Source: Sphyrna mokarran (taxonomy: Eukaryota). From it: DNA of 64,000 bases. The notes beneath the pieces were generated by a model. That model saw nothing but the letters and a program-made list of their open reading frames with translations. It was not told the origin of the DNA and ran no database searches. Positions 1 to 64,000 of this stretch are shown here, in pieces. Each line of letters starts with the position of its first letter. The first letter of the stretch is position 1. The stretch lies in assembly GCA_024679065.1 (NCBI GenBank), contig JAGIQG010000022.1:17918001-17982000 (forward strand). The letters are read 5' to 3'. A program made the position numbers and the translations under genes.

Positions 1-1744
1 ATTCCTTATTCTACATGATATGTTGCCTATCCTTATGTCTCTGAATAAAGTTCAAAGTTTGAAAAGGCCTGTGGGGGAGAGGCAAAGTGGAAAGAGTGGA
101 ACTGGGGCCAATGATGAATGTGAGACTAACTTTTATAAGAGGATAGTGACTTAACACAATCTTGGCCAATTATAATCATCGCTTGATGTAGTCGGATTGA
201 AAAACTCTATGCACGTTTTAGTATCTTAAAATTAACTGTCAAATCATTGTAATCAATGCCAGTTTATTGGACATATATTCCCAAGAATCTCATTTCCTTG
301 TTGATTTACAAGCAAAGATTATTTAGTGAAGAAGGCACTCTCCTTGTTGAAATGTCAAACATTTCAGAAATCCTGTTGGGGCAGAATCTGAGGAGCTGGT
401 GGAAACTGCTCCTTACATTTATCCCACACATTTTAAATTGAATCAGGTGAAGATAAACAGTTTGTGTACAAAGTGAAATAATGTTGACATACTATTTGCA
501 TGGAGAGGCAAGAGATGAAAGCAACAGAAAAAAGTATTAGATTTTTAACTTTGAATATAATCCCCGGAAGGTTCATTCATTTGAAGCTCTTAACCCCTGT
601 TCGTTCCCAGTTGGAAAGATTACTGCTAATTGTCTGAACTCCATCCTCTAATTCTTTTAATCCCATTTGGAGCCTATTAGGAAATACTTTGACCTATTTG
701 AAAAATAATTTGCCATTCATCTAATAAATACCATAAAATGGATTTTCAGTCTTAAATTATCAAGTATACTTCATTATTTTTCTTTCAAAAGCAAATAGAA
801 ATATTAATTTTTTCACAAGTGTGTGAAAGTTCCCATTCTCAAATTTGAAATTCCCAAGACATAGTAGTTATGGATAACATTCCTCAAAAATGCTATTACC
901 CACGTCTAGAATTAGATTTCTAAAATCCCATAATTCAGTATAATTCTTAACATGTTGTCTTGGAACTATATTGCAGTTTCTCTTCAATGGGTCAAAATCC
1001 TGGAACTCATTCAATAGCACTGGGGTTATGTTTAGACAACATGAATGTGAATGAAGTGATCCAAAAAGAGCAGTTTGGTATGGGCAAAAATGCTGGCCTT
1101 GCCAGAGACACCCACACCTGTGAACAAATAAAAAAAATGGCAGAGTTGATAGCTCCTGTTTGGTGGCAGATGGATAGTGATTGTATAAGGATGCTATGTA
1201 TACACAATGCTCTGTTGAATAGAAATTGCCCGTGAACATCTGTTAATACAGATCCAATTAAAAAAAAAACTGAACAGCCAGAAACTTAAGAAGTGTAACT
1301 TCTGTTCATCTTAACAATGCATTTTACTGGTATTTGCAAAAGGACCATTTTTCCTTAAAGTTTGTGCTTGTGTTAAACTGAAATTTTACTTCTATGTTTG
1401 AAGTATTTAAGAAAGCCAACAGGAGGTAGTGAACCCTGAAACTGTTGCGATAATTGGCAGAAGTAGCATAGTTTCTCTATGATTTTCTGAAGATCTGAAA
1501 ATTGGTAGATGACAGCATACTGACATATTGTTTACAGTAGAAACTATTAAACTTGAGTTTATTTCAAAAGGTAAAATTATAGCAGATGCAAGAAAAATCA
1601 ACCAATACCCATGATGAATATTCCACTTGTTCCAAAATTATAATAAATGTTCAGAAACTTATTAGTTCTCCTCAGTAAATTACAAATGATGAAAGGTTGG
1701 AGGTGAAAAATTAACTTAGTGACCCAATTAACTCCGTCTTAAAG

Positions 1745-2065
1745 AAAGATCTGCATTTATTTGATGCTTTTCATAACCATCAGGTGTCGCAAAGCGCTTT
1801 ACAGCCAATTCGCTACTTTTGATATACTTTTGATTTCCCACATCACTATTGTGATGTGGGAAATGCAACAGCTAATCTGTGCCCAGCAAGCATGCTCGAA
1901 CGACAAATAATTGATAATGAGCAGTTAATCTGTTTTTGTGACATTAATTGAGAAAAATATAGGTCTGTACATAGGTGACTCCTCTTCTTCAAACTAGTGC
2001 TGTGGGATCATTTATAGTTCACTTGTACAATATATGGGTCCTGGATTTAATGTATGATCTGACTG
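1745..2065 (-). mobile_element. Degenerate Deu-domain SINE (SacSINE1-like)
   Basis: ctgcatttat...caaagcgctttacagccaat...gtgggaaatgcaacagctaatctgtgcccagcaag, shared with copies near 52100 and 63190. Family name from memory. Confidence 0.55.
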
Positions 2066-2929
2066 TGAAGAAAACAGTCAAGAACTGGGGATAATCATTT
2101 CTCTTTGAAGCAGATAGACAAGATGTGTAACTTTCACCTCCCTTTCACAAACACACACGCAATGACAGATGTTAGCCCTTTGGTGAAGGAGCCGACCAGA
2201 AATCAGTCTTTACTCAGTTTTAGATTTGTTCAAAAGGAGACATTATGAATGTATAGCTGCTAGCCCTACAATTCACCACCGAGGTCAATAAGTGTATTTT
2301 TGTGTGTGCAAATGATTATCCAATTGGAACCACCTGTAGACTCTTAACCTAATAGACTTAACAGCAGCAACCCAATTATTACACTCTTTGCCGAGCTATG
2401 TAAAATTATGTGCGTATATTCTTTTACCTTAAGAAATTCATGATCAGCCAACTTCTTGAACTGCTACAGTTCTGGTGATGTCGGTAGACCCACAGTGTTA
2501 GATGGGGAATTCCAGAATTTTGATCCTTTGATGAAGGATTGATCTTGGTTCCAGGTTAGACTGATGAGGTGGGGGGGAAGTTGGAGTTGCAAGGGTTATG
2601 CTCATGTACTTGTTATATGTTCTCAGTGATAGAGATCACAGGTTTGAAGTTGCTGTTGAGGAAGTCCAGTTGAGTTGCTGCATTGCATCTTGTAACTAGT
2701 GCTCATTACTGTCACTGAAATGACTTGTGGATTGTGTCAAGTTTCTAGCATGTTGTTGGCGTTATGCTGATTCAGGTAACTGGACCATAGTCTATTACAT
2801 TCTTGGGGTGTAGTGTGCAGATAAATTATTTGAATCAGGTGGTGAATTAATTGATAGTGAATACCAAATCTCTGACGTGCTGTTATAGCTATAATATGCA
2901 CCTTGACCACAGGAATTAACAGGCGTGGG

Positions 2930-3890
2930 CTATTCAGCTTCTCAAGCCTGCTCTGGAATAACTGATCTGATTATGGCCTTCGCCCTACTTTTTGTCAGTC
3001 CCTCCCCATAACCTTTACTTCCTTACTGAACAACAGTTACCTCAGTCTCAAACATACTCAGTGACTTTGCCTCCACCATACTCTTGGAAGAGAATTCCAC
3101 AAACAAGCAGTTTGCTGAGAGAAATTTACCTTAGTTTTAAATCAGAGCATCCTATTTTTTAAACTGTCCTGATCTTGTATGTTTGAATAACATCACCTTT
3201 TCTAAATTTTGTGCATAAGCCTAGCCTGTGTAAATTTTCCAATAAGGTAACCCCTTCTTGCCAGAAATCAGCCAAGTGAACTTTCTCTGAACTGCTTTTA
3301 ATGCAATTATATCTTTCCTTAAACAAGGAGATTAAAACTGTGCACACTATTCCCAGATGTGATTTTACTGATATTCTGTACACCCACAGCGAAATATCTC
3401 TACTTTTTATAATTGATTCCTCCTGCAATAAAAGCCAATCTTCTATTTGCCTTTCTAATCACTTGCTACATCTGCATTCAAACTTTTTGTGATTCATGTA
3501 CCAGGGGCATTCAGATCCCCTGCTACTGTAGTGTTCTGCAGCCTTTAATCTCCATTAAAATATTATATTTTTTTCTTTTCTCCCTGCCAAAGTGGGCAAG
3601 TTCCTATTTCCCACATTATACTCAATGCCAAATTCTTGCTCACTCAACTTATTTAAATCACCCTGTTGACTCTTTAGTCATCTTGACAACTTATTTTCCT
3701 ATCTATCTTTGTGTCATCAGTAAATTTACCTTGTGCTTTTAGTCTTTTCATCCAAGCCATTGATATAGATCGTGAAATATTGTGGCCGTAGTACCGATCA
3801 CTGTGGCTTGAAAACAATAACCTGAAAATTACCCAGTTTATCCCTATTCTGTTTCCTGTTAGCTAACCAGTCCTCTATCCTAACTTTCAC
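2930..3890 (-). mobile_element. Old CR1-type LINE 3' fragment
   Basis: Eroded similarity to the CR1 ORF2 3' end and UTR seen in the young copies of this window. Confidence 0.65.
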
Positions 3891-3899
3891 ATTAGATTT

Positions 3900-4700
3900 T
3901 GATCTTTGATTCTCAGATGTTCGTGGTGGGGGATTTAGTGATGGTGATAATTCAAGGGCAGGTGCTTCAACACTTGCTTGTTAGTGATGGTCACTGTCTC
4001 ACACTTGTTGACAGGAATGTTAATTGCCATCTGAGTTCATCATTGAGTGTTCCCCAGGTCTTGTTATATGCGGACATGGACTATCATTATTTTAGGAATT
4101 GTGAATGGAGCTGAACACTGTTTACAGAGCAGCTCTACTTCTAATTGAACAATAGAAGGAAGGTCTGTTGATTTGACATTGCAGCCAACATTGAGATCCT
4201 GTGATCAGTACTGGTTGCCTCCTGCAGCCATACTGACTCTTGGGAATGGTCTGACCGGCCATGATGTGCATACATCTTGATAATGTTAACTTATTCATGG
4301 GCACAATATTTTTGCTCCTTGTCAATGCACATCCAAAATGAATGAAAATGTATGAAGTGAAGTCTCTGATGGGCCATTCTTTGTGCTTCTGGATGCATTT
4401 AGCATAGTGCTAGTGCTACATAAGATGGTAGAGATTTTCCTTAGTTGCAGAGAGGCTATTGTGCAGTGGCCATTCTTAGTAGTACTATAATGGACAGATG
4501 TCTTTGTGACAGATGGATTGAGGGTAAAATAAGAAGTTTTCCCCTCCTATTGGTTCCCTCATCACCTGCCACATGCCCAGTATGATGACTATGTCCTTCC
4601 GGACTCATCAGTAGTGGCACTACCTTACAACTTCGCAGGTTAACTGGATTGGGTGTGCCTTTGTCATTTCTTGTGCCTCATTGGATGATAGGATGGTCCA
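3900..4700 (-). mobile_element. Old LINE fragment of the family also at 42300-44095 and 58890-60190
   Basis: Reverse complement of segments such as ctcctgaggagtcacgaatggtgctgaacattgtgcaatc seen in the 59k copy. A further piece lies near 2450-2900. Confidence 0.5.
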
Positions 4701-4754
4701 TCTGGTTTAATTGTCAAATAAGCAGAGTACTTGGATCTGAAACCAGACCAGAGG

Positions 4755-4833
4755 ATACTGGGAAAATTCAGCAGATCTGCCAGTATCCACCATTCTTGAA
4801 ATGATACTGGCAGACCTGCTGAGTTTTCCAGTC
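4755..4833. repeat. Short palindromic repeat (Penelope-associated hairpin type)
   Basis: Arms ctgggaaaattcagcagatctgccagtatc (4758-4787) and gatactggcagacctgctgagttttccag (4803-4831). Related arms at ~17860, ~48680 and ~50020. Confidence 0.7.
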
Positions 4834-4874
4834 TTCTCTTATGGTTTTATTCCCATTTACCTTTTCTGAAAGCG

Positions 4875-5120
4875 ATTAGATATAACTGAGTAGTTTGCTA
4901 GACCATGTCACACAGCAACCAGTCAACCACATTTCTGTTAGTCTGGAGTCGCACATAAACTAGCCAAAGTATGAACAGCAGATTTCCCCCTCTGTAGGAA
5001 ATAATTGAACCAGATAGATTCTTACAACAGTAAATTGTTTGATCACCATTACTGATACCAGCTTTCAATAATTATTTAATATAAATTCCCCAGCAGTCGT
5101 CATAGGATTGAACTTCTCTG
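4875..5120 (-). mobile_element. tRNA-headed SINE, same family as the one split at 30075-31720
   Basis: agtcaaccacatt...gtctggagtcgcacat...gatttcccc...gaaccagat core with B-box-like ggattgaac. Another copy at ~32330-32560. Confidence 0.55.
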
Positions 5121-7252
5121 TCTCCCTCATTAGAAAGTAATCTAGAAACTAAGTGTGCATTGATCAAATGTCTGAATATCCTAAAATTGGATGACATCTA
5201 TTAGGTATTTGCTAAGTTTCATTGTATTGACAGTTATCCTTCAATTCTGAATCACATGTTTACATCTTGCTGAATCTGCTGAGATGGTTGGTATCAAAAC
5301 AAAAATGTGACATGTAATATAGAAAAACAAGAACACACCAGTCAGACATGACTGGGTTTTTATTTGTAATTGTGTAGAGTTGTAACCTCATTAAACAGGC
5401 ACTACAACAGGCTAACTTTAAGTTTGAGGAGCTCATGTATTTTTCCTGAGATTGAGAATATCCAATCGTACCTCACTCAGCCAAGAAATAAGACAGAATT
5501 TTGCTTTTACCTTATCCAGAGAAAGTTCCCTCAGGCCAATGAAGCTACACTCAATTCGGGGAAAAAGCCTTCACTGAGAATCTTTTGAGGGAATAGACCA
5601 CCTGTACAGAGATGGCTCATTTAATTTAGTTTTGGTTCCTCTGGTAACACAGTGCTTGTTGCCATGCATTTACATCTGCCATTTATTAAATGGTTGGTTC
5701 CACAACTTTCCCCCTCAAACTCTGTGGAAGATGTAGAAGTTCTGTTTTGAAATGTAACCTATAGGTTTTTCGCACAGATATGTTGTGGGAACTATCTTGT
5801 GCACTAAGAAAGGCAAACAAGATCTTGAGGATATAATATATCTTTTCCAATAAGACATTTTTCATTCACTAGGGCATGGAAAGATTATACTTTATTGTAT
5901 TTGATGATTCAGTAAGTTAGTTGCAAAGTTAAGAAAAAATTTTGTAAGTTGAATGCATTGGAAAATATTCATTTTTAATACTCCCTTTTGATCCAGCTTA
6001 TGGTCATGCCAGCTGAAGAACCTCGAGTTTGGTTTAGATATTTTTCAATTTGCTTTCATCCTTTTTATCATTGGTACACTTAGCTTTGTATCCTATAACA
6101 GGCATTATTTTTGTCTTCAATTTTTGAATGCCGGAGTATTTATTTATTGTGCAAGGTCTTTGTTGTTTTTGTTGTAACATGATTGAAGAAATTGGTGAAC
6201 CTGTCCCCGAAACTTACTGTATATATCTAGTTAATGCTAAATGTTTCAAATTTGAGTGGAACAAAAACATTAAGCTTTTAATTAAAGCAGCTATAACACT
6301 GCAATAACTGCTTAATTCACAATTTGAAAATCTAATTTGATGTGACATGAAATCTAGATTTCTTGAAAATGGAAGAGTCAGTTAATGTAAAATTTATATT
6401 AGTTGCACTTTAATTAGAACTTGAGAGCCGTACAGGTAAGTTGCTGGGTTTTAGTTTTAAGGTATCATTGCTGTAAAGGCTGAGCTATGCATTAAATTGT
6501 ACTTTTCTTTAAAAATTATAATTTATTCTCAACCTACTTCTCTATACTCGTATTTGCTAGAATAGTGATATAATTGAAAGATTTCAGAACACAAATGCAT
6601 TTCTTGGCATATATTGCACATTACACCCAGCCGACATCTGAATCACAGAGAAAAGAATCAAACTAAATTAAAAGACAAAATGGGGCTCAAAGGAAAAAAT
6701 GGTGTGTAATGGGGGAGAGGGGGGACACATGCATGAAAATACAAACAAAAAGTAACAATCTGATTAGGACAAAGGGTTGATGATTGATTTGTCAATTATA
6801 CAGATGCTTTATTTTGTTTTGCTGTGTATGTTGTGAAAATGTTGAACATGATCCACAAATGAAAAGCTACATAAAGTTGCATTGTTGTGGGCTGTGAAGG
6901 TCTCTTGTGGCTTCAGGGAATTAATTTGAAAATATTATATGTATACATGTGTGTGTATGTTGTTTTCAAATCCAAGCATGGTATGTAAAATGCTGATGTT
7001 GAAAGGAATTTTCTAAATTACTTATCCGTTTAGTCAATCAACTGTAATCATTAAATTTTAAATCAATCTTAGATTTTATTTTCCACAAGAAAATTCACAC
7101 CTATTGTACCGAGTGGTGAAGTTTGTAAAGAAATTATCTGATTTCTTAAATTTGAAATTATATGCAAGTGCTATCTTTACATTTTAAGTATTAGTTATTT
7201 GGAAATTTTCTGGGAGGACTGAAATGTATAAAATGTATTATGCAATTGTGTA

Positions 7253-9715
7253 ATAGAACATAGAACACTACAGCACAGAACAGGCCCTTCGGCCTTCGAT
7301 GTTGCGCCGACCAATATAAAAAGCAATGCCCCTCCAAACTAAACCATTCCCTTCTCTTCCATATACTTATCAACTAACCTCTTAAACGCCACCAAACTTG
7401 GCGCATCTACAACTGCTGCAGGCAGGGCATTCCACTCCCGAACCACCCTTTGGGTAAAGAACCTACCTCTGATATCCGTCCTATAACTATCACCCCTTAA
7501 TTTAAAGCTGTGTCCCCTCGTGCTAGCTTTTTCCATCCTAGGAAAAAGGCTATCACTGTCCACCCTATCTAAACCTCTAATCATCTTATATGTTTCGATT
7601 AGGTCCCCTCTTAGCCGCCTCCTTTCTAACGAAAACAACCTCAAATCCCTCAGCCTCTCTTCATAAGACCTGCCCTCCATACCAGGCAACATCCTGGTAA
7701 ACCTCCTCTGTACCCTCTCCAATGCCTCCACATCTTTCTTATAATGCGGGGACCAGAACTGCACACAATACTCCAAGTGCGGCCGCACTAGAGTTTTGTA
7801 CAGTTGCAACATGACGTTGCGGCTCCGAAATTCAATCCCCCTACCAATAAAAGCTAAGACTCCATATGCCTTCTTAACAACCTTCTCGACTTGACTGCCT
7901 ACTTTCAGGGATCTATGCACATACACACCAAGATCCCTCTGTTCATCAAGACTACTAAGAATCCTACCATTAGCCCTATACTCTACACATTTATTATTTC
8001 TGCCATAGTGCATTACCTCACACTTTTCCACATTAAACTCCATTTGCCACCTCTCGGCCCAGCTCTGCAACTTGTCCAAGTCCCTCTGCAAACTATAACA
8101 CCCCTCTTCACTATCTACCACTCCACCGACTTTAGTGTCATCTGCAAATTTACTAATCCATCCTTCAATACCCTCATCCAGATCATTTATAAAAATTACA
8201 AACAGCAGGGGCCCCAAAACAGACCCCTGAGGTACACCACTTGTCACCGAACTCCACGATGAATATCTCCCATCAACCACCACCCTCTGTCTTCTATCTG
8301 CTAGCCAATTCCTAACCCAATTAGCTAAATCACCCTCTATCCCATACATCTGCATTTTCTGCAGAAGTCTTCCATGGGCCACCTTATCAAACGCCTTACT
8401 AAAGTCCATATATACCACATCAACCGCCTTACCCCCATCCACCTCTTTAGTCACTTTTTCAAAAAACTCAATGAGGTTAGTAAGGCACGACCTACCCTTC
8501 ACAAAACCATGCTGACTATCCCCAATCAATTCATTTCTCTCTAAATAACTATAAATCCTATCCCTAGTTATTCTCTCCAATACTTTGCCCACAACAGAAG
8601 TAAGACTCACTGGCCTATAATTCCCTGGAAGGTCTCTCTTCCCCTTCTTGAACAATGGGACCACATTCGCTATCCTCCAGTCCTCCGGAACCACACCTGT
8701 AACCAACGAGGACCTGAAGATCAGAGCCAGAGGCTCTGCAATCGCCTCCCTTGCCTCTCAGAGAATCCTAGGGTAAATCCCGTCCGGCCCAGGGGACTTA
8801 TCCAACTTCAAACCCTCGAGAATATCCAGCACATCCTCCCTATCTACTTCAATACTTTCCAGTTTGCTACCCTGTAACTCAGTGTTCTCCATAACTACAT
8901 TTACATCACCCTGCGTGAATACCGAAGAGAAATATTTATTCAGTGCCTCTCCAATCTCTTCAGGCTCCACGCACAACTTCCCACTGCTGTCTATGACTGG
9001 CCCTAATCTTGTCCTAACCAATCTTCTATTCTTAACATATCTAAAGAAAGGATTAAGGAGAATCCTAAAGCTATCAGCCAAAGTCTTCTCGTGTCCCCTC
9101 TTAGCTCTCCTCAATTCACTCTTTAGCTCCCTCCTGGCTAATCTATAGCTATCCATTGCACTAACTGAGCCTTCAAGCCTCATCCTGACATAAGCCTCCT
9201 TTTCCCTTTTAACCAGCAAATCAACTTTTTTCGTACACCAAGGTTCTCTTACTCGACCATTTCCTCCTTGCCTGACAGGGACATACTTATCAAGGACTCG
9301 CAGCAGCTGCTCCTTGAATAAGCTCCACATTCCAGATGTTCCCAGTCCCTGTAGTTTCCTAGTCCAATCTATGCACCCTAATTCTCTCCTGATGGCCTCA
9401 TAATTACCCTTCCCCCAGCTATAACTACTGCCCCCAGCTTCATGCCTATCCCTATCCATCACTAAGGTGAATGTAACCGAATTGTGGTCACTATCACCAA
9501 AATGTTCACTAACTTCCAAGCCTAACACCTGGTCTGGCTCATTGCCCAGCACCAAATCCAATGTAGCCTCACCTCTAGTTGGCCTATCTACATACTGAGT
9601 CAAAAAACCTTCCTGCACACTTTGTACGAAAACTGACCCCTCTAACGAGCTAGAGCTATAGCTATTCCAATCAATATTAGTAAAGTTAAAGTCCCCCATA
9701 ACAATTACCCTATTA
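7253..9715 (-). mobile_element. Young CR1/HER1-type LINE, copy A (main part): endonuclease C-terminal half plus reverse transcriptase and 3' UTR
   Basis: ORFs 8758..9786 and 7339..8706 are one frame broken by a single TGG>TGA at 8758-8760. Motifs [25 protein letters not shown]. Tail (tagaaca)n at the left end. Confidence 0.96.
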
Positions 9716-11210
9716 GAACATAGAACAATACAGCACAGAACAGGCCCTTCGGCCTTCGATGTTGTGCCGACCAAAATAAAAAGCAATGCCCCTCCAAACT
9801 AAACCATTCTTCTCTTCCATATACTTATCAATTAACCTCTTAAACGCCACCAAACTTGGCGCATCTACAACAGCTGCAGGCGGGCATTCCACTCCCTAAT
9901 CACTCTTTGAGTAAAGAACCTACCTCTGATACGTCCTATAACTCATACCCCTTAATTTAAAGCTGTGTCCCTCGTGCTAGCTTTCTCCATCCTAGGAAAA
10001 AGGCTATCACTGTCCACCCTATCTAAACCTCTAATCATCTTATATGCTTCAATAAGATCCCCTCTTAGCCGCCTCCTTTCTAACGAAAACAACCTCAAAT
10101 CCTTCAACCTCTCTTCATAGGACCTGCCCTCCATACCAGGCAACATCCTGGTAAACCTCCTCTGTACCCTCTCCAATGCCTCCACATCTTTCTTATAATG
10201 TGGGGACCAGAACTGCACACAATACTCCAAGTGCGGCCGCACTAGAGTTTTGTACAGTTGCAACATGATGCTGCGACTCCTAAATTCAATCCCCCTACCA
10301 ATAAAAGCTAAGACTCCATATGCCTTCTTAACAACTTTATCCACTTGACTGCGTACTTTCAGGGATCTATTGACACATACACCAAGATCCTTCTGTTCCT
10401 CAACACTATTAAGAGCCCTACCATTAGCCCTATACTCTACACATTTATTGTTCCTGCCAAAGTGCATTACCTCCCACTTTTCCACATTAACCTCCATTTG
10501 CCACCTCTCGGCCCAGCTCTGCAACTTGTCCAAGTCACTCTGTAAACTAAAACACCCCTCTTCACTATCTACCACACCACCAACTTTAGTATCATCTGCA
10601 AATTTACTGATCCATCCCCAATACCCTCATCCAGATCATTTATAAAAATTACAAACAGCAGGGGCCCCAAAACAGACCCCTGAGGCACACCACTCGTCAC
10701 CGAACTCCACGATGAATATCTCCCATCAACCACCACCCTCTGTCTTCTATCTGCCAGCCAATTCCTAATCCAATTAGCTAAATCACCCTCTATTCCACAC
10801 ATCTGCATTTTCTGTAGAAGTCTTCCATGGGCCACCTTATCAAAAGCCTTACTAAAGTCCATATATACTACATCAACCGCCTTACCCCCATCCACCTCTC
10901 TGGTCACTTTCTCAAAAAACTCAATGAGGTTAGTGAGGCATGACCTACCCTTCACGAAACCATGCTGACTATCCCCAATCAATTCATTTCTCTCTAAATA
11001 ACTATAAATCCTATCCCTAATAATTCTCTCCAATACCTTGCCCACAACAGAAGTAAGACTCACTGGCCTATAATTCCCAGGAAGGTCTCTCTTCCCCTTC
11101 TTAAACAATGGGACCACATTCGCTGTCCTCCGGAACCACACCCGTAACCAACGAGGACCTGAAGATCAGAGCCAGAGGCTCTGCAATCTCCTCTCTTGCC
11201 TCCCAGAGAA
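9713..11210 (-). mobile_element. Young CR1-type LINE, copy B, 5'-truncated, nested inside copy A
   Basis: Own tail tagaacatagaaca at 9714. RT ORFs 9952..10575 and 10569..11141 with small indels. Nearly identical to the copy at 27841. Confidence 0.95.
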
Positions 11211-11307
11211 GGAGGCAAGCCTTCTGCAGTTTTCGCACACTTTGTACGAAAACTGACCCCTCTACAAACCTTTTAAACTTTAAAAGTAAAATTAAGAAGT
11301 TCCTTAA

Positions 11308-11462
11308 TAGTTTCACTCCTGACCAGAATTGACTTGGCAATCCTTTCCTCAACCTCTCTAGAACTTTTAGGAGGTCTATAAAAGACTCCCAACAGGGTGA
11401 CCTCTCCTTTCCTGTTTCTAATCTCAGCCCATACTACCTCAACAGACAAGTCCTCATCAAAC
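11308..11462 (-). mobile_element. 5' remainder of CR1 copy A (endonuclease domain)
   Basis: Minus-strand translation FDEDLSVEVVWAEIRNRKGEVTLLGVFYRPPKSSREVEERIAKSILVRSE joins in frame to (T)NRVIVMGDFN at ~9715. Confidence 0.88.
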
Positions 11463-12149
11463 TTCTATGACATTCCATTTTTAACAATTCATCCATTTTT
11501 AATGGATGACATTCCATTTTTAACGCAGAATATATTTGTGATGCAATTTTTGCCCCAACCCTGCCACGTGCAAGTACGTTGCTGAAACATTGAGACAGCA
11601 ATGTGACAAATTAAAAAGTTGTTGTTTAAAAGGAAGTTGAAACCAAGATGTCACCTATGTATGGCAACAGATGTGGCTTCGTACAGAAATGCAAACATAC
11701 TTTAGAAAGGAAGTATGGACCTAAAGTAATTGAATGTGCTGATCTTATCCAATTACTAGCTTCCATTATTACTTGAACATGCAGTTTACAACAGATCGTT
11801 TAAACTATGCATTTGCCTTTGGAAGAGAGCAAAATCTGCAATATTAATGTGCAAGACTTGGAATATATACTACAAACCTTTTAAACTTTAAAAGTAAAAT
11901 TAAGAAGTTCCTTAATAGTCAATAGCATTTTAATGATGGAATAATGCTAGTCATTATCAAAACTTTTATTAGTATTTCATACTAGTTCTCAGAACCGAGC
12001 ATATTTTCTTCACACTTCACCTGTTAAGCTCTGATTTTGAGGTGATTCAATGCTATTAGTGATGTTAGGAAATAATTTAGTTACAGGGTAATGGAAAAGT
12101 TGCCAAATATATACATTTTCAAACTTCTAAAGATTTGGCTTGCACTTTA

Positions 12150-12622
12150 GATTAAGTTTGTTTATTAGTGTCACAGGTAGACTCACATTAAGACTGCAGT
12201 CAAGTTACTGTGGGCAGCACGGTGGCACAGTGGTCTGCACTGCTGCCTGAGTGCCAGGGACCTGGCTTCAATTCTCGGCTTGGGTCATTATCTATGCAGA
12301 GTTGTACATTTTCTTTGTATATGTGGGTTATCCAAACAGGTACTGGAGGTGGTGATGGGATTTTCACAATAACTTCATTGCAGTGTTAATGTAAGCTTAG
12401 TTGTGATAATTGTAAAAGAAATTCTGAAAATCTCATAGTCGCCATACTCCAATGCCTGTTTGGGTATACTGAGGGAGAATTTAGCATAGCCAATGCACTT
12501 AATCAGCACGTTTTTCAGACTGTTGGAGGAAACAGACATGAGACCATGCAGTAGTCCGCACAGACAGTGACCAAAGTTAGGAATTGAACCTGGGGCAGTG
12601 AGGCAGCAGTGCTAACCAGTGC
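12150..12622. mobile_element. HE1/V-SINE-like SINE (+, ~12212-12417) nested in an opposite-strand copy of the same family
   Basis: tRNA-like head gggcagcacggtggcacagtgg...ttcaattc interrupts aagttactgtg|aaaatc, which is contiguous in the copies at 18415 and 58510. Confidence 0.75.
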
Positions 12623-12658
12623 ATACAACATGTCATATATTTAGGAAACTATTGTTAC

Positions 12659-12799
12659 TTGGACACTTTTACAGCAAGCTTCAATCACTGTTGCAAATGT
12701 TGCCTACATTACTTCAAAACGTGAGCCATTGGACACTTTTACAGCAAGCTTCAATCACTGTTGCAAATGTTGCCTACATTACTTCAAAACGTGAGCCAT
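12659..12799. repeat. Perfect 70-bp tandem duplication
   Basis: ttggacacttttacagcaagc...caaaacgtgagcca at 12659-12728 and 12729-12798. Confidence 0.95.
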
Positions 12800-14221
12800 C
12801 TGATGTGTCCAATCTTGTTGGAGGACCTTCCATATGATTTTTCAACTGAGATTGCCTTTTGTACAAGGAAATGTGTTAGTAGTGGTTGGAGTAAGGAGTG
12901 CATGACTACTTCTGTTGGTAAAAGTGAACATCTTGGGTGTTGCAAACATTTTCAACGCCTCCCTGGTGGCATCATTAACAACTTGAATTATGTTGAATAG
13001 ATTTTGTGATCCTTGGGATCCCTAAACAGAAAATTTCAAACCAACGATATAAGCCTGTTAATTATTATGAATAATGGCACTGTACATCCCAAAGTTTTCT
13101 GCCCTAATATATGGAACTTATTCATACCCAAAGGAAACCTTAAACTAACAAATGACAGAATTATCACACTTTTCTGGGGCCATTATTGGATGTTTTTGGC
13201 TACAAAGGAACCAGCTGCCTATGATAAACTTGCAGAGAAAATAATCAGGGAGCATGTTTGATTTGTATAATACTTGATTTATCTGTGTAAACTTAAAATA
13301 AAATGCTTTGTTTCACCATTATCAAATTACTTGAATTTGATTTCTAATTGCTTATCAATTAGTAGTGCATCAGTATTCATTTTGTGTTCTATATTATTCA
13401 TGAGAACAAAGAAATGACGGATCTGAATTTAATTTTTTTATTATGTACCATGGTCATGTTTTTCTAAACCTGTAAAATGATACAAAAAGATGAATATTCT
13501 CACAAGTCAATAAATTGAAAAGGAAAACAGAACTGCTAACTTCTCATTGTTCTGTGACCGTAGTCTAAAGAGGATTTTTTTAAAAAATTGACACGAGTGT
13601 AACAAAATGCAATGGGCCACCTGGAGCCTCCTGCAGTGAAATGCTGGATCAGCATAGTGAGCATTCTTCTGAGAGTAAAAATTACACTTACTTATGACAT
13701 TTGCCAAACAATAAAGCCAAACAGAAGTGGAGTTATTGAGGAAGCCAAAGAATAATCCCCTCAGCTGTCTTCCTGATTGTGCCATGTGACTTTATGTCAT
13801 ACTGGCAGCTCACTCTACCAGCCAAATCAACAGATGTATGGAGAACTGCATGTTGGGATAGCAGCAGTTGTTCTTGAACAACAGTGTCTTTTTTGTAAAA
13901 AGCCACGCTGCGAAAGGATGCAACAATGTGACATCATCTTATCCCAAGAACATTCCTTTACTGTTCTTGGTTTTACTGTGTTTAAAACCTCTCCTCCCCC
14001 ATCATTTCAAATCCAGACTAAGATCATATTGTCTATTGTTCAGCAAAATGCTTGAAGTATTTACTGTATTTATTCTTATTAATAGAATCAATGAGTGTAG
14101 CTCTCATACTCCCTAGTCTGAGAATTTCATCATGCAGTACTGTGCAGTTTTGATGAATGCCATATAGGTTTTGAAGGAAAAGGTTACTGTCTAGAAATAA
14201 ATTCCAATGACCACCATGTAG

Positions 14222-14224
<3 letters not shown>

Positions 14225-14252
<28 letters not shown>
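14225..14252. repeat. (TA)14 microsatellite
   Basis: Direct reading. Confidence 0.95.
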
Positions 14253-14255
<3 letters not shown>

Positions 14256-15448
14256 ATATGCAAAGAATAATGAGAATAAAATAGAATTAAGGTTTTGGAA
14301 TATTTTATGTAAATGGATTAAGATCATTGAATGTTAAACATAATTGAAAAATCAATGGTCTCTTAATATGTAGGCCATTTAAAAACAGTTAACTTTGTTG
14401 CATTGCTTTTGCTGCAGAAGTTGATGTAATTTAGACTTGAGTACATGCATGTTAGACTTTAGAAAACTGCTTGAAATGTAAGCAAAAAGCATGTTAAAAG
14501 CTTTATTGATCTGTTTTATGTTTGCTCAAGGGAGAAAGTCATACATTTGCCTTAATGATGGTTGAATTACAGTGGTGAGCTTTCCTTTCTACATTGAATA
14601 GCTGATACAATTTGATTAAATTTCATAAATACTGAAGATGTAGTTGCTTTGAATTAAGTAAAAAAGGTTGGCAATTTCTCAGGTAGTCATTAAATGCTGG
14701 GTTGACACAGAACAGAGTTTTGTGCGCACAACAAGTTTCCCTGATTTGTTGTGATCTAGGCAAAACTGATCCATTACAATTGACATTGATGCCCTTGACA
14801 AGAAATGGGAAAGATCATTGAATTCATCCCATGATTCTTGTCAGAGATTGTGCATAAATGTGAGAAGAAGCTGACTTTGATTGTGATACTTCCCATGTTG
14901 TCAATTTGACAACCAGAACTTGCTGTATCAGCTAATTATCATGTTTCAAAATTTCCTTACATTTTTTCCGCAATTAGGAAATGGAGAAGTGTTACTTTTA
15001 ATGTTGATTTTTGTGAACTGAGTGTATTCTGATAAGTATATGGAAAAGTGTTTAAAAATGCTAATGAACTGATGCTGATAGATCTTTATAGCCTGTAAAT
15101 AATTAATTCATTGGACTGTCAACAATCAAAAACATCTTGTTTGAAGCTTTAGCTTGTGGTGAAGTGAGTGGGTCTTTTTGAAGCAGGAAAGCTGCAAAGG
15201 TTTGTTAAAGAGCATGCTGTGATACTTTTGATTTTAGATGAGGCAAAGAAATTACAAATGATGAAAGTTAATTAGAAGCCATCTTATTTAAGTCAAGTAA
15301 AATGGCACACTTCGGGGTCAAATAAAGTGTCTCCGTTTGTATTACAATACACTTTGTAGGAATATGAAAGGAATGAACCATTTAGCTCCATGTGCTTTAA
15401 GTGGCATCATAGAATAGTTGCAATACAGAAGGAGGCCATTCAGCCTGG

Positions 15449-15660
15449 NNNNNNNNNNNNNNNNNNNNNNNNNNNNNNNNNNNNNNNNNNNNNNNNNNNN
15501 NNNNNNNNNNNNNNNNNNNNNNNNNNNNNNNNNNNNNNNNNNNNNNNNNNNNNNNNNNNNNNNNNNNNNNNNNNNNNNNNNNNNNNNNNNNNNNNNNNNN
15601 NNNNNNNNNNNNNNNNNNNNNNNNNNNNNNNNNNNNNNNNNNNNNNNNNNNNNNNNNNNN
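15449..15660. other. Assembly gap (212 N)
   Basis: Run of N inside a CR1 3' UTR. Confidence 0.99.
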
Positions 15661-16184
15661 TGTGCTTAGCTAACTTCCTCAAAGTCCCAATTGTACGTGT
15701 CTCCACCAGACTCTCGGGTAATGCATTCCAGATCCTAACCATTCACAGATAAAAATGTTTTCTTTCTGTTGCCATTTTTTCTTTGGACAATCACCTCAAT
15801 TTAGTATTTTCTGACCTTTGACCCTTATGCCAATGGAAAACTTCCTCTCATCTATTCTGACTGGACCTTCCATGATTTCTTTCAAACGTCCTCTCAATCA
15901 TCTACAAGGAAAGCAGTTCCAACTTCAATTTATCCCCATAACTGAAGTTCCTCACCCTGGGACCATTGTTGTAGACCTTTTCTGCGCCCTGTCTTCAGCC
16001 GTCACATCCTCCTTACAGTGCAGTGCCTAGAATCGGACGCACACTCCAGTAGAGGCAGGTGTATTAATGTTCATAACGTTTATTTTGTATCCTCTGCTTC
16101 TATTTATAAATCTCAGTATCCCGAATGCCATTTTAAACACTTTCGGATGCTTTCCTACATTGTGATTTGTGCACATATACCCCC

Positions 16185-16546
16185 GTACTTGTACTTACCT
16201 GGCAGGGGTGAAACCATCATGCATGGGACGTGGCTAGTCATTGCATGTGGGGTGTGCTGACACCTGTGATTGTGGGTTTCCTTGAGTAGTGTAAGTGAAT
16301 AGGGTAGCCAGTGAGGTTAAACAAAGGTTTAACCTGATGCAATTTTTCAAAGCCATCTCAGCCTTTTGGCTAATGTGAAGCATTAGATCAAACCTGAGAT
16401 GAGGTGTAAGGCCTCATCCTGCCAGCTTGGATTTTGTTTGATTAAACCCAAGGTCAGATGTGTATCCCTGTCTTGTCAGCTTGGATCTAGTTTGTCCCTC
16501 ATGCAAGGATTCTGGACTTGATTAGCTTTTTTGATTAGGAATAAAG
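16185..16546 (+). mobile_element. U1/U2 snRNA-derived chimeric insertion (SINEU-like candidate)
   Basis: tacttacctggcagggg (16192-16208) equals U1 nt 2-18, followed by cattgca and gtgtgctgacacctgtgatt (U1 stem-loops II/III). tctcagccttttggctaa (~16356-16373) is the U2 5' end. Flanked by tacccc at 16178 and 16547. Confidence 0.75.
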
Positions 16547-18414
16547 TACCCCAGATGTCTTTCTCCTGGCAACTCTTTGATATTGTATTGTTTTTCCTTG
16601 TTTTGCCAAGCACAATATACTACTTCAAATTTATCCATTTTACCAGTGTTCTCTTGAAGTTTATCAAGATTCTTGTCATAGCTCAGCATACTGCTAAGTT
16701 TTGTCATTTGAAAATTTTGAAATTGTGCCTTACACACCTAAGTCTAGATCATAATATATATCAAGGAAAGCAGTGGTCAAGTACTTATATCTTCCTCCTG
16801 TCTCAAAGCAGCTGTTCCCACTACTCCCCATAAGCTTCGCATTCCTCAGCATGTCCATGCTGCCACTTCCACTTTTTATTCCAGGGGCATCAAATTTGCT
16901 GGCACATCTATTATGTTATATTTTATAACTTTTTTGAAAATCCATATATAACAAATTAGCCATCAACTTGAGTAATAATCTACTTGAATATAATTTGCCT
17001 TTAGTAATTCTTTGTTGTTTTTCCTTAAGTTAATGCTTAATTGTCCAAGTGACAATTTTTTTTCACTCGTCTAAAAGCTCTTACATCACTGAGGTTAAAC
17101 AGACTGACTTATCATTATTGCGTTTATCTTTAGACCCTTTTTTTAAACAATTTTCTAGTCATCTGGCATTACTCTTGTGTCTAAAGAAGATTGGAAAATT
17201 ATGGGCAGCACCAGTCCCTCAACAATTTTCACCCTTCCTTCCCATCCAGTCCTGGAGATTTAACAGCTTGAAATACAGACTGCTTTTCTAAAACCATCTC
17301 AATTTTTTTTAGCCTATCCAAGATCTCAACTACCTCCTTTTGCCATGACCTGATTTCTATCATTTCCCTCAATTAAAGGCAGATGCAAACTACTCGTTTA
17401 GTCCCCTGTACCTCTACCCAATCAGCTCATTCCTCCTCTTAGTAGCCTTTTACTTTTTGTGCTTGCAGACGACTTGGATTCCCCTTTTGTTATCTCCCAG
17501 TTTATTTTCACCTTTCTCTTTTGCCTCTCTGATTTCCTTTTTCATTCCCATCTGAGATTTTTATATGCAGTGTTATTCTTGTTTGTACACTCGATCTGAA
17601 ATCTGATGTGTCCCTATTTTCTGCTTTATTTTATTCTCCATTTCTTTGCTATCCAGTTTTCGTTGCAGTACATGAGACAGTACTTCTCCTGTACCTGAAC
17701 CATCTCCTTATCATTCCTCCATTATAGTTATGCCAGAATCTTTCTTTCTAACTCATCTTTCATTCTCTTATCCTACAGAATAAATATCTGCCACTTCCTA
17801 TGCCTTTAGCTTCAACAAAATCATCTGTCCTCTACATCAGCTCTTTTCTGTCCTTATAGATGCTGCCAGACCTGCTGAGATCTTTGAGCGTTTTCTCTTT
17901 TGGTACAGGTCCATTCTTAATAGAAATTAGCCCTCTGCCAATTAAATATTTTTACCCCAGAATGCTGCTTTATCTTTTTGATAGCTAATCTGATCCAATA
18001 ATACCAGGATCACTGTTGGCTAAACATTCTTATGCTAACATTTAGTGCATTTGAACCCACCTCCTCCAGAAAGCAGTGGGAGCTGGGTAACTTAATTTAT
18101 TCACGATTGAGTTGGATGGATTTTTTTACAGACGAGAGAGCCAAGGACTGTGGTGTGCAAACAAGAAAATGGAGTAGAAACTACAGTGAGATCAGCTATG
18201 ATTTTATCAAATGACCGAGCAGGCTTGAAGGGCCAAATGTTCCTATGAACTTTTATCCCCTAACACCCGAAACAATAATGCTTCCTTTCTTGTAAATAAA
18301 AATCTTTGAACATGTTTCAGGTACTTTTTACATTCTTTGGCATTTAGACTATTATCCCAGCCTGTATTAGGATCATTGAAGTGCTCCATTATCACTACTA
18401 TATAGATTTTGATA

Positions 18415-18750
18415 TTTAAAGTTTAGTTATTAGTCCCAAGTAGGCTTACATTAACACTGCAATGAAATACTGTGAAAATCCCCTAGTCGCCACATTACGG
18501 CACATGTTCTTGTACACTGAAGGAGAATTTAGCATGGCCAACGCACCTAATCAGCATGTCTTTGGATTGTGGGAGGAAACTGGCAATTTCACTAGTGCTT
18601 GATAACACACTCTGCTGCCTCCTTTTAACCTGGGTTAGATTCCCAGCTTGGGTCACTGTCTGTGTGGAGTCTGCACGTTTCTCCCAGGTGTTCAGGTTTC
18701 CCCCCTCAGTTTAAAAGACACGCTGGTTAGATGCACTGGTTATGCTAATA
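18415..18750. mobile_element. Two HE1/V-SINE-like fragments in opposite orientation
   Basis: Minus copy tttaaagtttagttattagt...ggaggaaac (~18415-18585), plus copy ttgggtcactgtctgtgtggagt...atgctaa (~18630-18750). Confidence 0.7.
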
Positions 18751-18929
18751 CTTTGTTATAGCTGTGTAGAATATTGGTGGAATAGTGTGCAGTTTTGAAC
18801 TCCTTTATTAAAGTTGCGATGTAAAAGTATTAAAGGCACCTTTAGAGAAGGTTTACCTGACTGACACCTGAGTTGGGGATATCTTGTAAAGAAAGATTGG
18901 ATAGGTAAGGCCTATATCCATTGAAGTTA

Positions 18930-20017
18930 TATCCATGCAAGGCTTATTGAGAAAGTGAGGAGGCATGGGATCCAAGGGGATGTTGATTTTTGAAACCAGA
19001 ACTGGCTTGCCTGCAGAAGGCAGAGTGTTTGTTGGTGTGTCTTTTTCTGCATGGAGGTCAGTCATCACTGGAGTGCCCCAGGGATCTCTTCTGGATCCTT
19101 ACTATTTGTGATTTTTATAAATGACCTGGATGAGCATGATGGGTTGGTAAGTTTGCCAATGACACGAATGTTGGAGATGTTGTGGATAGTTTGGAAGAAT
19201 GTCAGAAGTTGTAGCATGTCATAGGATGCAAGAAGTGGCAGATGGACTTCAACCCAGATAAATGTGTAGTGGTCGTTTTGGCAGATCCATTGGGGTGAAG
19301 GAATATAATATTAAGAGTAAGACTCTTCACAGTGTAGAAGATCAGAAGAATCTTGGTGTCCAGGTTCATAGGCCTCTCAAATTGGCTTTGCAGGTAGAGG
19401 ATGTGGTTAAGAAGGTGTATGGTGTACTGGTCTTCCTCAATCAAAGAATTGAGTTTAGGAGTCAGGAGATAATGCTGCAGCTGTAAAAGACCCATTCAGA
19501 CCCGACTTGGCTTAGTTCTGGTCGCCTCATTACAGGAAGGATTTGGAAGCCATAAAGGGTGCAGAGGAGATTTACGATGATGTTACGTGGATTGGGTGGC
19601 ATGTCTTATGAGAATAGGTTGAGAGTGCTCGATCTTTTCTCCATGGAGAGATGAAAGATAAGAGGAGACCTGATAGAGGTGTATAAGATGTTCAGAAATA
19701 TTGATGGGGTGGATTCTCAGAGGCTTTTTCATAGGGCTGAAATGGCTGCCACAAGAGGACACAGGTTTAAGATGCTGCGGAGTAGGTACAGAGGAGATGT
19801 CAGGGGTGAGTTTTTCCACTGAGGGTGGTGGGTGAGTGGAATCGGCTGCATTGGTGATGGTGGTGGCAAATTCAATAGGGTCTTTTAAGAGACTACTGGA
19901 TAAATACGTAGGAATTAATAGGACTGAGGGTTATATGTAAGCCTAGTGGATAGATACGATCGGCACAACTTATGAGCCAAAGGGCCTGTTTGTGCTGTAG
20001 GTTTTCTATGATTCTAT
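18930..20017 (+). mobile_element. Degenerate CR1-type LINE 3' portion
   Basis: ggagtgccccagggatct (PQG), ORF 19262..19486 with NLGVQVHRPLK...VVKKVYG, tail ttctatgattctat. Confidence 0.88.
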
Positions 20018-20235
20018 AAGTTCAGAAGAATGAGAAGTGATCTTATTAAAACATACAAGATCCTGAAGTGGACTTGACAGGATGGATGCTGAAAATGTTT
20101 CACCTTGAGGGAGAGATAAGAACTAGTGGATACAGTTTAAAAATAAGGGATCTCGCATTAAGATTGGGAGTAAAAGTATTTTTTTTGAGGCTTGATTTTT
20201 GGAACTCTTCAAGAACATTGGAAGCAGGATCATTG

Positions 20236-20402
20236 AATAACCTGGTATTGTCAGACTCCTTGAAGTCCTGCAGGTTTGTTTGGAATGACGAGCTTTTGAA
20301 GCACTGCTCGTGATTCCAAATAAACCTATTGGACTTTAACCTGGTGTTGTGAGACTTCTTACTGTACTCATCCCAGTCCAACTCCAGTATCTCAAGATCA
20401 TG
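20236..20402. mobile_element. Penelope-like terminal repeat remnant (hairpin plus direct repeat) inserted in a CR1 3' fragment (~20020-20560)
   Basis: Inverted arms aggtttgtttggaatgacgagc / gctcgtgattccaaataaacct. Direct repeat taacctggtRttgtSagact at ~20238 and ~20337. gatcat(t)gaata on both sides. Confidence 0.6.
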
Positions 20403-22459
20403 AATACTTTAAGGCACAGATAGACTGATTCCCTTATTAATTAGACATCTAAGGACATCTAGGATAAGCAGAATGTGAAGTTAAGGCAACGGATTTGCCA
20501 TGATCTTATTGATTGGCTGAGCAGCCTAAACGGCCCTCTTCCCAATTGGTATGTTTGTATAAGCTTTGATCCATCTTCCTACTTTACTGCATCGCATAGA
20601 TTTCTAATTTCCCCTCTCCAGAAATATGTTTTGGTGAGCAGATGGGAATACAATCTAAATGGGGAATTAAGAGTTGAGGGTAAATTAATAAAGGGATTTA
20701 AGTATCCAGAAATTAAAAGCTAGCTTGCAGACACACAAAGTAATCAAAAAGTGTTGCTTTAGCTTGATTTTTTAGAATATAAAATGTAGGAAGTACTGCA
20801 GTTTAAAGAGCAATGATCAAGTCTTGTTTACAATATTGTGGCAATTTGGGTATCCCATCTTCAAAAGTATTTGACTCTGGAAAAAGTCCAACAACAACTC
20901 ACTGGATTGAAAACTAGGATGATGGGGGGGTTGGTCTATGGTCAGCTGGGACTATGGTGACTTTGATCTGGAATGAAGGGATTGAACTGAGTTATATTTT
21001 CTGCAGATAAGGTTGAATGATTTGCTGAAGATATTTAAAATAAATTGATAGGCTTTGGTAGAGTAAATCTAGAATGGTAGAATGTGAGCTAAATCATTGA
21101 AATCAAAACTTTTCCTATAAGAAGTAGCAAGAATGCGAAACTGATCCAGAGGTCAGTCAAAATCAGCTGGTGTTTGAAAGGAAAGAGAAGGCAAGTAATA
21201 CTTGATTGGATAAATGGCAGACTTGTTCCTATGCTTCTCAGTGGATGCCTTTCAGTATGAATATAGCATTTGTACTGAATAACAGATTTCAAAATATGTA
21301 TTAGTCAGTTAAAGGTACTCCTGAATCCTATCCACAGTTTATACTTGGGAAATGTGTATTTACAAGAAAGTAGAAGTTATATAGAGCTATATAAAGCACT
21401 GGTTAAATCATGTTAGTAATACTTTGAGCAGTTCTGGGCACCACACCTTTAGGATCAAATGTTGACCTTAGCAGGCAAGCAGCATACTTTTACCAGAGTA
21501 TTACCTGGATTTTAAGGGTTAACTTAGGAGAGATTAGACAATGTCAGTTTGTGTTCTTTGGAGTTTGTAATGTTAAAGAAGTGTTTTGATTAAGGTTTTC
21601 TGAATATTAAGGGAATCAGGGTAGTTGGGAACTATTTTCACTAATTTGGGAGTCTTGAACTCTAGGGTTGGGGGAGTGGTCTAAAAATTAGAACAGCATT
21701 TTTTTCATGGTGACACTGGGAAATACTACATACAAATGGATGGTGAAAATTTAGAATACTATTTTGCAAATTACAATTGATAGTTGATAATTTTTAAATC
21801 TGAGATTTTTGTTATCTAGGGGTATTAAGGGATACAAGGCAAAGATGGATATATGGAAATAGATTACAAGTCAGCCACAATCTTTCAATGGTGGAATTGA
21901 ACAAAGAACAAGGACTTGAAATTTCTGTTCTTGTGTTCCTATTTGACTAAATTATTCTTATATATTCAGACAAAACCACATTGTTATCCATGTTTATGGA
22001 ATTTCTAAATGACCAGATACTGCATAATTCAGATTCTGGTTGACTTGAATTATGAAGTGAAGAAAATTTGTTTCTTTTTTCAGTTTATTTTGCTACAAGT
22101 AAGCTAGACTGCTGAGAAGAATAAGTTAGTTTGTTCTTTGGCTACTGTCAGCATTGTTTTTTGTTTGGTTAAAAAGTAGAATCATGAGCCATTCATGTTC
22201 CACAGATATGTTCACATGGCAGTCAAGGATCTGATTCATATTTCGCTACTATTGCCATGTTTGCATGTTATTTTATTTCAGGCTGGAGTTTTATTAAGAA
22301 TCACCATTTTCAAATATTTCCCAGGGGGGAAAAGAAATCAGAATTCAGTTTGTTTAATGATTACATATACCATTAATTTAATTTGCAGCTTTTATCTTAA
22401 GATCATTGAGAGGATTTGCAAATTCAGTAATTTGCATTTTTTTTCTTCTTCAGTTGCCC

Positions 22460-22521
22460 ATGCTCAAGAGACGTCATTGATGCAAATGCAGCAAGAATTA
22501 AGACGGTGTGCACCCAGATAG
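22460..22521 (+). promoter_or_regulatory. Two overlapping uORFs in the 5' UTR (MLKRRH*, MQMQQELRRCAPR*)
   Basis: ATG 22460 to TGA 22480, whose A starts ATG 22480, ending TAG 22521. Both lie after the acceptor at 22453 and before the main ATG. Translation not demonstrated. Confidence 0.5.
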
Positions 22522-22533
22522 TTAGACGGCTAA

Positions 22534-22692
<159 letters not shown>

Positions 22693-23119
22693 TAAAAAAT
22701 AATAAACTTGGTTACTTGAATCACAGAATAGCGTTAGCATGGAAAGAGGCCATTCAGCCCATTGTCTCAGCTGGCTCTCTGAGCTGTGCACCTTGTGTCA
22801 TTGCTCCTTTTTATCTTTCTGGATTTAACTTTACAACTTGAATATTAATTTTAAAATTGCCTCCCTATTTCATACTTTAATCAAAAACTCATAGTTTTGC
22901 CATGTCGACTATTTTGCTGCATATCCAAGTTCATGGCAATTAAATACTAAAATTTCATTAATGTCTTTGCTAAAGTGGTCATTAGTGTAATAAGTCTTTG
23001 AATTTTTACTAAAAATACAATTGGATTGCATCCAATTTCATTTATAGAAGCAAAAAGAATCCTAATTCTTAATATCCTCATACTAGGTAGGCGTTTTCAT
23101 TTCAATTGAATGATATGAA

Positions 23120-23630
23120 ATAGAAGGAATGTATGTGTGGAGTCAGATGAGGTGGGTGAGGTCTTTAATGTGCATTTTGTATAAGTAGTCACAAAGGAGA
23201 AGGATGTGATTGGTGAATGTAGAAGGGAGGGTGTTGACGTTCTAGGACATTGAGATAAAAAGGGAGATGGTACTAGATGTTTGAAAAACATTAAGGTTGG
23301 CAAGTCCCCAGGGCAGATGTCGTTTATCCCAGAATATTGAGAGGGGTGAGGGAAGAAATTGCTGAGGCCTTGGCCAAAATCTTTGTATCCTATTTAGCCA
23401 CAGGCAAGGTACCAGAGGATTGGGAGCAGCTAACATTGTTCTTCTGTTGAATTGAATATGCTGTCGAGGGAGGTGATGGAAGCAAATTCTATAAAAATAT
23501 TCAAGAGACATCTGAATAGATCCATGTACAGGCAGGGAATAGAAGTGTGAAAATATTAGATTAGAGAGACATCAGTGTCGGCACAGACTTGGTGGGCTGA
23601 AGGGCCTGTTCCTGTGCTGTAGTTCTTGCA
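23120..23630 (+). mobile_element. Internally deleted CR1-type LINE
   Basis: KSPG/PRIL-region DNA (aagtccccagggcagatg...cccagaata) joined directly to the 3' UTR gggctgaagggcctgttcctgtgctgta. Confidence 0.75.
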
Positions 23631-24872
23631 GTATGATTTTATTTCTTTTTCTATGATATGCAATTTGTCTACCTCTGAAATCCTTTTCCTTTTTGTTGGA
23701 TTTCAACCCCAGGTCCTTGTTACTTTTGAGTTTTGTTAAGAAACTGGTTTGTTACTGCAGCAATCTTTTCTTCTAGCGATTTTTTTTTTAATATATATTT
23801 TTCTAGAAACCCCTATGTGAAATTTTAATCCTTGTATTAACTTCTCAAGATCTTGCTGCCATTCACACTGGCAAGATCTTTTAGTCCCACCGATGGTGCA
23901 TTTCTGCCAGGGGTTTCCCAGCAGCAAAGGATGTGTTTAATGGAAAACTTGTTGACAGCAGCAGGCTATAAGATCTGACACTAGTGAGTGGTGTAGCATA
24001 CCATCTCCCCATTCTGTGGAGAGGAAGAAAAATAATACCCTGTATGTGCACAGAAGGTCAAGATACCAATAGTTGACTGTTACCAAATACTTCATTGTAC
24101 AGGCTGTCAACACATTTTAGCACTTAAGCCTCTCTGAAAGGCCTCAGTTGTTTTATATTAAAAAAATCAGTACATCAGCTTGTCTGAAGTGTTTAGTGAA
24201 GGCTCCTATGTTACAATACTGTAATTTGGAGTAACTGTCAGTGCTCAGATGTCAAGGGCAGCATTTGAAACTGTAGATAATACTTTGCTTTTTCCATGTG
24301 AAATACAAAAGGTAATTATTGATTTTGTGTATATTTTTCCTGAGATAAGAGTGTAAGGCATTTTAAAAGATTGAGTTACAAGAAATGATAACATATAGGC
24401 ATGCTCAAGTAGCACTGTAAAATGTTTAATTAACTTGACTTAATTGATTACCATCAGCTTTGAGTTTCCAAGGTTGGAATGGCCACATGAACTTAAAGCA
24501 AAGAAACCACTGGCAGCACGGTGCACTACATGAGGGAGGAAGGGTTTCTGCAAAGTATAATGCATAGATGGACGACTGTCATCGAGACACAATTAGTGTG
24601 ACGTATGGAAGGAAACCATTTACTAAAATGATAGGAAGGTGCAGAAAACACTTGGTGAGGGGGGGGGAATGACTGAAGTTGCCTGATCTGTGTATAATGT
24701 TGAGTAAGTACCATTCACATCTGTACAATGTAGGTTGCTCCACCTTGGTTGAGGCCTATAAAACTGCATAAAATACATGAACAATTAAAAAAAACTTGGC
24801 CTGATGGAGGAACATCAGCATGAATTAATAAAGAACAGAATCTGTTTGATTTATTTAAAATTTTGAGAATAT

Positions 24873-25150
24873 TAGAATCATAGAATCACTACAGTGCAGA
24901 AGGAGACTGTTTGTTTGGTCCATCAAGACAGCATTGGCAGCAATTCCATCGAAGCCCCATAATCCCATGTATTTGGTCTGATAATCCTCCTGACGTAAAG
25001 GTCAATTTAGCATGGTCAATCAAGAAAACCCACATCTTTGGACTGGGAGGAAGCCAGAGTATGTGGAGGAAACCCATGCAAGCTCCATATAGTCAACCAA
25101 AGCTGGAATTGAACCCAGATGCCTGGACCTGAGAGACAGGAGTGTGAATC
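24873..25150 (-). mobile_element. HE1-like SINE with CR1-type tail
   Basis: Tail tagaatcatagaatc, V-domain-like aatttagcatggtcaat...ggaggaaaccc, B-box ggaattgaaccc. Confidence 0.8.
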
Positions 25151-26052
25151 TTTACTGGAGGCAGTGCAGGTTCATGGTATGCAAATGTCAGGAAAAGGCT
25201 GTCCTCTTCCCAACAAGGTCATCCTATCTTTTAACAGTGTTACTGTGTAGTGATGGCAACAAATCTATGCACAGCAATGTGATGATGGTCAATATTAGTT
25301 AAAATAACAAGTCAGCTCTTTTTTAATAGTGCCATTAGACCTTTTAAATGGCATTGCCGCTAGTGCATTGTTTCCATCAGGTACCATCAAATGTTAGCTT
25401 CACCAAGTGGAAGTTTAGACTTTCAGTAGCAACTTCTTGCCTCTCTAAAACCAAGTCAATCAAGATATAAAAAGTCTGAAATGAGAGTGTGGACATATTG
25501 TTGAACTTTAAGATAATATCTGCCACCATTATCCAAATATTTAATAATATTTGTCAAAGAGTGGGGTCTAAAAAGAAGCTTTGAATATATAGTGACATTA
25601 TTGTAATCTTCACTCTTAATTGGGAGTGAAGGCTTAGCAGTTTTGTTAGCCAGTATGCAGATTATTCTGACACAGTGGGCAGGATTTTATGGGATGCTGC
25701 AGTTCCCTCCCCACCTTATCAAAATGTTCGGGGATAATAGGTAACTGGCTGTCTTGACAACTGCCTTGCAGCAATTTAATGCTGGGAACAGCTTTAATTG
25801 CTTTAGAGCAAGACTTTCATCCCTTTTACACAAGGATGCTCCATCTTATCGGTCGGGCTGTTGGATGGATAGCAACTCCCTAATCCCAGTAACAGTGACT
25901 TCAGGGAGTCCAGATAATTCTGGAGTCATTGGTCTCCGAGATCAGGAAGAGTTGAGCGAGGGTGCAGGTTAAAAGATAGGATTACCTTATTGGGAAGAGG
26001 ACAGCCTTTTCCTGACATTTGCATACCATGAACCTGCACTGCCTCCAGTAAA
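25151..26052. repeat. 85-bp inverted duplication (25151-25235 vs 25968-26052)
   Basis: Reverse complements with 2 mismatches by manual alignment. Confidence 0.92.
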
Positions 26053-26253
26053 AAAAAACTGGTGACAACACGGTGCCTCTTAAGTGTCTCATTGGTTCAA
26101 GGATGCACTGCCCACCCAACACCTCTTCTGCTTCCCTGGAATTTCAAAACCAGTCACAGTGGGAGGATTGGTCACTGGAAGGCCAACCATTGGATTTTCT
26201 ATGCCTTCCCCTCGCTTTCATCGCCTCTAGCAGGGGATCATAAAATCCAACCC
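25678..26253. mobile_element. MITE-like element
   Basis: Terminal inverted repeats gggcaggattttatg ... cataaaatccaaccc around a GC-richer interior. Confidence 0.55.
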
Positions 26254-26824
26254 GTGTTTTTACGTCCTGATGGTAAATAGATGTTGGTTAGCAAATCTAT
26301 CAGTTCCTTGTTGTTTTTCCTTCTAGATGAAACATTTCACTTAGTTTTATTTTTTCTTCCTATTTTCTGTTACTTTATCATTATTCCTTTTTTTGTACGT
26401 ACTTGTTTTGCCACTTAGTGGTGAAAGCCCTTCAACTACATTGGTTTCGTTGTGTGAAACCACTGTTTGAATTAATAAAATTTACAATATGGCTAACTCT
26501 TGCAAATTCCAGATCTTGTTCTTTAACACTAAGAATTCCAAAATTGTTCTAATCATGGAAGAAAAACAATTGAGAAATGTTAAATTCCATGAAGAGCGAA
26601 GTGGATAATCCATTAGGACTGATTTTATTATGGATTAGTTCTTAGTTTTTAAACAGTTTGAAGAAAATTGGTAGACAGTGATAGTCCTACAATTTCAAAG
26701 ATCTGGCTAAGATATTTTGTTTGGATTGTTACTTTTGTGTTCTTTGCTGCTCTGTTACTTTTCATATAATGTTCAATTTAATTTCTTAAGCAAAGTTGGT
26801 AACATTTGCTTTTAAATCTTTTAG

Positions 26825-26896
26825 GCACGAGACGTTCGCACTAATGAAGTGGTGGCTATCAAGAAAATGTCATATAGTGGTAAACAATCGAATGAG
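26825..26896 (+). CDS. TAOK1: TAO kinase coding exon 2: ARDVRTNEVVAIKKMSYSGKQSNE
   Basis: Acceptor tcttttag, 72 nt, phase 0-0, contains the VAIK catalytic lysine, donor gtgtgt. Confidence 0.95.
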
Positions 26897-27840
26897 GTGT
26901 GTACATTCTAAAATATGCATGAAGAAAGGGGTGATTTTTGATGTGTATCGTCAGTTGCAATCAATGAAAAAATAAATGCATGGGCAAAAGGAACCTGTGA
27001 AGTCTGCAGAATTGTGAAGTTGATTATAAACATTTCTAAAAATTGTGGATACAAGTGAGGGTTTGTTACAAATCTGTTTTGTCAATTTGACTGGCAACAA
27101 TGCATCTGAATATCTGCATAAGTTTGAGCTCAGACTCCGTGCATAGGCCGCCATTGGAAAATGTTTTTAGACACGAATCTGGATAAAAATTGGATTATTT
27201 AGCTAAGTTTTTGAAGGATATATTCTGTATCCAAGTAAACTCTCCATTATTTGCATCATCAGTAAGACAACCTATTTGCACCTCTGTACATCATTCAGCT
27301 TTGCTTCATATCAGCTCAACTTACATTTACGCTTGACTATCTTTAGGCTTCACTGCTCCAAGTAGGCAAATTACTCCATGGCCTTGATTTGTGTTAGTGC
27401 CTGATCAATTGCTTTTTTTAAACCAATCTTTCGGACAGTATCTAACTTATGTAGCACCACAACTGGATGCCTTGGCTAAAATAAGCTCAGTTTCTGCTGA
27501 AAATGAGAGCACAAACTACATAGTTAGGTACCTAATTGAGTGCATGGAAGTGAGATTTTGGCACAGCCTCCAAAAAGCTGGCAGAGGAAGGGAACAGAGT
27601 TGAATGTGCTCTTTGTCCAAGTTACAGCCCTGTAATTGATTCAGGTATAAACGTGTTACTTTTCCCCTAGAACTGTTGCATGTTGTTGCATAAAATTTAA
27701 GATCATATTTATTAAGTAAATAATTTGTTTGAAAAGCTAACTCTAGGTAAAAGTGTAATAGTTTGGCTCAGCCATTTTACACCGTGGCAGAATGAAGTTT
27801 TAAAAATGTTGAAACAAAGAGCACTCGTGGCTAAAGGAGT

Positions 27841-29498
27841 ACATAGAACATAGAACATAGAACAATACAGCACAGAACAGGCCCTTCGGCCTTCGATGTT
27901 GTGCCGACCAAAATAAAAAGCAATGCCCCTCCTAACTAAACCATTCCCTTCTCATCCATATACTTATCAACTAACCTCTTAAACGCCACCAAACTTGGCG
28001 CATCTACAACAGCTGCAGGCAGGGCATTCCACTCCCTAATCACTCTTTGAGTAAAGAACCTACCTCTGATATCCGTCCTATAACTCATACCCCTTAATTT
28101 AAAGCTGTGTCCCCTCGTGCTAGCTTTCTCCATCCTAGGAAAAAGGCTATCACTGTCCACCCTATCTAAACCTCTAATCATCTTATATGCTTCAATAAGA
28201 TCCCCTCTTAGCCGCCTCCTTTCTAACGAAAACAACCTCAAATCCTTCAACCTCTCTTCATAGGACCTGCCCTCCATACCAGGCAACATCCTGGTAAACC
28301 TCCTCTGTACCCTCTCCAATGCCTCCACATCTTTCTTATAATGTGGGGACCAGAACTGCACACAATACTCCAAGTGCGGCCGCACTAGAGTTTTGTACAG
28401 TTGCAACATGATGCTGCGGCTCCTAAATTCAATCCCCCTACCAATAAAAGCTAAGACTCCATATGCCTTCTTAACAACTTTATCCACTTGACTGCCTACT
28501 TTCAGGATCTATTGACACATACACCAAGATCCTTCTGTTCCTCAACACTATTAAGAGCCCTACCATTAGCCCTATACTCTACACATTTATTGTTCCTGCC
28601 AAAGTGCATTACCTCACACTTTTCCACATTAAACTCCATTTGCCACCTCTCGGCCCAGCTCTGCAACTTGTCCAAGTCACTCTGTAAACTAAAACACCCC
28701 TCTTCACTATCTACCACACCACCAACTTTAGTATCATCTGCAAATTTACTGATCCATCCCTCAATACCCTCATCCAGATCATTTATAAAAATTACAAACA
28801 GCAGGGGCCCCAAAACAGACCCCTGAGGCACACCACTCGTCACCGAACTCCACGATGAATATCTCCCATCAACCACCACCCTCTGTCTTCTATCTGCCAG
28901 CCAATTCCTAATCCAATTAGCTAAATCACCCTCTATTCCACACATCTGCATTTTCTGTAGAAGTCTTCCATGGGCCACCTTATCAAAAGCCTTACTAAAG
29001 TCCATATATACTACATCAACCGCCTTACCCCCATCCACCTCTCTGGTCACTTTCTCAAAAAACTCAATGAGGTTAGTAAGGCATGACCTACCCTTCACGA
29101 AACCATGCTGACTATCCCCAATCAATTCATTTCTCTCTAAATAACTATAAATCCTATCCCTAATAATTCTCTCCAATACCTTGCCCACAACAGAAGTAAG
29201 ACTCACTGGCCTATAATTCCCTGGAAGGTCTCTCTTCCCCTTCTTAAACAATGGGACCACATTCGCTATCCTCCAGTCCTCCGGAACCACACCCGTAACC
29301 AACGAGGACCTGAAGATCAGAGCCAGAGGCTCTGCAATCTCCTCTCTTGCCTCCCAGAGAATCCTAGGGTAAATCCCGTCCGGCCCAGGGGACTTATCCA
29401 ACTTCAAACCCTCGAGAATTTCTAACACATCCTCCCTATCTACTACAATACTCCCCAATTTGCAACCCTGTACCTCAGTGCTCTCCACAGCTACATTT
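27841..29498 (-). mobile_element. Young CR1-type LINE, copy C, 5'-truncated
   Basis: ORFs 28502..29548 and 27936..28487 separated by a 1-bp deletion near 28505. Tail (catagaa)3. Confidence 0.96.
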
Positions 29499-30198
29499 CC
29501 AGCACTCTGCATAGTTGGTGGTGATGTTTCAAAAGCAACTTGCAACATATATGCGGTTATGTTAATAGCAGAGCTGGAAGATCTGTATAAAGGAGATGAA
29601 AGACTAAGAGGAAAAAAAGTGAAACAAAAGGAGGCATTTCTAAAATTTCAGAAAATATTGCCACATTGATCGATCTTTAAGTTGAATGAGATCAGCTTTT
29701 TATAAAAATAAAATGCACAAGTTTTACTACTTTTTAACTTGGGTTTTAACTCAAATTAATAGAGTAATGCAACTTCAAAACTTAGCTAAGGCCTTCTAAT
29801 AGTGCTGTCTGTTCATGATTTATAGTTGAATCCAATAATACATCAAAAATTACTTGATTAGATCAACCAAAGTTAACAGTGCATAGACTTGACACAATCA
29901 GTGTATCTTTATCAGCAGATATGCTAACTACTACCCCCTCATGCACAAGTTACCAGTGATATATGGGCATGATTTTATTTTAAGGTAAGATACAAATTCA
30001 AACCACCTGTTTATAACTGCCTCTTCCTGCAACACTTATGTTAATATTCATAATAAGATTATCCTCCTTTTTGGGAAGGCAATGGCATAACAGTATTGTT
30101 GCTGGACTAGTAATCCAGAGAACCGGGTTCAAATTCCACAATAGCAAATGGTGAAATTTGAATTCAGTAAAAATCTGGAGTTAAAAGCGCAATGATGA

Positions 30199-31550
30199 TA
30201 GATTCAAGCTAAACGTTGAATCTGTCATCAAAGCAAAAATAACGAGGCACCTGGATACAAACCGTTTGATCAAGCAGACGCGGCACGGATTCGTTAAGGG
30301 GAAGTCGTGCTTGACGAATTTATTGGCGTTCTATGAAGAAGTGACTAGTGCGGTAGACAGAGGGGAACCGGTGGATGTGGTGTTTTTGGATTACCAAAAG
30401 GTGTTTGATAAGGTGCCTCACAAAAGATTGCTGCAGAAGGTTAGAGTGCAGGGATTGAGGGTAGGGTGTTAGACTGGATAGAGGATTGGTTGCCTGATAG
30501 GAAGCAGAGTGTAGGTATTAATGGGTGCTATTCTGATTGGCAGCTGGTGACTAGTGGAGTGCCCCAGGGATCGGTGCTGGGGCTTCAATTATTTGCCATT
30601 TACATAGATGATCTGGAGGAAGGGGCAGAGTGCAGGGTGATGAAATTTGCTGATGACACGATGAGTGGAAATTGCATGGAGGGTGTGGAAAGCCTGCAGA
30701 GGACCTCGATAGGTTGAGTGAGTGGGCGAGGACCTGGCACATGGAGTATAATGTTAGCAAGTGTGAGGTTATCCACTTTGGTAGGAATAACGATAGGAAG
30801 GATTATTATTTAAATGGCGAAAAGCTGCAGCATGTGACGGTGCAGAGGGACCTGGGGGTCCTTGTGCACGAATTGCAAAAACATAGTCAGCAGGTGATCA
30901 AGAAGGCAAATGCAATGTTGGCCTTTATAGCTAGGGGGATAGAATATAGAAGTAGGGAGGTGCTTTTGCAGTTAGTGACGCCGCAGTTAGAGTACTGTGT
31001 GCAGTTTTGGTTGCCACGTTTGAGGAAGGATATATTGGCCTTGGAGGGGGTGCAGAGAAAATTCACTAAGCTGATATCGGAGATGAGAGCATTGGATTAT
31101 GAAGAGAGACTGAATAGGCTAGGTTTGTACTCATTGGAGTTTAGAAGGCTGAGAGGGAATCTTATAGAGACATATAAGATAATGAAGGGGATGGATAGGG
31201 TAGAGGTTGAGACTCTTCCCGCTTAGCAAAGATAGCAGGACTAGAGGGCACAGCCTCAAAATAAGGGCGGGGCGGGGGGTTCAGATCAGAGTTGAGGAGG
31301 GAATTTCTTCTCTCAAAGGGTGGTGAATCTTTGAAATTCTCTGCCTGTCGAAGTGGTGGAGGCTTCCTCTCTGAATATATTTAAGTCAAGGGTGGATAGG
31401 TTTTTGATTGACAAGGGAATTAAGGGTTACAGGGAGAAAGCGGGAAAGGGGAACTGAACCACTGCAGATCAGCCTTGATCTTATTGAATGGCGGGGCAGG
31501 CTCGAGGGCTGGATTGCCTACTCCTGCTCCTATTTCTTATGTTCTTATGA
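30199..31550 (+). mobile_element. CR1-type LINE of a second subfamily, copy D, inserted into a tRNA-headed SINE
   Basis: RT ORFs 30266, 30466, 30672. Tail ttcttatgttcttatg. atgatga at 30192-30198 and 31547-31553. SINE halves at ~30075-30198 and ~31547-31720. Confidence 0.93.
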
Positions 31551-32928
31551 TGACCATGAGACCATTGTGAATTGTCATTAACCATCTGGTTGTGTAATGT
31601 TGAAGGAATGTTATTGTCTTTACCTGATCTCACCTATCCGGTTGACTCTTAAATATCGTTAGAGATGGGCAATAAGTGCTCGTTCAGTGACGGTCACATC
31701 CAATGAATGAATTAAAGAAATATATACTTTGCCTGAAGCTAGGCCCTTGGCTCATTGTCTGCCAGTGTTTCATCCAGAGCACTTTTTCTTTTGTTGGTGG
31801 TGGCGTGCCATGCTTTCCACTCTGATGGACAGAGTGAGAAGATGGGTCCCAAGTCTACTTCGGCCAAAGTGAAAATCGACTAACTGTTGGCTTAATCTGA
31901 ATCGCTCACTAGCTTTCCAGCCAACAGAGCTAACAGCCCCAATGGATTATGTATCAGAATAATTAAACAAACATTTTATGATTAGGGAAAACATTTTTGA
32001 AATGGTTGATGAATAAATTGAATCAATCTCTGGATACTTTTTAAAAAGTCACCCATTTTTCTTTATAAACGGCATTTCTAACATGGTTTTAAATTATATA
32101 ACAAAAAATTACATATTTTGCAATTCTTTTATTTAATAATTGCTTTTATGCTTGCTTCAATACTTCAAATATTTCCCAAAATTATGGACTAGGGAATCCC
32201 AAAGTCATCCTTGGACATATAATTAATAAAAGGGTTCGCAAAGAAAGAAAGAGTAGGGTCAATACGCGATATAAAAGCGAATCTCGTATGACGGCAGGAG
32301 ATATAGCAGAGATAGTAAATGAATTTCGTTTTTAGTCATTCATGAGACATGATAGTCACTGCGCAATAAGTGCTGGCCATTCTTGTTGCCCTTGAAGGAC
32401 AATTGAATGTCAACCACATTGCCGTGGATCTGGACTTGCATGTAAGCCAGACCAGGGTAGGATGGCAAATTTCCATACCTAAAGGACTTAGTAGTGAAGT
32501 AGACAGGTTGTTCTGACAATCAACAATGGTTTCATGGTCATTAGTAGTTTCTCAGTTCTGAATATTTCTACCACTTTGCATCTGTCGTTGCAAAGCTGCT
32601 GAGGTCAGAGGGGAGGTGACTGGTAAACTAGGAACATATACAATTAAGGAGGAGGAAGTGTGAGAAAGGCTCCATTTACTTAAAATAGATAAGGAACCAC
32701 TACTGAATGGGATCTTTCCAAGGCTACTGAGTGAAGTGTCTGTGTGGAAATTGCTTAGGGACTAATGATGATCTTCCAGTCTTCCTTAAGATGGTGCCGG
32801 AGGACTGATAAAGGAGTGCATGGACCAAGCCGGCAACCATTGACTTGTCACTTTGATTTCAGTGGTGTGGTACAGAAACCTCTGCAAAGTATAGTTCGGG
32901 ACAAAATCAATACTCACTAAGCAGAGAG

Positions 32929-33234
32929 ATCATAGAAACCCTATAGTGCAGAAAGATGCCATTTGGCCTATTGAGTCTGCACTGACCATAATCCTACCCA
33001 GGCCCTACCCCCACATCCCTACACTTAGATCTACTAATCCCTCTAACCTATGCGTCTCAGGACACTAAGGGGCAATTTTAGCATGGCCAGTCACCTAACC
33101 CGCACATCTTTGGAAAGAAACTGGAGTATGCAGACACAGGGAGAATGTGCAAACCCTACACAGACAGTGACACAAGCTCGGAATCAAACGCAGGTCCCTG
33201 GCTCTGTGAAGCAGCAGTGCTAACTACTGTGCCA
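32929..33234 (-). mobile_element. HE1-like SINE
   Basis: catagaaaccctatagtgcagaa...aattttagcatggcc...gcagcagtgctaactactgtgcca. Embedded in old CR1 fragments (~32130-33950). Confidence 0.8.
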
Positions 33235-33957
33235 TCTAAGATAATTCTTTCTTGCCCAAGATGGCAAAAAAAAGCAGATTATTATCTATCTATTAATTGA
33301 GAGGGGAATGTGCAATGAGATCTGCAGGCAACATGATACTACATCCCCAAGGGAACCAAGTCTCAAGAAGGAGAGTAATCCAGAAGCCTCAAGAGGGAAG
33401 CCCCAAAAGAGGACCTACTCCCCATCCAACGTACCCTCCACCTGATCCAGATAAACAAATTGCTACTGTCCTAAACAACTCAGTTGAGCTAAATTAAGGT
33501 TAATGATGCACTAGAAAATGGGCCAAATGGCCAAGAAATGCTTATTTTTCAAATCGGAGAAAGATTTGTTGTGGAGTTCCCATGGAGCCATATTTGGAAA
33601 GATTTCTCTTTCTGATATATTAATAACCTTGATTATGGTGTTCAGGTCACGCTGTTGAAATTTGCAGATGATACGAGATTGGAAAGGGGAATAGTATTGA
33701 ATTTCAAAAGGACATGTTGGTGGATTTGAATAATGATGAAGTTCAACGCAGAAGTGTGATGTTTGTTTTGGCAAGAAGAAGAATATGGGGTGACAAAACA
33801 TGAAATAAAGGGAAAAACTCTAAAGGTGGTGCAGGAAAAGCGTTTTGGTGGATAAGTGCAGAAGTCATTAAAAATGACAGGACATATTGAGATCAGTTAA
33901 TAAAACATATGGTCTATCAATAGATGTATTAAGCACAAGACTAAGACTAGGTACGAT

Positions 33958-34285
33958 GGGCAGCAGGGTAGTGCAATGGTTAGCACTGCTCCTTCAGCAC
34001 CAGGGACCTGGGGTCAGTTCTGTTTGGAGTTCATATGTTCTCCACGCCTCTCCCAGGGTTTCCTCTGGATGCTCAGGTTTCCTCCCACAATCCAAAGATG
34101 TGGAGGCGAGATGGATTAGCCAAGCTAAATTGCCCTTTAGTGCCCCAAGTTATGTAGGTTGGGTGGATTAGCCATGGTAATTATGTGGGGTTACGAGTTG
34201 GGGTGAAGGAGAAAGCCTGGGTAAGATATTCTGTCAGAAAGTTGATGTAGACTTAATGGGCCAAGTGGCCCCTTTCTGCACTGTG
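33958..34285 (+). mobile_element. HE1-like SINE
   Basis: gggcagcagggtagtgcaatggttagcactgct...ggtttcctcccacaatccaaagatgtg...ttctgcactgt. Confidence 0.8.
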
Positions 34286-35839
34286 ATGTACTTACCAGTG
34301 CAGTTTAAAAAAAAAATGCATTTTTATAGTAAATAAAGTAGGTATATAGACCACCAGACATCTTAAAGCACTTTACTATAGTGATCTCTGCCAATGGTGG
34401 CACATCATATTCCCCAGAATGCAGTAGTAAGACTTAACCTGATCAAATTAGATGTTTTTTCCCTTTTGCCAGCAAATTTGCCTTTTCAACATTACTTGGG
34501 GAAAAAAGCTCGATGACAAAGTTCAGAAATTGAAATTTTTGATATTTCAAAAATTGAAATGGTTTTAAAAAAATGACCAGATTAGCAGTGAAAGTATGAA
34601 TTAATAAATATGTTACATTACTTATTCAGTCATTGTAAATCAAAACTCTGATGCTAAACTTTGTGTCATGAACTCCCATGTTGTTGTATTACAGCCTATC
34701 TTCTGACTTGCCAGAAGTAAAGGAAATGTATAAATATGAAAGGAAAACTATTGACTTAAGCTATGTTTAAATAGAGAATGTGTGGTCAGAAGCTAGGAAG
34801 CATTTCATTCTTTGCATGCATGAATATTTAGAACTTTTTTTCTTATCTATTAATTCTCCAACAGTGAAATTTTTGATATTGAAAAATGTTGAGCAGTGGG
34901 TGGCTTAAGATGCTGGTCAAGTTATTTTACAGTGCAGTGATCTTTTACTTACCAAAAAGAGCTGTGTCAGGACATCTTAATTTTTTAATGGTTAGACTGC
35001 TGACAATTTTGGGAAATTTCAGACTTAGCTGCGTATATTTCAGTTCACACAATGCATAAAACTAAAGTAGATAACACTGGCCTAGAATTTGAGAGGTTTG
35101 TGGCAGTGAACTGTCAGAGCCAAATATCAGTCAAAATCACCCTTGCTCTTGTATTGCTGTTACAATCCCATAGAAAGTGAAATCTTGCTCAGTGAAGTTC
35201 AACTGGGTTTCTAAATGGTGAGCTGAATAATAGCTGCTGCATCTGGTCTTGAAGTAATCTTATATTTGTAGAATGTTAGATTTCTCATCTCTCAATTAAA
35301 CAGTAGATTTTTAAAACTACAATGTAAGTGTTGTTGATCATTCTACTGTAACTCCATGCATATGCCCCAATCTTCATTTCGTCCCTTCAATTCTTGAAGT
35401 GATTTGATTATTGATGCTTTGCATTTCCTGTTGGCTGTCTGTGATAATTCTTTAATGCATTCTGTTTCAACATCTTGATATCACAAAAGCTTGATGCTAG
35501 AAATTTTCATTAAACAATGCTGTAATTATTGTCCATTAACAGAGGTTAAAGTTCTTTTCCCATAAATTGCTAGATTTTTCAGCATAATTTTCTTTGAGTT
35601 CAGTAACATCCTTGCTTTGTTGATGACCACAAAGTTCAGGTAAATATTGTATACTTGTTTTTATATGGAGTTTAGTCTAATTTCAAAATGCTACATTTGA
35701 ATTGCTTCCTGATATCTCAGGCTGTGCTTTATTATTGCAACATCAAACTTAATTGTCAAAAAATATTTTGTTTCTACAACCTTTGGCCATACTTGCATCT
35801 GTTTTTGTTTGCAAATCTAGCCATTTAACTTTTAAGAAT

Positions 35840-36450
35840 TCATGTCACTGAATCCCACCTCTTTCACTTATTCCCATCTCTGTAACATTGCTCAACTTCT
35901 GCCTTGTCTAAGCTCATCCATGCCTTTGTTATCGAGACTCGATTATTCCAATGTATTCTGGTTGGTCTTCCACATTCCAGCCCCTGTAAAATTAAGGTCA
36001 TCTGCTACCCGTGTCTTAAATTGTAGGAAGCCCACTCTCCTTTCATCCCTGTGGTTGCTAATCTATATTGCTTCCCAGTCGAGCAACGTCTTCTAAAATA
36101 TTCACCCTTGATTTCAAATCCTCCATGGCTGTGCCCTTCCTTACCGACTGACAACGCCCTGATTTATTTGCATTTTTATAATTCTGATCTCATTTGTGTA
36201 TTCTCAACCATAATTGTCATGTCTTTTGTTGTCTCAGTCCCAAAACACAGAATTCCCCCTCTACACCTCTTCGATCTTTCTACTTTGCTTTCCTCCTCTT
36301 TAATAATTCTTAACCTTCCGCTTTGGCCAAACATTTGGGCATCTGACCTAACATCATCATCTGTGGTTAGATTTGATACTTACAATATTCCTTTGAAGTG
36401 CCTTAGGGCATTCTGTCGCATTGAAGACATTGGATAGATAAGTACAAGTT
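35840..36450 (+). mobile_element. Old L2-type LINE 3' fragment
   Basis: SRLDYSN motif in ORF 35842..36096 and tail gtgccttagggcattctg...agataagtacaagttgtt. Confidence 0.6.
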
Positions 36451-37391
36451 GTTAACTTTTTAACATAGATTTTACCATATACTTTACAGATGGGAAACAA
36501 TTTAAATAAATTAGCTGGGTTTTGAAAAGGTTTTTAACCAGGAGTTATAATTTTACAATAGAGAAGCTCTAATATAAAAAGTTGACATTTTTTTCCCTCC
36601 TTGGATGCACAGTTAAAATCACTAAATCAACAAAATGCAGGCTAGTGCAGAAAGAAATCTCAGTAGAACTAAGATTTCCTAACAGCTGTGGAAGGAATGT
36701 ATCAAATGAATTATAGCATGCTTTTTATTTCTATTTTCATGCCAAAAATTAGATCATAAGCAGAAAGTGTCTATACTTTACTCGAGTACCTTAGATTGAG
36801 CATATTAGTACCAATATTAAGCCAAATTCAATCTGACCACTATTATGGCTAGCTGATCATAGTTCCCTTGAAATGACTGATGTAAATGGATGATTCTTGC
36901 ATGTTAAACTTTAGAAATACAAGACATAGCTATAATGCAGAACTCTAAACTGAGAAATTACAAGATATGCATGGACAAGTAAATTGTCCAAATTGTGCAC
37001 ATCCATAATTGAATTGTAACATCCTTAAATATTGTTATTTAGTCCAAATACTTTTAGATTGAAGTGTTCTCATGCAGTAGTTAACTGTCATGGAAAGGTA
37101 CACGTTGGTTTTTATTTTTGAGTAATTAGCAACACTGATTCTTACCAAAGGAAACCATTGTTGCTCAAGTACAACTGATGAACAAAATTCTGTGCATCTG
37201 GGATAGTTGCTTTTCAAATACAATAGTGGGATTCTTTCCTGAATTACTGTGGTATCCTTTGAGTCATAACCCTTACATCAGAATTTACAATTTATGCCAA
37301 ATTATTGCACATGATCTGACAATAGACTTAATGGCTCTGCAGGAGCAACATCAACACATTGCTGAAAATGGTTAGGAGAAAATTATCTGCA

Positions 37392-37662
37392 TGTGGCACA
37401 TGGTTAGCACTGTGTCTCCTGACACCAGGGACCAGGGTTTGGTTCCAGCCTTGGGAGACTATGTGGAGTTTGTATATTCTCCTTGTGTCTGTGTGGGTTT
37501 CCTCCAAATGCTCCGGTTTTCTCCACAGTACAAACATGTGCGGATTAGGTTAATTGGCCATGCTAAATTGCACCTTAATGTCAGGGGGCTAGCAGAGTAA
37601 ATATATGGAGTTAAAGGGATAGGGTGTGGGTGACTTCCTTCGCGCCGTAGGTATTCTGTGAT
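37392..37662 (+). mobile_element. HE1-like SINE
   Basis: gtggcacatggttagcactg...gtgggtttcctcc...ttggccatgctaaattg. Confidence 0.8.
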
Positions 37663-38659
37663 CTTTCTTGCAATTCACGCATGCTGATTTCTGTGATTTT
37701 GAACTCCATTGTCATAAGTATTGTTACCTAAATCTACTTGGAATAATTAACAGCTTTAAGAACCTTTTGGAGATTATCATTAAATATTGAAGTGCAATAT
37801 TCAGAAAAACATAGTTTCATGGTATCAGGGTTGTGAAATTCTGGTCCTGCACTTCATTTATATTATAACTCACCTTAACAGCAAACATCATCTCAAAGGC
37901 AATGCTGCAATAACATTACTCTATTAAAAAGTGAGTGATTTTTAAAATATTTCAGATTGGATTACAAGTGTGGGGCTTTATCATTTGCTTTATTTGATCT
38001 GGTTTCCACAATTTCTAAATAAAGTAGGAGATAACATTTGAAATGGTATCAATAGGAGTTAAACTTGCACATCGAATATAGTCTGTTAACTATAGCTATC
38101 TATAAAAGGTATTGTATCTAATAGATCATTATTCTGAGGTGCATCAAGGTTTATGTAGCACTTGAATGCTATTGGTAAACATATTATGTTCAGTCAAAAA
38201 CAACAAACCACAGCTGGATGAATGGATTAATAAGAAACAAAGAGCAAGCAAGTGCAAACAGTATATAAGAAACAAGCAGCGGTTGCAATCAGCAAGGAGA
38301 AGGGGAAATCAATGAAGAACATACCCAAGTATTTTTGTTCTTTTCAGCTGCTGTCTTGTTTCGTGGTCATATAGTACTAAAAATATTTGTTGTATCAGCA
38401 GTTGAAATAAATGTTAAATTGTCAAATAATCTTTAATTGTAAAGTTGTTCATGGTATCTTGGAAATTGATCCAGTACATTTAGGCATCATAGGCCTACTT
38501 TGTATTCAGGGCCTTGAACTTCAGTTTTGAGCACACTTGGACCTTATTTTGCTGAGCTTGTGTGGAAGACCAAGCTTTGTAGCAAGAAAGTTGAAGTGCC
38601 TGACCTAATGTGCTTTAGCTTCAGGCCTCTGCTTGTGAAATTTCAGTGCCTTTTAAATA

Positions 38660-39114
38660 TTTTTACAAGGATGTTGCCTGGATTGGGAGGCATACCTTAT
38701 GAAGACAGGTCGAGGGAGCTGGGACTGTTCTCCCTGGAGAGATGAAGGTTGAGAGGCGACCTGATAGAGGTTTACAAGATGTTGAGAGGAATAGATAGGG
38801 TGGACTCTGAGACTATTTCCTAGGGCTGAAATGGTCGCGACGAGAGGGCACAGATTTAAGGTGCGGGGAAGCAAGTACAGAGGGGATGCTAGGGGAAAGT
38901 TTTTCACTCAGAGGGTGGTGAGTGAATGGAATCGGCTGCCGTCGGTGGTGGTCGAGGCGAACTCGCTGGGGTCTTTTAAAAGACTTCTGGATGAGTATAT
39001 GGGATCCAATGGGATTGGGGGTTATAGATAGGTCTATGGCTGGGTAGGTTTTGATGTGTTCGGCACAACTTGTGGGCCGAAGGGCCTGTTTGTGCTGTAG
39101 TGTTCTATGTTCTA
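38660..39114 (+). mobile_element. CR1-type LINE 3' fragment, copy E
   Basis: FTRMLPGL...FSLER and TRGHRFKV...FFTQRVVSEWNRLP. Tail tgttctatgttctat. Confidence 0.92.
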
Positions 39115-39217
39115 TCAACCCTTCAATTGGTTGTTGGCTGGCTATTAAAAATGGTCAGTGTATCTGACGGAGATTCATGCCTGTTGCTCAGCATCTGTGA
39201 GCAATGTCATGAGATCT

Positions 39218-40486
39218 TAAGGAACATAAGTAGTAGGAGCAGGAATAGGCCATCTGGTGCCTCGAGTGCTGTGTCATTCAGTGAGATCATGGATGATCTT
39301 TTTGTGGACTCAGCTCCACTTAGCTCGCTGTTCACCATAACCCTTAATGGCTTTACTGTTCAAATATTTATCTACCCTTGCCCTAAAAACATTCAGTGAG
39401 GTAGCCTCAGCTGCTTCACTGGGCAGAGAATTCCACAGATTCACAATCCTGCTTCCCCTTATTTTGAGGCCATGCCCCCTAGTTCTAGTTTCACCCACGT
39501 GTGGGAACAATTTCTCTGCTTCTATCTTATCCATTTCTTTCTTAATCTTGTATGTTTCTACCTGATCTTCTCTCATTCTTCTGAATTCCAGTGAGTATAG
39601 CCCCAGTCAACCCAGTCTCTTCTCATAAGCCAAGCCTCTCAACTACAGAATCAACTTATTGAATCTTTTCTGCACCCCCTGCAATGCCGATATATTCTTC
39701 AAGTAAGGAGACCAAAACTGTATGCAGGTATGTACAGGTGTGGCTTCACCAGCACCTTACACAGCTGCAACATAACCTTGTTGTTTTTAAACTCCATCCT
39801 TCTAGCAATGAAGAATAAAATTCCATTTGCCGCCTTAATTACCTGCAAACCAATTCCTTGTGATTCTTGCACAAGGACATCCAGTTGCCTCTGCATAGCA
39901 GCATGCTGCAATTTTTTAACTGTTTAAGTAGTAGCCCATTTTGCTGTTGTTCCAACCAAAATGGATGACCTCACACTTACCAACATTGTACTCCATCTGC
40001 CAGACCCTCCCCCACTCAGATTATTTTTATCTCTTTGCAGACTTTTGGCATCCTCTGTATACTTGGCTATGCCACTCATCTGCAAATTTTGACACTATAT
40101 TTGGTTCCCAACTCCAAATCATCTATGTAAATTGTAACCAATTGCAGTCCTAACACTGATCCCTGAGGCACAGCACTAGTCACTGATCGCCAACCAGAAA
40201 AATGTCCATTTACCCCCACTCTTTGCTTTCTGATAGTTAACCAATTCTCTATCGATGCTAATACATTATCCATAATGCTATACGTAACACACTGGTGCGG
40301 CACCTTGTCAAATGCCTTCTGGAAATCCACGTATACCACATCCAGAGGTTCCCCATTGTCCGCTGTGCATGTAATGTTCTCAAAGAATTTTGTCAAATTA
40401 GTCAAACATGACCTGTCCTTCATGAACCCATGCTGCGTCTTACCAATGGGACAATTTACATCCAGATGTCTCGCTATTTCTTCTTG
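39218..40486 (-). mobile_element. Degenerate CR1-type LINE
   Basis: ORFs 40076..40423 ([18 protein letters not shown]), 39699..39911 and 39310..39576. Tail taaggaacataag. Confidence 0.9.
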
Positions 40487-40702
40487 ATGTTCTCTTCACA
40501 CTGACAATAGTTTATTATGTGACTTAAAATTTTATAAGTCAGTATTTCTGCCAGCTGAATCTCAATTGATAGCATTCTTGCCTCTTGAGTCAGAGCTCAA
40601 GTTCAAGTTCCATTCTGAGGATTTTAGTATCTAATCTAGGTTGATGCTCCTAGTATCACGGTGTTGTTTTTCCTCTGAGACATTAAACCAAGGCCCTGAC
40701 AC

Positions 40703-42070
40703 AAGAGTATAAGAAATAAAAGCAGGAGTAGGTCATCAGGCCCTTCAAGCTTGTTCCACCGTTCAGTTCGATCCTGACTAATCTATGTTGGCCTCCACTC
40801 CCTTTTCTGTACCGTTTTCCCCATAATTCTCTCTCCCTTGATCTATCAAATATTTATCCACCTCCAATTTGAGCATTTTTAATGATCCAACCTCCACCAC
40901 CCTTTGGGGCAGAGAATTCCAGTGAATTAACCAGCCTCTGAGAAGAAATTTTTACAGACCTCAGTTTTAAATGACTAGACCTTTTATCTTGTAGCTATGT
41001 CTGCTTGTTTGAGACTCTCCTACAGTGAAAACATCTCACCATCTATCCTGTCAAGCCCCTTCATGATTTTATATGTTTGAGTAAGGTTAACACTCGCCCT
41101 TCTAAGCTCCAAGGAATGCAGATCCAGACTACTTAGTCTATCTTGCTAGGACAGCCTTGTCATCCCAGATTAAGACTGGTGAATTTCCAATGGATTGTCT
41201 CCAAAGCTATTATATCTTTTCTTAAATAAGGGGACCAAAACTGTATGCAATATGCCAGTGAAGTTTCACCAGCACCCTGCAAATTGCAACAAAATCTCCA
41301 TATTTTTGACTTCAATCTCTTCTGCAATAAAAGCCAAAATGCTGTTTGCTGCTTTAACTCCTTGTTGGATTTGCCTGATAACTTTTGTGATTCTTGGACA
41401 AGAACACCTAGATCCCTCTGCATTTCACTCACCTGTAGTGTCTCTCCATTTAGATAGTAATCTGCCTTTTGATGCCTCCTACAGAAGGTATGACCTCACA
41501 TTTCCCCAGATTAAACTCCATTTGCCAGGTTTTTGCCCTGTCACCCAATCTATCTACATCTCTTTGCAGAATCATAATATCCTCATCACAACCTGTCCTC
41601 GCACCTATCTTCATATCTTTGGCAAATTTGGAAACCTTACATTCTGTTGCTTCCTCCAGGTCACTAATGTAAATAGTGAACAGTTGCAGACCAAGAACTG
41701 ATCCCTGTGATATTCCACGAGTTAACATCTTTCGACTCTGAAAAGGACCCATTTATTCCAACTGTCATTTTTCTATGTGACAGCCAATTTTAAGTTCATA
41801 CTAACGCTTCCTCCAATTCCGTGAGCTTTTGCTTTATGCATTTGTATCTTGTCAAATGCCTTTTGGAAATCTAAATGCACTACATCTATTGGTACCCCTC
41901 TGTCTACCCCTTGTTACATCCTCAATTCAAGCAAATTTGTCAAACATGATTTACTTTCATAAAACTATATTCAGCTTTCCTAACTGATTCGCTATTTTCT
42001 TTTGGATTAACTCTAGTATCTTGCCAATAATAGATGTTAAACTAACTGACCTATAATTCTCTGCCTTCTG
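40703..42070 (-). mobile_element. Degenerate CR1-type LINE
   Basis: ORFs 41450..41752 (QGSVLG, KFAKD, WQMEFN) and 41160..41432. Confidence 0.88.
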
Positions 42071-42299
42071 CCAGAATATCCTATTGCATTACTTCCCATT
42101 TAATGCAGATGCGTGTGTTCAGCCAATTTATTTCATTCCACATAATATTAAGAAACAGATGAGCAAATCTTAATATGGCAAAGCTTCTGATAACATCTTG
42201 CTGGAGTGTTGTGCTCCATAATTAGCCATTCCCCCAGCCAAATTATTCCATTACAGCTATTACACTGACAGAGGCAGTTTACCCAGGGATTATCCTATC

Positions 42300-44095
42300 T
42301 ATGAAAAGCATAACAAGTCCAATTCAATCTCCTCATTGGTCTCCTCCTAATCTTCAGCAAAGAATTGGAAGCTATCATTGTCAATGCTTTCAGCTGCACT
42401 TACCAATAACCTTCTCAACAATGGTCAGTTTGGGTGCTATCAGGACCAGTTGATTTCAGACCTCTTTGCACTCATGATCCAAGCATGGCCAAGAGCTGAA
42501 TATGATTGAATGATTCCATCTAGGAGCTCTGACAAAATTGAAGTCAACGGGAATCGGGGAAAACTCTGCATTGGTTGGAGTCATACTTCCACACAGATTA
42601 TTATGGTTGTTTGAGGTCAGTCACCTTAGCCCCAAAACATGGCTGTTGGATGGTGTTTAGGCCCAACCATCTTTAGCTGCTTCATCAATTATGAATTATG
42701 AACATTTACACCATAAGAAGTGGAAATGTTCACAATGGTTGTAACATTTGTAACTCCTCGTACTGAAACAGTCTCCTACCCACTTGAAGCCAGACCTGGA
42801 TGCTATTCAGGTTTGAACTGGTAAGTAGTAAGTAATGTTTGTACTAAGCAAGTGTTGCATATTCATCATTGACTACCAACTTCCTCATGGCTTTCAACAG
42901 CATTACTATTGCTGAATGCTCCACCAACATTCTCAGGCACACAATTGACCAGAAACTTAACTGGACTGGTTCCATAGGCTGGGTGTTCTGTGGCAAGTAA
43001 GTAATCTCCTAATTCCTCGAAGCATTTACACCCATCTATGTCAGGGGTGTGATGCAAATGTTCTCCACATGCCTGAAACACTTAAGTGCAGGAAGAAAGG
43101 AACCTTGGTGTACATATATATAAGCCATTGAAGGTGGCAGAACACATTGAGAGAGCAGTTAATCCTAGATTTTATTAATAGGGATATTGAATATAAGAGT
43201 AAGGCGACTATGTTGAATTTATATAAACACTAGTTAGGATTCACTTGGAGTACTGTGTCCAGTTCTGGGCACCATACTTGAAGGATGTAAACCCATTGGA
43301 GAGAGAGTAAGTACAGGAGAGACTGCCAAGAATCATTCCAGGGATAAACAATTGTAACTATGAAAATAGATTGGAGAAGTTGGGTCTGTCTTCCTTGGAG
43401 AAAAGATTGAGAGGACATGATGGATGTATTCAAGATCTTGACGTGTTTGGACAGGATAAATAGTGAGAAACTGTTTGCTTTTATCAGTATATCGAACTAC
43501 AAGGCACAGATCCAAAATAATGGGTAAAAGGAGTAGACATGATCCGAGAAAAATTTTCCACCTGAAGTCTGGAATGAATTTCTTGAAAGGATGGTGGAGG
43601 CCAGTTTGATCTAGATATTCAAAACTGAGTTGAATTGTTATTTGAAAAGAATGATGATTACAGGATAAAGCAAGGAAGTGGGATTAGGTAGAATGCTCTT
43701 TCACCAAGCCAGTGCAGACTTGATGGACTGAATGGCCTGCTATTCTATAGAGATTCTGTGAAAGGATGCATTCTAACAACATTCAAGGAGCTTAACATTG
43801 TCAAGCAAGAAGCAACTTCTTGATTAGTACTCCATCCACCACTGAAACATTCAATGCCTGCACTGCCAGCAGGCAGTGACTACATCTACATAATGCACTG
43901 CAGCAACTTACCAAGGCTTCTTTAACCATTTAAATCAATAGCTTCTACTGCCATTCTTTCACACTCAGGTCAAAATCCTGAAACTTGCTACCTACCTGCC
44001 ATAGTTCAAAAAAGACTTTGTTACATTCTCCAGAAAGATTTGGAAGTGCTGTATCCTTGGCCTTTCAAGCAATGTTCACGTCCTATGAAATAATT
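42300..44095 (+). mobile_element. Old LINE interrupted by a CR1 3' fragment (~43085-43760)
   Basis: Collinear with 58890-60190. The inner fragment has ttggagtactgtgtccagttctggg (LEYCVQFW) and a tail tattctat...attctgtga. Confidence 0.6.
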
Positions 44096-45930
44096 TAAAA
44101 AATGATCAAGAAAATGGGAGCTCTCTCTGGTATTCTAGTCAATATTCATTACCTGCTTTATCTACATTTACAACACAAATTAACAGGATCAATTTCTTTT
44201 TCCTTAAGGACTGCTTTTTCATAGGCTCTTTGGATCTAAACATTTAAAATATAAACTAAACTTGGTGCTGAGCAGACAGCTGAAAAATCAACAATAATTG
44301 AACAGCTTTTCATCATTCACCCTATCATACTCACAAGTGGCTGATTCTGAAGCAAATGTTGGACTCTCTTAAATTGTGAGTTTTCAACTTGTCTACAATT
44401 CAAAACTTTTTAGAAACACACACACCAACAGCAAAAATAGTTTGTGTACAATTAGACACGTGTAGCAGAAACTTTTTTAAGAACTTAGCAAACAGAAGAA
44501 ACTGGATTTCCCTTGGTTTATATTCTCCCTCTTCCAGATCTTTCTCCTGTAAACCTCACTGCAAATAATTTATTAGACAAATATGTAGAAAAGGCAATTG
44601 GAAAGGATTTAATTTTTTCCTTTTTCACTTGGTTATTGTTGTTACAGCAAATTTGTAAACTTGAAAGCCAGGCTCAGGAGCAGGAAAGGTAAAGATTTTA
44701 AGAGTTGGGAAATTATTTGTATAAATGAAATAAACTGAGATCCTTTCTTCTTCCTTGGTCTCTTTCCCTTTCATATTTTCTCTCACATTTTCTCTGACAC
44801 AGCTAGAGCTGCTTTTACAAGCATTGGATCCACCTCCTTGGCTCCCCCTCTTTCTTGTCTCTCTCATACTGCTGCTCCAGGTTCTTCAGACACAGGTTCC
44901 CTCCCATGTGCCCTGTTACTCAATCAACAATAGGTTCCCTCTGTCCCTCCTTCAAAACTACCTAAATTAGCTGCAAGTGCTATGGATTGTCCTGAGGTCA
45001 AAATTATACTTATGTTGCAACAATTCCAATTGATTTCAGATCTGGTGTGTGATCTTAATGCTACTGAAGTACTAATGATGAAACAATCTGCTCAGTTCCA
45101 GTCCTTGCAAAACTGCCCGTTTTTAAAATCTGATATATCCTGATATGTTTGATCTAAAAAGTTAGACATAATGCTGAATCTTGCCCATGATCACCTCTGC
45201 AAAGCTCCCTTTTGGGCTGACGTCAGTGTAGATTCCAAGCATCTCGCTCCTCGGGCCTTCAATGCAAGAAGTATCAATGACATCCTTTGATTTTGAAAGA
45301 GGTGCTTTAATCACTTTTTGTGTTCCTTGACCATTCTTCTAACTGTTGACTATGCTGTCTTCCTCCTTTCTTCTCTGTTGTTCAGCTTTGAGATTGCTGC
45401 CTTGTTCAACATATTATCAAAAATGATACACTCTGTCCTTACACAGTCACCTTCATAATCCTGCCAGGCTTCATCCTGTTCTGTCTACATGCTGCCTTTT
45501 TGTGACATCATCTGCACATGATCCAGTTGATTATATATGTGGGTGACACCCAGCTCATTCTGCATCACTTCCCCCAAACTGACAATCACCTTTGATAGCC
45601 AAACAAGCAGTTAAATTGTGACTCAATCATAACTTCAACTGAAACATCAGGATGAGGTAAATCATTATTGATTCTTCCAAAATACTATCCTGCTACCTGG
45701 CTATTTGAAACCTTAGTATCCCGTTGAATAACAACTTCCATTTATGTCACCTGTTTAAATAGAAAAATATCTCAAGGTACAATCACAGTGTCATGAAAAA
45801 AGAATGGACACTGAGCCAAAAAGGAAGGATGAGGAGGGGCAATCTAAAGTTTGGCCAAAGAGAATGGGGGTTATAGTTAGATTAGGGAAAGTTGAGTCTG
45901 AGGACAAATGTGCACTTGAGATTAAGATAA

Positions 45931-46240
45931 TGGCTGGAATTCTCCAGCCGTTCAGGTCGGGTTGGCAGGATTCTCTGGTTCTGTTGACAGTGCAGTCCCT
46001 GCTGTGGGTTTAACAGCAGAGTCGGGTGGTTCAGTGGGAATTCCTCTGGACAGCAGTGGAACCAGAAAACCACGTTGCCGGTGAATGGTGCGCCATCTCC
46101 CACCACCATGAAAAATGTTGAGGGGAAACCAAAGCATCTTGTCCATTGTCTTTGGTTGAGATCTCGTTGCGCTTATCACAACGAAACTGTCACTATTTTC
46201 TGCCATTGTTCTTCTAAAACCTACAGTAAATTCTGGAGTC
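45931..46240. mobile_element. MITE-like repeat, related copy at ~23820-24030
   Basis: Shared core gacagcag...gtgaRtggtg...ccatctccc and internal inverted arms (tctggttctgttg / cagtggaaccaga). Confidence 0.45.
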
Positions 46241-47482
46241 TACACATGGCAGTCAATTGTGGAGTTGCTGTTTTGAGTGCTCCTCCATTGGTTGCGCTGG
46301 TGATGTCCTCCCTAGAATATAGTCAATTAGAAGTATTTGAACTGACAAAACTCCCAAGCTCTTCCCTTTCATGTTGAATAAAGTATAGCTAGTTTTTTTC
46401 TTGGTGTACTAAGCTCATAATTACTGTCGAACTGTCTCAGTGCTGGTAGAATAATTTTATATTTAATGAATATCAAATGCCTCCATTATGATAAATTCTA
46501 CATCTTTAAAATATTTTGAATTCTTTAATGGTATTTTGTCTTCAATCTTAATACCTTCTGTGTGTCCCAATCATCTATTTCATGGAGATCTGTAACTCGG
46601 CACAAATTTAAGCTGACTTCAGGAAAGAGAAAATTCCTGCCATTGAGGTTGCTGTAGACAGTTTTCTTTGAGGTCGGCAATGAGTACCATTGATTGTCAT
46701 TGTCCCAAATTTTATGTTCACTGTCAAGTTCATAATGCTGATACTGGCCTGCCTACTTCCTATAGGCTTTGCACTAGAATTTGCAATAATTAGAAATCCA
46801 TTTTGCAGAATGCCCTCGACTGAGGGTCTGAGATCTGTGTAAGCAAACAATCAACTGTGTATCTACTTAACTAATCAGATTGAAGAATTCTTAACGGAGT
46901 ACAGTCCAAATCAGGAAGTATAATTTAGAATGTTTATGTCAGTGGTAAATCATGTGCAGAAATCAAAATAGAGATCCAAAAAGGATGAAAATTAAAATGA
47001 GGTAAAAGACAGAAAGGAAGGATTTGTTTAATTTTTTTAAACTTGAACAATAGTTATGAAGGATAGAGATTCCACACTTGTTAGTTTTCAGTGCTGGGGA
47101 GTTGATTGGCAGTATTTAAGATTAACTGCACAGTTAACTATCCACTTGCAAGTGAATGGGCAAGCTCTTTCTTTTCTGCCAATTTTAGTGGATATCTGGT
47201 GAGTGAGTGCAGCAACTTCATACCCATCATGTGATCTAATAGTGAGTCTCTGGGTAAAATAGCTATATAGTTCTTGAGCAGGGCAAAATCCTAATTTCTG
47301 CAAATAACTGGTTGTATGCGATATCCAGTAGTGACTGATAAACTAGTTAATATTAACAGAGCGTCGACGTTCTTCTACTGCAAAATCCAACGTAATACAT
47401 TTTGTCCTTGTCGGTGATTTGTTTTAAACTAGATTCAAAAATATGTTGCAATTTTGCTAACCATTACAAACATTCCTTACAG

Positions 47483-47584
47483 AAATGGCAGGATATTATC
47501 AAAGAAGTCAAATTTCTACAGAAGTTAAGACATCCAAATAGTATTGAATACAAAGGTTGCTATCTAAGGGAACATACAGCCTGG
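47483..47584 (+). CDS. TAOK1: TAO kinase coding exon 3: [34 protein letters not shown]
   Basis: Acceptor ttccttacag, 102 nt, phase 0-0, donor gtaaga. Visible inside ORF 47402..47620. Confidence 0.95.
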
Positions 47585-48107
47585 GTAAGAAATGTAATTT
47601 ATTACCAATATGTAAACTGAATGCATACCACCTGTGTACATTAATGAAATATCTTAGACTTCCTTAGTAATTTTATCTTGAATGATGTTTTCAATCTTGG
47701 ACCTATTGGAAAACAAATTTTTGTTTAAACAGACTTCAAATTTTGAGAGCTGCAATTTAGTTGCTGGAACTGTATGTTTAGAAGGACAAAATTGGTTACA
47801 AATAGTTAATATAAGAAACAAATGTTTATGAACAAATCTCTTTGGTCTGTTTGCTTTATAATATTAATATCTAATGATCAAAATGAAACCTTTTATAAAA
47901 TACCTATCTAATCCATTTTCAATTGATGGAAATAAAGATGAAATGTCATTTCATTAGACATGTATCCAGTGTACATTCTTCGCTGTAAAAGTAGAGATGC
48001 GACAATCCCATTTTCTTTCTAACACGGTCTGTGAATATCCAAAAATTGTTTAACATACTTAAACTGTTTTAAACATAATTTTATCAGCTGTTTTGCTCTC
48101 TTTGCAG

Positions 48108-48153
48108 CTGGTCATGGAGTACTGTTTAGGGTCTGCTTCAGATCTTCTAGAAG
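48108..48153 (+). CDS. TAOK1: TAO kinase coding exon 4: LVMEYCLGSASDLLE(V)
   Basis: Acceptor ctctctttgcag, 46 nt, donor gtaaaa. Hinge motif MEYC. Confidence 0.95.
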
Positions 48154-48750
48154 GTAAAAAATTCAATTTTCTTCTTAGTCTTTTCAAGTACCTGCAGAAA
48201 AAATTTAGTGAGATGTTGGACACTATTCAAACACTTGATATATTAATCTCAATTTTACTACATAGCCAAATAGAATAGAGCAAAGCTTGCTTACTGGTCA
48301 AATGGCTTATTTGTTCTTTCTGATGTTCTGAAGCATTTCAATTTAATGTTACTTGTTTGCTGTTTCCTAAATAATTTAAATTTACATTGAATTCAGTATA
48401 GGCTAATATAGCCTGAGCAATAAATTTAATTGCGCATGAAGGTCTATCTTGTATACTGGCATAAGTATTTTGTCATTTTTTTTACTTCCAGTTTCATTGT
48501 TACTCTTCCTTCTTTTCTGCATCCTTATGACATGGCAATCATGGTAATAAAACTTAAATGTTGTTCAACTGCAAAGTGTGGCATCTCAATTTGGGGGTTG
48601 GGGGATGCTCATTTATTGCCCCCACACAACATTTTTGGCAAGAGTCACTCTGATCGTGGTTAAGATGAGCGTTTTGGATGCTGGAAATTCTCACTAGGTC
48701 AGGTGCTTCTGTGGAACGAGAAACCATGTTAACTTTTCAAGTCTATACTT

Positions 48751-49998
48751 GGGTAGGTCGTGCCTTACTAACCTTATTGAGTTTTTTGAGAAAGTGACCA
48801 AAGAGTTGGATGGGGGTAAGGCAGTTGATGTGGTGTATATATGGACTTTAGTAAGGTGTTCGATAAGGTGGCCCATGGAAGGCTTCTGCAGAAAATGCAG
48901 ATATATGGGATTGAGGGTGATTTAGCTAATTGGATTAGGAATTGGCTAGCAGATAGAAGACAGAGGGTGGTGGTTGATGGGAGATATTCATCGTGGAGTT
49001 CGGTTACAAGTGGTGTACCTCAGGGATCTGTTTTGGGGCCCCTGCTGTTTGTAATTTTTATAAATGATCTGGATGAGGGTATTGAAGGATGGATTAGTAA
49101 ATTTGCAGATGACACCAAAGTTGGAGGAGTGGTAGATAGTGAAGAGGGGTGTTCTAGTTTGCAGAGAGACTTGGACAAGTTGCAGAGCTGGGCCGAGAGG
49201 TGGCAAATGGAGTTTAATGTGGAAAAGTGAGAGGTAATTCACTTTGGAAGGAATAACAAATGTGTAGAGTATAGGGCTAATGGTAGGACTCTTAATAGTG
49301 TTGATGAACAGCGGGATCTTGGTGTATGTGTGCATAGATCCCTGAAAGTTGGCAATCAAGTCGATAAAGTTGTTAAGAAGGTATATGGAGTCTTAACTTT
49401 TATTGGTAGGGGGATTGAATTTCGGAGCTGCAATGTCATGTTACAACTGTACAAAACTCTAGTGCGGCCGCACTTGGAGTATTGTGTGCAGTTCTGGTCC
49501 CCGCATTATAAGAAAGATGTGGAGGCATTGGAGAGGGTACAGAGGAGGTTTACCAGGATGTTGCCTGGTATGGAGGGCAGGTCTTATGAAGAGAGGCTGA
49601 GGGATTTGAGGTTGTTTTCGTTGGAAGGAAGGTGGCTAAGAGGAGACCTTATTGAAACATATAAGATGATTAGAGGTTTAGATAGGGTGGACAGTGATAG
49701 CCTTTTTCCTAGGATGGAGAAAGCTAGCACGAGGGGACATAGCTTTAAATTAAGGGGTGGTGGTTTAGGACGGATGTCAGAGGTAGGTTCTTTACCCAGA
49801 GGGTGGTAAGGGTATGGAATGCCTTGCCTGCGTCAGTTGTAGATGCGCCAAGTTTGGTGGCGTTTAAGAGGTTAGTAGATAAGTTTATGGATGAAAAGGG
49901 AATGGTTTAGGTTAGAGGGTCACTGCTTGTTCCTAATTGGTCGGCGCAACATCGAGGGCCGAAGGGCCTGTTCTGCACTGTAATGTTCTATGTTCTAT
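48751..49998 (+). mobile_element. Young CR1-type LINE, copy H (same subfamily as A/B/C), inserted into a palindromic repeat
   Basis: ORFs 48841..49230 and 49330..49809. Tail tgttctatgttctat. tctatac at 48742-48748 and 49994-50000. Flanks tgctggaaattctcac and gtgagtatttccagca are inverted arms. Confidence 0.95.
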
Positions 49999-50860
49999 AC
50001 AGAAATTACCCAGGTCTCGTGAGTATTTCCAGCAGTCTGTTTTTATACATCACTAAAGTTGAAATGAACTAACTTGATGCACACAAAGCACTGAAGTTAA
50101 GACGGGGTTTTTCAGTACTAAATAATTGAGCTGACCATATTTAGAGTTGAAATGTAATCTTGATTCTTAAAATAAAGACAAAATATTTTCTTAATTTTTA
50201 TGCCTTTTATTTCAATGAAAAAAGTGGTGGTGCAGAAAAAAATTCATTCCCATATCTATTTGAAATCTTTTTGTTGTATTTTCCACCTATGCAATCAACT
50301 CCATTCTTACCGCCTTCATGGAGGAAATTAAACGCAATTTGTTGGCAGGTTGTGCTATTTTCAGTTGACAGAATAAAGGTGAAAATATAGTTCTGTATTT
50401 GTCTTGCACTAATACTGTATGCCTTTTCTTAATGCTTTGGTTCAAATGTACACATTTAAACAATTCAGTTCCTCACTTTCCAAGAATGTTGATTCTCATG
50501 TTCAGATACATGTCTTATTCTTTTATAATCAGAATATTTTTGTTGCTAGAACCCTGTCCCTTCTAATACTGTCTCTCTCTCATGCATATAATAAAAGTCA
50601 GCTTAGCCTTCCATCAGGCACAGGTAAAGGAAAGGTAATATTCATTTGAAGCTTTAGATTGCTATGGAACACTTGGCAAGTATTATCCTTAAACCTGAAC
50701 AATCAAAATTTAATTAATAAAAATAATCTTGCTCAAAATTTGAGATTGAAAAATAGTTTTTATTCATTGTATTTCCGTCAGTGCTTTAATAATGAATGGA
50801 TACCAGTCATGATTTACAATCTTAAATGTCCCTCTAATATTAAGTATTGTTTCATTTCAG

Positions 50861-50957
50861 TTCATAAGAAACCACTTCAGGAAATTGAGATAGCAGCCAT
50901 TACTCATGGTGCTCTGCAGGGATTAGCTTATTTGCATTCCCACAACATGATTCACAG
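50861..50957 (+). CDS. TAOK1: TAO kinase coding exon 5: (V)HKKPLQEIEIAAITHGALQGLAYLHSHNMIH(R)
   Basis: Acceptor tttcatttcag, 97 nt, donor gtaagt. Phase matches both neighbours. Confidence 0.95.
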
Positions 50958-52099
50958 GTAAGTCTCTACAGTGGAACACTGAATCATGATGACAATATTT
51001 TAGTAAGTAGCATTTGGGCTGATACTTCAATACCAAGTTTGTGTTAATGAAAGCTCAACATGTGGTTCAGAGGCAGCATAATTAGAGGCTGCCAGCTGTA
51101 TAGCATGTGGTATCAATACTGATCTAAAACACATGTCAAAGTTAAATTGTTGATTTACAGATTTAGCAAGGAAAATATTGGAGATTGAAAATAGGTTTTT
51201 ATTTCAAATACATTGCATACTAATGCATTTTTTGATGTCTCTCAAATACAGTTATGTCGCTAAAAAATTGCAATGACAATTTTCCAATAAATTAAAAGTA
51301 CCCAGATTGAATTTATTCTGAAAGCACAGGAATTATAAGTGTCTTCTGTTTGTCCAATTCCACTGAAAATGTGGATCCTAATGATGTAAGAATTATTTAG
51401 CAAATGAAAGAAACAAAAGCCCAAAGCGTGGAAGTTGTACAATGTTCAAACAACTTTATATGCTGGGTGAAAGTTATCCGAAAGTTTGCTGTAACCATAC
51501 AGTGGTTCTCATTTATCATTATGAGCTGTAGATTACCATAGAAATGCGGTAAAATAAGATTTAAGCATAGGTAAAAAGTTTTATTTTGATATTTACATGA
51601 GAAACAGCTTCTGGTATGAGATTGTATTTGATATAAATAAGATGAATACTTGATCCCAAGTTGAGCTTCTGATCATGTTCACACCATCATAAAAACTATC
51701 TATTTCTACCTTTGTAACTTTGCTTCACGTTCAGTAGATCTGCTGCTGAAACACTCATTCATGCTTGGGCAGATTGGCCATGCTAAATTCTCCCTTAGTG
51801 TACCTGAACAGGCAGAGTATGGCAGTTAGAGGATTTTCACAGTAACTTAATTGCAGTGTTAATATAAGCTAACTTGTAATAAATAAACTTATTACTCTAG
51901 ATTTGACTATTCCAGTGTATTCCCGACTAGCCTCCAAATTTATATTTTCTGTGAACTTAAGGTCATCAGAAATTCCGCTGTTCATGTCTTCACTCGTACC
52001 ATGTATAATAGGATCTGCAAAACTTTTTGGGCTTAATTTTTTGTTTCTGTCATGAAGCATTAGCTTTACCAGACCATTGCGCTTAATAAAAAAAAATGT

Positions 52100-52430
52100 T
52101 TCTTTCATAGAATGCTTCCCACAACTGTAGGATGTCCTAAAGTGCTTTATAGTCAATGAAATATTATTGAACTATAATTGTTAAGATTCTGGAAATGTGA
52201 CAAATGTTTTGTGCACACAACAACCTTCCATAAACAGCAATATGAAAACCATTTGATCTGTCATTAGGCATTGATTGAGGAAAATATATTGGGCAGGACA
52301 CCAAGGAGAATTTTCCTGTATGAGTTAGTTATATTGGAATGAAAGGCACAGAGGGCCTTTGTTTAACACCTCATCTGAAAGATTTCATCTCCATCAGAGT
52401 CTTAGTCTAGATTATATGCTCAAACTGCCA
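52100..52430 (-). mobile_element. Degenerate Deu-domain SINE (SacSINE1-like)
   Basis: gtcctaaagtgctttatagtcaatgaa...tattgggcaggacaccaaggagaa...ctcatctgaaag...tctagattatatgctcaa. Confidence 0.55.
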
Positions 52431-52502
52431 TTACATTCCATTGATTGCTATTAGATACAGCTTATATGAACAATATTTTGAGTTGACTGCTGAATTTATT
52501 GA

Positions 52503-52658
<156 letters not shown>

Positions 52659-53280
52659 TAAGAAGCCTTTCTTCAGGCATGCACAATCATTTGTCTTTAA
52701 TGTATTATTTATAGTCACAAGCAGGAATCATCACCAGAAGCAATTTGACTATCATTTGCAGTTAGAACCATCACCTTGGGGTGCATTCCGGTAATCCCCT
52801 GAATAATGCCATTAGAAGCTCCTTACTCCTGTAAGGCCGCATATGGTGACAGGGTTGGAGGGAGATACCAGACATTGTAGCCCAAAATATTCTCAGTGGC
52901 AGAAAAAGCAAGGGAATACAGTGGCTCAATGTCTCTGAAGGTGGAAGAAGGCTCCAGCCATTATGTGATCCAGGTCATTGTGGTTTGATATTCTCCTGAG
53001 TCTGATCACCAACGCATCAAGATTTTGTGGACAGTGACAGTCTCTCAAGGTCCCCTTATTAAACAAAACCATGTCCAGGCTTCTACCAGCGTTTAAAATG
53101 AGCTGGCACAGAGGAAAAGAAAAAAAAATTGCTTAAAAAAAGTTATCAAATATGCAATATGTAAGCTATAAAAATAAAACTTTTAAAGAATATTTAAACC
53201 TTCAAACCTAAACCTCTTTGTCACAATAAATCTGGATAAGATTACACAGCTTTCACTGTTATTTTAAAAATTTTTGATCC

Positions 53281-53465
53281 ATTCTAAGTTACAAAGCCAA
53301 TGCAGAAAGTGGACTGGGCAGACACAAAATCCATTTTGCTTGCTTCAAAAAACATTCAAGTTGAATCCAACTTGTGGTCCCCACAAGAGACAGACAAAAT
53401 CCAATCTGACAAGCAAAAGCATTGTACCCTGTCTGACACTTGATCTTAGCCAAAAGGTCAAGAAA
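53281..53465 (-). pseudogene. U2 snRNA-derived repeat, near full length, with altered branch-point recognition region
   Basis: 53436-53457 reverse complement ccttttggctaagatcaagtgt equals U2 nt 13-34. Further down: ttttttgaagca (Sm-site region) and gtccact...gcattggctttgta (U2 3' stem-loops). Confidence 0.8.
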
Positions 53466-53646
53466 CTCAACCTAAATACACGTGGTGTACGTATGGTGAG
53501 GTGCTGAACAGTGCAATTGCAGGTTAGATTCTTGGGAATGCTAACTTAAATAGCTCCACCTGAGCCAAAGGTAGAGGTGTTATGTTGGTATCAATACTGC
53601 TAAGACGACAAATTATCTGAGCTTTACACTCCTTCCCAGTGTCATC

Positions 53647-54095
53647 AAAATTAATCCCTGCTACAAACATTTTTTTCTGTGATGATTATATTGATAATTT
53701 GACTTAAAATGTAACTCAGCATTTTTGTTCTAATCTGCTCCTCAATACTGATCACATTCAACAAGCATCAGCAGTCTTGGTACTCACACTTTATATGCAA
53801 GGCTGAAAAACTATTTGATTTTGGGAAGAAATGATGTCATCAATATCTGCTGGAAAATGCAGAGTTTGATAGGTAACTGTAAATTGAGGTTGTCTTTGAT
53901 ATAAGCATCATCTCTCTTCCCAAAATAAAATAGTTTTTCAGCCTTGCACATGTAAATATCATAGCTGCTGATGCTTGTTGAATGTGCTAATCAGTATTGA
54001 GAAGCGGGTTAGAACGAAAATGCTGAGTTATATTTTAAGTCAAATTATCAATATAATATCACAGAAAAAAAATTTTTTTAGCAGGAATTAATTTT
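53647..54095. repeat. ~450-bp imperfect foldback (long inverted repeat)
   Basis: Outer arms ~53647-53774 / ~53965-54095 and inner arms 53796-53829 / 53915-53948 are reverse complements. Confidence 0.88.
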
Positions 54096-54104
54096 TCGGC
54101 ACCT

Positions 54105-54490
54105 AAGAGGCTTGGGGATGATCTTTTAGAGGTCTATAAAATGTGGGTATATATCACCTAGATAGTCAACATGTTTTCCCAAAGTTAGGGGAGTCTAAAA
54201 CTAGAGGGCATAGGTTTAAGGTGAGAGCAGAGAGATACAAAAGTGTTCAGAGGAGCAATTTTTTCACACACAAGAGTCGTGAGTGCTTGGAATGAGCTGC
54301 CACAGGGAATAGTAGAGGCAGGTACAGTCTGTTTTTTGAAAAGCATTTAGGTAGTTACATGGGCAAGACGGATATAAAAAGATATGGGCCAAATGTGGAC
54401 AATTTGGGAATAGCTTAGTTGTTTTAAAAAAGGGTGGCATGAACCAGTTGGACCGAAGGGCCTGTTGCCATGTTGTAAACCTCTATGACA
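54105..54490 (+). mobile_element. CR1-type LINE 3' fragment
   Basis: aactagagggcataggtttaagg (TRGHRFK), tggaatgagctgcc, gaccgaagggcctgtt...ctctatgac. Confidence 0.85.
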
Positions 54491-54925
54491 GGGTCTTGTA
54501 TATTAGGCCTTTTGATCAAGGACACAAGAGACTGAGAATGTCAGTCTTTGCCATTTATCATACTGGAGAGAAAAGTCTCTGCTTCATCGTGGTTAATTGA
54601 TATCGTTGAATAAAAAACTTTTAAATTTAATTCAAGACAGTTTATGTTGGAGTATCTCAAACTAAATATCTTGATAAATGGAACACCTGGCTATTTTTAA
54701 AGTTCACTTTTAGTTTGTTTTTGAACAAAAATATCTAGGTAAATACTATTTAAGTGCTTGTATTTCAAATACTTTCAATACTTGTTACATCAGATATAAA
54801 TGCCTCATGCCTAAATCATAATTTTTGGAGCTATAATTCTATTACAAGTATAATAATGGCAATGTTAATAAAATTATTATTGCTATAATGCAAATTAATC
54901 AGACTAAAACTATTTTATATTTTGA

Positions 54926-55096
<171 letters not shown>

Positions 55097-55242
55097 TAAT
55101 CAGTTGTGCTTGATAACATTTACTTTCAATACATTTAAAATGATTGCAATTGTATTCTAAATGAATCCTTAAATCTCACATTGAAAATTACCATTTCATT
55201 GTTAACAGTTCTGAAATCTGATTATTGCTACTTTACCCACAG

Positions 55243-55336
55243 CGGAGCGAAAGCCTCCTTTGTTTAATATGAATGCAATGAGTGCCTTATACCATATAGC
55301 GCAGAATGAGTCACCTGCTCTTCAGTCTAATGAATG
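55243..55336 (+). CDS. TAOK1: TAO kinase coding exon 8: (A)[30 protein letters not shown](W); gene continues past the window
   Basis: Acceptor ctttacccacag, 94 nt, donor gtgagt. No further exon found up to 64000. Confidence 0.95.
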
Positions 55337-57536
55337 GTGAGTACACATTGAGTCCTGAGATTTGTATAGAAACAGATGTTTCTAAATCATAAACAACAGC
55401 CAGTTTAAGAAATACTCTTCAGTAGATGAAGGTTTATCCCTAATCCCGAGTGTTTAAACAGATTATCCTAAAATGCACTGCATAATCTTTAAATAGTATT
55501 TGTATATTTCTGAAGATGCTAAATATTGAAATAGCTGTATTTGTACCAAGAAGATTACTATCTTTGAAAATCTTGCTGGGTGTCATTTAGGACAATTTCT
55601 AAAAACATTCAATTAATTCAGACTAATGACAATGTAATAAATGCTGGAGTTTGGTCTACTGGTAATCAATATAGAATCCCAAAGTAAATGTTTTGTTTAA
55701 CTATTAACACCAGTTGTATAAAAACCTTAATGTGCATATTTTTTGCTTTCGTTTTGGTTGTCTACGAGATTAGTTGATTTAAGTTCGGCAATGGCACCTT
55801 CAATTTCAAACTTTGTGCAGTGCACTTCCATAATAAATAGCTGTATTACCTTTGAATTATAAGCCATTTATGATCAGTGTCCTTTGCAGTGATTGTTACA
55901 ATATTGTACCATATTCAATACTGTACTGATACAAAATATTTCAAATTCAAATCCCTCTTGTAGTCAGTTCATGCAGCTTCCATTGCGTCTCATCTAAGTC
56001 TATGCATCTATATATGTCCTTCCTTTTATGTATAAAAGTCTGTTTTCTGGCACATGGCATTCATATCCCCAGAAAACAGCACATCATTATAGAACAAAAT
56101 ATCTTCTTATAAAGAGAAAAAATGCATCCAAAGTTTAAAGTAACTACACTTTCCCTTTAATTGACCTCAGCAGCATATTAGTAGCTATAGATACCTGGAT
56201 TTGTTGATTAGAACAGACCTTAAATGACCTCAGCAGTTATCAGCTAAATATTACAACAGTGCTTCAACCCAGGATTATCCATGCACAATGTCACATCCAT
56301 TCACTGATACTAAATCAAATTTTTACATCACAATTTTGCCCAAATATCAAATTTTGTTCATCTAAGTCATTTTAGGATTTCTGTTTTTTAGAATCATTAT
56401 TGTTTTGCATTTATTGGATATTATCCTCCATGTTTTGCTGTAATTTAGTTTAATTCCTAAGTCAGACTTTTTTTTATCAGAGATTGTTTCCAGAGCCACT
56501 TGTTAGTAGTTTGATTATATAACTCTTAACTTTCTCCTTTTGGGGAAAAAAATCTGATGGGAAAGGCATTTAAATAATTTTCATAAGCAGATGATATTGT
56601 AATTGTTTGGTATGAAAGCTATGCATAGAGAACTATATGAACAAATTTTATAGTTCCTTAAAATATCTGTGGGGTATAATATGGACAGATAAATATTTTT
56701 ATTCCCACTTAGTAAAAAAACACAACTTGTATTTTTTAAGCTGATAATATTAAATCCATAACTTCTACTTTAGCTTATAAATTAAGTGGCAATTTCCTCA
56801 GGTTCACCTGAATCATCTCATGTTTGTATAGTTAATGTATATCAACAAACCTATAATGCAGCCATGTGACAATTTGTCTCTAATTTTTCAGTGATGGATA
56901 GTGAATAATAGAAACAATCAGAATAGTCATACAAATGCATACAAATTATATCGCTAAGTTATATTTGGGGAACAAATTTATGATCCTAGATTAAACCATT
57001 AACTTCAGCTGGATCAATCCTAATATCCTGATTAATTCTTCTGGGAGATTTCAACAAATGATTCATTGTTCATCAGTGTGTCCAAGTAATTGCCGAATAA
57101 TGTTTCGGCTTGCTTTTTCTTGCACCAATTTTCTTATTGACTTTGCAATGTACTGTATCGGTACCTTCCATTATCATGTTCAGATGTATTAAATTTAAGA
57201 TGGCTTTGGTTTAAACATTCTTTGTACAGTAAAATATTCTTCTTTCTTGAAGATAATTCTTTTATTTTGTGGTCTAGAAAATGAGGGAGGAGCATGTAGA
57301 GCAACAAAAAACATTTGCTGTTTGCTAAGGGTAAATAAGAATTATGCAATAGATCACATTACAATGCCTACATGCAATACCCTCATGTCTTTCCAGTAAA
57401 AAAAAGTATAAATGGTGCCATTGATCTATTGAGTCTTCAAATTATGAACATGTTAAATCTTGTGATCTATCACTTGCTGGTTTAATTGTTAAATGTTGAA
57501 AATGAAAACACTAGTTTTCTGCAGTGGTTGGGAAAA

Positions 57537-58228
57537 TAGAACATTACTGCGCAGTACAGGCCCTTCGGCCCTCGATGTTGCGCCGGCCAGTGGACCCTCT
57601 AACCTAAACTATTCCAATATCATCCATATGCCTATCCACCAAACATTTGAATGCCCCCAAAGTAGGCGAGTCCACAACTGCTGCAGGCAGGGCATTCCAC
57701 GCCCTCACCACCCTCTGTGTGAAGAACCTGCCTCTGACATCCGTCCTATAACTACCACCTCTTAATTTAAAGTTATGTCCCCTCCTGTTGGTCATCACCA
57801 TCCGAGGAAAAAGGCTCTCACTATCCACCCTATCCAATCCCTTGATCATCTTATACGCCTCAATTAGGTCACCGCGTAACCTTCTTCTCTCTAATGAAAA
57901 TAACCTCAGGTCCCTCAGCCTTTCCTCATAAGGCCTTCCCACCATACCAGGCAACATCCTGGTAAACCTCCTCTGCACCCTTTCCAATGCGTCCACATCT
58001 TTCTTATAATGCGGCGACCAGAACTGTACGCAATACTCCAAGTGTGGCCGCACCAGAGTTTTGTACAGTTGTAACATAACCTCACGGCTCCTAAATTCAA
58101 CCCGTCTACCAATAAAAGCTAACACACCGTACGCCTTCTTAACAACTTTATCAACCTGGGTGGCAACTTTCAAAGAGCTACGTACTTGTACCCCAAGATC
58201 CCTCTGCTCGACAACAGTATTAAGAATA
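57537..58228 (-). mobile_element. Young CR1-type LINE 3' fragment, copy I
   Basis: Open ORF 57604..58173 (RPHLEYCVQFWSP...RRLRGDLIE). Tail tagaaca. Confidence 0.95.
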
Positions 58229-58509
58229 AGAAAGAAATAAGAATGAAAATATTGTATATTTGATTTTATCTCACCTGCAAAGCATGAAAATGGGCAAAAG
58301 TCTGTTTGGTTCCTTTAACCTTTAACTTTTTTAAAAGGCAAGTGTTACTTAAATTTAACTGGTAAATATACCATAGATTTTGACCATAAATGATATATTT
58401 GGAAAATATAATGGGTAGCTATCTATAATGGATCAAGGGAAATTATTATATCTCGTAATAATTGAAGGACTGTTGAAATCAACAATGTAAATCAGATTGC
58501 AGCCCTGAA

Positions 58510-58805
58510 TGTTTTTAAACTTTAAACTTTAAAGCTTAATAAGCTTAAATTAACCCTGCAATGAAGTTGCTGTGAAAATCCCTTAGTCACCACACTCCGG
58601 CACCTGTTTGGGTATGCTGAACGTGAATTTAGCATGGCCAGTGCACCTAATCAGCACGTCTTTCAGACTGGGAGAAAATCGGAGCACCTGAGAGAAACCA
58701 TGCAGACATGGTCAGAACATACAAACTCTGCACAGACAGTGGCCTAAGCTGGGAATTGAACCTGGGTTCCAAGCACTGAGAGGCAGCAATGATGACCACT
58801 ATGAG
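58510..58805 (-). mobile_element. HE1/V-SINE-like SINE (taaactt-type tail); a + strand 3' fragment of this family lies at ~51767-51892
   Basis: ctgcaatgaagttgctgtgaaaatccc...aatttagcatggcc...gggaattgaacctggg. Confidence 0.8.
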
Positions 58806-58889
58806 CAATGACAGCATTCTGGCATAGAACTAAAGATTTGTCCTTCAGAACACGCCACATCCCTATTCTGACTACTCTAGTACAACTAC

Positions 58890-60190
58890 AACATTGGCAT
58901 CTACATGGCAGTATGGAAAATTGCCAGGTATGTTCAGTCAACAAAAAGCAGAACCAGTCCAACCCAGACAATTACCGCACTGTCATTCATCAGTAAGGTG
59001 ATGGCATGTGTCATCAATATGCTGTGAAATGGTGCTTACTCAATAACAATCTGCTCACAGTTCAGTTTGAATTCAGCCGGGCTACTCAGCTCCTGATCTC
59101 ATTACAGCCTTGTCCAGACCACGAACGAAATAGCTAACTCGAGGTGAATTGAGAGTGACTTCACTAGACATCAAGACACCATTTGACCAAGTGTGATATC
59201 AAGGGGCCCTAGAAAAATGAAAATTGGGTCAATTCTATGCTGGTTGAAGTCCTACTTATCACAAAGGCAGATGCTTGTGATGGTTGGCAATAGGTCTTCT
59301 CAGTCACAGGACATCACTGTGAATGTTCCTCAAGATATAATCCGAGGCATGATCTTCCGTCCATCTCAAGGTCAGAAGTGAGGATGTTCGCTGATTGCAC
59401 AATGTTCAGCACCATACGTGACTCCTCAGGTACTGAACCAGTCTGTGCTCTTTTGGATGACATCACTAACCTCGATGGAGGTTTGGGCTGATAAATGGCT
59501 GGTGACATTTGTGCCATTCAAGAACTAGGCAGTGACTATCTCAAGAGAGAATCTAGCTGTCATCCCTTAATATTCAACAGCATTACCATCACTGAATCCC
59601 CTATTGTCATCATGCTTGGCATTACATTGACGAGAAACTAAAATTGCTAAGGTTACACAACCTGGTTAAAGGCTTTGAATTCTACAGTATGCAACTCCAC
59701 CTCCTGATTTCTCCAAAGCCTGTGCAGCACCTGCAAGGGCAAGTGATGGAATATTCTGCATTTGCCTGGACAAATGCAACTGAAACAGCACTCAAGAAGT
59801 TTGGAGCCATCCTGGACTAAACTTGATTGGCACCCCATCCACCACCCTCAAGATTCTCTGTCTTCACCACAAACACAGAGCGGCAGCAATGTGTACCATC
59901 TACAAGATGCACTACAGCAACTTTCAGACAATCCCTACCACCTGGGAGGTCAAGGACAGCAGGTATATGGGAGCGCTACCCCAACCTGCAAGTTCCCCTA
60001 AAGCCACACATCATCCTAACTTGGAACTACACTGCTATTCCTTCACTATCACTGGCTCAAAAACCTGCAATTCCCACATCACATGGACTGCAGTGGTTCA
60101 AAAATATAGCGCCCCACCACCACCTTTCTGAGGCCAATTGGGCATGGGTTATAAATGCTGACAGTGACACCCACGCTCGATGAAATAATA
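58890..60190 (+). mobile_element. Old LINE (CR1/L2 group) RT and 3' end
   Basis: KKQNQSNPDNYR, ctagacatcaag...tttgac (LDIKxxFD), gttcctcaag (VPQ), ttcgctgat (FAD). Its 3' end resembles the tail of the SINE at ~31660-31720. Confidence 0.7.
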
Positions 60191-60899
60191 TATTTTATCT
60201 GTTTTAAGCAGGTTTTTAAAGCTCCCCAGATACAGAGAGATCAGGGAAGGAATTCCATGCAGTGGTTAAGCTGAACAAGTCTGCCAGAAACAGGATGCAT
60301 AAAAAGCTAGAGTAAGAGAACTAAGAAGTGAAGAAGGGGATGTAAAGCTGGTGAATGTTGCCAAGATTAGATGAGGCCAAACCCATGAGATCTGAAAATG
60401 AGAGCAAGGATACCAAATTGATTGAATTGGATGAGAGGATAGCAAAGGACAGGAAATCTCAATAGTTAAGCAAAAAATGAACAATTTGAGTAGTTGGCAA
60501 AATAAATTTCGAAGTGTGTTTTGGACAAGTTGAGGTTTAGAGGCTTCGGGGCTGGCCAGGATTATATTTGAAGAACCAATTTTGGAGGCTGATGTAAGTT
60601 TTGATAAGAGCTGTTGTTGGAATGAAATAAAGTTAATGAGGAAATTATTTAGTACATTATGAAGCAGAGCTAGCAATGTTGTACAAGCCTATAAAACATT
60701 CAAAAGGTGTGGGTGAGCTAAATCATGAGAAAAGCATGAAAGTTTCATACCATACATAAAATGTGGGAGCTGGAAATGTTACAAGCTTTGGGTGGATGAA
60801 ATTAGTCTGGGTAATGCTCAATTACAAGCAACTCATGATTTAATTATGGTAGTATAACAATCATTGCCTATAATGGCAGTTATAGGCATTGAAAAATGA

Positions 60900-61590
60900 A
60901 TTGTCAAAATAGAACGCGTTTTGCATGAATATAAGACAAGCAGGATGGAGAATCCACAACCTCTTTGGGGCTCAAACTTTTGAGTTGAGAAAATTTTTCC
61001 CTAAATGATCGGCCCCTTATCCTGAGAACCTGCCCATGTTTTCCAGATTTCCCAACCAGCGGAAACAATATCTCACTGTTGACCCTATCAAGTCCTTTCA
61101 GAATTTTGCACGTTTCAATGAGATCGCTTCTCATTCTTCTAATCTCTAGAGAGTATAGGCCCAATATGCTCAGCCCCTCATTGCCTAAAGGAACAATCTA
61201 GTTAACCTTACTGCCTGCAATGCAAATATATGGTTTCTTACATATAGAGAATAAAACTGCACACAGCATTCAGGTATGGTCAGACTAAGGCCTTGTACAA
61301 TTATAGCAAGACTTTTTTTTAATCCCTGTGCCAAAACCCTGTTATAATAAAGGCTAACATACAATTTGTTTCCTGAATTGATTGCTGTACCTTCATATTG
61401 ACTTGAGTTCCTTGTGCAAGCAAACCCAAATCTCAGAATATCAACAATTCTAAGTTTCATGCTTTAAAAAAAAGTTTTTCTATTCTTACAATAAAAATGA
61501 ATAACCTTGCACTTCCTCGCATTGTATGCCGTCTGCTATCTTGTTGCCCACAAATTTCCATCTCGTGTTGCATCATCAGTAAATTTAGGT
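60900..61590 (-). mobile_element. Degenerate CR1-type LINE 3' fragment
   Basis: ORF 60904..61164 GLYSLEIRRMRSDLIET and 61185..61460 ECCVQF. Confidence 0.82.
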
Positions 61591-63189
61591 GTGCAAATTC
61601 AATGTAAAATCTTTTGGTTCTAAAGTCCTATGGACCATTTTCTATGGACTTTGTTAAATATATCCGAATCTACTGTAGTCATCCTTCTTCCTACGTGCAT
61701 TTGTTGCTCTGGTAGGATTTTTGGTATTAATTTCCAACTCCTAAGTTAAAATACTTCAGTTTAGATAGGAACATTTTTTTAATCAGATTTTCTTTTCAAG
61801 TGAACATGTTGGGATCATATTGCACAGTTGGTCTTATTTATTGTAACCATATTGGAACTCTTTGCAGGCCCGTTTCATGTTGAAGTCTTAAGTTCATAGA
61901 TTCAGACTTTTATAATCTGTAATTTTGAGGTTAGGAACCAGTTTACTTTATTCTTAAGAATATTTGAACACGTTGCTTTGACTATTTAGAAATATTTTAT
62001 CTTCTCAGAAATTTTGTGTGAATTTCTGTAATCAGTTGTGAGAGGCCTTTGATTTTTCTTCAATCCTCTCAGCCTTCTACGCTTCGTTTTGATAATGCAG
62101 TCTACTTCCTTTGGTCCAGCAATTGTTACAAGCCATTAATTATTTTTGTTCATTGCAGTTTTCTCTGTATTCTCTGCAAGCATGTTACTTAATTTCCATT
62201 ACAAATAGAATAGGTCTCATCCTGTTTTCAGGAGCCATGTGAAACACACCAAAGGAATGGACAAATATTTTATAGGGTTTTTAATTATTCAGGAGTCATT
62301 GCATATTTTATATGTTTATTTTAACAATTTTGAAAGGCTGTTCAGGTTGAACTCAGTAAATTTTACTTGCATTTCATATCAATTTCCCTTTTTTGTGCCA
62401 ATTCTACTTTTGGCATGCCTAAAGTAAAGCTACTGTTTTAAGCTTGCATTGTGTTAAAAATGTACAGTGGCCCATAACTTGGGTAGTACTTATGCTATGC
62501 ACGTTGGTCCTTATGATTGGAAAAGATTAAAAATGGCTCGTTTAGAAAAAGCGATGTTCCACTTACTGCAGATAACAAAGCTTTTTTTAAAAAAAGCTCC
62601 TGTTTGGGATTGTTTTCTTTAGTCACTTTTTTTTAATTTTAAAGATGTTTTTGGTTTTGACATTGCAAAGCCATTAGAGCTCGTGATGCAAATCAAGGCA
62701 ATAAGTGTTCTTATTTTCAGTTTGTTGCAATTTTGACTTCAATATGGAAGAAATTGAGCTTTTTGCCTAATCTGCTTTTGAATACTTTACCAGCTTTGAA
62801 AAAGAATAAAAAGACAGCAATTTCTACTTGTTTCCTCTTAAATTTTAGTGATTTTAAATATTTGGAAAAAAATTTTTGAATTCCAAGTGCTAAATGCTGT
62901 TGTAAGTGCTTTTCAAAGTCGGATTATTGCAGATCCTTATTTGTTTTGTGCAAGCACCTTATTTACCTCAATTACTTTAAAGCACTCAAGGTTGTGGATC
63001 AAGTGCTGGTATGTGAGATTAGGTGGGAGTTCAGGTGTTTCTCATGTAAGTGCAGACTTGATGGGTCAAAAGGCCTGTCCTGCACTGTCTGATTCAATGA
63101 TTTTTATGGCTTTAAATTATCTTGATTCCTTTCAGATAGTAGGTATTTACAAAAATGTAAATAGTTGTTGACCTTTCTGTTTAAAAATG

Positions 63190-63485
63190 CCTGCTTTTTG
63201 AAGTGCTGTCACTATTGTATTGTAGGAAATGCATCGACTAATTTGTGCACAGCAAGGTCCCTCAAACCACAAATAATCACCAGATAATCTGTCTTAGTGG
63301 TGCTGATCGAGGGATAGCTATTATCCTTGCCAGGGAATCATTTATACAGATCTGACTGAGGGTTCGGTTAAATGCCATATCCAAAACATCCCACCTTGTA
63401 CTTGAAATATCAATCTGAATTATAGGTTCAGGTTTAGGGTAGACTTGAATTCGCTATCACCTCTCTGAGGTGAAAGCGCCAACTA
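63190..63485 (-). mobile_element. Degenerate Deu-domain SINE (SacSINE1-like)
   Basis: ttgtattgtaggaaatgcatcgactaatttgtgcacagcaagg...ccagataatctgt...gagggata. Confidence 0.55.
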
Positions 63486-63702
63486 GAAAATAGTCATTTT
63501 AAATAGACTGAAATTCTTAATAGTCTCTAGTTATATTTTACATTTTTTCACCATGCAACAATTTGCAAACCTGTGAATTTGTACATTTTTTCGTCAGATG
63601 TGATGAAGTTTGCTGACTTGAGATGACAACAAGTCAGCAAATCTAGCATGAGCAAATGATCTCCGATCATTAGCAGCCTTATTTTCCTCACAATAACCCG
63701 AT

Positions 63703-64000
63703 AACGTAGTGGTTAGCATTGCGGCCTCACAGCATCAGGGCCCTTGTCCAAAAAAAATGATGCAGTCTACATTTCAGTTTTGGGTGACTGTGTGGATTTT
63801 GTGCATTCTCCCCGTGTCTGCGAGAGTTTCCTCCGAATGCACTGGTTTCCTTCCATAGTCCAAAGATATGCAAATTAGGTGGTTTGGCCATGCTAAATGC
63901 CTCTTAATGTCCGAAATGTGTAGGTTAGATGGATTAACTGTTGTAAATGTGGGGTATGGCAGGAATGAGGACATGGATAGAGAAGTTCTGTGTAGATTTG
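63703..64000 (+). mobile_element. HE1-like SINE running off the window
   Basis: gtggttagcattgcggcctcacagc...ttctccccgtgtctgcg...ggccatgctaaat. Confidence 0.8.

What the first reader, a model, noticed from the sequence alone, without database searches (positions are those of the whole stretch)
16185..16546. U1+U2 snRNA chimeric retro-insertion: candidate SINEU-like family in a shark
Seen: a ~360-bp segment splits an old CR1 at its gcacatatacccc|cagatg site, is bounded by tacccc (16178-16183 and 16547-16552) and ends in aataaag. It starts with 17 nt identical to U1 nt 2-18, keeps the U1A loop (cattgca) and stem-loop III-like sequence, passes a perfect 9-bp hairpin (aggttaaac-aaag-gtttaacct, 16314-16335), then becomes U2 (tctcagccttttggctaa). 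It carries two copies of a ctNNNcagcttggat module derived from U2 stem IIa and stops near the Sm-site T-run. Established: SINEs with U1/U2-derived heads (SINEU) are known from crocodilians, and Tx1-clade Keno and Utopia elements target U2 genes. Inference: an independent or deeply shared snRNA-derived SINE system in chondrichthyans. I am not aware of a description, but cannot check databases.
Basis: partly seen in the sequence, partly recalled or inferred. Interest (0 to 1): 0.75.

Follow-up and report, generated by a model that had tools for sequence, protein, structure and literature searches.

The report
Shark retroposon built from three snRNAs
This 360-base insert is one old copy of a many-copy repeat family, in what is likely a shark genome, stitched together from pieces of three splicing RNAs (U1, U4 and U2) and likely spread by reverse transcription; the papers searched describe such elements only in crocodilians, and without the U4 piece.

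Summary
The element is real and belongs to a family. It splits the reading frame of an old CR1, with a 6-bp target duplication. U1 homology covers nt 2-136 (86/110 aligned, 0/1000 shuffles). U2 is present as three successive starts. Contigs of four coded organisms laid on the locus show about 560-1,300 single-copy depth equivalents over the core, non-orthologous copies that keep the U1-to-U2 junction, and the same insertion in all four. New here: the 'linker' is a U4 piece. A majority sequence from 41 contigs matches human U4 nt 23-47 at 23 of 25 positions and keeps every kink-turn position. The 'perfect 9-bp hairpin' is peculiar to this copy. A simpler relative (diverged near-full-length U2, Rfam E 1e-4) lies at 53268-53469. 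U2's branch-point-reading sequence is disrupted throughout. It works like crocodilian SINEU but likely arose independently. Partner LINE, promoter, expression and Repbase/Dfam status could not be tested.

The parts
15666..16183 (-). Host CR1 LINE remnant, 3' part of ORF2 (left flank)
   Evidence: tblastn and nucleotide alignment to the window's CR1 copies run across the empty site
16178..16183 (+). Left target-site duplication TACCCC
   Evidence: boundaries fixed by CR1 continuity; chance 3e-4 at fixed placement, 0.08 with 15x15 placements
16184..16191 (+). 8-nt 5' extension of unknown origin
   Evidence: the three relatives read G at 16188 (table 3)
16192..16307 (+). U1-derived head, U1 nt 2-136: 5' splice-site arm intact (17 identical nt, 16192-16208), stem-loop I cut short (U1-70K loop region deleted), stem-loop II with U1A loop at 16239-16245, decayed stem-loop III up to the Sm region
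   Evidence: 86/110 aligned positions to fish U1 in L017, z 10.4; Rfam U1 model 1-116, 11.3 bits. The stretch after about nt 112 is less securely aligned.
16304..16328 (+). U4-derived piece, U4 nt 23-47, the 5' stem-loop kink-turn; overlaps the U1 end by 4 nt
   Evidence: By-eye ungapped comparison with human U4 printed in PMC13253345: this copy 19/25, X4 loose-end majority of 41 contigs 23/25 (table 7); stems numbered from PMC2952850; chance figures
16314..16335 (+). Perfect 9-bp hairpin, specific to this copy, formed on the decayed U4 piece
   Evidence: broken by majority letters at 16328 and 16331 in 4 of 4 runs (table 3)
16329..16355 (+). Spacer of unresolved origin, with a T5 run
   Evidence: sequence; part of the deepest bins (table 2)
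16356..16383 (+). First U2 start, U2 nt about 7-34 (stem-loop I), ending inside the branch-point-reading sequence
   Evidence: 20/24 to fish U2, 0 of 1000 shuffles; majority letters at 16374-16375 are the U2 letters
16385..16438 (+). Module 1: derived repeat of U2 nt about 20-62 (branch-point sequence altered, stem IIa-like)
   Evidence: 22/35 ungapped to U2, not significant alone (82 of 1000); aligns to module 2, 0 of 1000
16439..16492 (+). Module 2: second derived repeat of the same U2 segment
   Evidence: joints show copies with one module and copies that go back to repeat it (tables 5, 5c)
16493..16534 (+). U2 stem IIb to Sm-site region; T6 run at 16527-16532 without the canonical preceding A
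   Evidence: 57/84 over U2 nt about 21-107; loose ends at 16503 show letters that close stem IIb in other copies (table 7)
16535..16546 (+). 3' end, A-rich 12 nt, no poly(A) tail
   Evidence: sequence
16547..16552 (+). Right target-site duplication TACCCC
16553..17075 (-). Host CR1 LINE remnant, upstream part of ORF2 (right flank)
53268..53469 (-). Second, simpler relative: diverged near-full-length U2 with the family's derived segment after nt 34, no detectable U1 or U4 head, continuing into U2 stem-loop III
   Evidence: Rfam U2 31.4 bits, E 1.1e-4, model 1-192; after nt 34 it is closer to the element (60/76, 0 of 1000) than to U2 (45/65, 50 of 1000)

Best explanation
This is one old, decayed copy of a multi-copy repeat family made of U1, U4 and U2 snRNA pieces in that order, likely a non-autonomous retroposon (SINEU-like) of a cartilaginous fish that was likely copied in trans by a LINE reverse transcriptase. 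Shown: three-snRNA anatomy, hundreds or more of dispersed, diverged copies, a target duplication, interruption of an unrelated CR1 in the opposite orientation, and the same insertion in four organisms. Inferred history: the core began as a variant U2 RNA whose branch-point-reading sequence was disrupted at nt 34 (locus 53268-53469 looks like that simpler stage); the segment behind it was duplicated; the U4 kink-turn and the U1 5' domain were then added at the 5' end, most likely by template switching at short shared words (4-nt U1/U4 overlap). Inferred working: with no internal Pol III promoter, master copies would be transcribed by Pol II from outside, most simply from a U1 gene promoter, since the head starts at U1 nt 2; the RNA would be reverse-transcribed at a nicked target by a Tx1/Keno-type or L1-type LINE. 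The partner LINE and the promoter are untested.
For: Family: 1503, 1240, 1276 and 1471 contigs laid in the four runs (flanking CR1 pieces included), most under 90% alike; summed depth over 16315-16384 is about 560-1,300 times the single-copy depth of the orthologous contigs, and 10-43 times over the U1 head (the tool warns that summed depth is no copy number). Non-orthologous contigs span U1 to U2 (X1 record 2, X2 record 10, X4 record 26) and others run kilobases into unlike flanks (X1 record 3, X3 records 18, 22). Orthologous filled site, both junctions, in X2, X3, X4 at 4-12% difference. U1, U2, U4 (23/25 has 4e-6 expected after allowing 300,000 placements). CpG decay: 1 CpG in 362 nt against 9 in 164 (U1) and 11 in 184 (U2). 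No tRNA gene in the window; T5 and T6 runs inside. Recurrent 5' addition of snRNA pieces and Tx1 mobilisation are described for SINEU (PMC4494074).
Against: No poly(A) tail in this copy, whereas all SINEU groups have one. Only one target duplication could be read; none was found for the second locus (best 7-nt match is ill-placed). The U1 head is far less deeply covered than the core, and 55-79 contigs per run leave the alignment at 16301 with a related but different upstream sequence, so U1-headed copies like this one may be a minority. True U1 and U2 genes may add to the depth in their bins. No LINE sharing the 3' end was found in the window.
Confidence: 0.75

Rival explanations
1. Same family, different assembly route: the master arose at DNA level, by deletion or insertion inside a cluster of linked U1, U4 and U2 genes, giving a fused gene that kept the U1 promoter and threw off retrocopies (processed pseudogenes) rather than self-propagating SINE copies.
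For: The head starts at U1 nt 2, as a U1-promoter transcript would. U1 and U2 genes lie about 315 nt apart in the fish contig L017. No internal promoter is evident.
Against: Copies differ in module number and in the region upstream of 16301 (tables 5, 7), which needs several masters; the simpler U2-only relative lies in the same window. No U4 gene was found beside U1/U2 in the two assemblies holding L017 and L030 (0 of 2, uninformative for sharks).
Confidence: 0.12
2. The segment is the snRNA-derived 5' head or UTR of a longer LINE (Tx1/Keno type) or of a longer non-autonomous element, and this copy is a fragment.
For: Crocodilian Tx1-Mar LINEs carry U1 or U2 heads. Keno and Utopia insert at U2 nt 38/39 and reptile Utopia duplicate 20 bp there, close to the break at nt 34 and to the repeated segment starting near nt 20. 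Many contigs leave the alignment at 16503 and at 16301 with shared sequence (table 7).
Against: This copy is closed by a target duplication 12 nt after the Sm-like run, with no LINE sequence inside. The loose ends at 16503 are recognisably U2 stem IIb, and one listed contig rejoins at 16525 (table 5c).
Confidence: 0.08
3. A functional chimeric or variant snRNA gene family kept by selection, of which this is one gene.
For: Other copies keep the kink-turn intact and close stem IIb with different letters; the U1 5' arm is unchanged over 17 nt; the insertion is retained in four organisms.
Against: Paralogues differ by 16-18% with indels; CpGs are gone; the orthologous copy diverges about as much as its CR1 flank; the whole RNA folds no better than shuffles (z -1.6); it sits inside a dead CR1 with a target duplication.
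Confidence: 0.04
4. A one-off template-switch chimera or chance neighbours of snRNA pseudogenes.
For: Only one U1-headed copy in the 64-kb window; such one-off chimeras are well known in mammals (PMC4494074 discussion).
Against: Non-orthologous contigs with the same junctions in several organisms, and about 100 or more contigs per run over the core.
Confidence: 0.01

Closest known systems
SINEU-2 of crocodile and gharial (Kojima 2015, PMC4494074; parts 1-4 of 5 of the text read, figures and supplements not seen)
   Same: Short non-coding retroposon with 5' U1 and 3' U2 sequence; internal oligo-T; no Pol III boxes; variable 5' extensions; short target alterations.
   Different: SINEU-2 is young and confined to crocodiles and gharials; its U1/U2 junction is at its nt 53-58, against a U1 head of about 116 nt here; no U4 piece is described; it has a poly(A) tail and prefers Mariner-N4_AMi targets. 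Here: U4 kink-turn, tandem U2 modules, old, inserted in a CR1.
SINEU-1 and SINEU-3 (same paper)
   Same: SINEU-1 shows recurrent 5' additions and partial duplications of U1/U2 pieces. SINEU-3 is a U2 broken after its first 32 nt, so it also loses the branch-point-reading sequence (my inference from U2 numbering).
   Different: SINEU-1 has a non-snRNA 3' half; SINEU-3 is an internal deletion, whereas here the segment is altered and repeated. Sequence homology to either could not be tested.
Keno (Tx1 clade) and Utopia, U2-targeting LINEs (PMC4640811; passages and section 6 read)
   Same: Their target site (U2 nt 38/39) lies next to the family's break at nt 34; Tx1-type LINEs are the proposed SINEU partners.
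   Different: They are autonomous, protein-coding and sit inside U2 genes; nothing coding lies in this insert.
Mammalian snRNA retropseudogenes and template-switch chimeras (as summarised in PMC4494074)
   Same: snRNA pieces joined during reverse transcription, flanked by target duplications, often 3'-truncated and tailless.
   Different: Those are independent one-off events; here derived junctions and derived letters are shared by many copies.
Known shark SINEs SacSINE1 and CmiSINEs (PMC5499810; passages read)
   Same: Short retroposons of cartilaginous fishes.
   Different: tRNA-derived heads with Deu or CORE domains and L2 tails; that paper has no mention of snRNA (0 occurrences).

Membership tests
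SINEU (Kojima 2015) | Head derived from U1 or U2 snRNA | tested here: met
   U1 nt 2-136, z 10.4; Rfam U1 weak
SINEU (Kojima 2015) | Short (under 500 bp), non-coding | tested here: met
   363 nt between target duplications; no coding homology inside
SINEU (Kojima 2015) | Many copies with shared structure, not a sum of independent chimeras | tested here: met
   tables 2, 3, 5, 7, 8
SINEU (Kojima 2015) | 3' poly(A) tail | tested here: inconclusive
   Absent in this old copy; 3' ends of other copies not shown
SINEU (Kojima 2015) | Internal oligo-T, no tRNA-type head | tested here: met
   T5 and T6 runs; no tRNA gene
SINEU (Kojima 2015) | [quoted passage not shown] | tested here: not met
   This copy lies in a CR1 ORF2; one site only, family-wide preference not testable
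SINEU (Kojima 2015) | Crocodilian distribution | tested here: not met
   Window CR1 ORF2 closest to elasmobranch proteins among named animal hits
SINEU-1/-2/-3 by descent | Sequence homology of junctions and 3' parts to the SINEU consensus sequences | not testable with these tools
   No Repbase or Dfam; supplements of PMC4494074 unavailable. The text places the SINEU-2 junction at nt 53-58, unlike here.
Classical SINE (Pol III, internal A/B boxes, LINE-derived tail) | tRNA, 7SL or 5S head with internal promoter | tested here: not met
Classical SINE (Pol III, internal A/B boxes, LINE-derived tail) | 3' tail shared with a partner LINE | tested here: inconclusive
   No match to the CR1 3' ends in the window; other LINEs of the genome not available
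U4 snRNA 5' stem-loop kink-turn (RF00015 part) | C-stem G26-C28/G45-C47, loop A29-U31, tandem G-A pairs and G34-G35/C41-C42 | tested here: met
   All present in the X4 majority row, changes only at loop nt 38 and 40 (by eye). In the window copy four further positions (30, 42, 43, 47) have decayed; Rfam gives no hit.
Functional U2 snRNA gene (RF00004) | Intact branch-point-reading sequence nt 33-38, Sm site, score above 46 bits | tested here: not met
   Element: no hit. Second locus: 31.4 bits with the segment after nt 34 replaced.

The most novel reading that the evidence does not exclude
Sharks evolved, independently of crocodilians, a retroposon that is a spliceosome mimic: it collected the protein-binding handles of three snRNPs (U1A loop, 15.5K kink-turn, U2 stems and an Sm-like U-run) while dropping the U1-70K loop and U2's branch-point reader, and used those handles to be stabilised, localised and handed to a LINE reverse transcriptase without an internal promoter. 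It would be the first retroposon family built from three snRNAs, the first with a U4 kink-turn, and evidence that snRNA-headed retroposons converge on disabling branch-point recognition.
Probability: 0.25. Interest if true: 0.82.

Novelty: new variant of a known kind. Interest (0 to 1): 0.62.

Why it matters
SINEU has stood as a crocodilian oddity with an open question attached: how a retroposon without an internal promoter is transcribed and handed on (PMC4494074). A second, likely independent vertebrate family with hundreds or more copies shared across several species gives a comparative test of which snRNA modules are kept and which are lost. The U4 kink-turn and the repeated loss of U2's branch-point reader make concrete predictions (15.5K binding; avoidance of splicing interference). 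The shared insertions are also usable presence/absence markers for shark phylogeny, and the family is likely mis-annotated as snRNA pseudogenes or unknown repeat in current assemblies (inference).

Tried and rejected
No whole genome is held, so direct copy counts were impossible. Rfam: nothing at gathering level in the window; no U1/U2 hit in the 1801-nt and 391-nt scans; the weak snoRNA hits (GlsR5, SNORA48, SNORD41) are chance-level; no U4 hit on the window copy. No copy of the family in viral contigs (the 5 loci had no Rfam hit), in metagenome contigs (10 of 10 loci unrelated beyond the motif, one a true U2), in prokaryote assemblies (15 loci, 2 of them fish snRNA contaminants used as references) or in plasmids (3 short chance hits). 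No U4 reference locus in 2 and 23 assemblies. No RNA holder listed. Idea that the modules are antisense to the U1A or U2 loop: rejected, z at most 1.2. Idea that the linker is an inverted copy of the U2 5' end: needs three gaps by eye, against an ungapped 23/25 for U4. Idea that a further U2 or U1 unit lies upstream of the second locus: not significant (288 and 411 of 1000). The 9-bp hairpin as a family feature: rejected. A B-box-like word at 16387-16395 is expected by chance about once in ten such sequences (own estimate) and is followed and preceded by T runs. No terminal inverted repeats were seen in the self-comparison. No look-alike in earlier scan notes by sequence or place.

Full report
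Observation. The segment is as described, with small corrections. TACCCC stands at 16178-16183 and 16547-16552. With the insert removed, the window's CR1 ORF2 protein aligns straight across the site (aa 222-359, E 9.5e-14; with the insert only aa 279-359, E 3.4e-9), and the joined flanks align to four CR1 copies of the window through the junction. The host CR1 is on the minus strand, the insert on the plus strand, so the insert is not part of that CR1's own transcript. A 6-nt repeat has chance 3e-4 at fixed ends and 0.08 if the ends may slide; CR1 continuity fixes the ends. The locus lies upstream of the first coding exon found of a TAO-kinase gene on the plus strand (exon motifs at 22648, 47483, 48117, 50905, 52551, 54935).

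Host. No genome is held. The window's CR1 ORF2 is 80%, 70% and 66% identical to proteins named from Hemiscyllium, Chiloscyllium and Hypanus, and about 43-61% to bird and turtle proteins among the 120 listed; unnamed or mislabelled entries reach 97% and 74%. A cartilaginous fish, likely a shark, is inferred.

U1 and U2. Genuine fish U1 and U2 genes were recovered as contaminants in locus L017 (Rfam 166.9 and 168.1 bits) and used as references. U1 nt 2-136 aligns to 16192-16307 (86 of 110 aligned positions; 0 of 1000 shuffles; still 0 of 1000 without the first 25 nt). The splice-site arm is intact, about 15 nt of stem-loop I (the U1-70K loop region, recalled assignment) and 9 nt of stem-loop III are missing, and the U1A loop is kept. 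Rfam detects this only weakly (11.3 bits, E 0.46). U2 appears three times: a 5' piece to about nt 34 (20/24, 0 of 1000), module 1 (22/35, 82 of 1000, not significant alone) and module 2 running on through stem IIb to the Sm-site region (57/84, 4 of 1000). The two modules are clearly related to each other (0 of 1000). Rfam does not detect U2 in this copy.

It is a family. One run held 56% of the sampled words and was laid with three runs of other coded organisms (4 of 23 listed runs laid). At 80% likeness 1503, 1240, 1276 and 1471 contigs were laid, flanking CR1 pieces included, most under 90% alike. Summed depth over 16315-16384 is 1,032-1,311 (X1), 628-1,196 (X2), 751-808 (X3) and 559-748 (X4) times the depth of the orthologous contigs; over the U1 head it is 10-43 times, over the last bin 37-92 times. 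The tool warns that summed depth is no copy number, and true U1/U2 genes may add to their bins; but 93-105 contigs per run show the majority letters at 16328 and 16331, outside the U2 piece. Contigs distinct from the orthologous ones span U1 to U2 (X1 record 2, 16194-16369; X2 record 10, 16197-16389; X4 record 26, 16196-16347; 16-18% different), and joints from 16217 to 16305-16337 occur in all four runs. The orthologous filled site is seen at both junctions in X2, X3 and X4 (9-12% different on the 5' side, 4-6% on the 3' side), so the insertion predates their split. Copies vary: joints show one-module forms and forms that repeat the module (tables 5, 5c), and 55-79 contigs per run leave the alignment at 16301 with a related but different upstream sequence. 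What that dominant form has at its 5' end is unresolved. Tables 3-8 are cut by the tool (161, 44, 176, 76, 1255 and 5856 rows not shown).

The linker is U4. A majority row from 41 contigs of X4, lying just before 16333 (agreement 0.64; table 7), was recognised from memory as U4-like and then checked against human U4 as printed in PMC13253345 (passage read). By eye and without gaps it matches nt 23-47 at 23 of 25 positions. The two differences (nt 38, 40) are in the apical loop; both stems and the tandem G-A pairs of the kink-turn that binds 15.5K, as numbered in PMC2952850 (passages read), are intact. Expected by chance after allowing 300,000 placements: 4e-6. These contigs continue into the family core, so they are not U4 genes. 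The U1 alignment ends on the same four letters with which the U4 piece begins, as a template switch at a short shared word would leave (inference).

A simpler relative. A tile scan of the window (418 tile-strands) gave one more locus, 53268-53469 on the minus strand. Rfam scores it as U2 over model 1-192 (31.4 bits, E 1.1e-4). It follows U2 to nt 34, then carries the family's derived segment: after nt 34 it is closer to the element (60/76, 0 of 1000) than to U2 (45/65, 50 of 1000), and it continues into U2's 3' domain (36/58, 0 of 1000). It has no detectable U1 or U4 head and no clear target duplication. It looks like an earlier or simpler member. In it, in both modules and in the majority rows, the branch-point-reading sequence (nt 33-38) is altered.

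How it most likely works. Shown: anatomy, many diverged dispersed copies, target duplication, CpG loss (1 in 362 nt), no tRNA head, internal T runs. Inferred: a variant U2 RNA with a disabled branch-point reader became a substrate of a LINE reverse transcriptase; internal duplication and 5' additions of U4 and U1 pieces followed; master copies were transcribed by Pol II from outside, most simply from a U1 promoter. The partner is likely a Tx1/Keno- or L1-type LINE, by analogy with SINEU and because Keno and Utopia cut U2 at nt 38/39; this is untested, and no LINE in the window shares the 3' end. Whether the kept protein-binding modules were selected is untested; the window copy folds no better than shuffles (z -1.6).

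Comparison with what is known. Kojima 2015 (PMC4494074; parts 1-4 of 5 read, figures and supplements not seen) defines SINEU and states that none was detected outside crocodilians. SINEU-2 has the same U1-then-U2 order but is young, has its junction at nt 53-58 and no U4 piece; SINEU-3 breaks U2 after 32 nt. The element works like SINEU but fails the target and host features and could not be tested for descent; independent origin is favoured. Searches that found no description of a shark snRNA-derived SINE or a U4-containing SINE: (listings only), and passages of PMC5499810, PMC5381603, PMC5786205, PMC7245038 and PMC11979771. The library lacks most subscription journals and Repbase Reports, and Repbase and Dfam could not be searched, so an uncharacterised or catalogued consensus may exist. 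Earlier scan notes (unchecked) mention a Keno-type LINE with a U2 head in a cartilaginous fish, a U4-headed LINE and an arthropod U2 element lacking the branch-point region; they are leads only.

Verdict. Observation confirmed; interpretation supported and extended. New variant of a known kind: a likely independent SINEU-like family with a third snRNA. Interest 0.62.

Noticed in passing
window 53268-53469 (-): Diverged near-full-length U2-like copy sharing the family's derived segment, in an intron of the TAO-kinase gene, antisense to it.
   Followed up: yes
window 53480-53600 (-): Upstream of that copy lie a U2 5'-like word and a U1A/U2-loop-like word; alignment to U2 or U1 is not significant.
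   Followed up: partly
window 22570-54990 (+): Exons of a TAO kinase gene (motifs at 22648, 47483, 48117, 50905, 52551, 54935), with a first coding intron of about 25 kb.
   Followed up: partly
window 7251-11210, 27850-29510, 48751-49998 (and older 57532-58227): Young CR1 family, copies 91-98% alike, two head to tail at 7251-11210; a 472-aa open ORF2 stretch with RT and an endonuclease stretch.
   Followed up: partly
window 12190-12618, 18419-18748, 33128-33234, 37443-37608, 51774-51890, 58540-58803, 63772-63911: Another short interspersed repeat family, copies 70-88% alike; possibly a tRNA-type shark SINE, not examined.
   Followed up: no
window 25151-25235 and 25968-26052: 85-nt inverted repeat at 97.6% identity about 730 nt apart: possible non-autonomous DNA transposon.
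   Followed up: no
window 12659-12799; 11262-11311 and 11870-11919: Exact 71-nt tandem duplication and an exact 50-nt direct repeat 608 nt apart; recent duplication or assembly artefact.
   Followed up: no
L017 355-1017; L030 314-477: Fish U2 and U1 snRNA genes about 315 nt apart sit as contaminants in assemblies labelled Cetobacterium.
   Followed up: partly
table 7, loose ends before window 16301: The most common form of the family has a related but different sequence upstream of the U4 piece; its 5' end is unknown.
   Followed up: no
window 16305-16316 and 16364-16374: The U4 piece and the U2 5' piece are partly complementary by eye, which could have brought the two RNAs together before a template switch; not tested.
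   Followed up: no
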